Origin: a virus
DNA length: 64,000 nucleotides
Reading direction: 5' to 3' (one strand)
Virus record (IMG/VR): IMGVR_UViG_3300045988_165974
Location: 32,001 to 96,000 of that record
A program made the position numbers and the translations under genes. Numbering within the stretch: position 1 is the first letter of the stretch; each line of letters opens with the position of its first letter. The notes below the pieces were generated by a model that saw only the letters and a list, made by a program, of their open reading frames with translations, ran no database searches and had not been told where the DNA came from. Shown in pieces: positions 1 to 64,000 of this stretch.

Positions 1-353
1 TCAGTTTCTTCATCTGTTTCATAAGTTATTTCTGTACTTTCAGGAATTACTCCAATTGCTCTTTCTTCATAAAAAGTTCTTACTTCTAATCCTTCAGAGG
101 TTCTTGACAGTTTTAGATATATTTTATGTCCTCCAAAATCAATAGCCTCGTCATCTTCGTCTCTTTCTATGTATCCCACTATTGGAATATTTTTTAAACT
201 TTCTTTAGCATTTTCAATTGCATCTTCGGTAATATTAAGACCCTTGCTATTTTCCCCAGCATGGACAATTTGAAGTTTTACATTTTGGAATCTTGAATCT
301 TCATCTTCATTTGAGAAAAAAGTTAATTTACAATTTATATTTTTTGTTTCCAA
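1..353 (-). CDS. head-module protein, 5' part (gene continues past the window start)
   Basis: Open minus-strand frame from TTG at 353 (AGGAGGG just upstream) to nt 1. It has no stop in the window, so it is absent from the ORF track. It lies directly downstream of the portal gene. The scaffold/protease-like function is guessed from position only. Confidence 0.4.
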   Translation of the reverse strand, partial: METKNINCKLTFFSNEDEDSRFQNVKLQIVHAGENSKGLNITEDAIENAKESLKNIPIVGYIERDEDDEAIDFGGHKIYLKLSRTSEGLEVRTFYEERAIGVIPESTEITYETDEET

Positions 354-381
354 ATAGCACCCTCCTTTCTTCGGAGTTTAT

Positions 382-591
382 CTATTTAATATTTAATAGT
401 ATTTCCTTTATTTCCTCGTTTGACACTCCTATGAGAATATAAAGATATACTATTAAAAAGAAAATATTTACTAATGGTGTGAATATAATTAAACCTACTG
501 TCAATAGAGTTGCACATATGTTAGATTTGCTTTTCATCGGTATTTCATTTTCACTAGCAACATATCCTATTTTTAAACAAGTTGCAATCAC
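382..591 (-). CDS. small hydrophobic (membrane) protein
   Basis: 69-aa ORF. Most of it is one long hydrophobic run (TLLTVGLIIFTPLVNIFFLIVYLYILIGV). Confidence 0.3.
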   Translation of the reverse strand: MIATCLKIGYVASENEIPMKSKSNICATLLTVGLIIFTPLVNIFFLIVYLYILIGVSNEEIKEILLNIK

Positions 592-646
592 ACTTATTTG
601 TTGTTAGAATACATATCATTGCATATAATTTTCCCATATCATTCTC

Positions 647-829
647 CTATACAAACATAACATCCGTAAATAAAAATTTAGTTTTATCAGATAATTTAGA
701 AATTTTGTTTTTATCGTTTTCATAATAATAAAAAATATCATTATCTATTTTTTCAGATGTTATGTACTTAAAATTATAAAAATCTAATTCACTTTTATCT
801 CTTTTGTTTAATGCTACTATAAATTTCAT
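647..829 (-). CDS. hypothetical protein
   Basis: 60-aa ORF co-oriented with and packed against the portal gene. Confidence 0.3.
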   Translation of the reverse strand: MKFIVALNKRDKSELDFYNFKYITSEKIDNDIFYYYENDKNKISKLSDKTKFLFTDVMFV

Positions 830-839
830 CCAATCTCAC

Positions 840-2375
840 CTATTTTCCATTCTTTTCAGAATTAGATTCTCCTGTATCTGATTTAGAAGGTCTACCTCCT
901 TCATCTACTTTTGCAGAACTTGGAGTCTTATCACTCGAATCTTGATTTGAATCTGTACCACTTGTTTGATATGCACTTTCTAATGGTTTCATATCTTCGG
1001 CAACTTTTTCTAATTCTTCTATTTTAAGTGTATTCATAGCTCTAAGAGGAGTAAATCCCATTGTTGCAAAATATTTCCATTTAGAACCATATATAGTTAA
1101 ACCATCTTTTTCGTCCTTAGCCAATTGTCTCCAATTATGTTCAGTTGTTTTTACAAACTCTACCATCCAATTTCTAGTTTTTGAACTAGTTCTAAGTTCA
1201 TCATTTATCCAATTTTCTATTGATTTTTGAATAAATAATGGCAATAACACATCTACAGTTTCTCCATAACTTACTGCCTCTGTATTAGTTGAATTTCCAT
1301 TAAATATATCATTATTGATTCCTGCTGCATCATAAATAGTTTCTTTTACTTTATTAACATATTCAAGAGTTTTAGTTTGTGAATCACCTAATGTTATTTT
1401 TTCTAAAGGCATAGGAGTAGTAATTGCTCCACAACCTGTATTATTTAAGACTTTCTTTAAAGCTTCATGGAATTTTTGTAAAGTCTTTTTATCTAATTTC
1501 ATTCTACCTTTTTCATCGGTTTCTGCTTTTTGATATATTAAAATAAAGTTTTCTAATACTGCATTATTGTTTCGTAAATCTTCTAAATCTTCTAATGACA
1601 TTAAATTGTCAAATAAACTTGCAAAATAAGGAACTCCTTTTGTTCCCCAAACTTCTAATGAAAATGCAACTGCTTTATTATAATTACTTAAATCATACCA
1701 ACCATTATCAAAATTTTCATCATCAATTAATTGTCCATTAGTATATTTAATATATAGTTCCATAATTTCTTGAGGAAAATAGGCTAACTCTGTTGGAGAT
1801 ATGGCTGCTAAATTTATTTTATATCTTGAAACCATATTCCCAGTTTTGCTGCATATTTTACATAATTTATTAGGAATTTGTTGATATATAACACTATATC
1901 TATCCTTAATTATAAATAAAAAGATTTCTCCACAATCTAATATCTTTTCGGTAATCCATTTAGAATTATACTTTAAATTATATTTTTCTAATTCAGTAGC
2001 AGCCTTATATCTTGCCTCCCAAATATCTTCTTTTGTTTTATATTTACTTATATCTCTTGGAATTAAAAAATGGTCATATGTAAGAATTTTCGATTTGTAA
2101 TCTGTGAATTGTCTAACCATACCATTAGTATATTTAAATATTTCGGCTGCATCTTGCAATATTTCAATACTAGCAGTATTTGTTGGATTGGCTAAAGCTG
2201 TTCTTAATTGCTTTTTAGATATTTTTCTTCTTCTTGCTATTGAATCATATGTTGAGCCTATATATCCAACATTATTGTATACATAATTCGCAAAGGATTC
2301 GAATTCCTGTTTTTCAAAAGTAACTATATCACTTTCTGATTCGTTGATTTTCTTCTCTAAATCCAACTGATACAC
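840..2375 (-). CDS. portal protein (probable)
   Basis: 511-aa ORF starting 3 nt after the terminase large subunit stop. Its size and its Ser/Asp/Glu-rich C-terminal tail fit a portal. The GTG at 2375 overlaps the AGGAGG RBS, so TTG at 2366 is the likelier start. Confidence 0.65.
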   Translation of the reverse strand: MYQLDLEKKINESESDIVTFEKQEFESFANYVYNNVGYIGSTYDSIARRRKISKKQLRTALANPTNTASIEILQDAAEIFKYTNGMVRQFTDYKSKILTYDHFLIPRDISKYKTKEDIWEARYKAATELEKYNLKYNSKWITEKILDCGEIFLFIIKDRYSVIYQQIPNKLCKICSKTGNMVSRYKINLAAISPTELAYFPQEIMELYIKYTNGQLIDDENFDNGWYDLSNYNKAVAFSLEVWGTKGVPYFASLFDNLMSLEDLEDLRNNNAVLENFILIYQKAETDEKGRMKLDKKTLQKFHEALKKVLNNTGCGAITTPMPLEKITLGDSQTKTLEYVNKVKETIYDAAGINNDIFNGNSTNTEAVSYGETVDVLLPLFIQKSIENWINDELRTSSKTRNWMVEFVKTTEHNWRQLAKDEKDGLTIYGSKWKYFATMGFTPLRAMNTLKIEELEKVAEDMKPLESAYQTSGTDSNQDSSDKTPSSAKVDEGGRPSKSDTGESNSEKNGK

Positions 2376-2378
2376 CTC

Positions 2379-3490
2379 CTATGTTAAGAATACAAATGTA
2401 TCATCATCTGTGGTACTATTTGCATTTTCTTCTTCTTCTAGGTAGTCTGCTAAGAAGTTAGCATATCCAAGGCTAGAATATCTATCTTTTCTAGCTCTAC
2501 CTCTTTCTTTTATCTTGATGTATTTACCACCTTCAATACTATGGTCTAAATTTATAAGCTCATTAACTAAAGCTGTTGTTTGTAAAAATGGAGACATATA
2601 TTTAGCCTCTAATTCTGCTCTTAAATTAATATCTGTTATATCTCCTATCTTTTCTTCAAATATCATTTCCTTGGCATCTAAATGATTTAAAGGAAGTTCT
2701 ATTGTCTTATTCATAAGATTTTCTCTTAAACTCATAGCCACTTTATGATTTATTTCAGAATTTGGTTTCAATGAATATACAACAGGAAGGGAATTTCTTG
2801 CAGCAAATTCATCTACTGTATTGTCCTTATTAAAACAAGTAAAACCATCATACCAAACATCTCTTTCGTTATCATAATTGCTTTTTTGTAAATAACTCCA
2901 TACGGTTAACCCTAACCCTTGAGTATCTATTATCATATAATCTGCATCAAAATCATTAAATAATTGTTTTAATCTTATAGCTTGTGTTTCGGCTTCCATC
3001 CCATTATAACTTTCAATATTTACAACTATTCTTCTGAATTTTCCGTCAGAAGGAATTAATCTCATACAAGTATATACTGAGTTGTCATTTACAGAGCCTT
3101 TTGATAAAGCTATATCGGCAGATATTATTCTTATTTCTCCATTTAATTTTCTTAAATATCCTCTTTTATCTTTTTTCTTTTTCTTTTTATCCTCCATGTA
3201 CTCAATTGGAGTGGGAGGATAAAACATACTCTCTTGAGTTCTACAGTTATTGACAAATGAAGATTTAAAGAAAGCATCTTCTGATTCTCCATAGAATAAT
3301 CCACAATATTCCATAGCAAAACTTGCTTCTGTCATACTTTCTTTTTTCATTTCTCTTATTATTTTTTTCTTAGTTAATAATCCGTGGTCTAAACTACAAG
3401 TAAAAGGAATTGAACACATAAATGCATCTTCTCCTCTTACCATTGCATTTAAAACTTCCATACATTTAGCATAGCTCCAATGTCCTTTAT
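2379..3490 (-). CDS. terL: terminase large subunit, exon 4 (C-terminal/nuclease half)
   Basis: The frame continues from exon 3 across the junction ...LSSGW|YKGHWSYAKC. The four exons are 213+261+193+1112 nt, giving 593 in-frame codons. Confidence 0.8.
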
Positions 3491-4730
3491 CATATTGTTA
3501 TTAACCAATGGCTTTTTATCCATTGCTCTGGAGATTTCTCTCATTTGAAATTATCTTATCGGTTGGTCAATTCCAACCCAGATTGGCGTACATTTTTATT
3601 CTCTAATATTTATATGGCGAATATCGAATACTCTTGTTGATATTATATTCTGTGGAGGATGGCTATTCCCCAAACAGGTTCAATCAATACGCTCTACGAT
3701 ACTAATAACTCTTTAATTTTATTAGTTATCTCGGTATTTTCTTTTCTAATATTGAATTTATTTCTTTAACTTGTGAGTAATTAATCCTTATTAAATTAAT
3801 GTCATTCTTCTTACAAAAATTATTTTTTATGACATCATGCTTTTGTCTAATTTTAAATTTTTCTTTTCCTCCATAAAAATCGGTCGGTCTATAATGTTGT
3901 TCTCCATCAAATTCGATTGCAATATTAAAGTCATTTAAATAAAAATCAAAAGGGAGTGGACGAATATCTTTACAATACTTAAATTTATATTCTTTTTCAT
4001 ATTGTATATTATTCTTATCCAACCGTTCTGAAATTTTTATAACTCCAACACTTTCTTTTGATTGACAATTTGGACACTTTATTGTTTTCCCATTAAAATT
4101 TGAAAAAGCTCTAGTAAAAACACATCCACAATCTTCGTGTTTTAATGTTACTTTTCTTTGTGTATTAATTTCAATAATTTTAAATCCTTGATTATTTTTA
4201 TTTAAAACATTTTGCATATCTTCTATTGTTAATGTTTTATTTTTGCTTTCACATCTAGGACATATTACTTTTCTGTTTAAAAATCCTTTTAAATTTCTCT
4301 TAAAAACAAAATTACATTTCTTATGTTTTAAAGTTAAATAAGATTTATGAATACCATTGTATTCTAAATTAATTAATTCATAATCTTCTCCTATTTTTGA
4401 ATAAATATCTTCTAAAACTTTTTCAATAGGCTTGAACATTTTTGAGTTTGCATTTTCCTTAGAACAATCATTACATTGTATTTTATCTTGATTTTTAATG
4501 TTATAAAAATTTCTCTCAAAAATCTTTCCACATTTACATCTTAAAATTAATTTTTCAGAACCATTTTTATATTCTTTTGATAGCAACTCACAATCGGAAT
4601 TTTCTTCAATATAAGATTTTACTTGTTCATATGTAAATTTACTCATATTAACTCCTTTAAAGATTTTTACCGATATTACTCGATTACGGCTATAAGCACC
4701 CATATTTTACTTATAGCTAGGCAAAAGTTT
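3491..4730 (-). mobile_element. group I-like intron 3 of terL, carrying a homing endonuclease ORF
   Basis: The upstream exon ends in T and the intron ends ...TTAATAACAATATG (terminal G). A GC-richer structured core lies at 3491-3725, and its block at 3526-3563 is nearly identical to 6462-6499 in intron 1. Confidence 0.7.
3726..4703 (-). CDS. intron-encoded homing endonuclease: three Zn-ribbon repeats plus a DUF559/Vsr-like PD-(D/E)xK domain
   Basis: Repeated CxxC...CPxC units. C-terminal FDFYL..IAIEFDGEQH...K motif typical of Vsr/DUF559-fold nucleases. The ORF lies inside intron 3. Confidence 0.6.
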   Translation of the reverse strand: MGAYSRNRVISVKIFKGVNMSKFTYEQVKSYIEENSDCELLSKEYKNGSEKLILRCKCGKIFERNFYNIKNQDKIQCNDCSKENANSKMFKPIEKVLEDIYSKIGEDYELINLEYNGIHKSYLTLKHKKCNFVFKRNLKGFLNRKVICPRCESKNKTLTIEDMQNVLNKNNQGFKIIEINTQRKVTLKHEDCGCVFTRAFSNFNGKTIKCPNCQSKESVGVIKISERLDKNNIQYEKEYKFKYCKDIRPLPFDFYLNDFNIAIEFDGEQHYRPTDFYGGKEKFKIRQKHDVIKNNFCKKNDINLIRINYSQVKEINSILEKKIPR

Positions 4731-4923
4731 ACCATCCAGAACTTAAATATATCTCTTTGTTCTCTTCGATATATTTCTTCTTTAACATTGGATTATTTGC
4801 ATATTGAGGAAGACTTAAAAAACCTGGTTGTCTTGGATTTGTTAAGAAAGGTAATAAAACATCATCTAATATTTTTTGGTCTACCATTCTATATTCATCT
4901 ACAATCAAAATGTTGGCACGTTC
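4731..4923 (-). CDS. terL: terminase large subunit, exon 3 (Walker B)
   Basis: Encodes [13 protein letters not shown]... (Walker B ILIVDE). The junction DARG|ERAN with exon 2 is in frame. Confidence 0.8.
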
Positions 4924-6166
4924 CAATTTGTTATCCCATAAGCTCTTTATCTTATGGTTCTCATAAATTTCTTTATAAGTTCAGAGTACATTATCACTCT
5001 CATTTCATCTTAGCTCTCAATGAGTGTCGGAGGCTCTTGGAAGGATTATTGCTTTCATTTTGTCGCTCACCCTCTACTCGTTACGGACAATATTAGATAT
5101 TATTGCCCTCGGTATTACCACTACCCATTTTAGGGGTTAGGCTTTCTTACCAGTCTATCCCTCCTATTTCTAGGTTATATTTTTATGTACTTTCGACTAT
5201 GACCGATACACCCCGATTACGGCAATATGCACTTGAGAGTTTACATATTGCTAGGCTATTTGTAATATTTTGTTTGCTTTTATGTATTTTCTATCAAGAT
5301 AAATGGTTGCATTATCATACAATAAATGTACCAATTTCTTACATTCATTCTGTCGAGAAAAAGACAATTTATAACATGTATTGCTTAAATAAATTATTGA
5401 ATGTAATTCAAAATCTTTCTCCATTTTTTCTTTAATAAATTCAAAAATAGCTAAATTATTCCCTGCTATTGAGATATTAGGATATGATTTGTTTTTATTT
5501 TTCTTAAAACAATATGTACCATCTCCATCAATATACCCTCTTAGAAAATGTAAAAACAAAGTATTGTCTTCTATTCTTGGAAACACCTCTGAATAACTTT
5601 TATTTTGAACTATATTTTTATCTAATAAATCTAAATAAATTGATTTACTGTATACTCTAATAATGCAATTTACGCATTGTTTATTTCTAATTTTTTGGCC
5701 ATTTAAACGGTCAAGGGAATTATAATTACTAATTTTAGAATTAACTTTATAATAGTTATTAAAGTTTTTATTAAATTTATGTAAATGATTTATATCTTTA
5801 TAACTTAATTCTATTCCTAATTCATAGGTTCTATTTGAATGACTAATATATCCATCTGCATAAATAAATCCCAACCGATATGCTTTTTCTTCATTGTCAA
5901 TTTTATCAAAAAAACGTTGATTTCCTTTATCTTTATCAGAAATACTTTGTCTTAATTCTAGCTTGCCTTTTTGATAATCTATTGATTTTTCACTTCTTCC
6001 GATTAGTTTAGATAATTCTTTATTAGTATATTTTTTATAATTTTCTTTTAAAAATAAAATTTCTTCATCTTTCCGTTTTTTACTCACTTCGATTTCCTCC
6101 TAATTTTTTAAATTAGAAGGAATAAAGGCTTATACTCCTTTAAATTCCTAAGCAAACTTGAAAATA
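4924..6166 (-). mobile_element. group I-like intron 2 of terL, with a LAGLIDADG ORF
   Basis: The upstream exon ends ...AGAGGT and the intron ends ...GATAACAAATTG. A structured GC-richer core lies at 4924-5250. Confidence 0.7.
5251..6087 (-). CDS. LAGLIDADG homing endonuclease (double-motif)
   Basis: Two LAGLIDADG-type motifs (LGFIYADGYI and LRGYIDGDGT) in a 278-aa intron ORF. Confidence 0.85.
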   Translation of the reverse strand: MSKKRKDEEILFLKENYKKYTNKELSKLIGRSEKSIDYQKGKLELRQSISDKDKGNQRFFDKIDNEEKAYRLGFIYADGYISHSNRTYELGIELSYKDINHLHKFNKNFNNYYKVNSKISNYNSLDRLNGQKIRNKQCVNCIIRVYSKSIYLDLLDKNIVQNKSYSEVFPRIEDNTLFLHFLRGYIDGDGTYCFKKNKNKSYPNISIAGNNLAIFEFIKEKMEKDFELHSIIYLSNTCYKLSFSRQNECKKLVHLLYDNATIYLDRKYIKANKILQIA

Positions 6167-6427
6167 ACCTCTGGCATCTTGATTAGCTACAATAGCTTCT
6201 ATTCTACTTCCATTCCAAAATGTAATAGAAACCTCTTTACTATTAATCTGAATATCTTTAATTTCTTTTTGTAGAGCCTCGGATGTTTTATATAACTCTC
6301 CAATTATCTTATCTGTAATTATCTTTTGAGCTTGTTTCTTTCTCTTAGCTGCGACGATTATCTTTGTTCCTGGTTTTAAAGTGCAAATTAAAACTGAAAA
6401 AACTGAAATTAGCCACGTTTTGCCAAG
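6167..6427 (-). CDS. terL: terminase large subunit, exon 2 (Walker A)
   Basis: Minus-strand translation LGKTWLISVF...ANQDARG, 87 codons, with no ATG so it is not in the ORF track. It completes Walker A as CTRG|LGKTW. Confidence 0.8.
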
Positions 6428-7738
6428 CGATTGTTATTAACTGTAAGTTTTTTACCTTACACTCTGGAGGTTTCCCTCATTTGAAGTTATCTAATCGGTA
6501 TGTTAATTCATACCCAGTCTAGCATACACCTTCACCCTCGTTTAACGTTAGGAGATTAGATTTTACTCTATATCTAATAATTCTTTAAATTATTGTGTCG
6601 GAGGCTCGTGTTAGTATTATATTCTGCATAACAGTTTCAACTATAATGCGTTACGAATTCTAAATCCTTTTAAAGACTTAGTTCATCTCGGTATTAGCAT
6701 ATTTATTAATATAGAATCGAACAGTAGTATCACTAACATTCAATTCTTTTGATATTTCATCTATTGTATTATTCTTTTTAAAATACATGTCAATAATTTT
6801 ATTTTTTATTTTTGAAGTAATCTTTTGATTATAATTATAAGGATTAGAAACACCTCTAAGATAACCATTTACAGTACTACTAGGCAATTTTACAATATTT
6901 ATAATTTCACATTCTCTTAGTCCTTGTTCTTTTAATCTCATAACTTCATCATATTTTTTTAATCTTTCTTCATATGCTATTTGTTTTGTATTTCTATTTT
7001 CATATACAACCTTTTCTACAACACTTGAAGTATATCCTTCTGATGAAACTATTTCACAAATTCTCATACCACTATCATACAATTTTAAAATTTTTTCATT
7101 TCTTTCTTGTATAAGCTTCTTTTTCATTTTGTACATTAGTGGGTTTAATTCAGGATTTATATATTTAAAAATATTTCCTCTCGCAATTTTATCAATTTGA
7201 GATTTTGAGGTATTAAAAATTTTAGCAATTTCTTTTCTATCCATTAAGTTATATATTAAAAGTTTAATTCTTCTTATATCAGATTCAGATAGTTTGGAAT
7301 GTTTCATTCTTTTAGTATTACTTAACTTGATTCTACTTTCTATTGACATAGTTCCACCACCTTCTCCTCCTTCGGTAAGATTATACCCAAAATTTGGATT
7401 AGCAGTATTGAATTTATCAATATAAAACATTTCTTTATCATTTAATTCTTCTTTAGTTGTCTCTTCTAGTAATTCAAAAATAAAACTTTCTTTTCCATAT
7501 TTATCAAAAGCATTTTGTAAATGACAATTATAATGTTTACCTCTTCTTAACAGACCTTTATGTGCTAATATTCTGTCTTTAACATGAATTGATTGACCTA
7601 TGTATTTTTTATTATCTTTTATATTTGTTATACAATAAATTCCTACCATATTCCCTCCGATTACATTAATAAATTTAGCCTCCACCGATTCCCCCCGATT
7701 TATTACCCTTATATTTCTATAAGGGAGGGCATTGGTCT
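6428..7738 (-). mobile_element. group I-like intron 1 of terL, with a GIY-YIG ORF
   Basis: Exon 1 ends ...AGGGGT and the intron ends ...TTAATAACAATCG. It shares its 3' tail and core block with intron 3. Confidence 0.7.
6678..7685 (-). CDS. GIY-YIG homing endonuclease with C-terminal HTH repeats
   Basis: N-terminal GIYCITN...KYIGQS (GIY-YIG) and a conserved R/E/N core. The C-terminal half has repeated helix-turn-helix-like units. It is intron-encoded. Confidence 0.85.
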   Translation of the reverse strand: MEAKFINVIGGNMVGIYCITNIKDNKKYIGQSIHVKDRILAHKGLLRRGKHYNCHLQNAFDKYGKESFIFELLEETTKEELNDKEMFYIDKFNTANPNFGYNLTEGGEGGGTMSIESRIKLSNTKRMKHSKLSESDIRRIKLLIYNLMDRKEIAKIFNTSKSQIDKIARGNIFKYINPELNPLMYKMKKKLIQERNEKILKLYDSGMRICEIVSSEGYTSSVVEKVVYENRNTKQIAYEERLKKYDEVMRLKEQGLRECEIINIVKLPSSTVNGYLRGVSNPYNYNQKITSKIKNKIIDMYFKKNNTIDEISKELNVSDTTVRFYINKYANTEMN

Positions 7739-7951
7739 ACCCCTAGTACAGGACATTAAAAATTGGTCGCTTTTAAACATAAAGTATATTAATATCTGTT
7801 GGAATATATGAAGTGGAAATTCAAAATAATCCAAAGCGAATCTATGAGGGTTAGCTAAATAAAATCCACCCCAATATTCACCTATTCCTTCTAATAGATT
7901 TTCAGACGAATCATTAGATGTCAATTCTCTATCTTCATATTTAGTCCTCAT
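7739..7951 (-). CDS. terL: terminase large subunit, exon 1
   Basis: 71 codons, MRTKYED...ANPHRFALDYF...MSCTRG. Its start overlaps the stop of the upstream gene, the usual terS-terL arrangement. Confidence 0.8.
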
Positions 7952-8859
7952 TTACATCACTCGCTTTTTCTAATTCTTCTTCAAATTCTTTACTTAATTC
8001 AATGGCAGTATCTCCATCTTCAATTGTATATTCCCCTGTAGCAAGTCCTAAGAACTTAGCTAAAGGTTTTATAAGATATTTAGTTATATACTTTCCAATT
8101 CCATCTATATCTTCATACTCTTCTAATTTTACTAGGATTGGCTTCGTTCTTTCATAAATTTGCATTTTAGTACCAAAAGTTTCTCCTGCCGTTTCTCCAG
8201 CTTTTTTCTTTTGATTTGGTTTTACATCGGCATCTTGCATTTTAGAAGAAACTAATTTAGACATTTTTTCAAAGGTAGCCATATCTCCATTGATTCTAGC
8301 TTTCTGACCTTCTAATTCAATCACACACAGTTCCTTAAATAGTTTCTTTGTAGTAAGTTCTCTTGGAGCATAGAACTCGTCATACTCTTTATACGCCCTT
8401 TCTAGTATACGATATTCGTCATCCGTATACCCTTTGCCCCATTTAATTCTGATTGAATAGGTGATTGGAAATTCATCCTCTGCCCCTAATTCATCTAAAA
8501 TCTTTATTTCAAATAAACTATCTAAAGAAGTCTTTCCTTTATATTTCCTATGATTAGAACCCATTCTTCTCATGTAAACAACCATAAGAGGCTCACTACC
8601 ACCCCTCAACGGCTTTGCTAGTTCTTCATCATAATAAATATCAAAGTTCATGCAAAAGTGTCTTAAAGCCAGTAATTCATTCCCTTTATATAAACCTTCT
8701 AAAACTTTATATCTTTCAAGAAGGCAATCTTTACATATCGGAATCTTTTCATCTTCATATAAGGCACTATATGTACTGTAAAAATGTCTTTGCATTTCTT
8801 TTTCTTCTTTACAATCGTTGCATTTTAATTTTGGTTTTTCTACTCTTTTCTTCTTCAAT
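7941..8859 (-). CDS. possible terminase small subunit
   Basis: Lies immediately upstream of terL and overlaps it. The track ORF runs to 8969, but that extension crosses a terminator hairpin. TTG at 8859 with an AGAGGTGAG RBS is the plausible start. It carries CxxC...CxxC. Confidence 0.45.
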
Positions 8860-8873
8860 TGTTTCTCACCTCT

Positions 8874-8902
8874 AAAAAATAGACTGCCCAGAAGGGGCAG
8901 CC
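8874..8902 (-). terminator. intrinsic terminator after the ClpP-like gene
   Basis: Minus strand reads GGCTGCCC-CTTCT-GGGCAGTC followed by TATTTTTT. Confidence 0.6.
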
Positions 8903-8994
8903 TTGATAGGGAGATTGATATGATTAGTTCTACTTTAAGAACTAAAAAAAGCCTATGTAATATATACATAAGCTCGATTAATTCTTAAAATTAA

Positions 8995-9606
8995 TTAGTC
9001 TATTTCAGGATTCTCAAAATTATATACATCATGTGTATAAAATCCTTTTTTCTTAGCTTCTTTATATCCAAAGAATTTTAGACATGTTTCTGATTCTCTT
9101 AATTCTTTTCTTGTAAGTTTAGTTTTCTCTAACACTATACTATCTAACTCTCTTGATAGTTGTTTATCTGCTTTTATTATTGATTCCATTTCTTCTAAGT
9201 ATCCAGTCAATCCAAGTCCTTGATATCCTGTTCCATGTATTGCAATTTGAGAAAATCTAGTACCTGTTCTTATATCACATGATAAAAATAAATAAACTGC
9301 CATACTTGCACATTGTCCTATTATATGTCCAATTACAGGAGCTTCTAATTCTTCCATTATACTAAGTATTGCACATCCTGCATTTACACTTCCTCCTGGG
9401 GAATTAAAGTAAATTTCAACAGGTTCTAAAGACTCTTTATACTTATCTGTTTTTTCCATATTTCTAGCAACTATTTCTTCATCTTCATCTATAATATCTC
9501 TAAGCGATTTGATGATTTCAATTGCCATTTTATTATCTATTACTCCATATATTTCTAATCTTCTGTTAACTTTGTCTTTTATTTTATCTTTATTGCAATC
9601 ACTCAT
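8995..9606 (-). CDS. ClpP-family serine protease (prohead protease type)
   Basis: FNSPGGSVNAG, QCASMA (Ser) and IAIHG (His) match ClpP/S14 motifs. 203 aa, AGGAGG-type RBS. Confidence 0.85.
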   Translation of the reverse strand: MSDCNKDKIKDKVNRRLEIYGVIDNKMAIEIIKSLRDIIDEDEEIVARNMEKTDKYKESLEPVEIYFNSPGGSVNAGCAILSIMEELEAPVIGHIIGQCASMAVYLFLSCDIRTGTRFSQIAIHGTGYQGLGLTGYLEEMESIIKADKQLSRELDSIVLEKTKLTRKELRESETCLKFFGYKEAKKKGFYTHDVYNFENPEID

Positions 9607-9622
9607 ATAAATGCCTCCAATC

Positions 9623-9886
9623 TTAGTATTCTGTATCTACTGTTATTGATACATTTATTTTTTCTTTATCAATGTAATTTTTTAATATTTCTTTTATTTC
9701 ATGAACATCCATATCATTTTTTGTATCTATTGTTAATTTTAAATCTTCTTCTTTTTCTAATTTGTCTAAGACTTCATCTAATCCATAGACATTTTCTCCT
9801 ACTTTTGTTTTTTCTACAACAATTAGTTCTCCATTTTCTTCTCTAATTGTTGCATCTTTAATTGTTAATTTTGATACTTTTTTCAT
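9623..9886 (-). CDS. hypothetical acidic protein
   Basis: 87-aa ORF with an RBS, packed upstream of the protease gene. Confidence 0.45.
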   Translation of the reverse strand: MKKVSKLTIKDATIREENGELIVVEKTKVGENVYGLDEVLDKLEKEEDLKLTIDTKNDMDVHEIKEILKNYIDKEKINVSITVDTEY

Positions 9887-9912
9887 AACATCATTTCTCC
9901 CTATTTTTTATT

Positions 9913-9986
9913 TGGTAGCAGAAAAAGGATTCGAACCTTTAGTTTTGGATAATGAGTCCAATGTGTTACCATTACACTATTCTGCG
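9913..9986 (-). tRNA. tRNA with CAT anticodon (Met or Ile2)
   Basis: Cloverleaf read by hand: D arm GTGT-AATGGTA-ACAC, anticodon arm TTGGA-CTCATTA-TCCAA, T arm AAAGG-TTCGAAT-CCTTT. CCA is encoded. There is a C1:U72 mismatch. Confidence 0.8.
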
Positions 9987-9999
9987 ATAATATCTTTAT

Positions 10000-10031
10000 A
10001 AAAAAAGAGAAGGAGTTACCAGTTCCTTCTC
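10000..10031 (-). terminator. hairpin terminator between tRNA-Asp and tRNA-Met
   Basis: GAGAAGGA-N9-TCCTTCTC, with a T run on the minus strand. It adjoins the only opposite-orientation copy of the ACAGCAAT motif (10039-10046). Confidence 0.55.
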
Positions 10032-10102
10032 TTGTATAACAGCAATTTTTTAGATAATACTATTTACTTATTTAGCAACTTCAACTCAACTAAATAAGCG
10101 AA

Positions 10103-10177
10103 TGGCGACCTACAAGGGAATCGAACCCTTATCTTTGGATAGACAGTCCAACATAATAACCTTTATACGAGTAAGCC
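10103..10177 (-). tRNA. tRNA-Asp (GTC)
   Basis: Acceptor GGCTTAC/GTAGGTC, anticodon arm TTGGA-CTGTCTA-TCCAA, T arm AAGGG-TTCGATT-CCCTT, G73 and an encoded CCA. Confidence 0.8.
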
Positions 10178-10193
10178 ATAACTGGGATTGAAC

Positions 10194-10330
10194 TGGAAAC
10201 AGTTGGATTTGAACCAACACCCTCTTCTTGACCTATAAGATTTAATTTCTTCTTTTAAATATATTGCTGTATGTGTCCCATAATCCCACTAGACACATAA
10301 TTATTTGTGCTACCATTACACCATGTTTCC
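10194..10330 (-). ncRNA. tRNA-like gene with about 64 extra nt between D arm and T arm
   Basis: Acceptor GGAAACA/TGTTTCC, D arm GTGT-AATGGTA-GCAC and T arm GTTGG-TTCAAAT-CCAAC are intact. The middle holds the hairpin ATGTGTC..GGACACAT plus ACAGCAAT. No standard anticodon arm is present. Confidence 0.6.
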
Positions 10331-10476
10331 ATATTCGAGAGAGGAAATTATTCCTCTCTGTTTGTATATCTTGGAGGTTTTAAAATGATGAATAATAATT
10401 ACAATACACTTATTTATATTTTCAAAATGTTTTGTGGTTGAAAAATTAAATTAATATTGCTGTATGTGTATTTATA

Positions 10477-11991
10477 TTATACAGTTATGCAAGAATATCT
10501 TTCTTGATTTACTGCTTCCATCATTAATTCATACCCTGTTTTACCTGTTAATATTATTTCAAATGTAGATGGTGAAAATCCACTTACATATGAAATTCTT
10601 CCACTTCCTAGCATTGGAATATTATTTTGTCTTGCATCGACATTCCAATATATTAAATGTGGTATTTCATATCCATGTGATTGCCATTTTTTAGCTATTG
10701 ATTCCATTAATGTTTCATGTGAGCTATATTTTTGTTCACTTCTACTACTTCTCCAGCTCCAACAATTGAATTCATCAACTCCATTGTCAAATTCCATATC
10801 TGAAATTATAGCAATATTTTGTGGCAAATCTTCTTGAGATAAATTATTTTTTAATGCAGTATTTAATACTAAATCAAATACAGATTCAATATTTGTATTT
10901 TCACATAAATTAGTATCGTATATTCTTCTAACTTTATCTACAAAGTCAATTCCTTCAACTTCTACTAATCTAGCCTTTCTACTAAAACTTATGTAATGGT
11001 CTTTAAATGGACCTTTATTTCTTTCTGCACAATAAATTCCAAGTGAAATTGCTACATTTATTGGAGTCCCCCACATAGAACCTGATGTATCTACAACAGG
11101 TAATAAACTACAAGATTTCCCATTAAAGTAATCTTTTAAATTATCCCAATATTTATTTACAACATTTCTTTCAGTAGTTGAAGTTGAGAAACTATGTCTT
11201 AGTCCAATAGCTTTTTCTACGACTTCATAAGGATATAATGTAGCTGCATTTACAGTAGTCTTATCACTATTCATAAAAGCACTATATCTTTCTTCACAAT
11301 GTCTTTCAAAAGCTTTTCTATATTTAAGTCCTGCTTTACTTGGAAGTTTATCAAATTCTATTTCATGCCAATTATTAGAACTCATTTGTGTTTCAACTAA
11401 TCTTATATGATTTCTTAATTTCACTAATGTTTTTCTATATTTTTTAGCATTCATATTCAACTTTTTAGCAAAATATTTAGCTTTAAGTTTAGTATTAACA
11501 CTACTTGCTCCAAGTGAAGGCATCCACTTAGCTAATAAAGATATTGGTTTATTATTGTTCATATCTTTAAGGTCTGTTTCTAATTGATTTTTAACAATAG
11601 ATAAAACTTCTTTTTCGAACTTAGAACCTTTATATCCTAATTCTAATAAATCGTCCCATCTCCCAAACTCTGCAAAATAAATTAAATTCTTTTTTAATGC
11701 TTTAGAATTATTTTTTTCTAACCATTTTGTTATAACTCTAAATAATCTTCTTTCACCTTGTCCTCCTCGGACATCTCTAAAATAAAATAATAATTTCATT
11801 GATATTAAAGGATTTTCTTTATATGCTTTTTTAAATTGTAAAATTACATCTTCTTCACTACGATTTCTCATAGCTCCCCCAAAAGCGAAAAAATCTAAAC
11901 AATTACTAAAAGTAGTAACATGAGTAGTAGCTCCGTTTTCAGTTAAAGTATAATTTTCTTCTTCTTTTAAATTTCTTAAAAGTTTATTCAT
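10477..11991 (-). CDS. vWA-domain protein with an N-terminal DUF2828/TROVE-like region
   Basis: MIDAS motif VVDTSGSM in the C-terminal half. The N-terminus (TENGA..T..N.LDFF..GGAMR...LFYFRDVRGGQGERRLF) matches my memory of DUF2828 proteins, which are Ro60-like (TROVE + vWA). Confidence 0.55.
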   Translation of the reverse strand: MNKLLRNLKEEENYTLTENGATTHVTTFSNCLDFFAFGGAMRNRSEEDVILQFKKAYKENPLISMKLLFYFRDVRGGQGERRLFRVITKWLEKNNSKALKKNLIYFAEFGRWDDLLELGYKGSKFEKEVLSIVKNQLETDLKDMNNNKPISLLAKWMPSLGASSVNTKLKAKYFAKKLNMNAKKYRKTLVKLRNHIRLVETQMSSNNWHEIEFDKLPSKAGLKYRKAFERHCEERYSAFMNSDKTTVNAATLYPYEVVEKAIGLRHSFSTSTTERNVVNKYWDNLKDYFNGKSCSLLPVVDTSGSMWGTPINVAISLGIYCAERNKGPFKDHYISFSRKARLVEVEGIDFVDKVRRIYDTNLCENTNIESVFDLVLNTALKNNLSQEDLPQNIAIISDMEFDNGVDEFNCWSWRSSRSEQKYSSHETLMESIAKKWQSHGYEIPHLIYWNVDARQNNIPMLGSGRISYVSGFSPSTFEIILTGKTGYELMMEAVNQERYSCITV

Positions 11992-12058
11992 ATCATCTCT
12001 CCAATCAAGATACCTTTGTGTTTCCCTTTTGCTGATTGTATCTTTATATTATTTTTTA

Positions 12059-12132
12059 TGGCAGACTAAAATGGATTTGAACCATTATCTTCAAGATTCG
12101 GAGTCTCGATGTTTTACTTAAACCATTAGCCT
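12059..12132 (-). tRNA. tRNA-Arg (CCG)
   Basis: Acceptor AGGCTAA/TTAGTCT, anticodon arm CGAGA-CTCCGAA-TCTTG, T arm AATGG-TTCAAAT-CCATT, CCA encoded. Confidence 0.75.
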
Positions 12133-12453
12133 ATAAAAATTTCTAGCTAGAAAATAATTAAAATTAATTAGATTAAAATTCATTATACTTGGTTAACTCC
12201 CTGATTTCTTTTAGTTGTGTATCAGGGGAAAACAACAAGTAATTACTATATTAACTTAATAGGATATTATACTTCCGACATTCTTATTAATCGCTATCGG
12301 ATGTGCGATTTATTTTGTTTGCAAACATCTTTAGTGTAGTTCCCGTAAAAAACTTACTTGCTATAAAAAAAACTTTCAGAAATCACTACACATGACAGAT
12401 TATGTAGGTGGGGTCTGTCTCCATACACCATACAAACGAGATGATTTTTTCTT

Positions 12454-12519
12454 TGGACTTAATCGGAATTGAACCGATAACATCATGCCTGATAATTTTC
12501 CCCATTAAACTATAAGTCC
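12454..12519 (-). ncRNA. tRNA-like gene lacking an anticodon (4-nt loop)
   Basis: Acceptor GGACTTA/TAAGTCC, a D arm, and T arm ATCGG-TTCAATT-CCGAT. The anticodon arm is only TATCA-GGCA-TGATG. Total length is 66 nt. Confidence 0.55.
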
Positions 12520-12525
12520 ATATAA

Positions 12526-12597
12526 TGACCTATGAGGGAATTGAACCCTCGCCCTCACCGTGAAAGGGTGATGTCTTAGCCACTTGACTAATAGGTC
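12526..12597 (-). tRNA. tRNA-Glu (TTC)
   Basis: Acceptor GACCTAT/ATAGGTC, anticodon arm TCACC-CTTTCAC-GGTGA, T arm GAGGG-TTCAATT-CCCTC. Confidence 0.8.
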
Positions 12598-12602
12598 ATG
12601 CT

Positions 12603-12679
12603 TGGTCTAAGTAGAGGGACTCGAACCCCCAGTCTCCACATCCCAAATGTGGCGGTCTACCAAATTAACCTATACCTAG
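12603..12679 (-). tRNA. tRNA-Pro (TGG)
   Basis: Acceptor CTAGGTA/TACTTAG, anticodon arm CCACA-TTTGGGA-TGTGG, T arm GGGGG-TTCGAGT-CCCTC, A73 and an encoded CCA. Confidence 0.8.
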
Positions 12680-12851
12680 ATATTAGAGTCTAGCATCAAA
12701 ATACTAGGCTTAATCATAACAATAATTTTTAATCAAGACTCTATTTAATACTCGTTTTTAACAGAAACGTAATTAATAAATTGCTGTTAGAGTCTTTTTA
12801 TAAATATTTAGCCAGAAAACCCATTCCCTTTAGGTGATGGGATGAATGGCG

Positions 12852-14114
12852 TTAAATTGCTACTGTCTGTACCATTTGTGATGTTCTTGCAGTGACTCGC
12901 TTACAGTTACTTAACTTTGGCGTTTTAAAACCTCTTGGCATTGCTGAAAAAACAATCTTATTCCCATCAATGTCCATAAGAATTGCATATCCTGTAAACA
13001 TTCTTCCCTTAATAAAGTATTCCTTGCCAAAGTATTTTACTTTGTCATATTTTCTAAAACCGTATATTTTACCAGTTGTAATAGGCTGTTCTGAACGAAC
13101 ACCTTTTGTTTTTCGAAAATCACCATCAGAAACACATTTCTTTTTGTAAAGATTACTCCTTACATAAAAAGCATTCCCTTGTGTTGATATAGTACAAGCA
13201 TCATAATAATGTTTTTTGTCTATCCCTAAATGTAAACGATTAGTCTTTGTCACATATCCAAAAGTTTCAATAGCATTTGGATAGAATCTGAAAAGCTGCT
13301 TACGGATAGAATTCATTTGCGTAGCATATTTAAGATTACCCTTAACTTTACCGCTTAATTTAGGGTTAATCTTCTCACTATGTAAATCTTTATGACAGGT
13401 GTGACATAAAGTAATTAAATTACTTTCTTCGTCAGAACCACCTTGACTACGAAATACAATATGATGAACTTCTAATTTGCTATCCTTATGCTTGCCTTTA
13501 CAATATTGACAAGTATAGTTATCTCTATTAAGTACCATTGCTTTTGTATTTTCAAATCCATAGTTAACACCTTTCTGATACCCCCAATGTCTAACCTTGG
13601 AATTTGCAAGTATTGGATTTTTCATTAAATGCATATCAAACTTCCCTGTTTCAAATACTAAAGTTGTAATTGGTAAAATAGATTTAATATATTCTATTTC
13701 CTTTACATGACTATGAAGTTTGCTCTGCATTGTAGGACTAAATCTATCCTTTCTAATAGAATTTGCACGATTTAACCATCTTGCTTTTCTATAACGAGTT
13801 TTACGATTTCGTCTGTTTCTACGATACTTTGCTCTTTGTGTCATTTTGTTAGTAATGTCGTTTCTTACAACAATTTCCGACATATAAACAATATTTCCTT
13901 TTTCATCTGATACTGCTGTTCCTATTGTTCCACTACCTGTATCTACACCTAAAATTAAATCTTGAGTGTAGTTTGTACTGTCATACAATAGTTTAATTGT
14001 AAACGGACAACGACTAACAACTTTAGCTTTTCTATCTTTTAACAGATGTCTGATTTTCCCATACCTATTCGTAGGCATAAGTGGTTGTCCATCTTTGTTT
14101 AATACATATACCAT
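12852..14114 (-). CDS. iscB: IscB RNA-guided nuclease (RuvC + HNH; OMEGA system)
   Basis: N-terminal PLMP motif (DGQPLMPT). RuvC-I GVDTGSGTIG. Arg-rich bridge helix RRNRRNRKTRYRKARW. RuvC-II LVFETGKFD. HNH CQYC...HHIVFRSQGGSDEESNLITLCHTCH. RuvC-III HYYDAC. 420 aa. Confidence 0.9.
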   Translation of the reverse strand: MVYVLNKDGQPLMPTNRYGKIRHLLKDRKAKVVSRCPFTIKLLYDSTNYTQDLILGVDTGSGTIGTAVSDEKGNIVYMSEIVVRNDITNKMTQRAKYRRNRRNRKTRYRKARWLNRANSIRKDRFSPTMQSKLHSHVKEIEYIKSILPITTLVFETGKFDMHLMKNPILANSKVRHWGYQKGVNYGFENTKAMVLNRDNYTCQYCKGKHKDSKLEVHHIVFRSQGGSDEESNLITLCHTCHKDLHSEKINPKLSGKVKGNLKYATQMNSIRKQLFRFYPNAIETFGYVTKTNRLHLGIDKKHYYDACTISTQGNAFYVRSNLYKKKCVSDGDFRKTKGVRSEQPITTGKIYGFRKYDKVKYFGKEYFIKGRMFTGYAILMDIDGNKIVFSAMPRGFKTPKLSNCKRVTARTSQMVQTVAI

Positions 14115-14425
14115 AAACAGATATTCCTTTCATTAAATTAAATTAATAACTCAGCTACACAAGTAACTGTTATGCGTACTATACTGTACTGTTACCATAC
14201 AGTTGTTTCGACTTCAACTCGACAATGATATAAAGGCTTTTTACATATACATTACAAGGCTGTTCTTACTCTGACCTAACTTAAATGTATACGATAGAGC
14301 AATGGTCTGTTGCGTCAACCAAAGGTATCATGACTTAAATATCGTAGCCATCATTTCTGTGGCTTAGTCTGGTGAACCATTTAACAGAAGCCCATAAGCT
14401 TTAGCTTGTGGGTAGTTCACTTAAT
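14115..14425 (-). ncRNA. putative IscB omega-RNA scaffold
   Basis: About 300 nt directly 5' of iscB, locally GC-richer and ORF-free. It has several helices, e.g. GTGAAC..GTTCAC and CCCACAAGCT-AA-AGCTTATGGG. The position matches published IscB omega-RNAs. Confidence 0.65.
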
Positions 14426-14695
14426 TATTCCTGGAAGGAGATTTTTCAATTACAATGCACAAATATTATTAATAAAATCCTTTTTTTATCATAAACATAA
14501 TTGCTGTATGTGCATTTAATTATATTAACTTTAAGAAGGTACTTATCAAGACACTAAACATTATAAATATGAAACTTCCTAGAATTGTTCAATTTATTTT
14601 GAGGATTTGAACCTCTAAAGCACTTGTTTATTGACTTATTTACCTATTTGAATTAATTGCTGTAAGTGTCTTTTGAATGTATATTTTTAGAACAG

Positions 14696-14811
14696 GACGG
14701 GAAGTAGGAGTCGAATCTACAACCTACGGCTTAAATGGCAAATTAAAATGCTGTTAGTGTATCCCTTCTATACACATATTACGTTGCTCTACCCGTTGAG
14801 CTATTCCCGTC
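14696..14811 (-). ncRNA. tRNA-His-like gene with about 45 extra nt and degenerate anticodon and T arms
   Basis: G-1 plus ACGGGAA/TTCCCGT plus C73 (His signature). D arm GCTC-AACGGGTA-GAGC. Then hairpin GTGTAT-AGAAGGG-ATACAC followed by TAACAGCATT. Only 3 bp of anticodon stem remain. Confidence 0.5.
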
Positions 14812-14818
14812 ATAATGT

Positions 14819-14936
14819 TGCCGAAGAATAGATTTGAACTATTATCCTATAGCTTCCCTGTTTGAAATTGCTGCTTATGTATTTATCAATACATCTATTT
14901 ATTGGCTATTGCTCCAACCATTTGAGCTACTTCGGC
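14819..14936 (-). ncRNA. tRNA-like gene with a 51-nt anticodon loop
   Basis: Perfect acceptor GCCGAAG/CTTCGGC, D arm GCTC/GAGC, anticodon stem ATAGC/GCTAT and T arm AATAG-TTCAAAT-CTATT. The loop holds hairpin ATGTATT-GATA-AATACAT plus AAGCAGCAAT. Confidence 0.65.
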
Positions 14937-15002
14937 ATATTCTAGGGTAGAATTCCTCTACCCCATTTTTTAAACAAACAAAGAAAGAAACAGTAATAAC
15001 TT

Positions 15003-15043
15003 TGAGGTCTGTAGGATTTGAACCTACTGAAACCTTCGACCTC
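15003..15043 (-). ncRNA. acceptor/T-arm minihelix (tRNA top half only)
   Basis: GAGGTCG-AAGGTTTCA-GTAGG-TTCAAAT-CCTAC-AGACCTC-A. There is no D arm and no anticodon arm. Confidence 0.4.
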
Positions 15044-15205
15044 ACATTACTAGGGAAATTAATCCCTAGCATTCAAAAAGGGGAACAAAGAAATCAAACA
15101 ATGCACTATTTACATTCTTGCCAGTCATGTGGCATTTTTCAAAATCCAATTTGTTTTATTTTCTTCTCTTGTATATGTAATAATTGCTGTGAGTGCATTT
15201 ACCCC

Positions 15206-15490
15206 TTATATTTCTTTAGTTAATCTTTCTTTTGTACTCTTAGTGAATTTTATATAAGGTACTATTTTATCAGGTGTTTCATATTCATAACAACCTATTT
15301 GATTATCTATTTTACCTGCTCTACCTTTTCTTTCTTTAGTACCTATTTTTATACCACAAATTATTACTTCATCTCTATTTTCGATTACTCTATTTAATAA
15401 TCTTTCTAATCCGTCTACTACCTCTGCTGCTCTAACTTGTGTTATATCTAGTTCACTAGCTATTTCTTTTAACATATCTTTTTTTGTCAT
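15206..15490 (-). CDS. HU/IHF-family DNA-binding protein
   Basis: MTKKDMLKEIASELDITQ...GIKIGTKERKGRAGK...PYIKFTKSTKE follows the HU/IHF pattern. The ATG at 15490 has the best spacing from the AGGAG RBS; the track ORF starts at 15508. Confidence 0.75.
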   Translation of the reverse strand: MTKKDMLKEIASELDITQVRAAEVVDGLERLLNRVIENRDEVIICGIKIGTKERKGRAGKIDNQIGCYEYETPDKIVPYIKFTKSTKERLTKEI

Positions 15491-15592
15491 ATTCATTTCT
15501 CCTATCATTAAAAATTTTTAGAACTTCATTTCGGTAAGGAAAATACCGTCTTTTATCGTTCTTACATTTTTAATAAGGAGTTTTACTACCTT

Positions 15593-16786
15593 TTAACAAT
15601 GTTGCTTTGCACTATGTTTTTTATGTCTTTCCTCTGTCTCGCATTTTTTACACTTCGGTCTATATCTATCTTTGTTTTTTGAAAAGTGATGTATTAGTTT
15701 AGTTTCTCCACATTTAGAGCATTTTTTCCATGTTCCTTTTACAACATAAGTGTAATACCGTTCTCGGTACTCCTCCCAATATTTCTTCTCTATTACCTTA
15801 CAAATACTATTTATTGTTATGTTAACCAATTGTTGTTTCATATGTAAGATTTCTATTATCTGATAAGGTTTTACATTTCTTCTGTATAGATTTAAAACAT
15901 TCTGTTGATTCTTTGTAAAAGTACACCTACTAAGTACATCTTCAAAATCCATCATGACACAAACCATATCTGTATCATCTATTCCTTCATACTTCATTCT
16001 AAGTAAGCTTCTTATCTCTTTTTCTGTCGGAATATCAATTTCTTTAAACATCTGTGAACCAGTTGGGACTAAAGGACTTTTAAATGTTATTGGTCTTTCT
16101 AGCAATAATTTGCCATTATTTAAATCGTCTTTAACTCCATGAACTAGATAACTAAGTTCCATAGTTCCGTTTCCACTTTTCATTTTATCAATTAAGTGGA
16201 CATATAAATCGTAATAATTTTTTAAGACCTCGTGTTTTTCAATATCTTTCTTTTCAAACACAACATCTTTTACTTTATTATAATTATGTTCTACTGCTTG
16301 AAATATTGGAAAAGCTTCCCCATTATATGTTTCTTTATTATTTATATAAGGAACTCCTCCATTTCCTATCGCTAATTGATTCATAACTTTTTCTTCTTTG
16401 CAAGCTCTTCTAAACAGCTCTTTACTATTATAGATTTTATACTTTAATTCTTTCTTTTGTTGAACCTCTCCGTCTATTATGTGTTCCTTAGAATTAAGAA
16501 TATAAGTACCTAACCTCTCTAAATAGATTGCTACATTAGAAGTTGAATATAAGCTATCCTCTTTTGATAAGTGAATTTTTATTTTCTGTCTTTCTTCTGT
16601 ATCAAAAAGTTCCTCAAAGAATTCGTCATAAAACTCTTTTCCATTTATCTCATAAGTGCCTAACATATCTTTCACATATTTAACTCTATTGTCACTTCTT
16701 TGGATTGTATAGTCTAATTCATAATAATCTCTGATTGACTTCCCACACAGTTTTCCATAAAAATTGTTATTATGAAATTCATTCAA
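15593..16786 (-). CDS. hypothetical protein with a sigma-region-4-like HTH and a C-terminal Zn ribbon
   Basis: 397-aa ORF behind two TTGACA-17-TATAAT promoters. It carries an HTH-like LSRCTFTKNQQNVLNLYRRNVKPYQIIEIL and CSKCG...CKKC. Confidence 0.5.
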   Translation of the reverse strand: MNEFHNNNFYGKLCGKSIRDYYELDYTIQRSDNRVKYVKDMLGTYEINGKEFYDEFFEELFDTEERQKIKIHLSKEDSLYSTSNVAIYLERLGTYILNSKEHIIDGEVQQKKELKYKIYNSKELFRRACKEEKVMNQLAIGNGGVPYINNKETYNGEAFPIFQAVEHNYNKVKDVVFEKKDIEKHEVLKNYYDLYVHLIDKMKSGNGTMELSYLVHGVKDDLNNGKLLLERPITFKSPLVPTGSQMFKEIDIPTEKEIRSLLRMKYEGIDDTDMVCVMMDFEDVLSRCTFTKNQQNVLNLYRRNVKPYQIIEILHMKQQLVNITINSICKVIEKKYWEEYRERYYTYVVKGTWKKCSKCGETKLIHHFSKNKDRYRPKCKKCETEERHKKHSAKQHC

Positions 16787-16822
16787 TCATGTCCTCTTCT
16801 CTGTTGCCAACTTTATATCTTT

Positions 16823-16851
16823 ATTATAACAATTTTATTTCAGTATGTCAA
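16823..16851 (-). promoter_or_regulatory. sigma70-type promoter
   Basis: Minus strand reads TTGACA, a 17-nt spacer, then TATAAT. It lies about 35 nt upstream of the start at 16786. Confidence 0.6.
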
Positions 16852-16910
16852 CTTATTTTTTATTTAGTTGTTTTATTTAATTTTCTGATGTTGTTTAACT
16901 TTATACTTAC

Positions 16911-16939
16911 ATTATATATATTTAATATTAGTCTGTCAA
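16911..16939 (-). promoter_or_regulatory. sigma70-type promoter
   Basis: Minus strand reads TTGACA, a 17-nt spacer, then TATAAT. Confidence 0.55.
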
Positions 16940-16958
16940 CTACTTTTTTAAATATTTT

Positions 16959-17348
16959 CTATTTTTTCTTAAATATTCCTGCATAATCTACATCAATAAT
17001 TTCAAACAAAGGTAAATTGTTATGTATTTTTGAGTCAACTTCAATAAAAGTACTATTTATGATTTTACATTTATATTTTGTTTTTATATAACGCTTCTCA
17101 GACTCTCCAGGACTTGCTATGTTTGTGTCTATAATTATATCATAGATAATATCTTCCATTGATATACAACTCTTTAGGCATTGAATTACAAGTTCATATG
17201 ATTTAATAGTTAAAAATTCTACATTAATTTCTAAATATAATTTGTCATCCATTGAATATACTTTGTAAAAATTTGGAGATGGTATATCAATTCCATTTAT
17301 ACAAATATTCTTTATATCTCGCAAAATAAACATTTCTCTATTATCCAT
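16959..17348 (-). CDS. hypothetical protein
   Basis: 129-aa ORF, co-oriented and tightly packed. Confidence 0.45.
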   Translation of the reverse strand: MDNREMFILRDIKNICINGIDIPSPNFYKVYSMDDKLYLEINVEFLTIKSYELVIQCLKSCISMEDIIYDIIIDTNIASPGESEKRYIKTKYKCKIINSTFIEVDSKIHNNLPLFEIIDVDYAGIFKKK

Positions 17349-17360
17349 ATAAATCTCCTC

Positions 17361-17690
17361 CTATAATATATTTTCTTTTTTCATACAGTCTAACGAAATT
17401 GTTTGAAAATGTTTCATCAGTTTATTAATATGTATAGAAAGAAGTTCTGACTTAAGGTCTCTTTCTTTTAAACTATTTAAATATTCTATATTTTCTTCGG
17501 CATCTTGAGAGACTATGTTCATAAGGTTAGTATTGTCTTGATTCATTTCAATTACTTTAATAACAGAATCATTCATAAGAGCTGTTCTACATAGTTTTCT
17601 AAAATTATGATTTGAATCATCGTATCCTTGATTTTTCATATCCTCTATACATTGATTTATTTCATGTTGAAATTCTTTTACATGGTCCAT
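17361..17690 (-). CDS. hypothetical protein
   Basis: 109-aa ORF, co-oriented, with AGGAGAA upstream. Confidence 0.45.
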   Translation of the reverse strand: MDHVKEFQHEINQCIEDMKNQGYDDSNHNFRKLCRTALMNDSVIKVIEMNQDNTNLMNIVSQDAEENIEYLNSLKERDLKSELLSIHINKLMKHFQTISLDCMKKENIL

Positions 17691-17834
17691 GTTGTTCTCC
17701 TTTCGTAATATAAGGCTCTACAAGAGACATAGAGCTATTCCATTTTATTTCTTGACCATTTTATTGATGAATGATTTTAATTTGCTTAAAACAGATACAG
17801 GGCGATGCCCTGCATGTCATAAGATAAGTGTGAA

Positions 17835-18596
17835 TTATTTTTCTAAGTATTTCACGAACTCTTCTCCATTTGTGCAGAAAGTTTTTATCATAGCCTTCAT
17901 TAAGCTATATGACATTTCAGAATGATTTTGGCTGTCTAATTCTGCACTTGCTTGTTTGAAACTATCTTCTGTATTTTTCTTTAATATTTCTTCTATAAAT
18001 AAAGTACAACTTAACTCCATTCCTTCATAAAGGTCACTGGCTCTGATTGGAACTACTTTATCCCACTCTTCCCATTTGTCATGAGAAAGAACTTTATGAC
18101 CTTCTTCAATCCATTTCTCAATATCTTTAACTCCTTCTAAACTTTTTAGGCACATCTTCTTATTTAAATAATTAGCAACTTCTTCTAATGAATTAAAATA
18201 TTTCCCACCATTTCTTTTTACCATTTTTCCAACTTTATCTAAAGACTTTAATTCATCTTCATCAAAATATAATTCAGTTTCATCTAGTTCATCTAAGTCA
18301 TGTGGTAATATTTTATCATCATCTGCAAAATCTCTATCTAATATACAAAATATTGTTTTTGCTGGTCTTTTGTTGCTATCATCTATTACTTCTGCAATAG
18401 AATATACTCCATTCATTCTAGGAGTTATAACATATAGACAATAATCACACATTTCTCTTTGTCTTAACTCTTCTTGATAACATTCTTCTGTCCAATCGTC
18501 TACGACTGGATTGAAATAATCCACTTTCAACATTGGAATTAATTTTTCTCTCCATTTACTATTATTGCATGTTCCGCCTAAAAATACTTTACTCAT
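17835..18596 (-). CDS. nucleoside 2-deoxyribosyltransferase-like domain protein
   Basis: The N-terminal pattern VFLGGTCNNSKWR..LIP.L..DYFNP......DYCLYVITP...G.YSIAEV resembles the Nuc_deoxyri_tr2 family. The C-terminal half is unknown. Confidence 0.45.
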   Translation of the reverse strand: MSKVFLGGTCNNSKWREKLIPMLKVDYFNPVVDDWTEECYQEELRQREMCDYCLYVITPRMNGVYSIAEVIDDSNKRPAKTIFCILDRDFADDDKILPHDLDELDETELYFDEDELKSLDKVGKMVKRNGGKYFNSLEEVANYLNKKMCLKSLEGVKDIEKWIEEGHKVLSHDKWEEWDKVVPIRASDLYEGMELSCTLFIEEILKKNTEDSFKQASAELDSQNHSEMSYSLMKAMIKTFCTNGEEFVKYLEK

Positions 18597-18630
18597 TGTT
18601 ATCTCCTTTCATTTATTGAATTTTATATTG

Positions 18631-18680
18631 TGTCCAAAAAATGTAGCGCCTCTATATTAGGTGCTACAAAAATGGACATT
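18631..18680. repeat. 50-bp quasi-palindromic element, copy 1
   Basis: TCCAAAAAATGTAGC-GCCTCTATATTAGGT-GCTACAAAAATGGA. See the finding for the pair. Confidence 0.7.
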
Positions 18681-19170
18681 TTAATTTTTTATAATTGTTT
18701 TATGACTTTTTATATACTCTCTTTTAAGGAATGTAAAAATTAGACTATCATTTTAGGTAAGTTTTTTCTATCTAAAACACATTTGTAAAATCGCATTTAT
18801 GCATTTTATTTTCTTAACCATTCTTGTAATAAATTTCTCATTCTCTTTGAAGGTATGTATAAATTAATTTCATTTTCTTCTCTTATAGCACTTCTAAATA
18901 GCCATTGTATTAATTCAGATAATGCCCATGTTTCTTCATCAATGTTTACACCCTTTTTTCTGTAAAAGTTTAAATAAGTTTAACCGTTTCTGTCGTGGTA
19001 CATAATACATAACAGTCAAACTACAAAAAAGTGTATTTTAGATAGGATTTTTCTATTTAAAATGTATTTTAAAATACTGTGCCTAATACCATGCGCTACT
19101 TAATCATACAGTATTTTATGGTTTTGATATTTTTTACACTTTCTCTGCAAAGAATCTATTTGTCGATTTT

Positions 19171-19228
19171 TGTCATATCCAAAAAATGTAGCACCTAATA
19201 TAGAGGCGCTACAAAAAATGGATATTTT
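19171..19228. repeat. 50-bp quasi-palindromic element, copy 2 (core inverted)
   Basis: TCCAAAAAATGTAGC-ACCTAATATAGAGGC-GCTACAAAAAATGGA. The flanks are direct repeats of copy 1; the core is its reverse complement. Confidence 0.7.
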
Positions 19229-19255
19229 AGCCTTATAGGTAATAATTTTCTATCT

Positions 19256-20494
19256 CTATTTTTTTATTATTTCACAATTAACTTGTTTTCCGTTTATAAC
19301 AGGTTTAACCTTTTTAATAATATATCCATTATTCAACAAAATTTCTTTTACAGTAGTCCATTTAAGTTGTCTCCTCGCTTCGTTGTATAAATTAAATTCT
19401 TTACATAATTGAGCTTTATCAATTCTTGTCAAAGGAATATCTAACCATTTTTTAGGTAGATTAACTATTTGACTTTCCATAACTTGTGTTGGATTTTTAG
19501 TCCTCACGACAATCAAGTCTATATCATGTCTAACCCTACCTCTAGCTTGTATCTGTTCTGTGATATTGGTAGTATTTATAACAACTAATTCGATGTCTTT
19601 ATCTTTAATATTAACTCCTGTTTCCATAGATTTATTAATTATGATTACATTATAAGGTTCTATCACATACCCTGTCTGCAATAAATATTTTCTAGCTTCT
19701 TCTTGTTTTTCATTTAAAATGTGTTTAGTATTATTCTTAGACCAAATTGAAATAGGATTTAAATTAATCCTTTTACACATAGTTTCAATCTTTTTTATAT
19801 CAGAAATAGTTTTAGTATATATCAGGCATTTAAGTCCTCCATATTCAAAACCCTCTCTATATTGTTTAAGCTGTGTTTCTATTTGACTTATGTGGTTTAT
19901 ATATACTTTTCTTTTGTTTATATATCTCACTATATTTTTGTTTTCATCAAAATCAAACACTTCAAAACTAGATAAAGTTGAAGGAAACTTACTTTGTATA
20001 TTTTCTATATAATAAGGCGTTGCTGTCAATAATACAATTGTTGCATTTTCATATTCTTTAGTAAAAAGCAACTCCATAAGCCTCCATAAATTTTTGTTGT
20101 CTGTAAAATTTTGATAATCAACTAAACTATGAATTTCATCTGCTATAATTAAATCATACTTTTCAAATATTTTCATGCTTTCACAAATATCTAAATTAGC
20201 AACCCTTTTTGCAAAAGAATTATAACACACAACTTCAACTTGAGTTTCCGAATCAATAAATTCATTTTCGTATTCTGATTTTCTGCTAAATGTTTCTTTT
20301 CTTTTGCTATTTAAAACCTGTTCTTCTAAATTACAGTTGTCACATAAATAGAGTTTTTTACCATTATATCTTGGAATTAATTTATTGAATATAAATTCTG
20401 TTTTCCCACTTCCCACAGGAGATATAATGATATTATTGTTTTTGATTTTACTCATGTCAAATAATTCTGATAAATAAAATTTGTCTCTTTTCAA
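19256..20494 (-). CDS. superfamily-2 DEAD/DEAH-box helicase
   Basis: Walker A SPVGSGKT, motif II ADEIH, motif III TAT, motif VI QARGRVRH. TTG start. Confidence 0.8.
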   Translation of the reverse strand: MKRDKFYLSELFDMSKIKNNNIIISPVGSGKTEFIFNKLIPRYNGKKLYLCDNCNLEEQVLNSKRKETFSRKSEYENEFIDSETQVEVVCYNSFAKRVANLDICESMKIFEKYDLIIADEIHSLVDYQNFTDNKNLWRLMELLFTKEYENATIVLLTATPYYIENIQSKFPSTLSSFEVFDFDENKNIVRYINKRKVYINHISQIETQLKQYREGFEYGGLKCLIYTKTISDIKKIETMCKRINLNPISIWSKNNTKHILNEKQEEARKYLLQTGYVIEPYNVIIINKSMETGVNIKDKDIELVVINTTNITEQIQARGRVRHDIDLIVVRTKNPTQVMESQIVNLPKKWLDIPLTRIDKAQLCKEFNLYNEARRQLKWTTVKEILLNNGYIIKKVKPVINGKQVNCEIIKK

Positions 20495-20576
20495 GATTTT
20501 TCTCCTTTTCTATGTATCTTCCTTTATTTGTATAGGATTTTTCTATCTTAAAAAACAATAAATTTATTTAAATTTG

Positions 20577-20837
20577 TCAACTAACATATTCTTCGAATCC
20601 ATCGAAATATAATTCTCCGTCTATAATTCCTGCCCATGCATAACAGTTTATATCACAACCAGGAGAATCGAACCCTCCTATGTATTTAAAATCTAATTCA
20701 ACATCAAACATTTTCTCAACATGAATTATTACATCATCTACTGTTTCTATTCCATTTTCTTCATCTATTCTTATATATCCAGTTTCATCATCTAAATAAT
20801 AAGAAATTTCTGTTTTTATTCTTTCTATTTTATTCAT
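20577..20837 (-). CDS. hypothetical protein
   Basis: 86-aa co-oriented ORF. Confidence 0.4.
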   Translation of the reverse strand: MNKIERIKTEISYYLDDETGYIRIDEENGIETVDDVIIHVEKMFDVELDFKYIGGFDSPGCDINCYAWAGIIDGELYFDGFEEYVS

Positions 20838-20954
20838 TATGTTATCCTCTTTCTTTATAGATTTTAACTTCCTTCCTCATTTTTACCTTACATACCTAAT
20901 TTACTTATTATCCATAATACTATGATAAATATAATTATTACATCTGCTATTGCT

Positions 20955-21140
20955 CTATTCATGAAATCCTCCTCTTATAATCCAATCCTCTGGAACTTCC
21001 TCTTGAGTACAATCTCCTAATATTTCACATATAGGACAATTCCCAAATTTTCGCATATTATTGCAATCCTTGCTTGGTACAGATTTACAAGTTTTCTTAA
21101 TTAATTCAAGTGCTTTTATTAACTCTTTTCTATCTTCCAT
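20955..21140 (-). CDS. hypothetical Cys-rich protein
   Basis: 61-aa co-oriented ORF with AGGTG upstream. Confidence 0.4.
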   Translation of the reverse strand: MEDRKELIKALELIKKTCKSVPSKDCNNMRKFGNCPICEILGDCTQEEVPEDWIIRGGFHE

Positions 21141-21158
21141 TATTTCACCTCCAATATT

Positions 21159-21998
21159 TTATTTAACATATTTTGTTCTCTCTTTCGATAATTCTTCTTT
21201 AGTTATTTTTCTAAGTAATTTAACCCTTTCACAACGAATTTTCCCATCTGTATTATACGGAACACAAACTCCACTTAGCCATTCAAATGGTATTAATACT
21301 TTCCAAATATTTGTTTCTTCGTTGTTAGAGAAAATCTTATATAAATTATTAAAAGAAATTAAATTTTCTTCTATCCATTCTAATGTTGCAACATTTATTC
21401 CATAACTGCAAGTATCAAACCTGTTGGCATCAACTACTTCATTAAGAATCCCATTTTCTTTTATGTCCCAATATTCAGGAATTTTATATTGAAATTCAAA
21501 TAATTTATATGCAATATATCCTTCTTTTGTTTTTTCGAAATTTTTATTTAAATAATCTATTGAATTGATTAATCCTTTTGCATTTGAAAGTTGGCTAGAT
21601 ATAAAGGAACAATGCGAAAATTCTGTATTTGTAAAATCTATTTCTCTAGTTCTTATAAAATCAAAATTACTAGCTGCTAAAGATGCATTTAAAAAATTTA
21701 CATTATCAATTTCTGCTCCTTTAAATAAAGTTCCATCTATAACAGAAGATGAAAAAGAACAATTTTTTATCATAGAATAAGATAGATTTGTATTAATGAT
21801 AAATGAATCATTAAAATCAACATTTTTAAAAATTGCATCTGTTAAGTCTAAGTTTTCAATTCTTTTTTTAGATAAATCTATATTAATCAATGTTAGTCTG
21901 CTAGATTCTTCTGCTTGTCCATTTAACCATTTTTTATGCTCTTTCGCTCTTTCTATGAATTCGTTTATTGACATTTTTGTTTTCATACTTACCTCCAA
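21159..21998 (-). CDS. pentapeptide-repeat protein with an extra C-terminal domain
   Basis: Residues ~40-145 are tandem A(D/N)LxX-type pentapeptides (LDLTDAIFKNVDFNDSFIINTNLSYSMIKNCSFSSS...). Confidence 0.65.
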   Translation of the reverse strand: MEVSMKTKMSINEFIERAKEHKKWLNGQAEESSRLTLINIDLSKKRIENLDLTDAIFKNVDFNDSFIINTNLSYSMIKNCSFSSSVIDGTLFKGAEIDNVNFLNASLAASNFDFIRTREIDFTNTEFSHCSFISSQLSNAKGLINSIDYLNKNFEKTKEGYIAYKLFEFQYKIPEYWDIKENGILNEVVDANRFDTCSYGINVATLEWIEENLISFNNLYKIFSNNEETNIWKVLIPFEWLSGVCVPYNTDGKIRCERVKLLRKITKEELSKERTKYVK

Positions 21999-22820
21999 TC
22001 ATATAGCTTCTTTAGCTAAATTTTCTTTTAATATTTTTCTTACTTTATCTAAGCCTTTTGTTCCATAAGTTCTATATACTCTTGATTTAATAGATTTAGG
22101 AGATTTTTTATTTATCTCTCTAGCTATTGATAAATAATCATACCCTTGCAGTATTAAATTCTCCAAAGTATCTACTTCATTGTCTGTCCAAAATTCCATT
22201 TCTTTTTTTATTGGTCTTGCTTTTGTGTTCATTCTTTTCACTTTTTGGAGTATCCCATCTTCTGTTCTGCATAGTCTTTGAGCTATCTCATAACAAGAGT
22301 ATTTATATTCATTCACTAAGAAAAATAAGTATTCTTCATCTTTTTGAGTCCATTCTCTATTGTATTTTGATATTTCTACTTGATTCATTCTATCTCTGTT
22401 TCTTTTTGGTTCTACCCAATCTGGTTCTTTTCCTAACATAAATCTATCGAACTTAGAGAAGTCAAGAAATACTTGATTATCTTCTGCCCACTTCCAAAAG
22501 TTTTTTATATGTACACATTTAACCTTTTTGCTTTCTATTGTTTTAGTTAAAATTGGAAAGTCCCTCTTTATCCAAGCTTTTATGGAATTAGGAGAAGGAC
22601 TATCACAATATCCTGTATATCCTAGTGTCTCAAATAATTCTCTTAAAGTTATATAGTCACTACCTTTAAGGAATGGCCCTAGATTTAATCTACTTCTTCT
22701 TCTTTTAATGCCAGGTATTGTTCTTTCTAATTTTTTAGACAATTGAGGAAGGCTCATGACTCCCCAATTTTCTGCCAGATATTCATCTTCTTCTTTTGTC
22801 CACTTTTTATATGTTCTCAT
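21999..22820 (-). CDS. DNA-binding protein with three Myb/SANT-like repeats
   Basis: Three W-x-x-x-E-(D/E)-x-x-L units (WTKEEDEYL, WTQKDEEYL, WTDNEVDTL), each followed by an HTH-like segment. Confidence 0.5.
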   Translation of the reverse strand: MRTYKKWTKEEDEYLAENWGVMSLPQLSKKLERTIPGIKRRRSRLNLGPFLKGSDYITLRELFETLGYTGYCDSPSPNSIKAWIKRDFPILTKTIESKKVKCVHIKNFWKWAEDNQVFLDFSKFDRFMLGKEPDWVEPKRNRDRMNQVEISKYNREWTQKDEEYLFFLVNEYKYSCYEIAQRLCRTEDGILQKVKRMNTKARPIKKEMEFWTDNEVDTLENLILQGYDYLSIAREINKKSPKSIKSRVYRTYGTKGLDKVRKILKENLAKEAI

Positions 22821-22838
22821 TTTGTCCCCCTTTATTAA

Positions 22839-23264
22839 TTATTGAATAAGTCTTGCCTTATCGTAAAAATTACAAGAATTAGTCATTTCATTATATACAT
22901 AATAACTTTTAGCAAATTCGTCATATTTTATAAATCGAACTTTGGTCCACTTATTTTCTTCATTTAATATTTCTATCTTGTCTCCAAACTTTAAATTGTT
23001 TAAAAATTTAACTTCAACTCTTTCCCAGATAAGTCGTTCTCCTAAATATATTTTCATTATGTCATATTCTGAACGGAATCTATGAGTGAAATCGTTTTTA
23101 TACTCTCCTAAATCTCCTAATATACAGATATCTCCAGTAGTTGTTGGATTCCCCGTAAAACGAGTTATATTAGGAATACTAATTATTTCTCCTTTTATTA
23201 AAAAGTAATTAAAGCCATTTCTAAGTTTTAATTCCATACCATTTTTTAAGTCATTAAGTTTCAA
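22839..23264 (-). CDS. hypothetical protein
   Basis: 141-aa co-oriented ORF. Confidence 0.45.
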   Translation of the reverse strand: MKLNDLKNGMELKLRNGFNYFLIKGEIISIPNITRFTGNPTTTGDICILGDLGEYKNDFTHRFRSEYDIMKIYLGERLIWERVEVKFLNNLKFGDKIEILNEENKWTKVRFIKYDEFAKSYYVYNEMTNSCNFYDKARLIQ

Positions 23265-23270
23265 AACCTA

Positions 23271-23501
23271 TCACCCCACGGTATAATATTTGCATAATTT
23301 TGCATTTAATCCTTTAAATAGGATATATGTTTCTTTAATGGGACACCCAACATTCCCTACGGCATCTTCTTCATGAAATACGCAATTATTACATTTTCTT
23401 TTAACTCTAAATCTAAAAGGATGTTTATTTCTATAATCTTGTTTTGCTTTTTCTAAGGTCCATGTTTCTTTCTTAGGTTCTTTATCTTCAATAATAATCA
23501 T
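23271..23501 (-). CDS. hypothetical Cys-containing protein
   Basis: 76-aa ORF abutting its neighbours. Confidence 0.4.
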   Translation of the reverse strand: MIIIEDKEPKKETWTLEKAKQDYRNKHPFRFRVKRKCNNCVFHEEDAVGNVGCPIKETYILFKGLNAKLCKYYTVG

Positions 23502-23502
23502 T

Positions 23503-23751
23503 TTAAAATCCTTTCTTTATAGTTCCATCTGCCTTATATACAGGACACATAAATCCTTCATGAGAAGATGTATTTACATAATAATGAATCTTTGTTTCAT
23601 TATCCATAACTTCTGTTACAGGGAAGCCATCTATCTTCTTTTCTTCTGAAATAATAGTAAATCCTTTTGTTTCAGTCATTCCTTTACATCCTGTTGTACT
23701 AAAACAGAATATACCAATTATTCCAATTAGTAATATTTTTTTGATTTTCAT
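23503..23751 (-). CDS. lipoprotein (probable)
   Basis: Signal peptide MKIKKILLIGIIGIFCFSTTGC with a lipobox Cys. Confidence 0.65.
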   Translation of the reverse strand: MKIKKILLIGIIGIFCFSTTGCKGMTETKGFTIISEEKKIDGFPVTEVMDNETKIHYYVNTSSHEGFMCPVYKADGTIKKGF

Positions 23752-23767
23752 GTTTATTTCCTTTCTG

Positions 23768-23953
23768 TTAAACTAAAATACATATTGTTTTGCCACATTT
23801 TGAACATGTGATATAAATACAATATTCACCTTTTGTTATTTCAAAGTTCTTTACATTTCCTAATTGAACTTCTCCATATTCATCAAAGCTATTTGTTTCT
23901 TTTATTTCACTTTCATTTCCACAGTCACATATAATTTTCATATCATTCACCAT
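23768..23953 (-). CDS. hypothetical Zn-ribbon-like protein
   Basis: 61 aa with CDCG...CSKCG. Overlaps the upstream gene. Confidence 0.4.
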   Translation of the reverse strand: MVNDMKIICDCGNESEIKETNSFDEYGEVQLGNVKNFEITKGEYCIYITCSKCGKTICILV

Positions 23954-24143
23954 TATCTGTACTATAATAAATTAAAATTATTCTTCCATATCTTAAACTA
24001 TTATCACACAATATTGAAATTATTGATTTAGGATATATTTTATTTTCATTTAAATAATCTTTTAAATCCATATAATCATCAAAATATTCTACTTTATATT
24101 CCATAAGACACCCCCTATTTCTTAGATAAATTGTAATTATCAA
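23943..24143 (-). CDS. hypothetical protein
   Basis: 66-aa ORF in a chain of overlapping genes. Confidence 0.35.
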   Translation of the reverse strand: MIITIYLRNRGCLMEYKVEYFDDYMDLKDYLNENKIYPKSIISILCDNSLRYGRIILIYYSTDNGE

Positions 24144-24513
24144 CTAGCCAACTGAAACGGCAATTGCATTCGTTGTTTTTACTTGAGCTATAATCACATT
24201 TAGAACAATATGTTTCATAACAGTATGTTCTAAATTCATCATCTATTTCTTTATTTATTGTCTTCTCATTAGGAGCTAATTTAGCATACTTCCAAGAGAC
24301 TACAATAAGATTGTTTGGACGTGAAGTACTCCAAGATGTAGCTCCATTTGTAAAAGTGAAAACTTTCCCATTTTCATATTTAGCAAAGTATCGTCTATCC
24401 CATTTTACATTTTCGCTATTCTTTACTAAAACTTTTGTATCGACTGGGATTTTACTCCAATCTATTTCATCTCTTTTCCAAATCGTTTTACCCCTATTAT
24501 CAAATATTTTCAC
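24115..24513 (-). CDS. hypothetical protein
   Basis: 132-aa ORF in a chain of overlapping genes. Confidence 0.45.
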   Translation of the reverse strand: MKIFDNRGKTIWKRDEIDWSKIPVDTKVLVKNSENVKWDRRYFAKYENGKVFTFTNGATSWSTSRPNNLIVVSWKYAKLAPNEKTINKEIDDEFRTYCYETYCSKCDYSSSKNNECNCRFSWLVDNYNLSKK

Positions 24514-24743
24514 TATATCGAAATTAGATGATTTTTTTTTGAGATTAAGTCATCTTCATAAGTTTCTAAGAAGTCCCACAATGTTTCACATGGAACTAAA
24601 GTATGTTCAATAGTTTTAATATATACCATGCCTTCAATAACATAATAAGTACTACCCATTCTTAATTCAAAAAGCATTCCATTTGTTATTTGTGATTTTT
24701 GCATATTAAACCTCCTTTGTAACATCGTTAATACTTCCACCAA
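24513..24743 (-). CDS. hypothetical protein
   Basis: 76-aa ORF sharing 1 nt with the next gene. Confidence 0.4.
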   Translation of the reverse strand: MVEVLTMLQRRFNMQKSQITNGMLFELRMGSTYYVIEGMVYIKTIEHTLVPCETLWDFLETYEDDLISKKNHLISI

Positions 24744-25404
24744 AAGAACTATCTTGGCTTTCTATGAAATCTATAAATTTTTCATAAAAATCTCTTAGAG
24801 ACAAATCTGTATTTATTGTTCCTGATATTTCCAACATATTTTTTGGATTAATCCATTCTACTATTGTAAATCCTTCGCTTTGATAAAATCCTTTGGAAGA
24901 ATATTCTATGTTTTGTCTTTCTTTTATATATTCAAAACATACTTTATCATTGTAATCTCGCCATCCAAAATAACACGAACTAATTAATTTTCCTGTCTTT
25001 TGGTCTCTGACTTTTAGAACCCAAGCTAGGAATTCTTCTATTTCGGATTGTGTTTTACAGTGAATTGCAACGCTTTCAGAAACAAATATATCCCATGTTA
25101 AATTTTTTCTAGTTATGGCTTTATCTGGTCTCCATTCATAATAAGTTTTCTCAAAATCATCCATCAATCCCCAACTTACTCTTTTATTTAGTCTATTAAC
25201 ATTATAAAATGTTTTTCCCTTGTATGTATTCCAATAAGTATTATTTAATGTTTCAAAGTCATTTCCAGTTACTGCCCACTTGAAACCATTTTCACCTAAG
25301 AAGTTCAATAAATCCATAGCTTCTCTTTCTGTTTTACAGTTGATATTAACTTCTGTTAAATCACCAGTAAATTCTTTAAATATATTCCTATTTAATATTG
25401 CCAT
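24706..25404 (-). CDS. hypothetical protein
   Basis: 232-aa ORF in a chain of overlapping genes. Confidence 0.5.
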   Translation of the reverse strand: MAILNRNIFKEFTGDLTEVNINCKTEREAMDLLNFLGENGFKWAVTGNDFETLNNTYWNTYKGKTFYNVNRLNKRVSWGLMDDFEKTYYEWRPDKAITRKNLTWDIFVSESVAIHCKTQSEIEEFLAWVLKVRDQKTGKLISSCYFGWRDYNDKVCFEYIKERQNIEYSSKGFYQSEGFTIVEWINPKNMLEISGTINTDLSLRDFYEKFIDFIESQDSSFGGSINDVTKEV

Positions 25405-25967
25405 TTTCCTACCTCTTTCTTATACACATAGTAATAAAAAATATTATCAATAGCTATTCCAATAAACATTAGAAAGAATCCTAACTTTGTTGGTAATACT
25501 ATTAAAGAACTAAATGCATATCCAATAATACAAGCTATATTATTATAATAAACAGTCTTGTTATCAAATTTTTCCCTGTCTTCTCCTTCGTATCTTAACG
25601 ATTTTAAACGAACTCCTGCACATATGATATTTCTTGTTATTAAGGAGCTTAATATAGCATCTGACATAAAGAAGAATAATGGAGATATTCCATCTACTAT
25701 AAACAAATAAATCAATATGCCATATAGAATAACTTCTATTGATAAGAAAAAGGAAAAAGCTCTATAAAGAACTTTTCCTTTAGATAACCAAATCTTTGTT
25801 ATTAATACAGTAAGAACACAATTTAACAAACTAGCTATGCTAAGAAGATTAGAAGTTATTGCACTTACAGTTACTGTATGAACAATTGGATATGTAATAG
25901 AATAAAACAAGCTACTAGAAAATCCTGCTATTAATAGCTTATCTTTATTTTTATTTATTTGCACCAA
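25392..25967 (-). CDS. polytopic membrane protein
   Basis: 191 aa with at least 5 hydrophobic segments. Confidence 0.5.
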   Translation of the reverse strand: MVQINKNKDKLLIAGFSSSLFYSITYPIVHTVTVSAITSNLLSIASLLNCVLTVLITKIWLSKGKVLYRAFSFFLSIEVILYGILIYLFIVDGISPLFFFMSDAILSSLITRNIICAGVRLKSLRYEGEDREKFDNKTVYYNNIACIIGYAFSSLIVLPTKLGFFLMFIGIAIDNIFYYYVYKKEVGKWQY

Positions 25968-26133
25968 ACCACCATACTCCCATTATGAATCCTATACATA
26001 TTCCAATTATAAGTTTAATCATATTATCACCTCTTTAGTTAGTATTTTTATATCTATTCTTATGATTTAATTATATAATTTTAATATTAATGTGTCAACA
26101 TAAAAATGGTAAGAAAAGAGAGGAAATTCCTCT

Positions 26134-26403
26134 CTAATCCTTCATGCTATCATATATATTACTTATAGTCTTTTTAAAAGCATTATCTTTATTCTCTTTT
26201 GGTTTAGTAACCTTTGTAACAGGCTTACTCTTTTGAGGGGGAGTAGCTGCTAAAACTACCCCCTTAAGCATAAACTTTCTTTCTAATAACATTCTTTCAA
26301 GTGCTTGACTGTTTGTAGAAAGTCCATTTTCCTCTTTATAAGCTTTCACATCCTCATACAAGTCTTTAGAGAGAGAATAACTAGTCGTTATCTTCTTCGC
26401 CAT
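26134..26403 (-). CDS. parR: ParR-like centromere-binding protein (probable ribbon-helix-helix)
   Basis: 89-aa basic protein that overlaps the parM stop. This is the typical parM-parR order. Confidence 0.5.
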   Translation of the reverse strand: MAKKITTSYSLSKDLYEDVKAYKEENGLSTNSQALERMLLERKFMLKGVVLAATPPQKSKPVTKVTKPKENKDNAFKKTISNIYDSMKD

Positions 26404-27334
26404 CTATCTCGCCTCCAAACTGCTCTGAACAGATGTAATAAAGTCCTTCGGCAGTAGCCATTTGAGGATTCTCTATCATCTTATATTTATTGTCAAAATT
26501 AAGTCTCATAGAAGTTCCTCCTGCTATTCTAATATCCATTTCATCTGTATTCTTCCAGATGTCAGAAATGTATTGATTAAGTTTTTCTGACATAAGTTCA
26601 TAAGCAGATTCTTTCATTTCTTCTGTGGCTGGCTCTGTATCGAAGTCTATTTCAAAAGTTTCCTTAGAAAGATTCTTCTTCATAAGTCTATCTCTAACTA
26701 TCTTTAATGCATCTTTATTCCCATATTCCAATGTAGAAGATAAGCTATCTCTAAATCTACCCCCTCTTTCAAAATAACTAAATTCAGAAGTATTAAAACC
26801 AACTGAAACAAGACCAACATGATTATGCTCATTATCTATAAGTCCTTTGTATCTAAGTCCCATAAGAGCAGCATCTGCTTCTCTGAATATATTTATATTA
26901 TTTACAGTAACTCTCTTAGTAGTATTATTTATAGCATCTTGTATTTCAAATGTTTTCCCTTGATATTTATTTATTACCTTATGCATCTCTGATTTTCTAA
27001 AACTCTTATTAGGGACTCCTAGCATGATAGAAACATTATCTTCAACTGCTGCTTGAAGAAGTCCTGTAACAAATAATAATTCAGCAGTTCTTGAAACCTT
27101 AGAATCATTGTTATTTCTGATTGGTGAATAGCTTTCTTTTTCAGATAGTTCTCCTACAAAATACTTCTTACTTTCATATCCTATACAGATAGGAGCTTCA
27201 TATTTATCAAAATCTATATCTTCTGTTCTTCCATCTCCCACGATACTTTTGAATACAAATTCTTTAGGTTTGTTGTTAATAACTGTAAATATCTTTACAA
27301 ACCCTCTCCCAATATCCATACCTATATATTGCAT
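26381..27334 (-). CDS. parM: ParM/Alp-family actin-like segregation ATPase
   Basis: MQYIGMDIGRGFVKI (phosphate-1), VGFNTSEF and IAGGTS (actin-fold motifs). ATG at 27334 follows a GGAGG RBS; the track ORF's upstream extension is unlikely. Confidence 0.75.
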   Translation of the reverse strand: MQYIGMDIGRGFVKIFTVINNKPKEFVFKSIVGDGRTEDIDFDKYEAPICIGYESKKYFVGELSEKESYSPIRNNNDSKVSRTAELLFVTGLLQAAVEDNVSIMLGVPNKSFRKSEMHKVINKYQGKTFEIQDAINNTTKRVTVNNINIFREADAALMGLRYKGLIDNEHNHVGLVSVGFNTSEFSYFERGGRFRDSLSSTLEYGNKDALKIVRDRLMKKNLSKETFEIDFDTEPATEEMKESAYELMSEKLNQYISDIWKNTDEMDIRIAGGTSMRLNFDNKYKMIENPQMATAEGLYYICSEQFGGEIDGEEDND

Positions 27335-27362
27335 ATTATTACCTCCAATATGTTTTTCTTTA

Positions 27363-27391
27363 ATAGTAGCATATATAATTTTTATTCGCAA
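27363..27391 (-). promoter_or_regulatory. parM promoter
   Basis: Minus strand reads TTGCGA, a 17-nt spacer, then TACTAT. It abuts the iterons. Confidence 0.5.
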
Positions 27392-27401
27392 TAATTTTTT
27401 G

Positions 27402-27531
27402 TTAATATATCGTTAATTTTTCATTAGTGTTTTTTAAACATATTAATATATCATTGAGAAACAATTAATATCTTGTGAATATATCATTAACATTCCTGAT
27501 GCACTATATTTTTCTGTGAATATATCATTAG
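27402..27531. repeat. parC-like centromere iterons
   Basis: (T/G)(T/G)AATATATC(G/A)TT(A/G)A at 27402, 27442, 27475 and 27516, plus a degenerate copy near 27464. Spacing is 33-41 bp. Confidence 0.6.
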
Positions 27532-27740
27532 TAAACCATGAGTATATAACTGACACTCTCTATACAAGATTTAGAGCGTTTTGTTTTTCTTCCCTTTGTA
27601 ATTTATCAATGTTATTATAGTTAAACTCTTAGAATGGCTCTGACAGGGTTGTATAGGAAGTATGTAAACATTCTATTTTCCATATAGATTTTGCCGTTTT
27701 TAAATTATGAATTTTATAATATCATTTCTTGCATTTTTTA

Positions 27741-27897
27741 TTTGGGGATTTGGGATTAGGAGGAGATGTGTGGGGTTTTATTGAGTGTTGGAGGGGTGAT
27801 TTTGTAGTGTGTCTGCTGTGTGTCTGCTGTGTAAACAACTGTTGTCTCCTGCCTGAAATACTCGGAAAAAAAATCCTAAAAGTAGGGGGGAGGGGGA
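27741..27897 (+). other. G/T-rich strand-biased island with G runs
   Basis: TTTGGGGATTTGGGA...GTGTGGGG...GGAGGGG...a tandem 11-mer GTGTCTGCTGT x2 (27809-27830)...GTAGGGGGGAGGGGG. It sits in an otherwise AT-rich hub. Confidence 0.6.
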
Positions 27898-28526
27898 TAA
27901 ATTCTATATAATAATTATATTATATCTACTATTTGAAAATAGGAGCATGATTTTTAAAAAAGGCTACTGGGGAGTGTTCTAAATTTTTTCATGCATTTTT
28001 TATAGGGAATAATGGAAAAATTGCAATTGTTTATAAATTGAAACCTCTTACAATTTTCCCGTCAATTTACTTCAATTGTCAGAAAACTTACTACAATTGC
28101 ATAATCCACTCTTAAACTTGCATTTTTAAAACTCCAATAATTCCAATAAAAAATATAACAATACTTAATAATTTATTTAAAAAAATAATCCCTTTATTGT
28201 CTAAAATTCTATATAATCCTTCTATATAACTTTATTGATTTTATGATATAATATAGACAATATAATATATTATTTTTACATTTATTCATAGAATTAAAAT
28301 ACTAATATAATATACTATTATAATTTATAATTAAATATTAAACAATAACTCATATTATATAATAAAGTGTCGAATATATATAACATTTATTAAAAATAGT
28401 AACTGTCTATATGGCTTTTTAAAGTCCTTGTATTCACTTCTTAATACATCTATACCTTTAAAGCTTTAAACTCTTTATAAGCTTAATAACAGGTCATAAG
28501 GTTAATAACCTATAATTTACTATTTA

Positions 28527-28700
28527 TAAACAAATAGTTTACTAATACTATACTTTAAAAAAAATTAGTATTTATATACTAAAAGTTTACTAATACTATA
28601 CTAAAATAAGTTTAATATTTTTAAACAAATAGTATAGTATTAGTAAACTTTAAACAAGTATATTTATATTAAACAAATAGTATATAAATATTAAACTTTA
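28527..28700. repeat. iteron cluster in the hub
   Basis: AGTTTACTAATACTATACT at 28536 and 28584, with its inverted copy at 28631. TAAACAAATAGT occurs three times (plus a degenerate TAAACAAGTA copy at 28651). AGTATAT(TT/AA)ATATTAAAC occurs twice. Confidence 0.6.
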
Positions 28701-29441
28701 AAATTGGGTTTTTACCTTCTAAAATCCAGTTTAAAAAGCCTATTTTATAAAGGTATAAAAGTACTATATATATTTATAGTACTTTTATATTGTCAATTAA
28801 GGAATATATAACAGGCTTTTTATCCCTGTTATATTATATCTAACAACTAACTGGTAAAAGATTATATATTAATAGAGGGGATATATAATTATATAAGTAT
28901 GATAACAATATAAGGCTTTACAATGTAAATAATATAAATAATCTAGTTATCGTCCATTTTTAGATCAATGGACGATAACTAGGCTTTTTACCGACTAATT
29001 ACCTAATAGACTATACATTACATAATTAACATTAGGTTAATAGGTTAATCAATGCATTAGAGGGAATATTGTAGCTTTATAGCCTGTTATATAGATAACT
29101 CTAATTATTTACAACTGGATAATAGATTAACACTAGTTAATAACTAGTACTCTATATAAGAATATAATAGCCTTATGCTTTATTAATAATATAAATTATC
29201 CATAAGCTATATAAAACCTCTTACATTGGCAATACGGGGATATTTTAACCTATATAGTATTTTCAGGAATATATGACCATACCATATAAATTTATTTTTA
29301 TGGATAAATAAAGTTTTTTAAGAAATTTTATTTTTATTATTGAAATACTAGAATAAAAGTAGTACTATATAAATATCTTAATTGATAAAACATCTTATAT
29401 TAATAGCTTAAAACTTTTTTAAAAACTTTTTTATAAAGTAG

Positions 29442-29470
29442 TTGACAATATAAAGTATATAAGCTACAAT
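29442..29470 (+). promoter_or_regulatory. early promoter 1
   Basis: TTGACA, a 17-nt spacer, then TACAAT. An AAAACTTTT-rich UP-like tract lies upstream. Confidence 0.6.
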
Positions 29471-29542
29471 ATAAGAAACAGTACTTTTAATATATTAGTT
29501 AACAGGCTTTTAAAAAAAGTTTAAAAACTTTTAAAAAAGTAG

Positions 29543-29571
29543 TTGACAGAGGATTAAAAAAGTACTATACT
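29543..29571 (+). promoter_or_regulatory. early promoter 2
   Basis: TTGACA, a 17-nt spacer, then TATACT, with the same UP-like tract upstream. Confidence 0.6.
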
Positions 29572-29637
29572 TAAATTAATAAATGAGTTGATAGTTTTAC
29601 ACTAAAAACTTATTTATTACATATTAACCATAGGAAG

Positions 29638-29667
29638 TTGACTTATTCAACTACTATACTTTATAAT
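29638..29667 (+). promoter_or_regulatory. early promoter 3
   Basis: TTGACT, a 17/18-nt spacer, then TATAAT. Confidence 0.5.
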
Positions 29668-30042
29668 AAAGGGGACTAGTAAAGTATTAGTTATCTTATA
29701 TCCTCACCTAAACAACTTGTAGCTTTATAACTTGTACGGTAAAATAAAATATTCGACAACTTTGGGAAATCCTTCAATATACCGACTACTCTTTTATGTA
29801 GTAGCTCATTTCAGTATATTAAAAGCCTGTATCTTGAAGTGCTTAAGAGTGCTTGGAGTTAGGAGTATAAGAGTAACAACTCTTTGGATTAAGAATAAAT
29901 TTTTATCTTTAACCTTTTAACCCTTTTTAAAGGTGTGTGGGTTACCTATTGAAAACCCACTAACATTTTAAAATTAATCTTTGGGTATAAGGTGACAACT
30001 TTATACTCAAACACTAGTTTTAAAATAAAAGGGGGATATAAA

Positions 30043-30246
30043 ATGATAAATTTAAGAAAAAAACCAGTAGAGACTAAAAATTATAGTGTGGAATTAGACA
30101 ATAACAACTCTATGTTATTTAAAAATTTCTTACATGGATTAGGAGCAACTTTTGAAACAAGTTCATGTTATAATCTTGTACATTTTAGTTTAAATTTAAC
30201 TCATAGACAATATGTAAGAGTTAGTAACTTTTTAGATTTATTATAA
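30043..30246 (+). CDS. small hypothetical protein
   Basis: ATG 7 nt after AAAGGGGGA. The track ORF's upstream extension lacks an RBS. Confidence 0.5.
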   Translation: MINLRKKPVETKNYSVELDNNNSMLFKNFLHGLGATFETSSCYNLVHFSLNLTHRQYVRVSNFLDLL

Positions 30247-30254
30247 TTATTCAA

Positions 30255-30335
30255 GGGACTTTAAAAGTCCCTTCATGGTATTAGTGGTTGATAACCTTCT
30301 CGTGGTGATACCGTTTAAACTAATTTTAATCAACC
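30255..30335 (+). ncRNA. cap hairpin + HDV-like ribozyme candidate (copy A1, most divergent)
   Basis: Hairpin GGGACTTTAAAAGTCCC. P1 GGTATTA/TGATACC, P2 GGTTGAT/ATCAACC, L3 TTCTCGT, J4/2 CTAA. It lacks the G1.U wobble and the GG for P1.1. Confidence 0.5.
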
Positions 30336-30362
30336 AAATTTTAAGATAAAAGGGGATAAAAA

Positions 30363-30494
30363 ATGAAAAAATCATTAATTTTAGCTTTAATCATAACTAT
30401 ATTTTGCATGAGTTTAACTTGCTATCAAGTTTCAAGTGATGAAATTCAAGCAACTTTTTTAAACGGATTATTTGATATTACAATTTCATTATAA
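30363..30494 (+). CDS. small secreted/lipoprotein-like peptide (43 aa)
   Basis: ATG after AAAAGGGGA. MKKSLILALIITIFCMSLTC... Below the ORF-track length cutoff. Confidence 0.45.
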   Translation: MKKSLILALIITIFCMSLTCYQVSSDEIQATFLNGLFDITISL

Positions 30495-30507
30495 GGGGGA
30501 TAAAAAA

Positions 30508-30807
30508 ATGAAAACTATGCTAGATATTAATACAAGTGGAGATTATAGAATACATTTAGGACTTGACAAAGGATTTTTAGTAGTGCTAGATAATCAACCT
30601 GTAAATACTATAGGAGTTAAACCAATAAATTGTTGTATTTATAAATTTCCTGAAAATGCGAACTTTGAAGAGTCTGAAATTGTTGAAAATATGCAAGACT
30701 ATATTTTCGTTGCTCCAGTTCGATTTTATGTAGACTTTGATAAAATTGACACTAACATGATGGAGAAAATAACAACTCGAGCATTAAATCATGTTGGTAG
30801 ATATTAA
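30508..30807 (+). CDS. small hypothetical protein
   Basis: ATG after AAGGGGGA. Confidence 0.5.
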   Translation: MKTMLDINTSGDYRIHLGLDKGFLVVLDNQPVNTIGVKPINCCIYKFPENANFEESEIVENMQDYIFVAPVRFYVDFDKIDTNMMEKITTRALNHVGRY

Positions 30808-30812
30808 ATGAG

Positions 30813-30886
30813 GGGACTTTAAAAGTCCCATATGGTAACAAGAGTCAACCTCCCCGTGGTGTTACTGGATAACCAACTAATGACTC
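30813..30886 (+). ncRNA. cap hairpin + HDV-like ribozyme candidate (A2)
   Basis: P1 GGTAACA/TGTTACT (G1.U), P2 GAGTCA/TGACTC, P3/L3 ACC-TCCCCGT-GGT, GG for P1.1, CTAA. Predicted cut at 30833/30834. Confidence 0.65.
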
Positions 30887-30914
30887 AAATATAATAAAGT
30901 AAAGGGGATTAAAG

Positions 30915-31256
30915 ATGATGTTAAAAGAAAAATTAAACGAAATGAAAGCTAATTCAGAAGGAATAAAACTATTTGTAATTGACGATATTTTAAAATTCAA
31001 CGAAAGTGATGACGATATAAAAGCATATATTAACGATGCATTAACTTATGGTTGTTCTAGTGGTTGTGTATCTTGTTTAATCTACTATGTAGATACTCAA
31101 AAATTCTTTGATAAATATCAAGACGAAATTCTTGAAATGCTTGAAAATGCTAAAGTTGAATATGGAATAACTTTCGAAATTAATTCAAATAATCTAGCAT
31201 GGTTTGGCTATGAAGAGACTTTACGAAACATAGCAACTGAATTAGGTATTTGGTAA
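30915..31256 (+). CDS. small acidic hypothetical protein
   Basis: AAAGGGGA RBS, ATGATG start. Confidence 0.55.
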   Translation: MMLKEKLNEMKANSEGIKLFVIDDILKFNESDDDIKAYINDALTYGCSSGCVSCLIYYVDTQKFFDKYQDEILEMLENAKVEYGITFEINSNNLAWFGYEETLRNIATELGIW

Positions 31257-31262
31257 AATGAA

Positions 31263-31345
31263 GGGACTTTTAAAGTCCCTAAATGATAACAAGAGTTTAC
31301 CTCCCCGTGGTGTTATTGGAAACAAGGAAACTTGGCTAAAAACTC
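31263..31345 (+). ncRNA. cap hairpin + HDV-like ribozyme candidate (A3)
   Basis: P1 GATAACA/TGTTATT (G1.U), P2 GAGTTT/AAACTC, the same L3, P4 CAAG-GAAA-CTTG, GGCTAA. Predicted cut at 31284/31285. Confidence 0.65.
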
Positions 31346-31374
31346 AAATTTAAGATAAAAAGGGGATAAAAAAG

Positions 31375-31929
31375 ATGATGAAAAATTTAGTAAATTTAAA
31401 CGAGTTTGAATTGAATAGGGATAATGTAAAAGCTATACTTGAAAATAATTCAGAGTTTAGAAATAGCCTTGAAAGTGATTATTTTGATAGTGAAGTTTAT
31501 TATTATACAACTGAGTTATTAGACAGAATAGATGGCATAAACTGGAGAATAGATTTTGGTTCAGTTGAAATTTGGAAAGGTTTTAGCTCAAATATACTTG
31601 ATATTGTAAAAAGCATATTAGATATTGATTATTTCTTTATAAATGATACGGATATTCTTTTACAAAAATTAGAAGTTTTCTATAATGCTTTATACACTTG
31701 TCCACAGTATGGTAATCGTTTCGATAGACTAGAAGGAAGAACAGAGCAACTTTTAGAAATATTATTTACTAAAATAGAAGATAGCATTAAATCAAGTTTA
31801 GATTACATGGATGATATTGATAATCTTACAGACTGGTATATTGATTCAGGCTATGATGAAAGTTTAACTTGGAGTGGAATGTATATCAATCCAAAGACTT
31901 TCGAATTGTACGAGTTAAAACATTTATAG
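31375..31929 (+). CDS. acidic hypothetical protein
   Basis: 184 aa. RBS AAAGGGGA, ATGATG start. Confidence 0.55.
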   Translation: MMKNLVNLNEFELNRDNVKAILENNSEFRNSLESDYFDSEVYYYTTELLDRIDGINWRIDFGSVEIWKGFSSNILDIVKSILDIDYFFINDTDILLQKLEVFYNALYTCPQYGNRFDRLEGRTEQLLEILFTKIEDSIKSSLDYMDDIDNLTDWYIDSGYDESLTWSGMYINPKTFELYELKHL

Positions 31930-31971
31930 AAATGAAGGTAAAAATCATGACAAGGGCTGCGGTCCTTGTCT

Positions 31972-32025
31972 ATTTGTAAACCTACCGAGGGCGGTCCAAA
32001 GTCCGTGTAAAAGGTGATGGCAAAT
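31972..32025 (+). ncRNA. twister ribozyme candidate (C1)
   Basis: P1 ATTTG/CAAAT, T|AA, P2 ACCT/AGGT, P4 GCGG/CCGT with loop TCCAAAGT, then GATGG. Predicted cut at 31977/31978. Confidence 0.7.
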
Positions 32026-32045
32026 TATAAAGGGGGATAAAAAAG

Positions 32046-32213
32046 ATGAAAAAAAGAATTATAGCAATTTCAGGATTATTAGTAATAGGAATGATGGTAT
32101 TTCATAAGCCATTAAGCTTAAAAGCTATGGATATAGTAGACTATTATGGAGAAAAAACTGGTAAAAATGTTGTATCCGTGATAGACTTTTTAAATGAAGT
32201 TTATTATCTATAA
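32046..32213 (+). CDS. small membrane/secreted peptide (55 aa)
   Basis: ATG after AAAGGGGGA. Hydrophobic N-terminus. Below the ORF-track cutoff. Confidence 0.45.
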   Translation: MKKRIIAISGLLVIGMMVFHKPLSLKAMDIVDYYGEKTGKNVVSVIDFLNEVYYL

Positions 32214-32218
32214 ATGAT

Positions 32219-32303
32219 GGGACTTTCAAAGTCCCTATATGGTAGTAATTGGTTCGCCTCCACGTGGCACTACTGGAAACAAGTTTACTTGGCTAAGAAC
32301 CAA
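32219..32303 (+). ncRNA. cap hairpin + HDV-like ribozyme candidate (A4)
   Basis: P1 GGTAGT/ACTACT (G1.U), P2 TTGGTTC/GAACCAA, L3 TCCACGT, P4 CAAG-TTTA-CTTG, GGCTAA. Predicted cut at 32240/32241. Confidence 0.65.
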
Positions 32304-32323
32304 AAAAAGAAGGGATAAAAAAG

Positions 32324-32644
32324 ATGATAAAAAAGATTGAAGAAAAAATTAAAGAATTAGGCTTCGTTGTAGGTTGTTACAATGATAAAATTGATGACAT
32401 TTTAACTCCAGGAGCAACACGTAAAGTTTGTGGGTTACTAGAAGAAGAATACACAGACGAATTGATGCGAATTAGAGGTAAACTATATAAAGTCTGTATA
32501 GCAACTGTTGACAATGAAAAAGATATCAATATATATCATGCATTAGACTATTACAGACAATACGGAGAAGAACATCTGGATAATGACTATGAAGAAAAAA
32601 TGATGACTTTAAAGGAATATAAAGCTTTAAAAATGATGGTATAA
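32324..32644 (+). CDS. small acidic hypothetical protein
   Basis: RBS AAGGGA. Confidence 0.5.
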   Translation: MIKKIEEKIKELGFVVGCYNDKIDDILTPGATRKVCGLLEEEYTDELMRIRGKLYKVCIATVDNEKDINIYHALDYYRQYGEEHLDNDYEEKMMTLKEYKALKMMV

Positions 32645-32723
32645 GGCAAAAAATTCGAAACCGTGGGTTTTCCACGGTCTACAAATGATAGGCTAATTGT
32701 ACTGACGAGATAGCCTTTGTCTT
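32643..32723 (+). ncRNA. type II hammerhead ribozyme candidate (B1)
   Basis: Open stem II AAGGCAA/TTGTCTT. CGAAAC-stem III-GTC. Stem I TACAA/TTGTA. CTGACGAG. Loop I/stem II pseudoknot TAGGCT/AGCCTA. Predicted cut at 32679/32680. Confidence 0.75.
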
Positions 32724-32754
32724 TTGTAAAAATGATGATGAAAAGGGGATAAGA

Positions 32755-33042
32755 ATGATGAGAGAACATGCAATATATAAAGATTATATCAGATATATAG
32801 GAGATGGATTTAATTTTTCAGAATTATATTCATATGAAGACGGTAAAGAATTACATTTCAATAAATTTATGGATTATTGGGAAGACTCTAAAACTGGTAG
32901 ATTTTATCGTTGGAAAAATTCAAAAGATAATAAAATTATAAAAGAATGTCATGAAGAAACGCTTGATTATTTTGGATTTAAATCTAGTCGACTAAATGAT
33001 GATAAAGAATCTTTAGAAGATGAAGAATATCTACCATTCTAA
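32755..33042 (+). CDS. small hypothetical protein
   Basis: RBS AAAGGGGA, ATGATG start. Confidence 0.5.
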   Translation: MMREHAIYKDYIRYIGDGFNFSELYSYEDGKELHFNKFMDYWEDSKTGRFYRWKNSKDNKIIKECHEETLDYFGFKSSRLNDDKESLEDEEYLPF

Positions 33043-33044
33043 TG

Positions 33045-33126
33045 AAGGTAATAAATTCGAAACAAGGGATTTTCCCTTGTCTGTAAATGATAGGCTCTTT
33101 ATACTGACGAGATAGCCTATTACCTT
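33045..33126 (+). ncRNA. type II hammerhead ribozyme candidate (B2)
   Basis: Stem II AAGGTAAT/ATTACCTT, stem III AAGGGA/CCCTT, stem I TGTAAA/TTTATA, CTGACGAG. Predicted cut at 33081/33082. Confidence 0.75.
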
Positions 33127-33153
33127 TACAATAGAAATGAAGGGGGATTAAAG

Positions 33154-33408
33154 ATGATGAAAAATTTAGAGTGTGTATATGATAGCAGAAAATCATTTTA
33201 TGGAAAGGCAAAAGTTGAAACTAATTCAAATGAAGGTATAATTACTTTATATAGCTACGGAACAAAAGTAGCTTGTATAAAAGATGGTAAACCAGAACTT
33301 TTATGGAATGGATATTCCCAAACAACTTACAGACATATAGCCGAATTCTTTAAACAAAATGGTTTTATGGAATATAGTTCAAAAGCAGTAATTCAAACTT
33401 TATTGTAA
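33154..33408 (+). CDS. small hypothetical protein
   Basis: RBS AAGGGGGA, ATGATG start. Confidence 0.5.
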   Translation: MMKNLECVYDSRKSFYGKAKVETNSNEGIITLYSYGTKVACIKDGKPELLWNGYSQTTYRHIAEFFKQNGFMEYSSKAVIQTLL

Positions 33409-33416
33409 TTTTTTAA

Positions 33417-33445
33417 TTGACATTTTTACACAAAAATGATACTAT
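33417..33445 (+). promoter_or_regulatory. internal promoter of the early operon
   Basis: TTGACA, a 17-nt spacer, then TACTAT. Confidence 0.6.
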
Positions 33446-33448
33446 TAA

Positions 33449-33551
33449 ATCAAGAGGAGTAATCCCCTGGTTCTTAATGCAGTAGCTAATAGCTAGAGGT
33501 CGCAACTCCTCATAAAACATATGCAGAGCGAGAAAATGAAAGGGGATAAAG
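33449..33551 (+). promoter_or_regulatory. structured 5' leader (riboswitch-like?)
   Basis: GAGGAGT...ACTCCTC and GAGG..CCTC are competing helices. TCCCCT is complementary to the downstream SD AGGGGA. See the finding. Confidence 0.4.
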
Positions 33552-33998
33552 ATGATGAAAATAAAAGAATTATATGAAAACATTAGTAACTGTTTAGATT
33601 GGATTAAAATCAATAATAGTGATTTAAAAGACATATTTGAAGGTGCTAAGGCATTAAGAAGAGGAATTCAAGTCCTAGAATATGACAAAGAAATGATAGG
33701 CAAAATTGATGATAACTATTTTATTTCAAATTTTATTATGGATATTTTAGAAAAAAATCTTCCAGAGTACCAATTAAGTTTAGACATGATTGATGACATT
33801 TTAGAAGAACTAGATATAGATGATGATACTTTAGAAGAATTAGATGAAAGCGAATTTGAAAATCATGTTATAATCAAAAATACTTTCGTAGATGTAAAAG
33901 AGTCAATTTCTTTTGATGATTACTGGGATGGATTAGACTTTGATAGTCTTTTAAAAAGATTTGAGTTTGCAAAAGAGGAAATTGGTTACTTATTATAA
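33552..33998 (+). CDS. very acidic hypothetical protein
   Basis: 148 aa, rich in D/E. Confidence 0.55.
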   Translation: MMKIKELYENISNCLDWIKINNSDLKDIFEGAKALRRGIQVLEYDKEMIGKIDDNYFISNFIMDILEKNLPEYQLSLDMIDDILEELDIDDDTLEELDESEFENHVIIKNTFVDVKESISFDDYWDGLDFDSLLKRFEFAKEEIGYLL

Positions 33999-34090
33999 GT
34001 TTAAATTCGAAACAGGGAATACAGGAAATCCTGTATTGCTTGTCTATAAGTAACAGGCTGCTTGTACTGATGATGATAGCCTAAGCTTAT
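33995..34090 (+). ncRNA. type II hammerhead ribozyme candidate (B3)
   Basis: Stem II ATAAGTTTA/TAAGCTTAT, a 14-bp stem III, stem I TATAAG/CTTGTA, CTGATGA+T. Predicted cut at 34044/34045. Confidence 0.7.
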
Positions 34091-34115
34091 AAATATAACG
34101 ATAAAAGGGGATAAA

Positions 34116-34373
34116 ATGATGAACAATTTAAAATGGCAAAAACTTATAAGTAATTTGGATACAGAAGAAGGTAGACAAGAGTTTATAAAAATTGCTTCTT
34201 CTGGAATGTATTCAGGTGAAAATATTGATGGTGAAAAAGTCATAACCATTGTTTCTCAGGGAGTGGGAATGATAGTAAAAACTAAACATCACGAAAAGCC
34301 AAACTGGTGGGAATGTGTTGATTATGACGAACTTGGCTGCATGGAGTGTGTAACATACGAAAGAGCCGAATAA
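34116..34373 (+). CDS. small hypothetical protein
   Basis: RBS AAAGGGGA, ATGATG start. Confidence 0.5.
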   Translation: MMNNLKWQKLISNLDTEEGRQEFIKIASSGMYSGENIDGEKVITIVSQGVGMIVKTKHHEKPNWWECVDYDELGCMECVTYERAE

Positions 34374-34376
34374 ATT

Positions 34377-34468
34377 GAAGGATAAATTCGAAACAAGTGA
34401 TACGGGTTTTCTGTATTACTTGTCTATAAGGTTAAGCTACTTATACTGACGAGATAGCTTAATCCTTC
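34377..34468 (+). ncRNA. type II hammerhead ribozyme candidate (B4)
   Basis: Stem II GAAGGAT/ATCCTTC, stem I TATAAG/CTTATA. The pseudoknot covaries here to TAAGCT/AGCTTA. Predicted cut at 34424/34425. Confidence 0.75.
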
Positions 34469-34491
34469 TAAAATGAAAGGGGATAAAAAAG

Positions 34492-35019
34492 ATGATGAAA
34501 AAAGAAAACATTGAAAGATTTTTAAAGTTATTAAATTCAGAAGAAATAAGCGATAAAATAAAAGATATGTATCTTGACTTACTAGAGAGTCATATAGATG
34601 ATGACCTTGGAGTCAAAATAGAAATCATATTAAGCCTAGATGGAGAAGTAGATAACAGATTTTTTACAGGTAATTCAACTAGAATGGACGTATATGAAGG
34701 CAACTCAATTGTTGTGGCAGCCATCAGACATGATGTAAATATTACTGATGAAATGATGGGAGAAATAGTCGATGTATTAAGTAATGATGTATATGAAGAA
34801 TTTGTTCAATATCTTTATGGATTAGACGATATTCCAGAAGAAGAGCAAGAAGAATATCTTGAAGAAAATCTTACTTGGGATAATTTCTATGACTTTGATT
34901 CTATAATATATGGAGAAATTCAGAGAGAAGCTTGGGAAAACAATGTTGACTACTATGGAAATGAAGAAATTGACCAAAAGCTTTATGAATGTATTCAACA
35001 ATTAGAAAATCTTTTATAG
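34492..35019 (+). CDS. very acidic hypothetical protein
   Basis: 175 aa, rich in D/E. Confidence 0.55.
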   Translation: MMKKENIERFLKLLNSEEISDKIKDMYLDLLESHIDDDLGVKIEIILSLDGEVDNRFFTGNSTRMDVYEGNSIVVAAIRHDVNITDEMMGEIVDVLSNDVYEEFVQYLYGLDDIPEEEQEEYLEENLTWDNFYDFDSIIYGEIQREAWENNVDYYGNEEIDQKLYECIQQLENLL

Positions 35020-35034
35020 GAGCAGCAATGCTCC

Positions 35035-35095
35035 ACTCTAAACTCACTTGGCACATGTCAAAAGGTCCAAAGTCCTTGAAAAGAGTGATGGGAGT
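35035..35095 (+). ncRNA. twister ribozyme candidate (C2)
   Basis: Preceded by hairpin GGAGCA-GCAA-TGCTCC. P1 ACTC/GAGT, P2 ACTC/GAGT, P3 TGGC-ACAT-GTCA, P4 AAGG/CCTT with loop TCCAAAGT. Predicted cut at 35039/35040. Confidence 0.7.
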
Positions 35096-35156
35096 AAAGG
35101 CGAAGTTACCAAAATGCTCGTCTAAATATAATGGTAACAATAAAAAGGGGGTAAAT

Positions 35157-35471
35157 ATGAAGGTATATTTAGGAAATGCATTTAGTTTGCAAATGATAAG
35201 TACAACAAAGGATACAGACATAAGAGTTTCACCAGTTGATGTTCAAACTGTAAAAGATAGTGATTTTATATCAATTGTAGGTCATCAAGATACTGCATCT
35301 GTAGTTGGAAACATCTTAGGAAAAGATGTACCTTGCAATCGAGTTTCTGTTAGTTTGAGTAAAGGAGATATTTTATATGTAGCACAAATTGTTGGTGGCA
35401 GACTTCCTGTGGGAGCTACTTGTTTACCAAACGGCTTTAAATTAACATTCTTGAAAGTAACTATCTTGTAA
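35157..35471 (+). CDS. DUF1874 / AcrIII-1-family ring nuclease (cyclic tetra-adenylate degrading anti-CRISPR)
   Basis: MKVYLGNAFSLQMI...IVGHQDTA...NRVSVSLSKGDILYVAQ...GRLPVG parallels SIRV1 gp29 as I remember it (KVYLANAFSINML...SIGHDST...NRVEIKLEKEDKLYVVQ...RLEEG). ATG at 35157 follows AAAGGGGG. Confidence 0.8.
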   Translation: MKVYLGNAFSLQMISTTKDTDIRVSPVDVQTVKDSDFISIVGHQDTASVVGNILGKDVPCNRVSVSLSKGDILYVAQIVGGRLPVGATCLPNGFKLTFLKVTIL

Positions 35472-35537
35472 ATAATATGAGGTTTGGGAGTCCTTTTAAA
35501 ACTCCCCCTAAATATGAAAATGAAGGGAGAAATAAAA

Positions 35538-35675
35538 ATGGAAGAAAAAAGAGAAATGACAATAGAAGAAGAATTTGAAAAACATATGAAGACTATGGAA
35601 GGACATGTATGCTACGGTTGTAGTGGTTGTAAATTTGCTTTCTATGGAGTTTGTCCATATGCTTTAGAGGGGTAA
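35538..35675 (+). CDS. small Cys-rich peptide (45 aa)
   Basis: ATG after AAGGGAGA. Contains CYGCSGC...C. Confidence 0.4.
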   Translation: MEEKREMTIEEEFEKHMKTMEGHVCYGCSGCKFAFYGVCPYALEG

Positions 35676-35683
35676 AACCTCTC

Positions 35684-35746
35684 TTGCTTTAAACTAGCCA
35701 CCAGAAGGTGAGAGTCCAAAGCCTCTGTGAATAGTGATGGGAGTAA
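35684..35746 (+). ncRNA. twister ribozyme candidate (C3)
   Basis: P1 TTGCTT/GAGTAA (with G.U pairs), P2 ACTA/TAGT, P3 CACC-AGAA-GGTG, P4 AGAG/CTCT with loop TCCAAAGC. Predicted cut at 35690/35691. Confidence 0.7.
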
Positions 35747-35766
35747 ATAAAAGGGGGTAAACGATA

Positions 35767-35967
35767 ATGATGAAGAATGAAAATAATTTTGAAAGGATAA
35801 TATGTGATAGCTTATGGGACATAAAACAGAATTATCCAAATATTGAATTGTCTAAACATCTATTCTATATAGACACCTTTGAAAGATTAGGATATGGCAA
35901 AAAAGGAATAGAAATAACTTTAAATAACAATGATAAGTATATTATTACTAAAGTTGAAAATGATTAA
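35767..35967 (+). CDS. small hypothetical protein
   Basis: RBS AAGGGGG, ATGATG start. Confidence 0.5.
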   Translation: MMKNENNFERIICDSLWDIKQNYPNIELSKHLFYIDTFERLGYGKKGIEITLNNNDKYIITKVEND

Positions 35968-35968
35968 T

Positions 35969-36063
35969 ATAGTCTAAATTCGAAACAGAGGAAAGAATGA
36001 AGGTTCTTTTCTTTGTCTATAATAAGATAGGCTCTTTATACTGATGATGATAGCCTAGACTAT
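35969..36063 (+). ncRNA. type II hammerhead ribozyme candidate (B5)
   Basis: Stem II ATAGTCT/AGACTAT, stem I TATAA/TTATA, CTGATGA+T. Predicted cut at 36017/36018. It is the last element before the operon terminator. Confidence 0.7.
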
Positions 36064-36205
36064 TATAAAAGGTTAGATAAAATGCTATCAAGAACTCATG
36101 AAAGTGAGTGTTGAATATATTATCATTTTTTGGGAGAGGGTTGCCCTCTCCTATCCCCAATATAGTAGATAAATGATAGTGATATCATTAAATATATATT
36201 ATGTA

Positions 36206-36236
36206 ATCTCTCCAATTGAGAGGTTATTTTTTTTTA
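36206..36236 (+). terminator. intrinsic terminator of the early operon
   Basis: CTCTC-CAATT-GAGAG followed by T10. Confidence 0.7.
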
Positions 36237-36256
36237 CTTAAATTTATAAAAAGTAC

Positions 36257-36285
36257 TTGCAAGTCTTACACAAAAATGCTACAAT
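36257..36285 (+). promoter_or_regulatory. promoter
   Basis: TTGCAA, a 17-nt spacer, then TACAAT. Confidence 0.55.
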
Positions 36286-36307
36286 TAAATCAAAGGTGGT
36301 GAAGAAT

Positions 36308-36631
36308 ATGAAATACAATTCAATGGAAATACATGACAGAACTTGGAACTTATTTAATCCAAATAAAAAATATAAATGGAGTGACATTTACAAAAATGAA
36401 GAAGAAATGATAGCAGATTTACATTATGTTGAATCAGATGCTTATGAAAAGGTACTTAATCCATCTGCTCCAATTTATGTTGGTTATCAATATATTCACT
36501 CTTTTGCAAAACAAGTAAAAGAAGGTAAAGAATTAAGTAAAAAACAAATAACTCAATGTAAAAGATTAGCAAAAGAAATTAAAAAGGCTAGAGTATTTGG
36601 AGAATATATAAGAGAAATAAAAGAACAATAA
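36308..36631 (+). CDS. hypothetical protein
   Basis: ATG after GGTGGTGA. Confidence 0.5.
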   Translation: MKYNSMEIHDRTWNLFNPNKKYKWSDIYKNEEEMIADLHYVESDAYEKVLNPSAPIYVGYQYIHSFAKQVKEGKELSKKQITQCKRLAKEIKKARVFGEYIREIKEQ

Positions 36632-36667
36632 CAGAGCCCTCATTAGGGGGTTCTTAGGAGGTATAAT

Positions 36668-36958
36668 ATGAACAATATTTCTTTAGTGCAGCTTAGAAAA
36701 GATTATGATTATCTAAATAGCAAAATTTCTTATCATGTGTTAAATGAAGACGAATTATTAAATGAAGTTGTTCCTAAAATGTTGAGTGGGAAAATGGATT
36801 TAAAAAACTTTATTCTGTGGGCAATAAAAGATACGATAAAATATGTAGTAGAAGACAGAGAGGCAATGAACACAAAAGAAGACATTGAATTTATTGAATC
36901 AGATAAAAGATTTAAAAGGATTCTTGACAGATACGATATTGATATAGAGGAGGTTTAA
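36668..36958 (+). CDS. hypothetical protein (paralogue of the next gene)
   Basis: LRKDYDYLN...LKNFILWAIKD...SDKRFKRILDRY aligns with the following ORF. Confidence 0.5.
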   Translation: MNNISLVQLRKDYDYLNSKISYHVLNEDELLNEVVPKMLSGKMDLKNFILWAIKDTIKYVVEDREAMNTKEDIEFIESDKRFKRILDRYDIDIEEV

Positions 36959-36959
36959 T

Positions 36960-37280
36960 ATGAATATAGAGCAACAATTAAAAGGATTAGAAATAAAACA
37001 ATCTACAACTACTCTAAGAGCAGATTTTGAATATTTAGATGATAATATCAATTGGTATCTAATTGATGAAGCAATATTAGTAACAGAAATTGCTCCAGGA
37101 TTGCAATATGGAACATTAAATCTAAAACAATTTTTGCTTTGGAGCATCTGGGACATTATTGCTTTTGTTATTATAGAAAATCATGACGAAGATGATGTTA
37201 ATTTTGTTAAAACAGACAGTAGGGTTAAAAGAATCATAAGAAAATATGGTTTAAAAGAAAGCATAGAAGAATTAATATAG
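36960..37280 (+). CDS. hypothetical protein (tandem paralogue)
   Basis: LRADFEYLD...LKQFLLWSIWD...TDSRVKRIIRKY. Confidence 0.5.
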   Translation: MNIEQQLKGLEIKQSTTTLRADFEYLDDNINWYLIDEAILVTEIAPGLQYGTLNLKQFLLWSIWDIIAFVIIENHDEDDVNFVKTDSRVKRIIRKYGLKESIEELI

Positions 37281-37291
37281 GAGGAGTAGAT

Positions 37292-37579
37292 ATGAAATAT
37301 AGAATATGGTGGATACCGCAAGTAGGATATGAAGGTACTTTTTATGTACCTGTAAATTCTCCAGAAGAAGGATTAAAAATGATGTCAGTTTTAGGAGCAT
37401 ATGATTTATTTCAATTAAAGAATAATATTAAACCAGACTTTTCAAATACAGGTGGCTTAGAAGTCTTTGAAAACGGAGAATGGGTAGATTACTATGACGA
37501 AGACGGCAGAGATATAGATGAACATTTTGAAGAAGATGTGGATATGCAAGACTTTATAGAAAAAGTTTATAATTTTTAA
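37292..37579 (+). CDS. hypothetical protein
   Basis: 95-aa ORF with a GGAGGAG RBS. Confidence 0.5.
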   Translation: MKYRIWWIPQVGYEGTFYVPVNSPEEGLKMMSVLGAYDLFQLKNNIKPDFSNTGGLEVFENGEWVDYYDEDGRDIDEHFEEDVDMQDFIEKVYNF

Positions 37580-37613
37580 AAGGAATAATTACAAAAGGGG
37601 TGGGGGTAAGACT

Positions 37614-38453
37614 ATGAAACAATTAGAGGATTTAACAGGAATGAAGTTTGGACTATTAACTGTAATAGAACTCGACCATAGAGAAAATGGTCACTCATAT
37701 TATAAATGCAAATGTGAGTGTGGCAATGAATGTATTATATATTCATATAGCCTTAAAAATGGGAATACAAGAAGTTGTGGCTGTTTAAGAAAAAAGGAAT
37801 CAGAAGATTTAACTGGTAAAAAATTTGGTATGCTTACAGCTATAGAAAAGGTTAAATCTAATGATGATAGTCATAAAAGCTATTGGAAGTGGCAATGTGA
37901 GTGTGGTAATCAAAAAATTATAAGAGCTGACTCAGTTAAAAGTGGTTACGTAAAGAGCTGTGGTTGTTTAAATAAAAAAAATCAACTTGATATTCCAGAA
38001 GGTAGTAGATACGGGAAACTTACAGTTATTAAAAAAGTAGGACAAAATAAACAAAATTATATTATGTATAAATGCAAATGTGATTGTGGTAATACAGTAA
38101 TTGTTAAAGGTTCTAGTTTATGTAGGGGAGCAACTCAATCTTGTGGATGTATAGCTACAGAACGTATTAAAAAGATGCAGCCTATTGCAAAAGACGTCGG
38201 AAGATATGCTGGAACTAAAATTGGTATTATTAGTAATAATAAACTGAATAGGAACAACACTAGCGGAACAAAAGGTGTTTACTACATTAAACAACGTGAT
38301 AAATGGAGAGCCGCTATAGGGTTTAGGGGTAAAACTATACATTTAGGAGAGTTTAAAAACAAAGAAGATGCTATTGAAGCTAGAAAAAAAGCAGAATTAA
38401 AATATTTCAAGCCAATAATAGAAGAATATAACGAGATTAAAGGAAATAATTAA
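37614..38453 (+). CDS. free-standing homing-endonuclease-like DNA-binding protein: three Cys-cluster repeats + AP2 domain
   Basis: Three LT(V/A)I...C(K/E)C(E/D)CGN...SCGC repeats. The C-terminal TSGTKGVYY...WRAAIGFRGKTIHLGEFKNKEDAIEARKKAE resembles an AP2/ERF-type domain. No catalytic motif was seen. Confidence 0.5.
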   Translation: MKQLEDLTGMKFGLLTVIELDHRENGHSYYKCKCECGNECIIYSYSLKNGNTRSCGCLRKKESEDLTGKKFGMLTAIEKVKSNDDSHKSYWKWQCECGNQKIIRADSVKSGYVKSCGCLNKKNQLDIPEGSRYGKLTVIKKVGQNKQNYIMYKCKCDCGNTVIVKGSSLCRGATQSCGCIATERIKKMQPIAKDVGRYAGTKIGIISNNKLNRNNTSGTKGVYYIKQRDKWRAAIGFRGKTIHLGEFKNKEDAIEARKKAELKYFKPIIEEYNEIKGNN

Positions 38454-38489
38454 TATTCCAAAATAAAAAATAAAATATATAAGGGATAG

Positions 38490-38519
38490 AGCAGCTTAAT
38501 TGCTGCTTTATTTTTTTTT
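38490..38519 (+). terminator. intrinsic terminator
   Basis: AGCAGC-TTAATT-GCTGCT followed by a T run. Confidence 0.7.
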
Positions 38520-38539
38520 ATAAAAATTCCATATAATAG

Positions 38540-38568
38540 TTGACATACTTACATAAAAGTATTAATAT
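38540..38568 (+). promoter_or_regulatory. promoter
   Basis: TTGACA, a 17-nt spacer, then TAATAT. Confidence 0.55.
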
Positions 38569-38622
38569 ATAAATATAGTTAGTTTTACACAAAAACAAAA
38601 TTTCTAAAAGGGGGATGGAGAT

Positions 38623-39357
38623 ATGTTTACACTAGGCAACAGTAAAATTAAAACGGCACTAAGAAATATATCACAAAGGAAGTATGATTGTGATGTGTTT
38701 AAAATGGAAGTAAATAGTATATCAGAAATATGTAAAAAAGAATTTCAAGCAGAATATAGTAAGATGGAAAAATTCTCTTTCAACAAAGGATATCTTGAAT
38801 TTACATTTAAAGACCAAGCAGTAATTGGCTATTTTGAAATACAAGGATTTAATATAAGTTTAATTATTGCTCCCACAAATAATGTTTATGGCAGTAGTTT
38901 TATCTTTAATGCAAATATAAAAGATATGCAAGGAGAAGTTGGATATGTAAAGAATTCTTTATTAATATTAGTGGAAGAAGATGAATCTTTGCATAAGAAA
39001 ATTAGTGCAATTGGAAAGACATTATGCGAAGGAATCTTAGTTGCAAATTATTTAGCTCAAACAAATCCAACAATAATAAAAGACAATGAAACTAGGATTG
39101 TTAAAAAGTCAAATAAAAAGAGAAAACATAAAAATAAAACTATCAGGAAAATAAACCTTACTAATATAAGACATGTAAAAGAATACAGTAATACTAATAT
39201 AAATACAGATAAAAGAAATTACGAAAGACATACTGAATCTTGGACTGTAAGAGGGCATTACAGACATTATAAAAGTGGTAAGGTAGTTTGGATAGAACCA
39301 TCTACTAGAGGGACTGGAAAACCTCAAGGAAAAGTTTACAATATAAATGTTGAATAA
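38623..39357 (+). CDS. hypothetical protein with a basic C-terminal region
   Basis: 244-aa ORF with a GGGGGATGGAG RBS. Confidence 0.5.
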   Translation: MFTLGNSKIKTALRNISQRKYDCDVFKMEVNSISEICKKEFQAEYSKMEKFSFNKGYLEFTFKDQAVIGYFEIQGFNISLIIAPTNNVYGSSFIFNANIKDMQGEVGYVKNSLLILVEEDESLHKKISAIGKTLCEGILVANYLAQTNPTIIKDNETRIVKKSNKKRKHKNKTIRKINLTNIRHVKEYSNTNINTDKRNYERHTESWTVRGHYRHYKSGKVVWIEPSTRGTGKPQGKVYNINVE

Positions 39358-39370
39358 GGGGGACTAAAAC

Positions 39371-39745
39371 ATGGTAGAAGTAAATAAATTATACAGATGC
39401 AGACAAGATATAGTTTTAAATCCAAGTACAGTTGATAAAATCAATATATCATTAGACTTAGATATGGGAAATACAGTTATGGCAACTATTGATGATGTTG
39501 GGATATATAAACCTATAACAATTTCAGAATTTAATTTAGCAAAAGAAATACTTAAGAAAAAAGCAGAGCAGCTAATTATAGAGAATAAAGAAGTGGACCA
39601 TGTAATATACTCTATAGTAGAAACTGACTATGAAGGTTATTGTAATCGAATAATTATATGTCTTATTCCTCTTACTCATGAAGAATATGTTAGAAGAATG
39701 AGACTTTTAAACGACACAACAAAGTGTTTTGTATTAAATAGATAA
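39371..39745 (+). CDS. hypothetical protein
   Basis: 124-aa ORF. Confidence 0.45.
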   Translation: MVEVNKLYRCRQDIVLNPSTVDKINISLDLDMGNTVMATIDDVGIYKPITISEFNLAKEILKKKAEQLIIENKEVDHVIYSIVETDYEGYCNRIIICLIPLTHEEYVRRMRLLNDTTKCFVLNR

Positions 39746-39759
39746 TAGGAGGGTTTTAT

Positions 39760-40707
39760 ATGAGTAATTGTTATAAAGAGTTTTTAGGATATATGAAAGA
39801 TGTGCAAGGAGTTGATAATAAAACTCTAGTATGTTACGAAAAAAATTTAAAAGACTTTAACGAGTATATTTTTGGTGGGAAAGCAGATACTACTTTTGAA
39901 GAAATAGCAAACTTAAAAGTATCTGAAATACAAACAAAATGGCTCAATAGACTTAAAGATGAAAAAGGATATAAATCAAATACCTTAAACAACCGCATAA
40001 TTACACTTACAAGACTTTACACATATATGGTAGGAGAAAACTATACTACTGTAAATAAAGGCAAACTAATACCTCATTACAAAGGCGACAAGAAAGTTAA
40101 AAAAGAAATATCAACTGATGATTATATATCTTTATTAGAAGAACTTAGAAAAAATAGAGATAAAAACTTCACTAGTCTTAGAAATTGGTTTATGGTAGAA
40201 TTCTTTTTAGCAACTGGACTTCGTAGAGCGGAAATCATAGCATTAGACATCGAAGATGTAAATATTCTTACTGGTGAAATAAAAGTCACTAGAAAATATG
40301 ACGAAGGTGTTAAATTTGGTAAAGAAAGAATAGAGTATCTTCCAGAAATACTTTTAGATGATTTACACTATTATCTTTCACATAGATTAGACATAGAAAC
40401 AGATAGTGATGCTTTCTTTATTTCTACTCATAAAAAAAGAATGTGCGCATCTAATATCAATAAGCTGCTTAATAAGATAGCAGATAATAACGGCATGAAA
40501 ATACACCCTCATATGCTTAGAGCGGGATTTTCAAGCAATACCATTAATAGTGGTAGGGTAGAATCATATGAAGTCGCAGAAGCGATGGGACACAGTAATA
40601 AGACTACTACTTTGAACTATTATCATAAGTCTAATACAGAAGTATTAAAGAAAGTTGCCAACAGTAATATGATATTTGACAAAAGACAAGATGATAATGT
40701 AATATAA
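39760..40707 (+). CDS. tyrosine recombinase / integrase (XerC/D-like)
   Basis: TGLRRAEIIALDIEDV (Arg I), HPHMLRAGF (H-x-x-R), GHSN (His) and TTLNYYH (Tyr). Confidence 0.85.
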   Translation: MSNCYKEFLGYMKDVQGVDNKTLVCYEKNLKDFNEYIFGGKADTTFEEIANLKVSEIQTKWLNRLKDEKGYKSNTLNNRIITLTRLYTYMVGENYTTVNKGKLIPHYKGDKKVKKEISTDDYISLLEELRKNRDKNFTSLRNWFMVEFFLATGLRRAEIIALDIEDVNILTGEIKVTRKYDEGVKFGKERIEYLPEILLDDLHYYLSHRLDIETDSDAFFISTHKKRMCASNINKLLNKIADNNGMKIHPHMLRAGFSSNTINSGRVESYEVAEAMGHSNKTTTLNYYHKSNTEVLKKVANSNMIFDKRQDDNVI

Positions 40708-40731
40708 AAATAGTATAAATAAAATATAGAG

Positions 40732-41430
40732 GTGATTAATATGATGAAAAACAAAAACTCAATTGGGTTCTATATAGAAAGTTTAGGATTCGATTTAGAT
40801 AAAGTTTGGGATTTTGAAAAGAATACAAAAAATCCTGATGAAGTTACAAAAATGTCAAATGTTGAAATATGGTTAAAATGTGTTAATCATGATTATCACG
40901 GCAGCTATAAAACAACTGCTAAGGCTTACTATTATTCCTCTTCTACAGAGGGATATGGTTGCCCTTACTGTTCTAAAATAAGTCCAAATAGAAAGGTCCA
41001 TATACTTGATAGTTTTGCATATAAACATCAAGATTGGGCAAAATGGTGGGATAGTTCTAATAAGAAAACTCCTTTTGAATGCAAAGGAAATGAACAACAT
41101 GAGACATTTAAATTTACTTGTCCTGTTTGTGGCTACAGTTTTGAAAGTACATTAATGTTCCTTTCTGATTTAAAATTTAAACATGTATGTGAATCAGATA
41201 AAACAAGAGGTAAGGGGTATGATGAATATCAAGATTACAGAAAACAACAACAGTTTGAAAGAGCAGCAAAGCACATAAAGAAATCTGGTAAAGGAGAATG
41301 GGAACTTATAGAATTCAATGGAACAAACAGACCTGGTACTGTTAAGCATCATTGTGGAGCAACTAAGACAGTTACTAGAATATCTTCTTTATATAATAAA
41401 AATATAGTTTGTCCTAATTGTGATAAATAG
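40732..41430 (+). CDS. multi-Zn-ribbon protein
   Basis: GCPYCSK, CPVCGY and CPNCDK ribbons, similar to the N-terminal repeats of the intron ORF at 3726-4703. Confidence 0.45.
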   Translation: MINMMKNKNSIGFYIESLGFDLDKVWDFEKNTKNPDEVTKMSNVEIWLKCVNHDYHGSYKTTAKAYYYSSSTEGYGCPYCSKISPNRKVHILDSFAYKHQDWAKWWDSSNKKTPFECKGNEQHETFKFTCPVCGYSFESTLMFLSDLKFKHVCESDKTRGKGYDEYQDYRKQQQFERAAKHIKKSGKGEWELIEFNGTNRPGTVKHHCGATKTVTRISSLYNKNIVCPNCDK

Positions 41431-41459
41431 TTGACATACTTATAAAAAAATAGTAAGAT
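41431..41459 (+). promoter_or_regulatory. promoter
   Basis: TTGACA, a 17-nt spacer, then TAAGAT. Confidence 0.5.
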
Positions 41460-41620
41460 AAAAAAAAGAGGTAGATGTCGAACCCATCTACCTTAAACAA
41501 TATTGATATAATCAATCTTTAGAATTGTTTTTAGAGTTAATCTTTTTAAATTGTATTTTTATAATACCATAAAAGGATTGATTATGTCAAGAAGTACTGC
41601 TATTTTTTAAGGAGAATTTT

Positions 41621-42577
41621 ATGAAAAAAAAGGAAGAGAAATTAGAACACTTAAGAGAATACGGCATAGTCAATTTAAATGACGGCAGATTAGTATTTTC
41701 GGCTTGTCATGATGTATCAAAAGAAGAAAATCTTACGATAATTAACGATTTAAACAAAGAAGACAAAGAAAAGAGAAACAAAATATTAGAATTCAAAAGA
41801 TTTAATAGAAAGTTAGGAGGATTTTATTTTATGGTTTACAGTAATAACAAAGCTTTATTTTCTGAAATTCCAGAAGTTAAAAATGAGGACTTACCTAAAT
41901 TGCTTTATTTAGCCTCATACATGGATTATGAGAATAGACATGGTAATAAGGTATGTAAGGTAATAGGAGGAAATAAAAAAGTCCCTATGCCTAAGAGAGA
42001 AGTTTTTAAGCTAATAAGATTTGCAGATTCAACAAAGGCAAAAAATTGGTTTTTAAAAATGGAGAAATTAGGACTATTATATATTTATGATGATTCAGTA
42101 GAACTAAATGAAAAATATTTTATTAAAGGCTGTACTGGAACAGAATATAAATATAGTCGAGTTTATATTAACACGATAAGGGGATTATATACTAATTGTG
42201 ATTTAAGAAAACATAGACAAATTGGCTTAATATTAAGACTATTGCCTTATATGAATATAAATTCAAATATACTTTGTAGCACTAGTGAAGATGAAATTCA
42301 CAAACTAGATAGATATGAAATTGCAGAAATACTTGATGTAAAAGACGATAAGAGAAATTTATCTAAAATGATAAGAACTCTTTTAAATCTTAAAGTTGAT
42401 TTTGAAAATTATAAATTGCAGGTATTTAAATTAGTAAAAGTATATGACACCAATTTTGTTGAAGAATATTTTGTAGTCAATCCAATTTTAGCATATAAAG
42501 GAGATGACTATTATAAGATGCAAGAAATCCTAAAAACATATTTCTTTGATGAAGATGATATTAAAGTAATAAGATAA
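41621..42577 (+). CDS. Rep-like protein, paralogue 1 (possible replication initiator)
   Basis: 318 aa, collinear with the ORF at 50510-51445 (LGGF..., L(L/I)YLA(S/T)Y(M/I)DY(E/N)NR, ...NP(I/L)L..KG). It is followed by an iteron field. Confidence 0.45.
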   Translation: MKKKEEKLEHLREYGIVNLNDGRLVFSACHDVSKEENLTIINDLNKEDKEKRNKILEFKRFNRKLGGFYFMVYSNNKALFSEIPEVKNEDLPKLLYLASYMDYENRHGNKVCKVIGGNKKVPMPKREVFKLIRFADSTKAKNWFLKMEKLGLLYIYDDSVELNEKYFIKGCTGTEYKYSRVYINTIRGLYTNCDLRKHRQIGLILRLLPYMNINSNILCSTSEDEIHKLDRYEIAEILDVKDDKRNLSKMIRTLLNLKVDFENYKLQVFKLVKVYDTNFVEEYFVVNPILAYKGDDYYKMQEILKTYFFDEDDIKVIR

Positions 42578-42596
42578 ATAGATTCGCTCTGATTAA

Positions 42597-43060
42597 TTTC
42601 AGGGCGATTTTTAATATTTTTGAACATTGGTGTATTTGAGGACGATTTTAAAAAATAAAAAACCACTCAAATGCCGATAAGAGTGGTTTAAACTAAAAAA
42701 CTTTTCATCTTAAGGAACTATCACTCTACGACCAAATAGATTACAGTTCTCTTATTTTTATTATATCATGTATAGAAAAATTTTGCAAGAATTTATTTTT
42801 TAAACAACTTCATGTTTTTGAACATCGGTGTATTTGAGGCAGACTTTTTATATAAAATCCATGTTTTTAAACATTAGTGTATTTGAGGACGATTTTAGAA
42901 AAAAACACATTAAAAACATTGATATTTCAACGATTGCATAGCAATAGGATTTGATTAGGTTAAATTTAATGGTCTACTTTGAGGCAGAAAAAAACAACGA
43001 TTTTGACACTTTGAGGCAGATTTTTAAAATGGCAGAGAATGTTGATATTTCAACAATAAC
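42597..43060. repeat. iteron field (candidate origin)
   Basis: TTTTTGAACATTGGTGTATTTGAGGACGATTTTA-type 34-mers at 42617, 42815 and 42864. Short TTTGAGGCAGA copies at 42978 and 43010. TTGATATTTCAAC occurs twice. Confidence 0.6.
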
Positions 43061-43310
43061 TCCAATTTTAGGTAGTTGCATCATTATTATTATTCTCTCT
43101 ATATAGCTAACGCCAAATTCTTTTCCGATAAACGAGAAATATTCTTTAAATTTTCCCAAGTGATTAATTAGTTTTCGTGATATAAAAACACATGGAAAAT
43201 TCTGTTCAGATTTATTTTTATCTTCCCTCACTTCATAACAAATAGATAAGATAGAAACAACTAGATGTTCAGTCCAGCTAAAAAAACATCTGAACTTTTA
43301 CAAATTATTC

Positions 43311-43339
43311 TTGACATTTTTATATTAAAATACTATAAT
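43311..43339 (+). promoter_or_regulatory. promoter
   Basis: TTGACA, a 17-nt spacer, then TATAAT. Confidence 0.6.
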
Positions 43340-43451
43340 CTACTTATAAACAGTAAAGGAGAGATTCAATCATGAAAAATAACTCTTCATTTTATAGGAA
43401 ATAAGGGTTTTATACTTGTTGTATAATTCCCAAATAAAAAGGAGAAGGAAA

Positions 43452-44369
43452 ATGAAAGAAATCAATATTTATAACGAAAAAAAAGTAGAAGAAGTTATGT
43501 CAACATGGAAACCAACTGCAAGAAATTCTGCTAAAGGTGGTTATAAAAAATTACTTTTTTACTTAAAAAGAGAAGGTTCTTTAAAAGTAAAAGGGAAAAA
43601 CTATTATACAACAAAAGACATGTTAGACAGATATTTAGAAGAGACAACAAATAAGAGTTCGTATCAGGCTATGAGTATTATTAAAACTTATATGAACAAA
43701 CTGTTTAGAGAGTTGGAAATTGATTATCAATTCGAAGCAATATCTAGTAAGCAATACATTAGAAATACAGACTTTTACAACAAAGAAGAAGTAAAACAAA
43801 TAGCTCTATTAACTAGAAATGCACAGGATAGATTTATAATCTACGGACTGTTTAGCGGTCTAAAAGGCAGCAAGTTTTGTGAGTTATTAGATTTAAAAAC
43901 GAAAGACATAGATTTTAAGCACAATCTAATTAAAATAAACAATAGAAAAATAGAAATGGATGAATTCATGACTATGATAGCTAAAGATACAGTTAATCAA
44001 GAAATTTATTATAAGAAAGGGGAGAAAGAAAACACTAGTAAGTCATCTATGTTTTATGAACTTAATATGCATAGTGAATATGTTTTAAAACCAAAGCCAT
44101 ACGCTAAAAACAATAAAGGTTTAAAGCCATTTAGTTTATGTGGATTTAAAACAAAGCTAGAAAAAATAAGTGCAGATTTAGAGGGTTCTAGTTTTTATCC
44201 AGTTTTAGCAGACAAACTGTATAAGTCAGGAATCTTATATCAAATGAAAAAAATAGAAGAAGAAACAGGTATAGTATGGAAAAATAAAAATCTTGATGAC
44301 TGGAAAAAAACAGAAGGCTTAATTTTTGGTACTTCTGAAATTCTAAATATCTATAGACAAATGAATTAA
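43452..44369 (+). CDS. hypothetical protein (degenerate integrase-like N-terminus?)
   Basis: ATG after AAAGGAGAAGG. The box-I-like GLKGSKFCELLDLKTKDIDF lacks the catalytic Arg, and no H-x-x-R or Tyr was seen. Confidence 0.45.
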   Translation: MKEINIYNEKKVEEVMSTWKPTARNSAKGGYKKLLFYLKREGSLKVKGKNYYTTKDMLDRYLEETTNKSSYQAMSIIKTYMNKLFRELEIDYQFEAISSKQYIRNTDFYNKEEVKQIALLTRNAQDRFIIYGLFSGLKGSKFCELLDLKTKDIDFKHNLIKINNRKIEMDEFMTMIAKDTVNQEIYYKKGEKENTSKSSMFYELNMHSEYVLKPKPYAKNNKGLKPFSLCGFKTKLEKISADLEGSSFYPVLADKLYKSGILYQMKKIEEETGIVWKNKNLDDWKKTEGLIFGTSEILNIYRQMN

Positions 44370-44392
44370 CATTTCGGAAAGGGTTTTGTTGT

Positions 44393-44734
44393 ATGTTAAG
44401 AAATATTGAGGGAAATAATGTTTTAGATATGCTAAAAACATTAGAAAGAGTAGAAAAAAATAAAACAAATGAGGAATATTATATTCCTAAGTTTGAGCAA
44501 CTAAAAGGGTTTTTATACAGAAAAGAAATATTTAAAGCAATAGAAGTATTTGAAGAACTTTTTAGTGAAAAAATCAATATCTGTTTTAGAGACATACTAA
44601 CACAATATTTAAGAAACAAAACTAAGGCAGATATTGACAAAGACATTCAAAGATGGATGACAGAATACAAAAATAGAGCCGAATGGGGTTTCATAACCTG
44701 TATAGGAGCAGAAATGCATAAAAACATAGGCTAG
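44393..44734 (+). CDS. hypothetical protein
   Basis: 113-aa ORF. Confidence 0.45.
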   Translation: MLRNIEGNNVLDMLKTLERVEKNKTNEEYYIPKFEQLKGFLYRKEIFKAIEVFEELFSEKINICFRDILTQYLRNKTKADIDKDIQRWMTEYKNRAEWGFITCIGAEMHKNIG

Positions 44735-44802
44735 GGTTCTCCCTAGTCTTTAGGAGGTAATTATAAGAACTTTTAAATTTAGTAAGAAATGGAGATGATT
44801 AG

Positions 44803-45723
44803 ATGAATAATTACAGTACAGAAGTTAAGAAAAGATTTTGTAAAGACTTTGACATTCCAATTAAGATATATAGCGAGCCTTACTGGAGTTACTTGACAAA
44901 CTTATATGAAAACTATTTTGGATTGTCAGATAAGTTTATTTTACTAGATGAAGAAATCAGTAAATGCAATTCAGAGCAAGAGTTTTTAGATAAAATGTTT
45001 CATCTTAGAGACGATATTATAACAAAAACAAAAGAGACGGATGCTTATAAACATTTTTTAGAAATGGATATGAATAAATATGGGGTTAAATCAAAATTTT
45101 CAAGTAAGCACATTTATAATAATCAAAATGTTGGAAAAGTCTTTATATCAATTGACTTGATAAAAGCAAACTTTCAAGCATTAAAATATATTGATAAAGA
45201 CCTCGTATTTGGCTCTGAGACATACGGAGAGTACCTTGACGGGTTTACCGATAGTAAGTATCTAAAAGAGAGTAAAAGGCTAAGACAGGTCATTTTTGGG
45301 AATATGAATCCTAAGCGACAAGTTACAGTAGAAAAATTTCTAATGAATCAAGTCCTAGGCTTATTGGAAAGAAAATATGAATTAGGGACAATAGTTTCTT
45401 TTTCCAATGATGAAATCATATATCAAGCAGATGATTTTGTTGCAGAATATTTAACTAATTTTCTTCCTGAAAATATAAAAAACATAGTAAAGGCAAATTT
45501 AGGATTAGATGTTCGTGTTGAAATATTTAAACTTTGCAAAATAGAAAATTCAGACTTCTATGTAAAAGAGGATTTAAATACAAATGGATATAAATTGATG
45601 TGTGTTCCAGCGAATTACTTTTCTCAAGCATATAAAAAATATAACGGATTACAAATTGTTGATATGGATTTAACTTTCTGGTATGAAAATCAATTGTGTA
45701 AATTTATAAATCCATTGTTTTAG
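44803..45723 (+). CDS. hypothetical protein with faint family-A polymerase-like motifs
   Basis: SIDLIKANFQAL resembles motif A, KRLRQVIFGNMN motif B, and FSNDEIIY motif C. The resemblance is weak. Confidence 0.45.
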   Translation: MNNYSTEVKKRFCKDFDIPIKIYSEPYWSYLTNLYENYFGLSDKFILLDEEISKCNSEQEFLDKMFHLRDDIITKTKETDAYKHFLEMDMNKYGVKSKFSSKHIYNNQNVGKVFISIDLIKANFQALKYIDKDLVFGSETYGEYLDGFTDSKYLKESKRLRQVIFGNMNPKRQVTVEKFLMNQVLGLLERKYELGTIVSFSNDEIIYQADDFVAEYLTNFLPENIKNIVKANLGLDVRVEIFKLCKIENSDFYVKEDLNTNGYKLMCVPANYFSQAYKKYNGLQIVDMDLTFWYENQLCKFINPLF

Positions 45724-45733
45724 GAGGAAGAAA

Positions 45734-46903
45734 TTGCTAAAGAGTTACAAAACGGAAATAAACCCAACACAGGAACAAATACAAAAGATAAATAAAACAA
45801 TTGGAACTTGTAGATTTATTTATAATTTTTACATCGCTCATAATAAAGAACTCTATAACAAGGGCGAAAAATTTATGACGGCAAAATCATTCAGTGTTTG
45901 GTTAAATAATGAATTTCTACCAAATAATCCGAATTATTCATGGATAAAAGAAGTAAGTTCTAAATCAGTTAAAAAATCTATGGAAAATGCTTATACTGCT
46001 TTTAATAAGTTTTTTAAGAAACAAAGTAAGTTTCCTAGATTTAAGAAAAAGAATAAATCTGATGTAAAAATGTACTTTGTAAAAAATAATCCAAAAGATT
46101 GTTTCTGTGAAAGACATAGAATTAATATTCCTACTCTTGGATGGATTAAATTAAAAGAAAAGGGATATATTCCTACTACTAAAGACGGATATGTAATTAA
46201 AAGTGGTACGGTTTCTTGCAAAGCTGGAAGATATTATGTATCAGTTTTAATTGATACTTCTGATACAGAAAAACCACAATTAAATGACTTTGGATTAGGA
46301 ATTGATTTAGGTGTTAAAGAATTTGCGGTAATTAGTAATGGAACTATAAAGAAAAATATAAATAAAACTGCTAAATTAAAAAAAATAGAAAAACAATTAA
46401 AAAGAGAACAGCGTTGCCTATCGAGAAAATACGAAGGATTAAAGAAACGCAACAATAAAATGAAAGGAGAAGCCACTAGGCAAAATATTAAAAAACAAGT
46501 CTTAAAGGTACAGAAACTTCATCAAAGAATGGATAATATTCGTACTGATTATATCAATAAATGTGTAAATGAGATAGTGAAAACCAAGCCATCTTATATT
46601 ACCATTGAAGATTTGAATGTAAAAGGAATGATGAAGAATAAACATCTCTCTAAGGCAGTTGCTTCACAGAAATTCTATGAATTTAGAACTAAACTTGAAA
46701 CAAAATGCAAAGAATTAGGAATTGAATTAAGAATTGTAAATAGGTGGTATCCATCGAGTAAATTGTGTCATGAATGTGGTTGTATCAATAAAGATTTAAA
46801 ACTTTCTGACAGAGAATATATTTGTGGATGTGGATACCATGCTGATAGAGATTATAATGCAAGTCTTAATTTGAGAGATGCAATATCCTACAAAATAGCA
46901 TAA
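45734..46903 (+). CDS. tnpB: TnpB RNA-guided nuclease (IS200/IS605 OrfB family)
   Basis: RuvC D (GIDLGVKEFAV), E (ITIEDLNVKGM), Zn finger CHECG...CGCG, and DRDYNASLNL. TTG start. Confidence 0.9.
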   Translation: MLKSYKTEINPTQEQIQKINKTIGTCRFIYNFYIAHNKELYNKGEKFMTAKSFSVWLNNEFLPNNPNYSWIKEVSSKSVKKSMENAYTAFNKFFKKQSKFPRFKKKNKSDVKMYFVKNNPKDCFCERHRINIPTLGWIKLKEKGYIPTTKDGYVIKSGTVSCKAGRYYVSVLIDTSDTEKPQLNDFGLGIDLGVKEFAVISNGTIKKNINKTAKLKKIEKQLKREQRCLSRKYEGLKKRNNKMKGEATRQNIKKQVLKVQKLHQRMDNIRTDYINKCVNEIVKTKPSYITIEDLNVKGMMKNKHLSKAVASQKFYEFRTKLETKCKELGIELRIVNRWYPSSKLCHECGCINKDLKLSDREYICGCGYHADRDYNASLNLRDAISYKIA

Positions 46904-47090
46904 ACAAGCATTTGTAGGTATGTACCGATGGCTTTAGTCGGGAATTTACGACTGTGGACTGTACAAGAACTTGTGAGTAGTGTATTACTTTGTAATCACA
47001 AAAGCATACAGGATGAAACAGTAAGAAAAGTTTGTGAAAACTTTCAATATCTCGATATGGGTATATTTGTCCATATTTTGAGTGGCAGGA
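46780..47090 (+). ncRNA. putative TnpB omega/reRNA scaffold and right end
   Basis: ORF-free, GC-richer stretch overlapping and following the tnpB 3' end. Hairpin CCGATGGCTTTAGTCGG (46925-46941) and AATTTACGAC..TGGA, also seen after the second tnpB. Ends are uncertain. Confidence 0.45.
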
Positions 47091-47094
47091 AGAC

Positions 47095-47349
47095 ATGCAG
47101 CTATATAGAACAAAGAGAAATGAGTTAAATGATAAGTTAAGAAATACAAAAACTATGGACCAGTTGTTATCTCTTGAAGGAGAAACTCTGTGTCATGGGT
47201 TTGGTTTCTATTCAAAACGTTGCCAAGATAGACAAATAAGTAATTTCAGAAATGGAGTTGACGGCAAAGTCCAATATCTATATGTTGATGACAAGAAGTT
47301 AGGATATTCTCAAATAAAAAATCTATATAAATATTTTGAAATCAGATAA
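47095..47349 (+). CDS. hypothetical protein
   Basis: 84-aa ORF upstream of the sigma factor gene. Confidence 0.4.
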   Translation: MQLYRTKRNELNDKLRNTKTMDQLLSLEGETLCHGFGFYSKRCQDRQISNFRNGVDGKVQYLYVDDKKLGYSQIKNLYKYFEIR

Positions 47350-47360
47350 AGGAGGCTATT

Positions 47361-48059
47361 ATGAATTTTAAAACAGATGAAGAAAGAAATAACTTTGTAA
47401 CAGATAATATGAGCCTTGTACCATTTTTAGTAAATAGATATTTCATGAATTATGTTGGAATAGATTCCGCATGGGAATATGAGGATATTTTACAGCTTGG
47501 ATATATTTCATTAATAAAAGCTACAAATAAATTTGATGAAAATGTAAATATAAAATTTTCATATTGGCTAAGACTTTTCATGAAAAGAGAATTTCAAAAC
47601 ACTTTTAGAGAAGTCAGATGTGGAATTAGATATAAGAGAGACATACCTAAGAAAAGAGATATGGTAATTAAATTAGCAAATAATGGTTTTACAGATAAAG
47701 AAATATCTAAAAAGACAGGAATGTCTTTAAAAGATATAGATAGCATGAAACAAATCTCATATAATGGCATTAGTTTAGATGCATTAGACGATGACGGAGA
47801 AGAAACAGATTTTACATCTATTGATAGACTTATGTACAAATCTAAGAATTATTCTACTTTGGATATAGAAGAGGATATTTTAGAAGGCTTTTCAGAAAGA
47901 GATAAAGACATTTTTAAATTAGCTAAAATAGGTGGGTTTACACATAAAGAAATTGCTAAAAAATATAATATGTCTGCCAAGAATGTTGGAAGAATAATAT
48001 GTGATATAAAAAAAGGAATGAAAGAAAAGGCAAATCCAGATATGAAAAAAGTTAGCTAA
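47361..48059 (+). CDS. sigma-70 family (group 4-like) sigma factor
   Basis: Region 2-like LQLGYISLIKATNKFD...FSYWLRLFMKREF. Region 4 HTH FTHKEIAKKYNMSAKNVGRIICDIKK. Confidence 0.75.
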   Translation: MNFKTDEERNNFVTDNMSLVPFLVNRYFMNYVGIDSAWEYEDILQLGYISLIKATNKFDENVNIKFSYWLRLFMKREFQNTFREVRCGIRYKRDIPKKRDMVIKLANNGFTDKEISKKTGMSLKDIDSMKQISYNGISLDALDDDGEETDFTSIDRLMYKSKNYSTLDIEEDILEGFSERDKDIFKLAKIGGFTHKEIAKKYNMSAKNVGRIICDIKKGMKEKANPDMKKVS

Positions 48060-48074
48060 ATTTAAAAAATAATG

Positions 48075-48103
48075 TTGACAAACTAGTATAAAAAACATAT
48101 AAT
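48075..48103 (+). promoter_or_regulatory. promoter
   Basis: TTGACA, a 17-nt spacer, then TATAAT. Confidence 0.6.
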
Positions 48104-48170
48104 ATAATTAAGTTAAATACTTAATAGAATTTAACAAATAACAAATTTCCTCATATATCTTATCTATCTC

Positions 48171-48205
48171 GGCTCAAGATTATCCCCCTTGAGCCTATTT
48201 TTTTT
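48171..48205 (+). terminator. leader terminator/attenuator
   Basis: GGCTCAAG-ATTATCCCC-CTTGAGCC followed by T8. It lies between the promoter and the antirepressor RBS. Confidence 0.65.
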
Positions 48206-48244
48206 AAGTATTTGACTAAACTATAAAGATTGGAGAAGACAAAA

Positions 48245-49078
48245 ATGAATGAATTAATAAAAGTATTTAATTTTGAAGGAAAAGAATTAGAAGTATTAAT
48301 GTATAACAATGAAGCTCTATTTAATCCAAGAGATGTTGGAAGATGCTTAGAAATCTCTGATGTAACAGTTAGAAGACATATGCAAAATATGAATCAAAAA
48401 CAATTTATTAAGCTTACAAATTCAGATGTTCAAGATATGAACTTCCGAAAATTAAATAATGCAGGAGAAAACTTCTTAACAGAATCTGGTGTTTATAAGC
48501 TTATTTTTAAGTCCCATAAAGAATCCGCAGAGAAATTTCAAGACTGGATAACAGATGAAGTTCTTCCAAGTATAAGAAAACATGGAACATATATGACGGA
48601 TAATGTATTAGAACAAGCAATATCAAACCCAGATTTTTTAATAGGATTACTACAAAATTTAAAGGAAGAACAACAACAAAGAAAAATAGCAGAAGAAAAA
48701 GCTAAAGTATTAGAAATTGAAGTAGACCATAAAGAGGATGTTATTGTTGGTCTTTGTCAAGATATATCTTTAGCAGAAAAAAGACAAAGAATAAAACAAA
48801 TTATAAATCATAATTCAAACGGTAGATATTCAGACAGATATAATCTTTTATATAAAGAATTCCAAGACAAATACCACATAGATTTAAAAAGACGTATGAA
48901 TAATCTTGAAGTCAAATCAATTAATGAAAATAGACATCATGAATATATTAAAATTACATCAAAAATTAAAACTAATAAAATGGAATATATAGATAAAATA
49001 TTATGCATGATTCCTGAACTGTACGAAATCAGCTGCAAGATATTTGAAAACGATGTCGCAGAACTAATGAAAGAATAG
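48245..49078 (+). CDS. Bro-N / antirepressor (Ant-like)
   Basis: FNFEGKELEVL...FNPRDVGRCLEI...FLTESGVYKLIFKS...KFQDWITDEVLPSIRKHG is the Bro-N pattern. The C-terminal half is Ant-like. Confidence 0.85.
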   Translation: MNELIKVFNFEGKELEVLMYNNEALFNPRDVGRCLEISDVTVRRHMQNMNQKQFIKLTNSDVQDMNFRKLNNAGENFLTESGVYKLIFKSHKESAEKFQDWITDEVLPSIRKHGTYMTDNVLEQAISNPDFLIGLLQNLKEEQQQRKIAEEKAKVLEIEVDHKEDVIVGLCQDISLAEKRQRIKQIINHNSNGRYSDRYNLLYKEFQDKYHIDLKRRMNNLEVKSINENRHHEYIKITSKIKTNKMEYIDKILCMIPELYEISCKIFENDVAELMKE

Positions 49079-49109
49079 GAAACAACAATAATATAAATTG
49101 GAGGACAAA

Positions 49110-49436
49110 ATGAGAAAAGAAATAACTAAAGAAGAATGGTTTCAATATGAATTAAAGGTACATTTTTCGGATGGAGCATACAGAAAAAGAACCTTAGAAA
49201 GATACAGCCCGTTAGACGAAGAGAATTTTTTATATTACCAAATGAAATTACCAATTTGGAAAATGGACACAGGAGAATATTACAATACGAATTTTATTAC
49301 ATCTATAGAAATTGGAATTAAAGATATTCAAAATGTAATTGGAGATTCAGAATTGGGCCTTGGATTATATGCAACGTTAGAAGGAATAGAGAAATATAAC
49401 GAGGAGGTTTTGAAAAAGAAAAAATGGCAATTTTAA
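49110..49436 (+). CDS. hypothetical protein
   Basis: ATG after GGAGGA. Confidence 0.45.
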   Translation: MRKEITKEEWFQYELKVHFSDGAYRKRTLERYSPLDEENFLYYQMKLPIWKMDTGEYYNTNFITSIEIGIKDIQNVIGDSELGLGLYATLEGIEKYNEEVLKKKKWQF

Positions 49437-50362
49437 CGATAACTCAAAAAGATTACGATTTAATTAAGATTAAAAAGGGGAAAAGAGGTTATACAACACT
49501 TGAAGATTTTTTAGATTATGGAAAAGAAAAATTTAATTTAGAAGAAGAAAGAATTAAAGGAATATTTTTTGAAAACATTCAAGCAAAAATTTCAGATTTA
49601 ATTTATTTAGATAATGAGAATAAATCAATTTGTGAAATTCATATAACTCATTGTGAAATAGAGAATATAAAATTAGAAGGAATCAAACATTTAAGAATAA
49701 AAAAATCTAAAATAGGAACAGTTTGTGCAGAAGAAATAAAAACAATAGGTCTTCTTAATTCAACAATTTTCTTTTTACAATTGTCTGAAAGTATTGTGAA
49801 CATAACTCTTTCAGATACTACAAATATAGGAACATTACATTTATTTTGTTGTATTTATAAAATTTTTACTGATTCTCCCTTCTGTACGCTAGAAAAGATT
49901 CATGTAGAAAATAGTTATGTTACAAATATATGTAGGAACACTTCTTTATTAATGAAGGAAAGTAAGAAAATAACTAATTGTGGAAACAATCTATATCCTA
50001 TAGTTCCAGAAACGGGTTCTTTTATTGGATACAAAAAAGCACTTAGTTGTATTACTCCAGGAAGACATTTTCCTGTAATTATAAAGCTGGAAATACAAGA
50101 AGATAGTTTAAGAAATTCTGCTTGTGGTAGAAAATGCAGAGCAAGTAAGGTAAAGGTTTTAGATATTTATAGTATTAAAGATAAAAATATAAAATACGAA
50201 ATTGCTTATAGTAAATTTGGTTTATGTTCCGAAAATTCATTAAAATATGAAATTGGGAAAATAGTTGAGCCAAATTCTTTTGAAGAAGACAGATGGATTG
50301 AGTGTGCTCCAGGTATTCATTTCTTTATAACAGAAGAAGAAGCAATAAATTATGATTTTTAG
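49424..50362 (+). CDS. repeat protein with a C-terminal CAPGIHFF domain
   Basis: Loosely repetitive N-terminal half. The C-terminus is GSFIGYKKA...CGRKCRASKVKVL...ECAPGIHFFITEEEA. Possibly related to the C-terminal domain of 21159-21998. Confidence 0.5.
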   Translation: MAILTITQKDYDLIKIKKGKRGYTTLEDFLDYGKEKFNLEEERIKGIFFENIQAKISDLIYLDNENKSICEIHITHCEIENIKLEGIKHLRIKKSKIGTVCAEEIKTIGLLNSTIFFLQLSESIVNITLSDTTNIGTLHLFCCIYKIFTDSPFCTLEKIHVENSYVTNICRNTSLLMKESKKITNCGNNLYPIVPETGSFIGYKKALSCITPGRHFPVIIKLEIQEDSLRNSACGRKCRASKVKVLDIYSIKDKNIKYEIAYSKFGLCSENSLKYEIGKIVEPNSFEEDRWIECAPGIHFFITEEEAINYDF

Positions 50363-50391
50363 TTGACAAACTTAAATAAAAAATATATAAT
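50363..50391 (+). promoter_or_regulatory. promoter
   Basis: TTGACA, a 17-nt spacer, then TATAAT. Confidence 0.6.
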
Positions 50392-50463
50392 GTATATATA
50401 TTCAATTAAATACTCTCCCCAGTATTTAGTTATCAATAATATATATCATTAATATATTCCTCA

Positions 50464-50495
50464 GACCCAAGAATTCCCCTTGGGTCCATTTTTTT
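50464..50495 (+). terminator. leader terminator/attenuator
   Basis: GACCCAAG-AATTCCC-CTTGGGTC followed by T7, immediately before the RBS of Rep-like paralogue 2. Confidence 0.65.
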
Positions 50496-50509
50496 AAGGA
50501 GATGAACAG

Positions 50510-51445
50510 ATGCCAAACTACAAAAGAATTTACAAAGAAAATGAAACAGGAGGGCAAGATGTTATTGGTTATATAAAACCCAATGAAACAGTAAGAGTTG
50601 TAAAGAATCTAACTCCTCAACAAATAGCTATTATAAATCAAAAAGACGAACTTAAAGAGCATTGTAGAGAATTAGGTGGATTTATTCATGTTTGTTATGT
50701 AAAAAATGAATTGCTATTTAATAATTTAAATTTAACAAGACCCACAATCACGAGACTAATTTACTTAGCTACATATATTGATTATAATAACAGGGATTCA
50801 AATTTATTAGTAAAATACGGAAAGAATCACAAATTAGAACCATTGAAGAAAAAAGATATAGAAAATCTAATGAGACTTTCAAACCCATCTTTTCTTAAAT
50901 TTTTTAATGAAATAAAAGAAAAGGGAATATTATTTGAAGACAATAAGAAATATTATTTATCAAATAAATATTTTTCTAAAGGGCAAAGTATTTATAAAAA
51001 GAAAGAATATACTAGAATTTTTATTGACTCTACCAGATTTTTCTATCAAAATTCAACTAGTAGGCAACACACACAATTGTCATATGTTTTTCAATTAATT
51101 CCATTTTTGCATTACGAAACAAATATTTTATGTAGAAATCCAGATGAACTAGATATAGATAATTTAGATATATTATCTTTGAGGGATATATGTGAATTAC
51201 TTAAAATTAAAACAAGCTACGAACAAATGAGTAGAGTTGAAAATTCTTTATTAAAATTCAAGTTAATATTTAACGATAAAAAATACCATTTATTTAAAAG
51301 AATAATAGTCAAAGGAGAAGATGAAAAAGTAGATTATTTTATAACTAATCCGCTATTGATTTGGAAAGGAAGTGATGTGGATAAAAACAAAGAAACTATT
51401 GAAAAATTGTATTTTTCTAACAAAAAGAACAAGGTTTCACACTAA
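50510..51445 (+). CDS. Rep-like protein, paralogue 2
   Basis: 311 aa, collinear with the ORF at 41621-42577. Confidence 0.45.
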   Translation: MPNYKRIYKENETGGQDVIGYIKPNETVRVVKNLTPQQIAIINQKDELKEHCRELGGFIHVCYVKNELLFNNLNLTRPTITRLIYLATYIDYNNRDSNLLVKYGKNHKLEPLKKKDIENLMRLSNPSFLKFFNEIKEKGILFEDNKKYYLSNKYFSKGQSIYKKKEYTRIFIDSTRFFYQNSTSRQHTQLSYVFQLIPFLHYETNILCRNPDELDIDNLDILSLRDICELLKIKTSYEQMSRVENSLLKFKLIFNDKKYHLFKRIIVKGEDEKVDYFITNPLLIWKGSDVDKNKETIEKLYFSNKKNKVSH

Positions 51446-51613
51446 GTTTTGAAAAATAGCCTAAAACCTCACACTAAATTTTATGTTAAAAACAGTTAAT
51501 TAGATAGAAAAATATAACCAGATAGTATATTTTTTATTGCTCGACTGTTATTATTATTAGACTACATACTACTAAACCATTCATACAGTATAATATTTTT
51601 AAGGAGGAAAATT

Positions 51614-52579
51614 ATGAATAAATTTTTAAAAGAAATTGAGAAAACAAATAAAATAGCCTTATTAACTTACGGAGGTAGCTATGCATATGGAACAAATGTA
51701 GAGGGCTCTGACATTGATTTAAGGGGCATATTTTTACCATCTAAATTAGAAATACTATCTATGACTTGCTGCGACAAGGCTCTTACGGATAATGAAACAG
51801 ATACTGTTATGTATCCCTTAAAACAAATGATTCAATTATTATGTAATGCAAATCCTAATACAATTGAAATATTAGGGACTAGAGAACAGGATATATTTAA
51901 GATATCTAAAGAGGGACAAATGCTTAAAGATAATGTAGATTTATTTTTAACAAAAGGAAAAGTTCATTCTGCACTCTTAGGATATGCTCAAAATCAATTG
52001 AGAAGATTAAAAAATGCAATAGCTCGAGATGATTTAGAACAGACAGAAAAAGAGAAACATATTTTACAGTCTGTTGAAAAGAGAATGTCTACTTTCGAGC
52101 AATCATATGCTCCAATAACAAACGGAGAATTAAAGCTGCACATAGAAAAATCAAATAAAGAAGATTTAGAAGAGGAAATTATGATAGACATGTGCTTAAA
52201 AAATTATCCATTACGAGACTGTAAAAAAATGTTAGATGAAATGGCAATAACCTTAAAACAATATGGAAAATTAAATCACAGAAATAAAAAGAAAGACGAA
52301 CAACATCTTCTGAAACATTCTATGCACCTTGTGAGACTTTATTTAATGGGAATTGATATATTACAAGGAAATGGAATTAAAACTTACAGAGAGGACGACA
52401 GGGAGTTATTATTAGATATTAGAAATGGCAAATATTCTTATGAACAAATTTATAATATGGCAGAAAAATTAGAAGAAGAATTTAAAGATGCATTACAGAC
52501 AAGCAGCTTACCTGAGAAATTAGATTATGATAAAATAAATAATTTAGTTGCAGAAATAAACAAACAAATATTGAAATAA
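51614..52579 (+). CDS. Pol-beta-fold nucleotidyltransferase, RlaP-like (RNA-ligase-associated family)
   Basis: LLTYGGSYAYGTNVEGSDIDLRGIF is the GS...SD.D signature of the PF10127-type predicted nucleotidyltransferases. Confidence 0.6.
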   Translation: MNKFLKEIEKTNKIALLTYGGSYAYGTNVEGSDIDLRGIFLPSKLEILSMTCCDKALTDNETDTVMYPLKQMIQLLCNANPNTIEILGTREQDIFKISKEGQMLKDNVDLFLTKGKVHSALLGYAQNQLRRLKNAIARDDLEQTEKEKHILQSVEKRMSTFEQSYAPITNGELKLHIEKSNKEDLEEEIMIDMCLKNYPLRDCKKMLDEMAITLKQYGKLNHRNKKKDEQHLLKHSMHLVRLYLMGIDILQGNGIKTYREDDRELLLDIRNGKYSYEQIYNMAEKLEEEFKDALQTSSLPEKLDYDKINNLVAEINKQILK

Positions 52580-52604
52580 AAATATTATTTTTTTAGAAAT
52601 CCAC

Positions 52605-52633
52605 TTGATAGTTTAATATAAAAATGCTATTAT
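52605..52633 (+). promoter_or_regulatory. promoter
   Basis: TTGATA, a 17-nt spacer, then TATTAT. Confidence 0.45.
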
Positions 52634-52658
52634 TTATGTATGTAGAGGGGGTTATAAA

Positions 52659-52916
52659 ATGAGAATGACAAGTAGAAGATTCAATAATATGGTTAAGAAA
52701 GTCATCGAAAGAAAAAAAGATAAATTAAAGGACTACAGAGTTGACGATGTTGCTTTTTATAATGTAAACATCAGAAAACAATATAAAAAAGACGAATATG
52801 AAATTATCGTATCTGTTGATGAAATAGAAGTACCAAATATACTTATTCGTGATATCGTAGAAGAAACAGCAGAAATATTAGGGATTAAGGTATATCGAAT
52901 ATTAGTAGAATTATAA
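52659..52916 (+). CDS. hypothetical protein
   Basis: 85-aa ORF with a GAGGGGG RBS. Confidence 0.45.
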   Translation: MRMTSRRFNNMVKKVIERKKDKLKDYRVDDVAFYNVNIRKQYKKDEYEIIVSVDEIEVPNILIRDIVEETAEILGIKVYRILVEL

Positions 52917-52957
52917 AAGTAAGGAGGAGATTTTCTCCTCTTTATTAAAAAAAGAAG

Positions 52958-52986
52958 TTGACATATTATTATAAAAATGCTAATAT
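52958..52986 (+). promoter_or_regulatory. promoter
   Basis: TTGACA, a 17-nt spacer, then TAATAT. A hairpin AGGAGA-TTT-TCTCCT lies upstream. Confidence 0.55.
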
Positions 52987-53004
52987 ATAAATATACAAGG
53001 GAGG

Positions 53005-53961
53005 TTGAAAATGCTAAAACTTATAACTCATAATGATTTAGATGGAGTTGGGTGTGGGATTATTGCAAGCTACATACTAGGGAATGGAATAGACATAAGT
53101 TATTGCAGTAATCATCAGGTCGATAAAGTTTTTTCAGATACATTATCTAGTGGAGAATATGAAATGATAATTTTAACAGATGTAAGTATCAATAAAGAAA
53201 ATGCAGAAAAAGTTAAAGAATCAGATATGAATGTTCTTTTATTAGACCATCATCCAACTGCACTTTGGTTAAATGAATATCCGTTTGCTAAAGTTCTTAT
53301 AGGAGATACAGATGGAACAAAGACTTGTGGAACTCAATTATTTGCAAGTTTCCTTTATCAATCAATGGAGGAAGATAAAGATTTCCACAAAGGTAGAAAA
53401 ATGTTTGAAATGGTTACAAATAAAGTTCTTTGGAAATTTGTAAAACTAGTAACCTATTGGGACACATGGCAATGGAAAGAAGAAAATATATTAGAAGCAA
53501 AAGAGCTTAATATGTTATTTGACATTTATGGACTTGAAGAATTTTCAAAGTTAATTAAAAAGAAATTTGAAAACTATGAACTATATGGAGACGATTCTAG
53601 TTTCTTTGGAATGGCAGAAAGGCATGTATTAAAATTAAGACAAAGAGAAATAGATGATTTGTTCAAAAAGAAAAACAAATCACTAAAGAAAACTAAATTC
53701 GAAGGTTATAATGTTGGAGTTATATTCTGTGATAGATTTTATTCAGAAATAGGAAATAGAATTTGTGAAGAGAATTCTGACATAGATTTTGTAGTTATGT
53801 TACAAGACCATACTACAAGCCTTAGAGGTATAGATAAAGTTAATTTAGGAGATATCGCCAAAAAATATGGTGGTGGAGGACATAATAATGCCGCAGGATT
53901 CCCAATTGGTGCGGTAAATTTTATAGATGAAATATTGGGTGATATGAATGATTTCTTATAA
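53005..53961 (+). CDS. DHH/DHHA1-family phosphoesterase (NrnA-like)
   Basis: ITHNDLDGVGCG (motif I), TDVS, LLLDHHP (DHH), GGGHNNAAGF (DHHA1). Confidence 0.85.
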   Translation: MKMLKLITHNDLDGVGCGIIASYILGNGIDISYCSNHQVDKVFSDTLSSGEYEMIILTDVSINKENAEKVKESDMNVLLLDHHPTALWLNEYPFAKVLIGDTDGTKTCGTQLFASFLYQSMEEDKDFHKGRKMFEMVTNKVLWKFVKLVTYWDTWQWKEENILEAKELNMLFDIYGLEEFSKLIKKKFENYELYGDDSSFFGMAERHVLKLRQREIDDLFKKKNKSLKKTKFEGYNVGVIFCDRFYSEIGNRICEENSDIDFVVMLQDHTTSLRGIDKVNLGDIAKKYGGGGHNNAAGFPIGAVNFIDEILGDMNDFL

Positions 53962-54514
53962 GGTTGCATTTACTGGACATAGACCAAATGGTTTATATGG
54001 GTATGATATGAATGCCTATAAATATATTGAATTAGAACTTAAAATTGAGCAAATTATCAGATGGTTAATTCAAAAGTATGGTTCTAATGATTTTTATACA
54101 GGTGGAGCTTTAGGATTTGATACACTTGTAGCAAAAATCTTAATAAACTTTAGAAAAAATGAATATCCAAATATTCAAGATTATGTATGTGTTCCTTTTA
54201 AAGAGCAATATAAGGCTTGGAGTAAAGAACAAATAAAAGAATGGTTATATATTGTAAATAATTGTTATAAATCATTTGCAATTGATACAATAGAAGGTTA
54301 TACTTGTAATAAGGCAGAAATTGGAAAATATCATCCATATAAAATGGAATTAAGAAACCAATATATGGTAGATAATTGCGATATTCTTATTGCTTGTTGG
54401 AATGAGGAGAAACATGGAGGAACTTACAACTGTGTTAGATATGCTTTAGAGAATAATAAAAAAGTTTTAGTCATAAACCCTCAAACCTTAAAAACAAATA
54501 AAATTAACTTTTAG
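53948..54514 (+). CDS. SLOG-fold DUF1273 (YpsA/YoqJ-like) protein
   Basis: VAFTGHRP...YTGGALGFDTL...CDILIACWN..KHGGTYN fits the DUF1273 pattern. Confidence 0.65.
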   Translation: MISYKVAFTGHRPNGLYGYDMNAYKYIELELKIEQIIRWLIQKYGSNDFYTGGALGFDTLVAKILINFRKNEYPNIQDYVCVPFKEQYKAWSKEQIKEWLYIVNNCYKSFAIDTIEGYTCNKAEIGKYHPYKMELRNQYMVDNCDILIACWNEEKHGGTYNCVRYALENNKKVLVINPQTLKTNKINF

Positions 54515-54528
54515 GAGGAGACAAAGAA

Positions 54529-55035
54529 ATGGAAGTTTACAAATTATTAGAAAAAGGAATTGGAAGTTTCCCAGGAGATAATGGGACAGAATGGATGAAT
54601 AAAGAATTCGCCCTTATACACAAAGGAGCTATAGCTACTACATTATTTGGGCCACTAGAGTCATCTGATGCAGAATTATTTGGAATTTCAGAACTTACAT
54701 TCAAAAATCACTTTGTAAGAACTGGAGAAACAAATAATCCAATAGTAGAAAAAATAGCAACAATGTATAAAGAAATTTCAACAGATATAGAAAAAGATAT
54801 ATTGTCTGATATGTTAAAAACAAAATTAGAAATATCTGATAAAGAAGAAAAGAAAAAGGAAACAGTAAATAAGAGTTTAGATTTCTTAGACTTTTTAAAT
54901 AAAATATTTGATGTAGATACTGATTCAGATGAAGAATGTGATGTAGATATAGAAGAAAGATTAGACAGAATGGAGCAAAAATTAGATAGAATAGAATCTG
55001 TAATAGATAGAATTGCAGCTTTCTGTAAGCTATAA
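54529..55035 (+). CDS. acidic hypothetical protein
   Basis: 168-aa ORF with a GGAGGAG RBS. Confidence 0.5.
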   Translation: MEVYKLLEKGIGSFPGDNGTEWMNKEFALIHKGAIATTLFGPLESSDAELFGISELTFKNHFVRTGETNNPIVEKIATMYKEISTDIEKDILSDMLKTKLEISDKEEKKKETVNKSLDFLDFLNKIFDVDTDSDEECDVDIEERLDRMEQKLDRIESVIDRIAAFCKL

Positions 55036-55046
55036 GATGTTTTCTA

Positions 55047-55076
55047 GGTAACTAAAATTTTAGTTACCATTTTTTT
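55047..55076 (+). terminator. intrinsic terminator
   Basis: GGTAACTAAA-ATTT-TAGTTACC followed by T7. Confidence 0.75.
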
Positions 55077-55086
55077 ATAAATTAAG

Positions 55087-55115
55087 TTGACATACTGATA
55101 TAAAAAATATATAAT
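55087..55115 (+). promoter_or_regulatory. promoter
   Basis: TTGACA, a 17-nt spacer, then TATAAT. Confidence 0.6.
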
Positions 55116-55145
55116 TAATATATAAAGATTGGAAGGAGGGCAAAA

Positions 55146-55943
55146 ATGTTAAAAGTTTTATATTGTAATGAAAACTTAATAATAGATTCTTTAGCAGAAA
55201 GCTTAGTCATAGGGGGATTGCCTATGTATGATAAAGTTCCTACTAAAGAAGGACTAGAAGATGAAATACAATCTTTAAAATGGAAATTAAAAGTTATATG
55301 GAAAAATAAAGTATATTTTACTTTCAATAAGGAAGTAAAACAAATAAGACTTAATAAATCTATTTTAGATATGGATTTAAATTATTTATCTAATGAATTT
55401 GGGATTGTAGGAATAAATTTAGAACAAAAAATGGACAAAATAAATTCAATATGTGAATCCTTAGATGTATATTGTAAAAGAGGTAGAACATTAGGTAATG
55501 TTTCAGTAGGAAGTGGGCATAATTCTTTATTTAAAGGGGTTCAATTTAACATGATTATTAACTTCCCATTATATTGGCTAAAGGAACTACAGAGGTATCA
55601 TTTTACAGATATAATATCAAGCCAATCTACTATGCATAAAGTTTTAAAATTTAATTTAAACGATATGTTTAGTGATGAAGTTGACCCAAGATGTATTGCA
55701 GTTATTGAAGATTTAAAAGAAAAATATAATATGGAATCAGATAAAGATAAGAAAAAACAAATATGGAGAAGAATTATTAACAGTTTGCCAGATGGGTTTA
55801 GTATGGCAATGGGCATCACAATGAATTATTTACAATTAACAACTATGATTCCCCAAAGAGAAAAACATAAGCTAAGTGAATGGTCCGAAGATTTAATTCC
55901 TTTCTTTAAATCTTTACCATATTATGATTTCTTTATACAATAA
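55146..55943 (+). CDS. divergent ThyX-like protein
   Basis: GHNSLFKGVQFNMIINFPLYWLKELQRYHFTDIISSQSTMH parallels the ThyX GH.S..E...F.F.I...SR....EL.RHR..S.SQ.SQRY, but the RHR arginines are replaced. Confidence 0.4.
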   Translation: MLKVLYCNENLIIDSLAESLVIGGLPMYDKVPTKEGLEDEIQSLKWKLKVIWKNKVYFTFNKEVKQIRLNKSILDMDLNYLSNEFGIVGINLEQKMDKINSICESLDVYCKRGRTLGNVSVGSGHNSLFKGVQFNMIINFPLYWLKELQRYHFTDIISSQSTMHKVLKFNLNDMFSDEVDPRCIAVIEDLKEKYNMESDKDKKKQIWRRIINSLPDGFSMAMGITMNYLQLTTMIPQREKHKLSEWSEDLIPFFKSLPYYDFFIQ

Positions 55944-55980
55944 ATAAAAAATATTTAGAAAGAAATTAGGAGGTAAAAAA

Positions 55981-56844
55981 ATGGCAAAAGTAAACATGAA
56001 GTCAACAAAAGCAGAAATATTTGAAAAATTACAAGAAGTTGAAAAGCAACTTGAAGTAGAAAGAAACTCTAAGAAAACAGCAGTAGATGTAGCTCAAGAA
56101 AAAGTTGCTACAGAAAGAAAAGTAAAAGCGAATAACCTAGTAGGGAAAGAAATTCTTTCACAAGAAATAATAGACGGATATAATGCTTTAAAAGAAGAAG
56201 AAGTGTCTATAAAGAAAAGAATAAAAGATTTATATGACATAGAAGTTAATTTAAATACTTTAGATGCTTTAAAAATAGTACATAAAGAAGAACTAGAAAA
56301 ACATAAAGCAGAATTAGAATCTATTAACGAAGAAATAAAAACTTCAAAACTTGAAACTCAAAGAGAAAGAGAAGAGGAAGAAAAAGAATATATATTCCAA
56401 AGAGATAAAAAGAGAAAAGCAGAACAAAGAGAATATGAAACTCAAAAGACAGAAAGAGAAATTGCTATCAGAGAAAAAGAAAGAGCAGTTGAAGTTAGGG
56501 AAAATGACATAGCAAATAAAGAAGAAGAAATTTCTAATTTATATAAAGAAATAACAGAGTTAAAACTTCTTGCAGAAGAAAAATACAAAGAAGGTTTAGA
56601 AAAAGGTAAGAAAGACGAATCTAAATCAAATGTGTTTGAAAAGAGAACTTTAGAAAATAAACATAGTGCTGAAATAGAAAAAATGCAAAATAAAATAGAA
56701 ATCTTAGAAGATAGCTTATCAACTGAAAAACAAAGAAATGTAGATTTATCTTCTAAGTTAGATAAAGCTTATGAAAAAATAAATAATACTGCTTTAGAAG
56801 TCGCTAAAAACTCAGGGACTAAAATCTTAAATGACAATAAATAA
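55981..56844 (+). CDS. coiled-coil protein
   Basis: 287 aa, rich in E/K with heptad character. Confidence 0.5.
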   Translation: MAKVNMKSTKAEIFEKLQEVEKQLEVERNSKKTAVDVAQEKVATERKVKANNLVGKEILSQEIIDGYNALKEEEVSIKKRIKDLYDIEVNLNTLDALKIVHKEELEKHKAELESINEEIKTSKLETQREREEEEKEYIFQRDKKRKAEQREYETQKTEREIAIREKERAVEVRENDIANKEEEISNLYKEITELKLLAEEKYKEGLEKGKKDESKSNVFEKRTLENKHSAEIEKMQNKIEILEDSLSTEKQRNVDLSSKLDKAYEKINNTALEVAKNSGTKILNDNK

Positions 56845-56867
56845 TATTTAGATGGGAGCTGATATAT

Positions 56868-57815
56868 TTGGCTAAAATAAAATTTAATGAAGTAGTTATA
56901 TCTGGGGAAGTTCTTGATTTATTTAATCCAAGAATAACTCCAATTAAATCTAAAGATGCAGATGGAGTTGAATTTGACAATGAAATGTTATCATATCAAA
57001 TTCAAGTAGAAACAGGAAAAGACGAAAGTAAAGTTGTTGATATTAATTCAAGAAAATTTAACTTTGACGGAACACCTTCTCAAGATTATATGAGAAAGAA
57101 AACTTTAGGGAATGACCTAGAAACTAGAGCAGAAAATGAAGAAGGTGGAGAATTAGTTAGATGTACAGGTTCTTTAATAGGAAATGTTTACTACAATAAA
57201 GAGGGCGAATTAGTGCAAGGATATAGAATAGACTGCCAATTCTGTAATAGAAAATCAGACAGTAAATTCAATATCTATAAAACTCAAAACTGGAAAGCAT
57301 ATGCTCTTATAAAAGAAATTGTAGAAATGGAAGATTCTCTAAACGGACAACCTTATTTATTAGTTACTTTAGCTATAAACAAATGGGTTAAAAAAGACAG
57401 AACAAATGCTGCTTGGAGTATAGTTAAAGCTAGAACTTATGACAATATAGAAGTATTCAAAAAAATGTATAAAGTTGGAGATGTAGCTTTCTTTAAAGGA
57501 AAATTTAGTTCTCATATGGTAGAAGAAACAGGTGCATTTGGTGAATGTAACACTAGGAAAACAGAATCCTTTTTAGAAATAAAAGGAGGGAAACCACCTG
57601 TACAAGAAACTCTTGAAAATGGAGAATTTTCTATATTAGATAAAGAAATATGTTCAGATGAAAAATATCCTTTTACAAAAGAACTTGTTGAAATACAAGA
57701 AAAAGCCTATGAAGAAGAATTAGCTAGAGCTAAAGAGAAATGGGTTAAGAAGAAACAAGAAGAAGTAGACACATCATCACAAATGGAAATAACTGACGAT
57801 GACATACCATTCTAG
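56868..57815 (+). CDS. SSB-like protein with a canonical acidic C-terminal tip
   Basis: Ends ...EITDDDIPF, matching the conserved SSB tail D-D-D-I-P-F. It lies next to recombination genes. TTG start. At 315 aa it is large for an SSB. Confidence 0.55.
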   Translation: MAKIKFNEVVISGEVLDLFNPRITPIKSKDADGVEFDNEMLSYQIQVETGKDESKVVDINSRKFNFDGTPSQDYMRKKTLGNDLETRAENEEGGELVRCTGSLIGNVYYNKEGELVQGYRIDCQFCNRKSDSKFNIYKTQNWKAYALIKEIVEMEDSLNGQPYLLVTLAINKWVKKDRTNAAWSIVKARTYDNIEVFKKMYKVGDVAFFKGKFSSHMVEETGAFGECNTRKTESFLEIKGGKPPVQETLENGEFSILDKEICSDEKYPFTKELVEIQEKAYEEELARAKEKWVKKKQEEVDTSSQMEITDDDIPF

Positions 57816-57911
57816 GAAGGGTTTTAACAGTTAAATAAAATATATAAATATCTATAAATATATTGTAAAATTTTATAGATTTCGATATAATACTATTGAG
57901 GTGATAAATAA

Positions 57912-58538
57912 ATGAAATATTACTCAATAGGAGAATTTGCGAACCAAATAGGCAAGACGGTTCAAACACTTAGAAATTGGGATAATAAAGGAACTTTAAA
58001 ACCGCATCATGTAACAGTAGGCGGAACAAGGTATTATTCTCAAGAACAACTTAATCATTTCTTAGGACTTAAAAATATGGAATCTAAAAATAAAAAAATT
58101 ATTGGTTATTGCAGAGTTAGTTCTTATAAACAAAAAGACGACCTTGAAAGGCAAATTGAAAATGTAAAAACATATATGTATGCAAAAGGTTATCAATTCG
58201 AGATTATTTCTGATATTGGAAGTGGAATAAACTATAATAAAAAAGGATTAAATCAATTAATAGATATGATTACTAATTCAGAAATAGATAAGATAGTAGT
58301 CCTTCATAAAGATAGATTAATTAGATTTGGATATGAATTAATAAAAAATCTTTGTGATAAGTATGGGACTACTATTGAAATTATAGATAATACCGAGAGG
58401 ACAGAAGAACAAGAATTAGTTGAAGATTTAATTCAGATAATCACTGTATTTAGCTGTAGACTTCAAGGTAAAAGAGCTAATAAAGCTAAGAAAATGATTA
58501 AGGAGTTGATAGAAGATGATACTTGCAAAGAAAGTTAG
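57912..58538 (+). CDS. tnpA: IS607-type serine recombinase TnpA (MerR-like HTH + resolvase domain)
   Basis: YYSIGEFANQIGKTVQTLRNWDNKG (MerR-type HTH). IIGYCRVSSYKQKDDLERQ (catalytic Ser). Confidence 0.9.
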   Translation: MKYYSIGEFANQIGKTVQTLRNWDNKGTLKPHHVTVGGTRYYSQEQLNHFLGLKNMESKNKKIIGYCRVSSYKQKDDLERQIENVKTYMYAKGYQFEIISDIGSGINYNKKGLNQLIDMITNSEIDKIVVLHKDRLIRFGYELIKNLCDKYGTTIEIIDNTERTEEQELVEDLIQIITVFSCRLQGKRANKAKKMIKELIEDDTCKES

Positions 58539-59631
58539 ATTGTGCCCAAGTGAACTACAAGAAGAAAAAATATGGCAATCAGTAGGGACTGCAAGATTTA
58601 TTTATAATTGGACTTTAAATAGGCAAGATGAAAATTATAAAGGTGGTGGTAAATTCATACCTGATAGTGTTCTTAGAAAAGAAATAACTCAATTAAAGAA
58701 AACTGACTTAAGTTGGTTAAATGAAGTATCTAATAATGTTGCAAAACAAGCTGTAAAAGATGCCTGTGATTCATATAAAAGATTCTTTAAAGGATTGTCA
58801 GGTAAACCTAGATTTAAAAGTAGAAAAAGAAGTAAGAAGTCTTTTTATCATGACAATGTTAAACTTAAAGTCAAGGATAATAAATTAGTTAAGATTGAAA
58901 AGATAGGTTGGATTAAAACTAATGAGCAACTATCTATTGGAGCTAAATATAGCAATCCAAGAATAAGTTATGATAACAAATATTGGTATTTATCAGTAGG
59001 TATAGAACAGGAAGAAATCCAAGAAGAATTAACAGATGCATCATTAGGAATAGATTTAGGATTGAAAAACTTAGCAATCTGTTCTGATGGCACAGTATAT
59101 AAAAATATAAATAAAACTTGTACAGTCAAAAAAATCGAAAAGAAACTAAAAAGATTACAAAGACAAATAAGTAGAAAGTATGAAAAAAATAAAAAAGGAA
59201 AGGAGTATGTCAAAACTAAAAATATTATAAAACTTGAAAAGCAGATACAACAGACACATAGAAGATTAGCTAATATTAGAAATAACTATCTTCATCAAAC
59301 TACTACAAGTATAGTGAAAACCAAACCATACAGAGTTGTAATAGAAGATTTAGCAGTTTCTGATATGATGAAAAATAAACATTTATCTGATGCTATAAGA
59401 AAACAAGGATTCTATGAATTTAGAAGACAACTTGAATACAAGTGCAATTTTAGAGGAATTAAGTTAGTCGTAGCAGATAGATTTTATCCATCGTCAAAAA
59501 TTTGTAGCCAATGTGGAGAGATTAAGAAGGATTTAAAGATATCCGATAGAGTATACAAGTGTAATTGTGGGCTTGTGATTGATAGAGATTTAAATGCAAG
59601 TATTAATCTTTCTAAATATAAATTAGCATAA
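58516..59631 (+). CDS. tnpB: TnpB RNA-guided nuclease
   Basis: GIDLGLKNLAI (D), VVIEDLAVSDM (E), CSQCG...CNCG, DRDLNASINL. Confidence 0.9.
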   Translation: MILAKKVRLCPSELQEEKIWQSVGTARFIYNWTLNRQDENYKGGGKFIPDSVLRKEITQLKKTDLSWLNEVSNNVAKQAVKDACDSYKRFFKGLSGKPRFKSRKRSKKSFYHDNVKLKVKDNKLVKIEKIGWIKTNEQLSIGAKYSNPRISYDNKYWYLSVGIEQEEIQEELTDASLGIDLGLKNLAICSDGTVYKNINKTCTVKKIEKKLKRLQRQISRKYEKNKKGKEYVKTKNIIKLEKQIQQTHRRLANIRNNYLHQTTTSIVKTKPYRVVIEDLAVSDMMKNKHLSDAIRKQGFYEFRRQLEYKCNFRGIKLVVADRFYPSSKICSQCGEIKKDLKISDRVYKCNCGLVIDRDLNASINLSKYKLA

Positions 59632-59806
59632 TATCATTAATAAGATAATGCTAATATGTAGGATGCGTTGTATCCAAATTTACGCCCTTGGAGAGTTATA
59701 TCAAACGAAAGTAGGTTGTTATTTATAATTTCCAAAATCGAATTCGTAGAACAGGGAATTAAACAAGATTTATAGATATTTATAGATTTTTGGCAACGGA
59801 GTAAAT

Positions 59807-60424
59807 ATGGAAGAAATAAAAGAAACACAAGTTGTTAATGAAGAATTAGAAAGCCTAAAAAAAGAAAAAGAAGCAACACTTAAAAGATTGACTGTTTTAT
59901 CACAAGAAAATGAAATGTTGAGTTCTATAATAGAAGATTATCAAAAAGAATCGGGAGTTAAATTCAATCTTAACAAAGGAAAATTACTTCCTGCTTTGGT
60001 AGCTACACAAATGGAATTAAAAGAGGTTGAAAAAAGTAGTGAAAACCCTTTCTTCAATTCTAGTTATGCAGATTTATCTACGATAATAAAAGAGACAAGA
60101 CCAATCCTAGCAAAACATGGCTTAGTAGTCGTACAAGCTCCGATTAATGGTAAAATGGGATTAGATAAGAAACCAACACTTACAGTAAAAACAATTCTTT
60201 TCCATGAGGATGGAGAATTTATAGAATATGATTCAACTACCTTTGCTCCAAAAAACCCAGCAGATATACAGGCTTGGGGTTCTGCTATGACTTATTTAAA
60301 ACGTTATACTTTGCAATCATTATTATGCATTTCTTTCAAAGTAGAGGACGATGACGGAAATTCAAATAGTGGAAAATCACCAGTTAAAGCTACTCCAACA
60401 AAGACAAAAGGTAATAGACTATAG
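59807..60424 (+). CDS. erf: ERF-family single-strand annealing protein
   Basis: NPFFNSSYADLSTIIKETRPILAKHGL...AWGSAMTYLKRYTLQSLL matches the ERF family core. Confidence 0.85.
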   Translation: MEEIKETQVVNEELESLKKEKEATLKRLTVLSQENEMLSSIIEDYQKESGVKFNLNKGKLLPALVATQMELKEVEKSSENPFFNSSYADLSTIIKETRPILAKHGLVVVQAPINGKMGLDKKPTLTVKTILFHEDGEFIEYDSTTFAPKNPADIQAWGSAMTYLKRYTLQSLLCISFKVEDDDGNSNSGKSPVKATPTKTKGNRL

Positions 60425-60435
60425 AAAAGGAATAG

Positions 60436-60999
60436 GTGAGCTTTCGGGTTCGCCTATTTTTTATGGCTAGAACTGTTAAATGTAAATATTGTAATAAAAA
60501 AATTTTAAATACAGAGGCTTTTAAGCAAGAAGTTTCTGTAGGGAGTAAAACTCAAAACTGGTATTTTTGCAATAAAGAAGAGGCAAGACAGTATAGAATA
60601 GATTTAGACACATGGAAAACTATCATGTTTGCACTTGATGTCTTAGCAAAAGACAAAATAGCACATAGCAGTAAAGCAAAGAAAATGAATGATATTTTGA
60701 ATCAAGGTTACACAAAAACAGATATATATTGTTGTTTAGTTGAAATGGTTAATGATATTTATCTTGAAAGTAAAATGAAGTATGACATAGAGACACCTTA
60801 TCAAAAATTGTGTTATCTTAGTGCAGTAATAGAAAACAACATAGCTAGGATTCACAAAGATAATACTAGAGCAGATATGGAGCAGCAATATACTCCAACT
60901 GTAGAAGTTTTTAAAGAGCAAACAAAGGTAAAAAATAATAGAAGAAAAACATTGAGGGATAAAATAAATGAAAAACTTCAAGATAATAACAAAGAATAG
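60436..60999 (+). CDS. hypothetical protein (N-terminal CxxC)
   Basis: Track ORF with a GTG start. An alternative ATG at 60463 follows a terminator-like hairpin, so the start is ambiguous. Confidence 0.45.
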   Translation: MSFRVRLFFMARTVKCKYCNKKILNTEAFKQEVSVGSKTQNWYFCNKEEARQYRIDLDTWKTIMFALDVLAKDKIAHSSKAKKMNDILNQGYTKTDIYCCLVEMVNDIYLESKMKYDIETPYQKLCYLSAVIENNIARIHKDNTRADMEQQYTPTVEVFKEQTKVKNNRRKTLRDKINEKLQDNNKE

Positions 61000-62548
61000 A
61001 AAACAAATAGAATCTCTTGTCTTAGGAGGTTTCTTAAGCAACTTAGATTTTTATGGAACTTACAATAAAATAAGTGACAAAGATTTTAGAATTGAAGAAA
61101 TTAAATTCTTTTTTAACATAGCAAAAACTATCAGTAAAAAATATAAAGAATTAGATGAATTTAGCATCATGGAATTAATTTCAGGGAACAAAGAATCTAA
61201 GATTAAATATGAAAAATATGGTGGTTGGGATGCAATAGAAGAATATATAGATAACTCAAATCCAAACAATATAGATGCATATATAGATAATTTAGCAAAA
61301 AATAATTATTTATTATATTTAGATGAAAAAGGCATTGATTTAGTTGAAGAAATTGAAATAGAGGGAACTATGATTTCTCCTTTAGATTTATTTTCTACAT
61401 GGACTTGTGCAGAAGTTGGAGCTTTTTACGAAGGAATAGTTGCAAAAGGAGAAGTTCAATCTATTAATAAAAAATACAAAAGAGAAAGTCTTCTGTTTAG
61501 TGATGAAGAAATAATAAACTTGCAAGATAAAGTCGAAGCAGGAACTCCATACAATGTCATATTTGAATATACAGACAAAGAAATCGGGATGGGAGATTCA
61601 GAAGAGCCAAGATATATTTATGGACTTCCTCTTACTTCTAATAAAACATCAGGAATGGGCAAAGGTGGAGGAGTTTCTTTTATAGCTGGTTATTCAGGTA
61701 TAGGGAAATCAACTTTAACTTTCATTGATATTATTCTACCGCTTATCTATCAAGGAGAGAAAATAGTTATGTTCTCCAATGAACAAGGCTCTTTATATTT
61801 TAAGACTATCTTATATTCATTTGTAGCTTATAATGTATTTGGATATAAAAACCTAAGAAGAAGTGACATTGTTAATGGAGAATTTGATGCCGAAAGTCTT
61901 GAAATTATGAAAAAAGTTAAAAAATTCCTTCAAGATAGAGAATATGACGAACTATTGACTTTTTATGAGTTAGAAGACTTTGACATTAGTGAAATTCTAA
62001 AAGTAGCAACAAGTTTAGTAACTCATGAAGGATATACTGGAATACTGGTAGATACTTTCAAAAGTGAAGATATGGCAGATGCACAATATGTTGGAAAAAT
62101 ATTAGAAAATGCGAAACAAATAGATAAATTTGGAAATAAATATAAAATATTAACTTTTTTAACTATGCAATTAACTCCCGCTACTACTGATAAAAACGCT
62201 TATTTGACCGTAGGAGAGCTTTCTGAATGTAAGGCAATAGTTACTGTGGCAGATTTATTATTTCTCGTTAGAAGGGTAATAAACGACTTAGAACTAGATG
62301 AAAAAAATAAAAAATATTATTTAAATCCATATAGGCTTAAATACAACGAAGCAACAGAAGAATATGAAAGAGAATATATACAATTTGATGAAGAAGATTT
62401 AAAGAAAGACTATAGACTTGTATTTCTTACAAAATCACGAAGAGGGGGAGATGGAATGATTATTTTATTAAGATTCAATGGGACAACAGGCTGGTTTAAA
62501 GAAATTGGCTATGTTAGTCATGTATATAGAGGGCCACTTAGTTATTGA
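60968..62548 (+). CDS. DnaB-like replicative helicase
   Basis: Walker A GYSGIGKSTL, Walker B GILVDTF, RecA-like C-terminal half. It overlaps the primase start. Confidence 0.75.
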   Translation: MKNFKIITKNRKQIESLVLGGFLSNLDFYGTYNKISDKDFRIEEIKFFFNIAKTISKKYKELDEFSIMELISGNKESKIKYEKYGGWDAIEEYIDNSNPNNIDAYIDNLAKNNYLLYLDEKGIDLVEEIEIEGTMISPLDLFSTWTCAEVGAFYEGIVAKGEVQSINKKYKRESLLFSDEEIINLQDKVEAGTPYNVIFEYTDKEIGMGDSEEPRYIYGLPLTSNKTSGMGKGGGVSFIAGYSGIGKSTLTFIDIILPLIYQGEKIVMFSNEQGSLYFKTILYSFVAYNVFGYKNLRRSDIVNGEFDAESLEIMKKVKKFLQDREYDELLTFYELEDFDISEILKVATSLVTHEGYTGILVDTFKSEDMADAQYVGKILENAKQIDKFGNKYKILTFLTMQLTPATTDKNAYLTVGELSECKAIVTVADLLFLVRRVINDLELDEKNKKYYLNPYRLKYNEATEEYEREYIQFDEEDLKKDYRLVFLTKSRRGGDGMIILLRFNGTTGWFKEIGYVSHVYRGPLSY

Positions 62549-63621
62549 TTGAACAAATAATAAATTCCTTCTCAAGTAACGATATCGTTAACTTCATGAA
62601 AATAGTCTTTGATGCCGACATTTTATTTGAAAATAACGAGAGATTAGTCTTTTCTACAGAAGTTTGTCATGGTGGAGATAGCCATAACTTAGTTTATTTT
62701 AAAAGTAATCATCTTTTCTTTTGTAGGACTCATTGTAATAATATCGGGTCACTTCTTGATTTAGTTATGAAAAATAAAAACTGTAATGAATCTGCTGCTA
62801 CTGATATTATATTAGAATTTGTAAATCTTAGAAGAGAAGGTTATGAGTTTGATTTTGATTCAAGTATAGAGAATGTTGAAAAACAAACTGTAGACGACAT
62901 TGAGATAGAATTTTTACCTACAATAGATAAACCATTCCTTCATAGAATATTTAGTAACAGAACTATTAAGTGTTGGGAATCTGAATTCATTACAAAAGAA
63001 ACTATGCAAAAATATGAAATAAGATATGACATAGAACGTAATCAAATTATAATTCCACACTTTTGTTGGAACTCTCGACATAGAGTGGTAGGGATTAGAG
63101 TTCGAAATTTAGATTCTAAGGTATCTGAAAAATATGGAAAGTATATTCCTTTGACTTATCATGGAGTATCTTATAATCATGCATTATCAAAGAATTTATA
63201 TGGATTTAATTTTAATAAAAAGTTCATTAAAAAAAAGAAAAAGGTAATTATTTTTGAAGGTGAGAAATCTGTTTTACAGATGGATTCATTTTATAGAGAT
63301 AAAAATTTAGCAGTAGCAGTTTGTGGAAGTGCTTTAAATATTTTTCAAAAGAAAATTCTTATAGACAATGGAGTTAAAGATATTACAATAGCTTTTGATA
63401 AGCAATTTCAAAAAACGGGGGACGAAGAATATTATATTTGGAAAGAAAAAATAAAGAAAATTACAATGGACTTAAGAGGGATTGTTGATGTTTATGTTAT
63501 TTGGGATACCAATAATATCCTCGATTATAAGGATAGTCCATCAGATAAAGGTAAGAAAATATTTGAACAATTGTACAAAGAAAGAATCAGATTGGAGGAT
63601 TTTTATGAGCAAGAGCTTTAA
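62545..63621 (+). CDS. DnaG-type primase (Zn-binding + TOPRIM)
   Basis: CHGGDSHNL...CRTHC zinc motif. TOPRIM IIFEGEKSVLQMDS and ...AFDKQ. TTG start. Confidence 0.75.
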   Translation: MIEQIINSFSSNDIVNFMKIVFDADILFENNERLVFSTEVCHGGDSHNLVYFKSNHLFFCRTHCNNIGSLLDLVMKNKNCNESAATDIILEFVNLRREGYEFDFDSSIENVEKQTVDDIEIEFLPTIDKPFLHRIFSNRTIKCWESEFITKETMQKYEIRYDIERNQIIIPHFCWNSRHRVVGIRVRNLDSKVSEKYGKYIPLTYHGVSYNHALSKNLYGFNFNKKFIKKKKKVIIFEGEKSVLQMDSFYRDKNLAVAVCGSALNIFQKKILIDNGVKDITIAFDKQFQKTGDEEYYIWKEKIKKITMDLRGIVDVYVIWDTNNILDYKDSPSDKGKKIFEQLYKERIRLEDFYEQEL

Positions 63622-63925
63622 GAAAATACCAATTTGTCTTGATAAAACAGGAAAGAAATATAAAAAATTAAGTAATAAAATCATTAGACGATATAATAGA
63701 GAGCTTGTACAAAATCTCCACTTAAACAACTATGATACAGATGATTATATTGGATTTTATGTAAAGGAAATTCCAAACGGAAATACATATAAACATGTGT
63801 TTCAAAGTTGGGATATTTGTGATTGGAAGATTGAAATATCTTTTGAGGAATATCTTGATTTTTGGAATATAGAATCCAATAAAGAGTCTTATAGGGATTG
63901 GTATACGAGATATATCATGAAATAG
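63605..63925 (+). CDS. hypothetical basic protein
   Basis: The ATG at 63605 overlaps the primase end. The track ORF's longer N-terminus lies inside the primase gene. Confidence 0.45.
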   Translation: MSKSFKKIPICLDKTGKKYKKLSNKIIRRYNRELVQNLHLNNYDTDDYIGFYVKEIPNGNTYKHVFQSWDICDWKIEISFEEYLDFWNIESNKESYRDWYTRYIMK

Positions 63926-64000
63926 TTGACAAACTTAAACGGAAAGGAAATAAAAAATGTATAATTATAAGTATGCTAGAATTATAGATTCTCTATGTAC

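Follow-up and report, generated by a model that had tools for sequence, protein, structure and literature searches.

The Terminase Gene and Its Four Exons

The window analyzed here, a 64-kb (64,000 nt) stretch of the virus record IMGVR_UViG_3300045988_165974, carries on its minus strand, as do all features described below, a gene for the large terminase subunit (terL) in four exons. Exon 1 (7951-7739) encodes residues 1-71 and ends in CTRG, with U as its last base; exon 2 (6427-6167, 261 nt) contributes residues 72-158, from LGKTW to DARG; exon 3 (4923-4731, 193 nt) supplies residues 159-222 and the first base of codon 223, up to SSGW; and exon 4 (3490-2379) encodes residues 223-592, including the nuclease domain, where Terminase_6C scores 20.1 bits, slightly below its cut-off, and closes with the stop codon at 2379-2381. 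When joined, the exons amount to 1779 nt, that is, 592 codons plus the stop (593 codons), in one frame and with no internal stops, as a first-pass annotation of this DNA had proposed. The genome is 138 kb long, has direct terminal repeats, is classed as complete and resembles phiCD211 and SPbeta; the phage is large and of clostridial type.

The same annotation had claimed that the joins restore protein motifs, and had suggested an alignment with uninterrupted terL genes. Once aligned, the junction peptides CTRG/LGKTW, DARG/[10 protein letters not shown] and SSGW/YKGHW (slashes mark the junctions) are gapless in a five-protein comparison with the uninterrupted homologues of phiCD211, LIBA2945, LC76P1 and SPbeta (YonF), and the spliced protein is 66% identical to phiCD211 TerL with no gaps at the junctions. 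Moreover, residues 1-589 form a single tblastn segment in phiCD211, the N-terminus encoded by exon 1, MRTKYEDRELTSNDSS, matches that of phiCD211 TerL, MRTKYEKRELSSNDSS, and at the DNA level terL aligns in four collinear pieces with an uninterrupted 1.7-kb stretch of phiCD211. The upstream exons end in ...GGGGT, ...GAGGT and ...ATGGT, hence in U in the RNA, while the inserts end in GTTAATAACAATCG, GGGATAACAAATTG and TTAATAACAATATG, all terminating in G, in line with what had been noted earlier.

Three Introns and Their Endonuclease Genes

The inserts interrupt conserved ATPase regions of TerL, as had been recognized from the start. Intron 1 (6428-7738, 1311 nt) lies within the Walker A motif (G/LGKT) and is a group I intron with an endonuclease ORF in the P5 loop. 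In its 5' core (7684-7730, from element mapping), the guide GCCCU (7730-7726) can pair with exon GGGGU and is followed by a P2 hairpin with a GAAA loop (7725-7706) and by the 5' strands of P3 (UCGGGGG, 7698-7692) and P4 (AUCGGU, 7689-7684). The ORF (6678-7646, 322 aa) starts at ATG 7646 downstream of a GGAGGG Shine-Dalgarno sequence and encodes a predicted GIY-YIG homing endonuclease with HTH domains (Pfam PF01541 at 32.2 bits, above the cut-off of 22.6; phrog_7168, 1.4e-34); its final codons overlap the P4 3' strand ACCGAG (6692-6687). The 3' core (6430-6656; 106.3 bits, E 1e-20, with full coverage of R1, the covariance model described below) comprises P7 (A[C]GCAUU with GUAUGCU), P7.1, CACGAG, the P3 3' strand CCUCCGA (6604-6598), an extended P8, P9/P9a/P9b and P9.1, and its tail terminates in G at 6428.

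Intron 2 (4924-6166, 1243 nt), likewise a group I intron, is inserted five residues ahead of the Walker B strand, and its ORF is placed between P2 and P3. This ORF (5251-6087, 278 aa, GTG start) encodes a predicted double-motif LAGLIDADG endonuclease (motifs LGFIYADGY and LRGYIDGDG), matching Pfam PF14528 (LAGLIDADG_3, 30.1 bits against 22.5), phrog_4645 (6.1e-41), and I-HjeMI and I-AniI (E 8.6e-5); folding of the 5' segment places its AGGAGG Shine-Dalgarno sequence in an 11-bp hairpin at about 6120-6096. The ribozyme body (4924-5250; full R1 model at 4924-5086, 62.2 bits, E 2e-11) contains a P2.1 hairpin, P3 (UCGGGG with CCUCCGA), P4 (AUCGGU with ACCGAG), an extended P5 region, P6, P7 (A[C]GAGUA with UACUCU), P7.1, P8, P9 with a GAAA loop, P9.1 and the tail GAUAACAAAUUG. 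At the DNA level, the extended P5 region is similar to sequence from within the split BCP8-2 terL and to sequence from a Twort-like phage. The P1 pairing of this intron is ambiguous, with two candidates: GCUU at intron nt 14-17, which gives 4 bp and is contiguous with a P10 partner, and GCCUUU at nt 38-43, which gives 6 bp and is preferred by the minimum-energy fold.

Intron 3 (3491-4730, 1240 nt) follows directly after the SSGW stretch, which we take to be motif III, in phase 1, and is again a group I intron with its ORF in the P5 loop. Its 5' core (4669-4724, from element mapping) holds a guide, UUGCC (4724-4720), able to pair with GGU/AA spanning the splice site, P2 (4717-4689), and the 5' strands of P3 (AUCGAGUA, 4684-4677) and P4 (AUCGGU, 4674-4669); P3 forms 8 bp with UAUUCGAU (3630-3623), with compensatory changes relative to intron 1. 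The 3' core (3494-3699; R1 140.9 bits, E 5e-28, full model covered) consists of P7 (G[A]GCGUA with UACGCC), P7.1 with an extra hairpin, CAAGAG, the P3 3' strand, P8, P9/P9a/P9b and P9.1, and its tail terminates in G at 3491. The ORF (3726-4646, 306 aa, ATG 4646) has an AAGGAG Shine-Dalgarno sequence, and its stop codon is directly 3' of the P4 3' strand ACCGAG (3735-3730). It encodes repeated Zn-ribbon modules and a C-terminal domain that is probably a Vsr-like PD-(D/E)xK nuclease: this domain matches PHROG 559 (4.6e-63), while the Pfam entries DUF5889, DUF2726 and DUF559 all remain below threshold; D234, E245, G248, H251, D271 and K274 are invariant and D247 is nearly so; the predicted structure has a pLDDT above 90 for residues 200-306; and Foldseek gives a weak match to E. 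coli Vsr, 1vsr (probability 0.99, TM 0.55, E 0.13). The earlier proposal of three different endonuclease families thus holds, with Pfam GIY-YIG and LAGLIDADG_3 above their cut-offs and PHROG 559 for the third, and none of the three ORFs is truncated against its PHROG profile.

An RNA Family Supported by Covariation

Searching IMG/VR with the P9b motif AATGAGRGAAAYCTCCAGAG yields more than 100 loci related to the terL introns. On 43 aligned cores, the 44 proposed pairs are paired in 94.1% of cases, compared to 32-43% when the partners are slid, and double-change cells number 444; none of 500 shuffles reached the observed values. P7, with its bulged nucleotide, covaries (column pair 49/220, AU 30 and GC 13; pair 53/217, AU 22 and GC 19). 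As for P3, in 39 of 74 loci the heptamer that follows CAAGAG is the exact complement of the heptamer directly 5' of AAAAUCGGU; swapping the P3' strands, of which there are 49 distinct 7-mers, between loci gave a mean of 3.1 such loci and a maximum of 10. This comparative evidence supports P3, P6, P7 with its bulged nucleotide, P7.1, P8 and P9-P9.1; P4 and the P9 three-way stem are invariant, so that covariation is uninformative about them. Minimum-energy folding recovers P1 and P2 for introns 1 and 3, in which P1 is short (5-6 bp), and across the family the guides covary with the exon ends (GGGGU with GCCCC, GAGGU with GCUUC and GAGGU with GCCUC, among other examples).

The covariance model R1 was built from 32 sequences, all outside the window. 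Within the window, it matches on the minus strand at 3494-3699, 6430-6656 and 4924-5086, each match spanning the whole model and reaching the 3' splice site, with no further match at default filters and E <= 1; with the filters off over 2000-8400, two weak extra matches appear, both in exon 4 (17.2 and 6.6 bits). R1 also matches both inserts of phage AR9 gyrA. Given that the spliced residues 1-589 form one tblastn segment and that an independent RNA model matches only three places in 64 kb, the exon structure and the three-place match together far exceed chance. Elsewhere in the same genome, beyond terL, R1 has a match at 18182-18381 of G000 (118 bits).

Sequence comparison confirms that the three inserts are group I introns, as first proposed, and that they belong to one IA-like family: the former is based on covariation-supported core helices, a 5' exon U, a terminal G and guides able to pair with both exons, and the latter on a single model matching all three ribozyme cores at 62-141 bits. 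In the Rfam search that the first-pass annotation had suggested, neither of two search routes detected RF00028 at these introns, even at E <= 10. A profile search of the genome gave two RF00028 matches elsewhere than in terL. One route missed these two matches, found by the other, and the genome search missed the related AR9 gyrA inserts yet found 20 other AR9 introns; the RF00028 null therefore weighs little.

Comparison with Known Systems

Several introns in one phage gene are a known arrangement. Landthaler and Shub, in 1999, reportedly described orf142 of Staphylococcus phage Twort, a late structural gene with three group I introns that self-splice, a case also mentioned in PMC11878797; the number of introns is the same as here, whereas the host gene differs. 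A Twort-like Staphylococcus phage, in an unannotated record, carries a segment with about 75% identity to a portion of the P4-P6 region of intron 2, adjoining an ORF that by eye resembles the Zn-ribbon/Vsr-like endonuclease. The 3' cores of the Twort-like introns examined have the classical GAUAUAGUC element and one matches RF00028, unlike those of the terL introns. In terL itself, Lactobacillus phage LL-H is said to have a group I intron (Mikkonen and Alatossava, 1995), although a single one rather than three. The two inserts of AR9/PBS1 gyrA (KU878088.1, where the GenBank CDS is a three-piece join) belong to the same RNA family (R1 151-154 bits, full model) and share the P7/P7.1/P3'/P8/P9 architecture and the tail with the terL introns, but have no ORF, are about 440 nt long and reside in another host gene of a jumbo Bacillus phage.

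A close parallel is found in Bastillevirinae Bacillus phages (SIOphi, phiAGATE and others), whose terL genes are split by group I introns, two or three per gene and for the most part IA-like (PMC11878797, NAR 2025), most of them with a homing endonuclease in a loop, as here. For SIOphi, terL splicing has been demonstrated in vitro and in vivo, and in Bastillevirinae the Vsr-type endonuclease PHROG 559 is specific to terL introns (PMC11878797). The present TerL is of the phiCD211/SPbeta YonF type, as opposed to phrog_675 in Bastillevirinae (PMC11878797), and the phage is large and probably temperate, like phages of Clostridioides. In addition, the three cargo families all differ here, unlike in Bastillevirinae terL, and the introns escape RF00028, whereas the Bastillevirinae set was found with Rfam and GISSD models (PMC11878797). 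The split terL with three introns is real, but it adds one more case to an arrangement known from other phages, and the earlier statement that group I introns usually occur singly in phage genes understates the literature: phage genes carrying two or three of them have been published, and terL is among these genes (PMC11878797).

Site Occupancy and Cargo Exchange

Intron presence is polymorphic at the three sites: 78 TerL homologues are uninterrupted at all of them and 24 are split, with breaks clustering at residues 71/72, about 158 and 216-223. The site of intron 1 (71/72) is also occupied in L072, L188, L189, L011, L021, L025, L040 and L041; that of intron 2 (about 158) in L017, L044 and L073; that of intron 3 (222/223) in L043, L099 and L077; and the nearby sites 216/217 and 221/223 in L188, L017, L102 and L104. 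In a tree of 100 cores, the terL introns fall in three separate clades, each adjoining introns from other contigs (intron 1 with L083, intron 2 with L017 introns, intron 3 with L077), and the L077 intron is itself inserted at about the position of intron 3 (its tblastn piece starts at residue 226). Based on these clades and on the independent occupation of the same sites in homologues, the three introns look like separate arrivals at recurrent hot spots that are also targets in related phages.

Close GIY-YIG relatives of the intron 1 cargo are present at 71/72 in L188, L189 and L072, and Vsr-like relatives of the intron 3 cargo near 216/217 in L188 and L102. Moreover, the Walker A site holds GIY-YIG, LAGLIDADG or no ORF in relatives, and ORF-less relatives occur at the same TerL sites, for instance in L024 (307 nt), L025 (292 nt) and L017. 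The first-pass annotation had pictured one lineage that spread to three sites of terL while swapping its cargo; exchange of endonucleases is supported at the family level, whereas spread within the gene is not supported.

A Model for the Split Gene and Its Alternatives

Considering the exon structure, the family membership, the covariation-supported helices, the intact cargo ORFs and the variable occupancy of the sites, we read terL as very probably functional, its coding sequence being split by three mobile group I introns that belong to one IA-like family (probability about 0.9). Each intron would fold as P1-P2-P3-P4-P5-P4'-P6-P7-P7.1-P3'-P8-P7'-P9-P9.1, and an internal guide located at nt 4-17 of the intron would pair both with the end of the upstream exon, where a U.G wobble marks the splice site, and with the start of the downstream exon. 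Splicing by the standard two-step pathway, initiated by guanosine, would then excise the introns and restore the 592-aa TerL. Each intron bears, in a peripheral loop, a homing-endonuclease gene that is intact and has a ribosome-binding site of its own (intron 1 has GIY-YIG in L5, intron 2 LAGLIDADG between P2 and P3, and intron 3 Zn-ribbon/Vsr-like in L5); the encoded enzyme would cut intron-less terL alleles of co-infecting relatives, so that the intron is copied in. Self-splicing of the RNAs, endonuclease activity and the targeting of these sites are what we infer from sequence.

A shared descent within terL, by ectopic transposition or reverse splicing of one intron followed by endonuclease replacement, would account for the match of all three introns to one family model, for the almost identical P3 of introns 1 and 2 (UCGGGG(G) with CCUCCGA), and for the identical P9 architecture of introns 1 and 3 and their nearly identical core block, which, as noted earlier, is indeed shared (34 of 38 positions, 6499-6462 against 3563-3526). 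However, this block is conserved across the whole family and is no mark of recent common origin, the introns belong to three clades, and their sites are occupied in other contigs, partly with related endonucleases; such an origin is therefore improbable. Still less likely is the view that terL is dead, disrupted by endonuclease cassettes with decayed intron remnants in a defective prophage unable to package DNA. The splicing model is built on sequence, RF00028 has no match at the introns and the virus contig stems from a metagenome, but the four exons share one frame without indels at the joins and keep 66% identity to an intact TerL, the core helices of all three ribozymes are intact (62-141 bits against an independent model), the three endonuclease ORFs are all full length, and the genome, bounded by direct terminal repeats, has been classified as complete.

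Organelles are known to have LAGLIDADG maturases, and at least one of the terL introns might be unable to self-splice and might depend on a protein, such as the LAGLIDADG product in a maturase role, or on a host factor, in which case conditional splicing could gate late gene expression. The short P1 helices and the ambiguous guide of intron 2 are consistent with this idea, and several Bastillevirinae phage introns spliced in vivo and not in vitro; these may need factors (PMC11878797). Nevertheless, nothing in the sequence demands a cofactor, and the ORF-less relatives in L024, L025 and L017 at the same sites, together with the ORF-less AR9 gyrA inserts, argue that RNA alone suffices in the R1 family, which leaves a cofactor requirement rather unlikely.

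Overall, with terL read as a functional gene carrying mobile introns, three introns would have arrived separately at three recurrently targeted TerL sites, and, as the first-pass annotation had suggested, DNA packaging by this phage can reasonably be expected to depend on three splicing events.

Exon Structure of the terL Gene

On the minus strand, the open reading frame of the terminase large subunit gene (terL) starts at position 7951 and meets a stop codon after the codons for ...SCTRG, with three more open pieces after it, at 6427-6167, 4923-4731 and 3490-2379. The first-pass annotation had proposed that four coding pieces join in frame to give 593 codons, and the count was confirmed: joined at the junctions it named, the exons form 1779 nt, corresponding to 592 codons plus a stop. 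The Pfam models Terminase_6N (33.1 bits versus a cut-off of 22) and TerL_ATPase (28.9 versus 23.7) both match the spliced protein across exon junctions, while Terminase_6C is slightly under its cut-off (20.1 bits versus 22.6), and PHROG 2 (terminase large subunit) matches at 6.8e-27. In a tblastn search of phage genomes, residues 1-589 were found as one segment, with 65.5% identity, in phiCD211 and phiCDIF1296T, two Clostridioides phages in which the terminase is uninterrupted; identity to more than 100 other phages, SPbeta YonF among them, was 39-44%. Alignment with uninterrupted terL genes, which had been suggested as a check, was carried out against the annotated phiCD211 terminase (BLASTP, 66% identity) and within a set of five TerL proteins, and showed zero gaps at all three junctions (vertical bars). 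In the BLASTP alignment, CTRG|LGKTW faces ASRGLGKSW at the first junction and LSSGW|YKGHWSY faces LSSGWYSQHWSY at the third, the second (DARG|...) being equally ungapped. Moreover, at the DNA level, 1.7 kb of contiguous phiCD211 sequence is matched by four collinear pieces of the region. Given the joined frame, the Pfam matches across junctions, the ungapped alignment and the collinear DNA pieces, the four-exon structure of terL can be regarded as established from sequence comparison. The source record itself has 138,243 bp and direct terminal repeats, and is classed as complete in IMG/VR.

Other explanations of the interrupted gene were considered. Inteins were rejected on account of stop codons in the terL frame and of endonuclease open reading frames (ORFs) with their own ribosome-binding sites and starts, and group II introns on account of boundaries that do not fit and the lack of a reverse transcriptase. 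Separate translation of the pieces was also rejected, as the internal exons have neither a start codon nor a Shine-Dalgarno sequence; at 4926, what looks like a TTG start for exon 3 is made up of the last three bases of intron 2. Two PHROG families labelled as of unknown function match the spliced protein in parts (phrog_15503 at residues 9-226 and phrog_26582 at residues 245-581), and they probably derive from pieces of terL genes that introns have split in other phages.

A Family of Group I-Like Introns

Short blastn matches to the 3' ends of the inserts adjoin split genes in several phages, namely gyrA of AR9/PBS1 and terL of Clostridium phage vB_CpeS-1181 and of Bacillus phage BCP8-2, and matches were also obtained in a Twort-like Staphylococcus phage and a crAss-like phage. 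When IMG/VR was scanned for exact copies of the most conserved block, AATGAGRGAAAYCTCCAGAG, more than 100 loci were among the matches listed. The order of elements in this family begins with a splice site after U, followed by about 8-14 nt, a guide starting with G, P2 (a hairpin whose loop is in most cases GAAA), UAAUAAA, a variable 7-mer (5' strand of P3), AAA (J3/4), AUCGGU (5' strand of P4) and P5, which is the ORF position in many members. It continues with AAUACCGAG (3' strand of P4), the P6 hairpin, GUA, the 5' strand of P7 with a bulged base (A[C]GCAUA or G[A]GCGUA), a P7.1 hairpin with UGAA...AAUAUAAU loops, CAAGAG, a second variable 7-mer (3' strand of P3), the P8 hairpin, an A-rich J8/7 and the 3' strand of P7 (UAUGCU or UACGCC). 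At the 3' end, a three-way P9 (CUG...CAG) encloses hairpins P9a and P9b (GAGGGAAACCUC), followed by P9.1 and by GUUAAUAAC with 3-6 further nucleotides ending in G. As read from the aligned sequences, this architecture follows the order of group I introns: P3 and P7 are interleaved, and P7.1 is of the IA type.

Covariation was evaluated in 43 cores aligned with MAFFT, for helices P6, P7, P7.1, P8 and P9a/b/9.1. The 44 proposed pairs were standard-paired in 94.1% of cases, versus 32-43% when partners were slid by 1-3 columns; changes on both sides occurred in 34 pairs (444 cells). In 500 column shuffles, no observed measure was ever reached. P7 takes the form A[C]GCAUA/UAUGCU or G[A]GCGUA/UACGCC; 42 of the 43 cores have a G-C pair immediately after the bulge, and the flanking pairs covary (pair 49/220: AU in 30, GC in 13; pair 53/217: AU in 22, GC in 19, CG in 1). 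This bulged-nucleotide P7 is present in all three terL introns and, from their membership of the family, we infer that it is the guanosine-binding helix. All five pairs of P7.1 show double changes (97.6% paired), and a conserved single-stranded CAAGAG or CACGAG follows. Between P7 and the 3' strand of P3, P7.1 was not accompanied by a separate P7.2, and the placement therefore stops at the IA level.

The two strands of P3 lie up to more than 1 kb apart in the family, and were analyzed by comparing the 7 nt after CAAGAG with a perfect partner 1-5 nt 5' of an upstream [AT]TCGG[TAG]. A perfect 7-bp partner was found in 39 of 74 distinct loci, involving 49 different 7-mers, versus a mean of 3.1 and a maximum of 10 when the 3' strands were swapped between loci. 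With the P4 motif placed independently of complementarity, all seven P3 pairs were still formed in 32 of 50 rows. P4 itself (AUCGGU/ACCGAG) occurs in all members; being invariant, it and the P9 stem agree with the structure, and covariation is mute on both. In addition, guides covary with exon ends among relatives, and all three introns, like the family in general, end in G. Altogether, covarying helices in group I order, the U before the splice site and the terminal G uphold the earlier view of the inserts as group I-like, and the three predicted introns would be expected to splice.

No intron model of Rfam matched the window at the gathering threshold, nor the region 2000-8400 at E <= 10, and RF00028, run over the entire genome, matched two other loci with scores under threshold (42 and 32 bits) and nothing in terL. 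The same Rfam scan still missed these two loci when it was given them directly, which denotes poor sensitivity; likewise, the RF00028 genome search found 20 introns in phage AR9, yet it missed the two inserts of AR9 gyrA, which are homologous to the terL inserts and interrupt a coding sequence given in GenBank as a three-piece join. Because of these misses, the absence of RF00028 matches is probably a matter of sensitivity and carries little weight as evidence of absence.

Membership was also evaluated independently with R1, a covariance model of the intron RNA family (169 positions, 36 pairs) built from 32 outside sequences only. On the minus strand, R1 matched 3494-3699 (140.9 bits), 6430-6656 (106.3 bits) and 4924-5086 (62.2 bits); these are all its matches in the 64-kb window at E <= 1, and each spans the whole model and terminates at its proposed 3' splice site. 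With filters off, region 2000-8400 gave two weak extra matches within exon 4 (17.2 and 6.6 bits), which were taken as noise. Elsewhere, R1 matched both AR9 gyrA inserts with 151-154 bits, and the terL insert of the C. perfringens phage with 182 bits.

Structure of the Individual Introns

In intron 1 (7738-6428), P1 pairs GGGGU|A with UGCCCU and P2 is CCCUUAUA-GAAA-UAUAAGGG, both helices being recovered in the minimum-energy fold; P3 is UCGGGGG/CCUCCGA and P8 is extended. Its GIY-YIG ORF (7646-6678, minus strand) lies in L5, the loop of P5, with a GGAGGG Shine-Dalgarno sequence and its last codons overlapping the 3' strand of P4. Intron 3 (4730-3491) has a P1 of GGU|AA and UUGCC that is also recovered in the minimum-energy fold, a P3 (AUCGAGUA/UAUUCGAU) differing from that of intron 1 by compensatory changes, and an extra hairpin at P7.1; its ORF (4646-3726, minus strand) is likewise in L5, the stop codon standing directly 3' of the second P4 strand.

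Intron 2 (6166-4924) carries its LAGLIDADG ORF (6087-5251, minus strand, GTG start) between P2 and P3, leaving the ribozyme body uninterrupted at 5250-4924. The core from P7, P7.1 and CAAGAG to the second P3 strand and P8 is as in introns 1 and 3, P9 is simple and GAAA-capped, and a long P5 extension is approximately 75-78% identical to sequences in BCP8-2 and the Twort-like phage. Two guides can be proposed: GCUU (nt 14-17), which adjoins the P10 partner GUUU, and GCCUUU (nt 38-43), which forms 6 bp with AGAGGU and is preferred by the fold. Given this ambiguity, P1 of intron 2 is the least certain of the three. The Shine-Dalgarno sequence of the LAGLIDADG ORF, AGGAGG, lies inside an 11-bp hairpin, CCUUCUAAUUU-AAA-AAAUUAGGAGG (6096-6120, minus strand), which may limit translation of the endonuclease from the precursor RNA.

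The last base of all three 5' exons is U, and 4-bp P10 candidates are found directly 5' of the guides (CCAA/UUGG, GUUU/GAAC and CUUU/AAAG in introns 1, 2 and 3, respectively), in weak but consistent agreement with predicted group I splicing. Several other assignments were discarded. A remote guide for intron 3, GCCAUCC at 3661-3655, forms the loop of a P7.1 hairpin that is optional and also seen in three of the fetched IMG/VR loci (L072, L077 and L102). From the comparative data, GAGCCUCCGACA, considered as a guide, corresponds to the linker plus the 3' strand of P3; CAAGAG/CUCUG is not P7 of intron 2, which is A[C]GAGUA/UACUCU; and UCGGGG, considered as P4, is P3, with P4 being the next AUCGGU.

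Endonuclease Cargo

The first-pass annotation had assigned the inserts three different endonuclease families. In the Pfam comparison, GIY-YIG and double-motif LAGLIDADG were both above the threshold. The intron 1 ORF matches PF01541 (32.2 bits versus 22.6), has the motifs GIYCITN...KYIGQS, and matches phrog_7168 (homing endonuclease) at 1.4e-34. The intron 2 ORF matches PF14528 (30.1 bits versus 22.5), with two motifs in one chain (LGFIYADGY and LRGYIDGDG), and has weak PDB matches to I-HjeMI (E 8.6e-5) and I-AniI (E 3.6e-4).

For intron 3, a Zn-ribbon plus Vsr/DUF559-like enzyme had been claimed. The ORF does consist of Zn-ribbon repeats and a C-terminal nuclease (PHROG 559, 4.6e-63), and residues D234, E245, H251, D271 and K274 are invariant, and D247 nearly so, among 11 homologues. 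Sequence matches of the C-terminal domain are all under the Pfam cut-offs (DUF5889, 26.1 versus 27.1; DUF2726, 22.3 versus 24.7; DUF559, 14.4 versus 20.6), and a PDB sequence search with the ORF returned noise only. The AlphaFold model has pLDDT above 90 at residues 200-306, and Foldseek related it to E. coli Vsr (1vsr) with a probability of 0.99, a TM score of 0.55 and an rmsd of 4.0 over 119 columns, yet with a non-significant E-value of 0.13; this search, made with the whole multi-domain model, gave mostly spurious kinase matches. PHROG 559 has been given a VSR superfamily signature, and reported in terL introns (PMC11878797). Overall, the Zn-ribbon part of the claim stands, and the C-terminal domain is probably Vsr-like. 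Activity and target specificity of the three enzymes are predicted from their sequences. Across the family, GIY-YIG, HNH, LAGLIDADG and Vsr-like genes are all found in L5.

Insertion Sites and Origin of the Three Introns

A single intron lineage had been thought to have spread to the three sites of the gene. This was not sustained by a FastTree phylogeny of 100 non-identical cores aligned to R1, in which the three terL introns fall into three different clades: intron 1 beside L083, intron 2 beside two introns of L017, and intron 3 beside L077 and near L017, L076 and L102. As this tree is unrooted and based on about 170 columns, it rules out a recent shared origin inside the gene and does not give the order of events.

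A search for TerL relatives with the single spliced protein found none; with the alignment of five TerL proteins, at least 435 were found in IMG/VR. Among all fetched loci, local tblastn of the spliced protein identified 78 uninterrupted and 24 split TerL genes. In residues of spliced TerL, the breaks are at 71/72 (11 loci, near-identical copies counted), about 158 (L017, L044, L073), 165/166 (L052), 216/217 (L188, L017, L076, L102), 221/223 (L104) and 222/223 (L043, L099); in L077, the match starts at residue 226, placing an insert at about the intron 3 position. Locus L017 (IMGVR_UViG_3300030381_000407) has a 40%-identical terL homologue on the minus strand, at about 2960-60, with three short introns of the R1 family that have no full endonuclease gene. 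These lie at ASRGLG|KSF, GARG|LRGNVLVADE and ...MEI|YLSSAW, offset from the three sites of the window by 6 nt, 0 nt and about 5-6 codons, respectively. The closest intron-bearing relative, L188, has two terL introns. At the Walker A site, a GIY-YIG gene like that of intron 1 occurs in L188, L189 and L072, a LAGLIDADG gene occurs in loop L1 in L011, L021, L040 and L041, and L024 and L025 are ORF-less; the proposal that endonuclease cargo has been swapped thus holds at the family level. Since the introns belong to separate clades and the same sites are occupied in other TerL genes, the results favour three independent arrivals at recurrent hot spots over spread within the gene, with frequent cargo turnover across the family.

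Clusters of three or four R1 cores within 1.4-6.5 kb were also observed in L051 (1114-2731), L062 (10835-12184) and L043 (2279-8799).

Other Introns and Structured RNAs in the Genome

Three more intron cores precede the window start on the minus strand, at 14399-14640, 16518-16742 and 18182-18381 of the whole 138-kb genome record (G000); RF00028 matches two of them with scores under its threshold (42 and 32 bits), and R1 matches that at 18182-18381 with 118 bits. In all, the phage has no fewer than six introns of this kind, distributed over two late genes. In the window, Rfam also gave a full-length HEARO (HNH endonuclease-associated RNA and ORF) match at 14207-14420, minus strand (103.9 bits versus a gathering threshold of 83), two full-length RAGATH-18 matches on the plus strand at 46951-47024 (74.9 bits) and 59685-59758 (67.6 bits), and stretched tRNA matches on the minus strand at 10194-10330 (137 nt) and 14819-14936 (118 nt), both uncalled by ARAGORN.

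Comparison with Known Systems and Implications

It is classical for essential genes of phages to contain group I introns with homing endonucleases; tape-measure introns are a further precedent, and Twort orf142 reportedly contains three introns. Exon skipping in a multi-intron gene, cargo of the GIY-YIG, HNH, LAGLIDADG and VSR types, and a heterogeneous 'IA2' group have also been described (PMC11878797). The terL arrangement belongs to this already known kind, and leaves the mechanism of group I introns as understood unchanged. The present case stands apart in its TerL lineage and type of phage, in having three unlike endonuclease families within a single gene and a total of six introns with endonucleases over two late genes of the same phage, and in an abundant clade that went undetected by the Rfam model in these searches.

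A tentative reading, to which we would give roughly one chance in four, is that the R1 introns form a distinct IA-like clade missed by Rfam-based annotation, that they have repeatedly colonized three ATPase regions, and that the six introns act together and create a dependence on splicing. The clade would be defined by a bulged P7, a single P7.1, a conserved linker (CAAGAG), the tail GUUAAUAAC-N3-6-G, and a three-way junction at P9 that includes the hairpin GAGGGAAACCUC, capped by GAAA. It would be abundant in phages and would have entered the three ATPase regions of this TerL lineage repeatedly, with offsets of 0-6 codons. The six endonuclease-bearing introns of terL and the tape measure gene could together serve as weapons against intron-less co-infecting relatives, late gene expression could be made dependent on splicing, and exon skipping might occur between similar introns; loss of exon 2 (261 nt) by itself would preserve the reading frame.

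In practical terms, gene callers would break terL into four fragments and add three genes labelled 'hypothetical' or 'HNH', and R1 recovers introns that the Rfam model missed in these searches. For the study of homing-site hot spots in an essential ATPase, the case offers a clean natural data set: several TerL lineages are struck in the same three regions, where the endonuclease families differ and the positions are slightly shifted. The phage is, moreover, a candidate system for intron-mediated competition among related phages resembling those of Clostridioides.

What the first reader, a model, noticed from the sequence alone, without database searches (positions are those of the whole stretch)
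10039..15190. An ~18-nt motif (AAAKRCACWW-ACAGCAAT), usually following a hairpin, confined to the tRNA island (9 copies)
**Copies.** Plus-strand ATTGCTGT-type cores, so the motif reads on the minus strand:
- 10263-10270 (inside a tRNA-like gene);
- 10456-10463 (7 nt after the vWA gene stop);
- 12780-12787 (next to the IscB element end);
- 14500-14507;
- 14656-14663;
- 14747-14754 and 14867-14874 (inside tRNA-like genes);
- 15183-15190 (about 15 nt after the HU-like gene stop);
- one inverted copy, ACAGCAAT at 10039-10046, next to a terminator hairpin.

**Minus-strand sequences**
- GGGACACATACAGCAAT
- AATACACATACAGCAAT
- AAAGACTCTAACAGCAAT
- AAATGCACATACAGCAAT
- AAAGACACTTACAGCAAT
- GGATACACTAACAGCATT
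- AAATACATAAGCAGCAAT
- AAATGCACTCACAGCAAT

**Other observations**
- In at least five copies the upstream part is the 3' arm of a variable hairpin.
- I found no copy outside 10.0-15.2 kb.

**Inference.** Candidates are:
- a REP/PATE-like mobile hairpin linked to IS200/IS605-type biology;
- an RNA processing or 3'-end signal of the island transcript, since it follows two stop codons at a similar distance;
- a binding site for an island-encoded protein.

The sequence alone does not decide between these.
Basis: seen in the sequence. Interest (0 to 1): 0.65.

Follow-up and report, generated by a model that had tools for sequence, protein, structure and literature searches.

The report
Ro-like protein handle on tRNA-like RNAs
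The repeated ACAGCAAT motif is the conserved, unpaired part of a small RNA module (a covarying helix plus ACAGCAAW) that marks a family of Y-RNA-like and tRNA-shaped non-coding RNAs found next to a Ro60-like gene in many phages, so it is most likely that protein's RNA binding site rather than a transposon relic.

Summary
**Observation.** It holds: eight minus-strand copies lie in 10.26-15.19 kb and none elsewhere. The plus-strand copy at 10039 looks like chance. A ninth, diverged copy lies in the 5' UTR of the Ro-like gene.

**What the motif is.** It is part of an RNA module: 5'-AAGACNNNN-ACAGCAAW-[interior]-NNNNGUCUU-G-3'. The helix covaries, and ACAGCAA and the 3' G do not vary.
- Five window copies are "linear" units whose partner strand lies 36-100 nt downstream.
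- Three copies sit as a capped helix in the anticodon region of tRNA-shaped genes.

**Evidence from relatives.**
- In relatives the same helix encloses a permuted tRNA-like domain (T arm, capped acceptor stem, D arm). That is the YrlA (bacterial Y RNA) layout.
- Rfam YrlA hits one such unit below threshold and aligns ACAGCAA to the Ro-contact motif GNCGAA.
- The window's tRNA-shaped forms align full length to a profile of these units only after circular permutation in silico.

**Link to the protein.** Units co-occur with the DUF2828/DUF7788 gene (window 10477-11991). Its predicted fold is best matched by Ro60. The gene is present in 44 of 93 unit loci against 3 of 147 controls. Staphylococcus phage 6ec and Campylobacter phage PC5 show the same pairing.

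**What is rejected.** The IscB link is not supported: the "empty site" in a close relative is a deletion between two motif copies.

**Verdict.** This is a new variant of the Y RNA kind. Protein binding is inferred, not shown.

The parts
15099..15199 (-). Linear unit U1, starting about 7 nt after the stop of the HU-like ORF. 5' strand AATGCACT at 15199-15192; core ACAGCAAT at 15190-15183; 75-nt interior; 3' strand AGTGCATT at 15107-15100; then G.
   Evidence: The MFE fold recovers the closing helix.
14819..14936 (-). tRNA-shaped RNA B (closed form). It has an acceptor stem, D arm and T arm. The anticodon stem AUAGC/GCUAU encloses helix a' 14894-14888 / a 14884-14877 plus core GCAGCAAT at 14874-14867.
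   Evidence: Rfam tRNA 53.3 bits with a 50-nt insert in the anticodon loop. The in-silico circular permutant aligns full length to the YrlA-like profile at 30.4 bits. Coordinates.
14692..14815 (-). tRNA-shaped RNA C (closed form, degenerate T stem). Helix a' 14775-14770 / a 14762-14757; core ACAGCATT at 14754-14747.
   Evidence: The permutant scores 38.1 bits, E 6.5e-12. Homologous closed forms occur in L112 and L114.
14547..14672 (-). Linear unit U4. 5' strand AAGACACT at 14672-14665; core at 14663-14656; 100-nt interior containing a T-arm-like GAGGTTCAAATCCTC; 3' strand AGTGTCTT at 14555-14548; then G.
14453..14516 (-). Linear unit U5. 5' strand AATGCACA at 14516-14509; core at 14507-14500; 38-nt interior; 3' strand TGTGCATT at 14461-14454; then G. 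The guide and HEARO region of the IscB omega-RNA follows its 3' tail.
12734..12796 (-). Linear unit U6. 5' strand AAGACTCTA at 12796-12788; core at 12787-12780; 36-nt interior; 3' strand TAGAGTCTT at 12743-12735; then G. It lies between the IscB ORF and tRNA-Pro.
   Evidence: In L001 its 5' strand is lost by a deletion between the motif copies of U5 and U6.
12006..12044 (-). Probable diverged compact module U9 in the 5' UTR of the Ro-like gene. AAGATAC at 12044-12038; core TCAGCAAA at 12035-12028; 14-nt interior; GTATCTT at 12013-12007; G at 12006. The Shine-Dalgarno sequence GGAGAG at 12001-11996 and the start codon at 11991 follow directly.
   Evidence: A covariance model built without any window sequence gives 21.5 bits, E 0.025. 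A competing helix is preferred in the MFE fold, so this part is less certain.
10477..11991 (-). Gene for the Ro60-like protein (504 aa; Pfam DUF2828 + DUF7788; PHROG 850 'RNA-binding protein'). It is the proposed partner of the module.
   Evidence: AlphaFold model with pLDDT 74. The top 7 Foldseek PDB hits are Ro60 over the full length, E 1e-4 to 4e-3. No sequence-level match to Ro60.
10402..10472 (-). Linear unit U7, starting 4 nt after the stop of the Ro-like ORF. 5' strand AATACAC at 10472-10466; core at 10463-10456; 46-nt interior; 3' strand GTGTATT at 10409-10403; then G.
10194..10330 (-). tRNA-shaped RNA A (closed form). Helix a' ATGTGTC at 10298-10292 (followed by TAG) / a GACACAT at 10277-10271; core at 10270-10263; then about 60 nt, a T arm and the acceptor 3' strand.
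   Evidence: Rfam tRNA 44 bits with a long anticodon-loop insert. The MFE fold shows acceptor, D, module helix and T arm. The permutant scores 30.4 bits.

Best explanation
**What it is.** The motif is the invariant, single-stranded part of a portable RNA module. The module is a 7-9 bp helix with a conserved base (AAGAC/GUCUU) and a variable, covarying upper part. ACAGCAAW follows the 5' strand directly, and an invariant G follows the 3' strand.

**Proposed role.** The module is the recognition handle for the phage's Ro60-like protein (DUF2828/DUF7788, window 10477-11991). RNAs carrying it are this protein's Y RNAs.

**Forms.** In the window the handle occurs in three settings:
- as short stand-alone units behind two ORFs and between tRNAs, comparable to YrlB;
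- capped and inserted in the anticodon region of three tRNA-shaped RNAs, which are circular permutations of the YrlA layout (helix, V hairpin, T arm, capped acceptor stem, D arm) seen in relatives;
- probably in the protein's own 5' UTR next to the ribosome binding site, which would allow autoregulation.

**Proposed mechanism.** The RNAs are made as part of the tRNA-island transcript. The tRNA processing enzymes acting on neighbouring tRNAs free them. The Ro-like ring binds the helix, the ACAGCAAW strand and the 3' tail. The tRNA-like domain then recruits a tRNA-recognising partner, for example a host exonuclease or a repair or modification enzyme, for RNA quality control or tRNA protection during infection.

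**Shown versus inferred.**
- Shown: the structure, its conservation, the permutation relationship and the genomic linkage to the protein.
- Inferred: binding, processing, autoregulation and the downstream function.
For: **Helix and register**
- 31 of 53 gene-strand ACAGCAAW copies in protein-anchored loci have an exact complementary strand of at least 7 nt downstream, against 7.2% of control positions (p 3e-22). On the opposite strand the count is 0 of 6.
- The G after the 3' strand is in fixed register in 245 of 287 units, against a G frequency of 0.20.
- RNAalifold, run unsupervised on 22 units, recovers the closing helix with compensatory changes in 6 of 8 pairs, plus T arm, capped acceptor stem and D arm. 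ACAGCAA is invariant and unpaired.
- Pair counts on 96 distinct helices: 89% paired against 34-49% when the partner is slid (selection bias noted).

**Y RNA relationship**
- Rfam YrlA (RF02553) matches L003 9204-9311 over the full model at 34.8 bits, E 2e-6. It places ACAGCAAAU on the consensus acggCgaAU, that is, on the GNCGAA Ro-contact motif (PMC4201824).
- Circular permutants of the three window tRNA-shaped RNAs align full length to the unit profile (30-38 bits). The native sequences align only as two swapped halves, and shuffles score 5 bits or less.

**Protein**
- The top 7 structural matches are Ro60 over the full length.

**Linkage to the protein gene**
- The Ro-like gene is in 44 of 93 loci that hold a unit, against 3 of 147 loci that hold the bare motif without a partner strand (Fisher p 2e-18).
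- In all 31 viral cases it is on the same strand, typically 100-1500 nt away.
- 11 of 16 protein-anchored loci hold units.
- Staphylococcus phage 6ec has 3 tandem units right after the gene. Campylobacter phage PC5 has 2 units right before it.
Against: - No binding, expression or end-mapping data exist. Everything rests on comparative sequence analysis.
- The protein matches Ro60 only by predicted fold (TM 0.33-0.38, model pLDDT 74). It has no sequence-level or Pfam TROVE match.
- The YrlA hit is far below the gathering score (34.8 against 69 bits). No window unit is hit by YrlA.
- Thermodynamic support is weak in this AT-rich sequence: z-scores run from -0.25 to -2.6, and two units prefer other folds.
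- About half of the unit-bearing loci show no Ro-like gene within the few kb that were fetched.
- In some phages the helix wraps complete tRNAs called by ARAGORN. That fits a pre-tRNA leader/trailer processing role at least as well as a Y RNA role.
- Eight or nine copies in one genome is more than the two to four Y RNAs usual per species.
Confidence: 0.68

Rival explanations
1. Processing stalk. The leader/trailer helix plus ACAGCAAW is a cleavage signal, recognised by a host or phage endonuclease. It releases or regulates the RNAs of the polycistronic tRNA island, in the way RNase III stalks flank rRNAs. The Ro-like protein acts at most as a chaperone.
For: - Units abut tRNA ends: CCA, then 1-4 nt, then the helix; and G, then about 8 nt, then the next tRNA.
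- In L029, L055, L093, L034 and L125 the helix encloses a complete tRNA called by ARAGORN.
- Units follow ORF stops in the window.
Against: - A double-strand-specific nuclease would not need an invariant unpaired 7-mer and an invariant G.
- The capped versions inside tRNA-shaped RNAs, and the units placed in front of the Ro-like ORF, have nothing to release.
- The strong, same-strand linkage is to a protein with no nuclease domain recognised by Pfam or PHROGs and with a Ro60-like predicted fold.
- YrlA is known to be cut by RNase P without ceasing to be a Y RNA (PMC4201824).
Confidence: 0.17
2. Unconventional tRNA introns. The three tRNA-shaped genes are real tRNAs whose anticodon loops carry an intron made of the helix plus ACAGCAAT. 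An unknown phage pathway splices it out. The stand-alone copies are solo or degenerate intron relics.
For: - Two of the three genes pass the Rfam tRNA gathering score, with a 50-65 nt insert exactly in the anticodon loop.
- Similar genes occur in L021, L112 and L114.
Against: - After any simple excision, no consistent 7-nt anticodon loop with U33 and a purine at 37 can be restored. This was checked by inspecting the window forms and those of L021, L112 and L114.
- Bacteria have no known machinery for small tRNA introns, and no group I intron signal was found.
- No RNA ligase or splicing endonuclease was found among the roughly 25 window ORFs scanned.
- The same module is far more often outside tRNA frames or around permuted frames.
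Confidence: 0.06
3. REP/PATE-like mobile hairpin, or the target-adjacent motif of the IS200/IS605-type IscB element that sits in the island.
For: - The IscB/HEARO element (12852-14420) lies between two motif copies.
- The close relative L001 lacks it, with a junction exactly at ACAGCAAT.
Against: - The junction is a deletion. In the window both flanking units are complete, with complementary strands. The L001 hybrid pairs AATGCACA with TAGAGTCTT, which are not complementary.
- The omega-RNA scaffold starts about 80 nt from the junction, and the guide region does not match the motif.
- No TnpA or RAYT was identified among the ORFs scanned.
- The helix strands covary instead of being copies.
- The module is conserved in phages that have no IscB, for example 6ec and PC5.
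Confidence: 0.03
4. DNA-level signal: a promoter for the phage sigma-like factor (15593-16786), or a DNA binding site for the HU-like protein.
For: - A sigma-factor-like ORF and an HU-like ORF flank the island.
- All copies face the same way.
Against: - In relatives the motif lies downstream of TATAAT boxes, inside transcripts.
- The compensatory changes with a distant partner strand are an RNA-level constraint.
- The motif travels with the Ro-like gene in phages where no sigma or HU gene is annotated in the region shown.
Confidence: 0.03

Closest known systems
YrlA / bacterial and phage Y RNAs bound by Ro60 (Rsr): Rfam RF02553; Chen et al. 2014, PMC4201824; Thermus phage phiLo Yrl1/2, PMC12135203
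   Same: - Encoded beside, and on the same strand as, a ring-type Ro-like HEAT + vWA protein.
- The 5' and 3' ends pair.
- A short conserved motif sits near the 5' end, at the position of GNCGAA.
- The interior is a permuted tRNA mimic: V hairpin, T arm, capped acceptor stem, D arm.
- Shorter partners without the tRNA domain also exist, like YrlB.
- There are several copies per genome.
   Different: - The protein is DUF2828/DUF7788, not a Pfam TROVE member.
- The conserved motif is ACAGCAAW, not GNCGAAN0-1G. It lies unpaired just inside a separate covarying helix rather than within the stem.
- An invariant G follows the 3' strand.
- The units score below the Rfam threshold.
- They are embedded in tRNA arrays, with up to 8-9 per genome.
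- The handle also occurs capped inside unpermuted tRNA frames and wrapped around whole tRNAs.
Circularly permuted and split tRNA genes (Cyanidioschyzon merolae permuted tRNAs; Nanoarchaeum split tRNAs)
   Same: The same RNA fold is encoded with its ends at different positions. A helix formed by leader and trailer joins the two tRNA halves.
   Different: - Those are true tRNAs, matured through bulge-helix-bulge cleavage and ligation.
- Here no anticodon loop can be restored and no splicing machinery is evident.
- Here the joining helix carries a conserved protein-type motif.
REP/BIME and PATE elements of IS200/IS605-type transposases
   Same: Short repeated hairpin-plus-motif sequences in intergenic regions, often after stop codons. 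An IS200/IS605-family relative (IscB) lies nearby.
   Different: - The strands covary instead of being repeated.
- The copies are confined to the tRNA island.
- No Y1 transposase was identified.
- The module is conserved across phyla-spanning phages together with one specific protein gene.

Membership tests
Y RNA / YrlA (RF02553) | Encoded within a few kb of, and on the same strand as, a Ro60 orthologue | tested here: met
   - In the window, modules lie from 4 nt to 3.2 kb from ORF 10477-11991, all on the minus strand.
- In 31 of 31 viral loci they are on the same strand.
- The protein is Ro60-like by predicted fold only.
Y RNA / YrlA (RF02553) | Partner protein carries a TROVE domain recognisable by sequence | tested here: not met
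   - Pfam gives DUF2828 + DUF7788 only, even at E up to 10.
- Single-sequence and profile searches of PDB sequences find no Ro60.
Y RNA / YrlA (RF02553) | Conserved 5' motif GNCGAAN0-1G (CGAA) that Ro60 contacts | tested here: not met
   The motif is ACAGCAAW. The YrlA model aligns it to the same model positions (acggCgaAU) in L003.
Y RNA / YrlA (RF02553) | Stem formed by the 5' and 3' ends | tested here: met
   Closing helix with compensatory changes. Five window units have 7-9 bp perfect helices.
Y RNA / YrlA (RF02553) | Internal tRNA-like domain in the order V, T arm, capped acceptor stem, D arm | tested here: inconclusive
   - Met in relatives.
- In the window only the circularly permuted (tRNA-framed) version exists, and U4 has a T-arm remnant.
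Y RNA / YrlA (RF02553) | Reaches the Rfam gathering score | tested here: not met
   34.8 against 69 bits for L003 9204-9311. No YrlA hit at E up to 5 in window 9500-16000, and none at gathering in six loci.
Y RNA / YrlA (RF02553) | Physically bound by the Ro-type protein | not testable with these tools
   Needs EMSA, co-immunoprecipitation or CLIP.
REP / PATE (IS200/IS605-associated) | Near-identical hairpin copies, mobilised by a Y1 transposase (TnpA/RAYT), that are polymorphic between strains | tested here: not met
   - The helix sequences differ and covary.
- No TnpA was found among the ORFs scanned.
- The only polymorphism, against L001, is a deletion between two motif copies.
IscB target-adjacent motif / guide target | The motif abuts the element end, next to the guide-matching flank | tested here: not met
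   - HEARO starts at 14420 and the guide region is about 14421-14441.
- The nearest motif (14500-14507) belongs to a complete unit that ends at 14453.
Intron-containing tRNA | Excision restores a 7-nt anticodon loop with U33 and a purine at 37 | tested here: not met
   No consistent loop can be restored in the window forms or in those of L021, L112 and L114 (inspection). No group I intron hit.

The most novel reading that the evidence does not exclude
**A second Ro-type RNP system.** DUF2828/DUF7788 proteins form a very large family: more than 8000 relatives were found here, in phages of Firmicutes, Campylobacter, Acinetobacter and Bacteroidetes-type hosts and in giant viruses. They would constitute a second Ro-type RNP system with its own Y RNA family, defined by a portable helix + ACAGCAAW handle.

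**Grafting onto tRNA scaffolds.** Phages attach this handle to tRNA scaffolds in every possible topology:
- inserted in the anticodon loop;
- circularly permuted;
- wrapped around a whole tRNA, including suppressor tRNAs.

**Implications.** The tRNA-framed forms in this window would be the unpermuted intermediates showing how tRNA-mimicking Y RNAs arose from tRNA genes. The handle would let the phage mark, protect or control its own tRNA-island RNAs during infection.
Probability: 0.4. Interest if true: 0.78.

Novelty: new variant of a known kind. Interest (0 to 1): 0.62.

Why it matters
- **Function for an uncharacterised family.** Y RNAs and Ro60 are known in animals, about 5% of bacteria and a few phages, but their function is still poorly understood. 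Here an abundant viral protein family of unknown function (DUF2828/DUF7788) gains a candidate RNA ligand with a precise, mutable recognition element.
- **Testable systems.** Two cultured phage-host pairs can be used at once: Staphylococcus phage 6ec with S. epidermidis, and Campylobacter phage PC5 with C. jejuni.
- **Origin of tRNA mimicry.** The window holds unpermuted, tRNA-framed versions alongside the permuted YrlA-like versions of relatives. This gives a concrete route by which tRNA mimicry in Y RNAs could have evolved.
- **Annotation.** tRNA-like genes with anticodon-loop inserts in phage tRNA islands, and 60-130 nt gaps between phage tRNAs, need not be pseudogenes or spacers.
- **Caution on "empty sites".** A guide-RNA nuclease element can look as if it targets a motif when the "empty site" is really a deletion between repeats.

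Tried and rejected
1. **IscB/TAM idea.** The L001 "empty site" first looked like an insertion after ACAGCAAT. Alignment and the complementary strands of the two flanking units showed it to be a deletion.
2. **Rfam.** There is no family hit on the window units at gathering or at E up to 5. In six related loci nothing beyond tRNA and drum reached gathering.
3. **GenBank phages.** A blastn search with the island found no close relative, only distant matches to the Ro-like gene.
4. **Sequence link to Ro60.** Neither a single sequence nor a 30-sequence profile against PDB, nor Pfam at E up to 10, shows one.
5. **Mini covariance model.** The model (helix + core, interiors removed) cannot span the 36-100 nt interiors. 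It did not recover the known window units as full hits. It did find the compact 5' UTR copy and otherwise mostly unrelated hairpins.
6. **Thermodynamic folding.** z-scores are unconvincing in this 28% GC sequence.
7. **Promoter scan.** It is not above shuffles, and the promoter reading was rejected on comparative grounds.
8. **Literature.** Searches for DUF2828, YrlA and phage Ro60 found no description of this RNA family. A search for phage transcriptome evidence gave nothing usable.
9. **Variant-core search.** It found no units in the five protein-anchored loci that lack them. Those loci have short or one-sided flanks.

Full report
**1. Checking the observation**

The region was read directly.
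- ACAGCAAT occurs exactly seven times in the 64-kb window, against 1.99 expected. None of 100 dinucleotide-preserving shuffles reaches seven.
- The longer pattern CACWWACAGCAAT with at most one mismatch gives seven minus-strand copies, all between 10263 and 15195.
- GCAGCAAT at 14867 is an eighth minus-strand copy.

The setting of the island on the minus strand is as follows.
- ARAGORN and Rfam find tRNA genes at 9913-9986, 10103-10177, 12059-12132, 12454-12519, 12525-12598 and 12603-12679.
- Rfam finds an IscB omega-RNA (HEARO) at 14207-14420.
- Rfam also reports two tRNA matches that carry 50-65 nt inserts in the anticodon loop, at 10194-10330 and 14819-14936. Both inserts contain the motif.

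ORF annotations:
- ORF 10477-11991 is DUF2828 + DUF7788 (PHROG 850, "RNA-binding protein").
- ORF 12852-14114 is IscB (RRXRR + HNH).
- ORF 15206-15508 is HU-like.

**2. What the relatives show**

A scan of viral contigs with the DUF2828 protein returned 17 loci. One is a 97%-identical phage (L001); the others share about 45-55% protein identity.

The motif is conserved in the distant relatives as AAGACNNNN-ACAGCAAW. It lies a few nucleotides after tRNA CCA ends, or about 20 nt after TATAAT boxes. So it is a transcribed and deeply conserved element.

Printing 130 nt downstream of each copy revealed the key feature. The 7-9 nt before ACAGCAAW are complementary to a stretch 30-150 nt downstream. 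That stretch is followed by G and an A/U-rich tail, just before the next tRNA. Different units use different strands, for example:
- AAGACGT / ACGTCTT
- TAGGCACA / TGTGCCTA
- TATGCGGT / ACCGCATA
- AATGCAC / GTGCATT

All five window copies that are not inside tRNA frames have perfect partners of 7-9 bp, 36-100 nt downstream.

**3. Is the helix real?**

- With a strict test (an exact Watson-Crick 7-mer ending 0-3 nt before the core, with its partner 20-165 nt downstream), 31 of 53 gene-strand ACAGCAAW copies in the protein-anchored loci pass. Only 7.2% of control positions pass (p 3e-22), and none of six opposite-strand copies does.
- The G after the 3' strand is in the register predicted from the 5' side in 245 of 287 units. 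The G frequency is 0.20.
- RNAalifold on a MAFFT alignment of 22 units, run without guidance, predicts the closing helix with compensatory changes in six of eight pairs. It also predicts a T arm, a capped acceptor-like stem and a D arm. ACAGCAA is invariant and unpaired.
- On 96 distinct helices, 89% of cells pair, against 34-49% when the partner is slid by one to three columns. All nine pairs show double changes. These units were selected for having at least six complementary bases, so this count is supportive rather than independent.
- Single-sequence folding gives weak z-scores, from -0.25 to -2.6, in this 28% GC DNA. The case for the helix is therefore comparative, not thermodynamic.

**4. 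What kind of RNA is it?**

The order in relatives is: helix 5' strand, conserved motif, V hairpin, T arm, capped acceptor stem, D arm, helix 3' strand. This is the layout described for YrlA, the tRNA-mimicking Y RNA bound by bacterial Ro60 (PMC4201824).

Rfam's YrlA model matches L003 9204-9311 end to end at 34.8 bits (gathering score 69), with E 4e-5 in a 3.6-kb search and 2e-6 in a 181-nt search. The alignment puts ACAGCAAAU on the model's acggCgaAU. That is the GNCGAAN0-1G motif, which Chen et al. relate to the GGUCCGA that Ro60 contacts. So the finding's motif occupies the position of the Ro-contact motif of YrlA, but with a different sequence and lying just inside a separate helix.

**5. 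The three tRNA-framed copies in the window**

Here the order is: acceptor 5' strand, D arm, linker, a', loop, a, ACAGCAAT, linker, T arm, acceptor 3' strand. The a' strand is still followed by (T/A)G, as in the linear units.

I built a profile from the 22 permuted units and scored the window RNAs against it.
- The native sequences align only as two halves in swapped order.
- After cutting them in the helix loop and joining the acceptor ends in silico, they align full length at 30.4, 30.4 and 38.1 bits (E 1.5e-9 to 6.5e-12).
- Ninety shuffles score at most 5 bits.

They are therefore circular permutations of the YrlA-like units. In other words, they are Y-like RNAs that keep the ordinary tRNA gene order.

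The same tRNA-framed type occurs in unrelated contigs (L021, L112, L114). No consistent anticodon loop with U33 and a purine at 37 can be restored by excising the insert, which argues against ordinary introns.

A third topology also exists. In L029, L055, L093, L034 and L125 the helix encloses a complete tRNA called by ARAGORN, including an ochre-suppressor-type tRNA.

**6. The protein**

An AlphaFold model made with a 30-sequence alignment has mean pLDDT 74.
- Foldseek against the PDB returns Ro60 entries as the top seven hits, over the full length (1yvr, 9nf8, 1yvp, 9nfa, 2i91, 9nep; E 1e-4 to 4e-3). Isolated vWA domains follow.
- TM-scores are low (0.33-0.38), and no sequence-level link to Ro60 is detectable. 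The assignment is "Ro60-like architecture", not orthology.
- Against viral models, the fold recurs in phages and in giant viruses under DUF2828/DUF7788 names.

**7. Linkage between RNA and protein**

The pattern AAGACACWWACAGCAAW was scanned in viral contigs and in one genome per species. I split the loci by whether the complementary 3' strand is present. This separates real units from chance or coding occurrences. I then looked for the protein by tblastn within the few kb held.

| Collection | Unit loci with the Ro-like gene | Loci without a unit that have the gene |
|---|---|---|
| Viral contigs | 31 of 72 | 2 of 48 |
| Genome contigs | 13 of 21 | 1 of 99 |
| Combined | 44 of 93 | 3 of 147 (Fisher p 2e-18) |

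In all 31 viral cases the unit and the gene share a strand, usually 100-1500 nt apart.

Two cultured phages show the same arrangement.
- Staphylococcus phage 6ec has three tandem units in the 220-nt gap right after its "RNA binding protein" gene.
- Campylobacter phage PC5 has two units between tRNA-Tyr and its homologue.

A covariance model built without any window sequence found one more compact, diverged module in the window at 12006-12044. It ends 5 nt before the Shine-Dalgarno sequence of the Ro-like ORF (E 0.025). A competing helix exists there. Several other loci also have a simple unit about 100 nt upstream of the gene. This suggests autoregulation, which is an inference.

**8. The IscB question**

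L001 lacks window 12788-14499, and its junction reads ...AAATGCACAT-ACAGCAAT-ttattaattacg. Taken alone, this looks like an insertion after the motif.

In the window, however, both flanking units are complete: AATGCACA/TGTGCATT and AAGACTCTA/TAGAGTCTT. The L001 hybrid joins the 5' strand of one unit to the interior and 3' strand of the other, and those strands cannot pair. The simplest reading is a deletion in L001 between two 9-nt identical motif copies. The omega-RNA scaffold begins about 80 nt from the junction, and the guide region does not resemble the motif. IscB is a neighbour, not a partner.

**9. Mechanism proposed**

- Shown: a conserved, covarying RNA module; its modular combination with tRNA-like domains in three topologies; and tight genomic linkage to a Ro60-like gene.
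- Inferred from what is established for Ro60 and Y RNAs (PMC4201824, PMC12135203):
  - the Ro-like ring binds the helix, the ACAGCAAW strand and perhaps the A/U-rich 3' tail left after RNase P cuts the downstream tRNA;
  - the tRNA-like domain tethers a tRNA-recognising effector;
  - the RNP acts in RNA quality control or tRNA protection during infection;
  - the short units behind ORFs and in the protein's own leader act as YrlB-like partners or as cis-acting binding sites.

The main rival is a processing stalk for the tRNA-island transcript. It is not excluded, and the two could coexist.

**10. Novelty**

Phage Ro60 homologues with Y-like RNAs carrying the CGAA motif are known (PMC4201824, PMC12135203). 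I found no description of a DUF2828-linked RNA family, of the ACAGCAAW handle, or of tRNA-framed Y RNAs in the searchable literature or in Rfam 15. I rate it a new variant of a known kind.

Confidence by step:

| Claim | Confidence |
|---|---|
| The RNA module is real | about 0.95 |
| It is functionally tied to the Ro-like gene | about 0.9 |
| It is that protein's direct binding site | about 0.68 |

Noticed in passing
window 14985-15075 (-): Just downstream of unit U1 lie a strong hairpin (CTAGGGATTAATTTCCCTAG) and a T-arm/acceptor minihelix (TGAGGTC...GTAGGTTCAAATCCTAC.GACCTCA). Folding gives z -3.46, with 0 of 200 shuffles as stable. Neither ARAGORN nor Rfam calls it. It may be a further tRNA-like fragment belonging to the U1 RNA.
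   Followed up: partly
window 12135-12450 (-): A 316-nt non-coding gap between tRNA(CAT) and tRNA-Arg(CCG). It is 93% identical to L001, has no Rfam match and no thermodynamic signal (z -0.12). Its function is unknown.
   Followed up: partly
window 12134/12135, compared with L001 9782-9854: A tRNA-Gln(UUG) gene present in the 97%-identical relative is precisely absent from the window, as a 77-nt indel directly upstream of tRNA-Arg.
   Followed up: partly
window 12788-14499, compared with L001 9163-9171: The relative lacks the interior of unit U5, the whole IscB/HEARO element and the 5' strand of unit U6. This is a deletion between two identical 9-nt motif copies that mimics an IscB empty site.
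   Followed up: yes
window 46951-47024 (+) and 59685-59758 (+): Two RAGATH-18 RNAs above the Rfam gathering score, at 74.9 and 67.6 bits.
   Followed up: no
window 15593-16786 (-): A 397-aa ORF matching the PHROG 5767 'sigma factor' family (E 4e-67), with an HNH/Lar-like C-terminus. It lies directly upstream of the HU-like gene.
   Followed up: no
window 2379-7685 (-): A terminase-like ORF (2379-3461) is followed by HNH (3726-4703), endonuclease (5251-6087) and GIY-YIG (6678-7685) ORFs. This stretch is rearranged relative to L001 and looks like a homing-endonuclease hotspot in the packaging module.
   Followed up: no
L002-L005, L010-L013, L016 (tRNA with anticodon CTA); L034 2026-2098 (tRNA with anticodon TTA): Relatives carry amber-suppressor-type tRNAs, which suggests stop-codon recoding in this phage group. 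In L034 an ochre-suppressor-type tRNA sits inside a helix + ACAGCAAA unit. No suppressor tRNA was found in the window.
   Followed up: partly
L019 (IMGVR_UViG_GVMAG-M-3300017963-53_000001), core matches at 156-172, 408-424 and 698-714 (-): A contig labelled as a giant-virus MAG has three units, each right after a ...CCAACCA end. The DUF2828/DUF7788 fold also recurs in Pithovirus, Marseillevirus and Mimiviridae proteins. The system may reach beyond phages.
   Followed up: partly
L003 6212-6344, L002 6362-6494, L014 19296-19418: Further tRNA hits of 123-133 nt with long internal inserts. In L003 the insert contains AGTGTCTAG-like strands but no ACAGCAA core. They are possibly a different insert type.
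   Followed up: no
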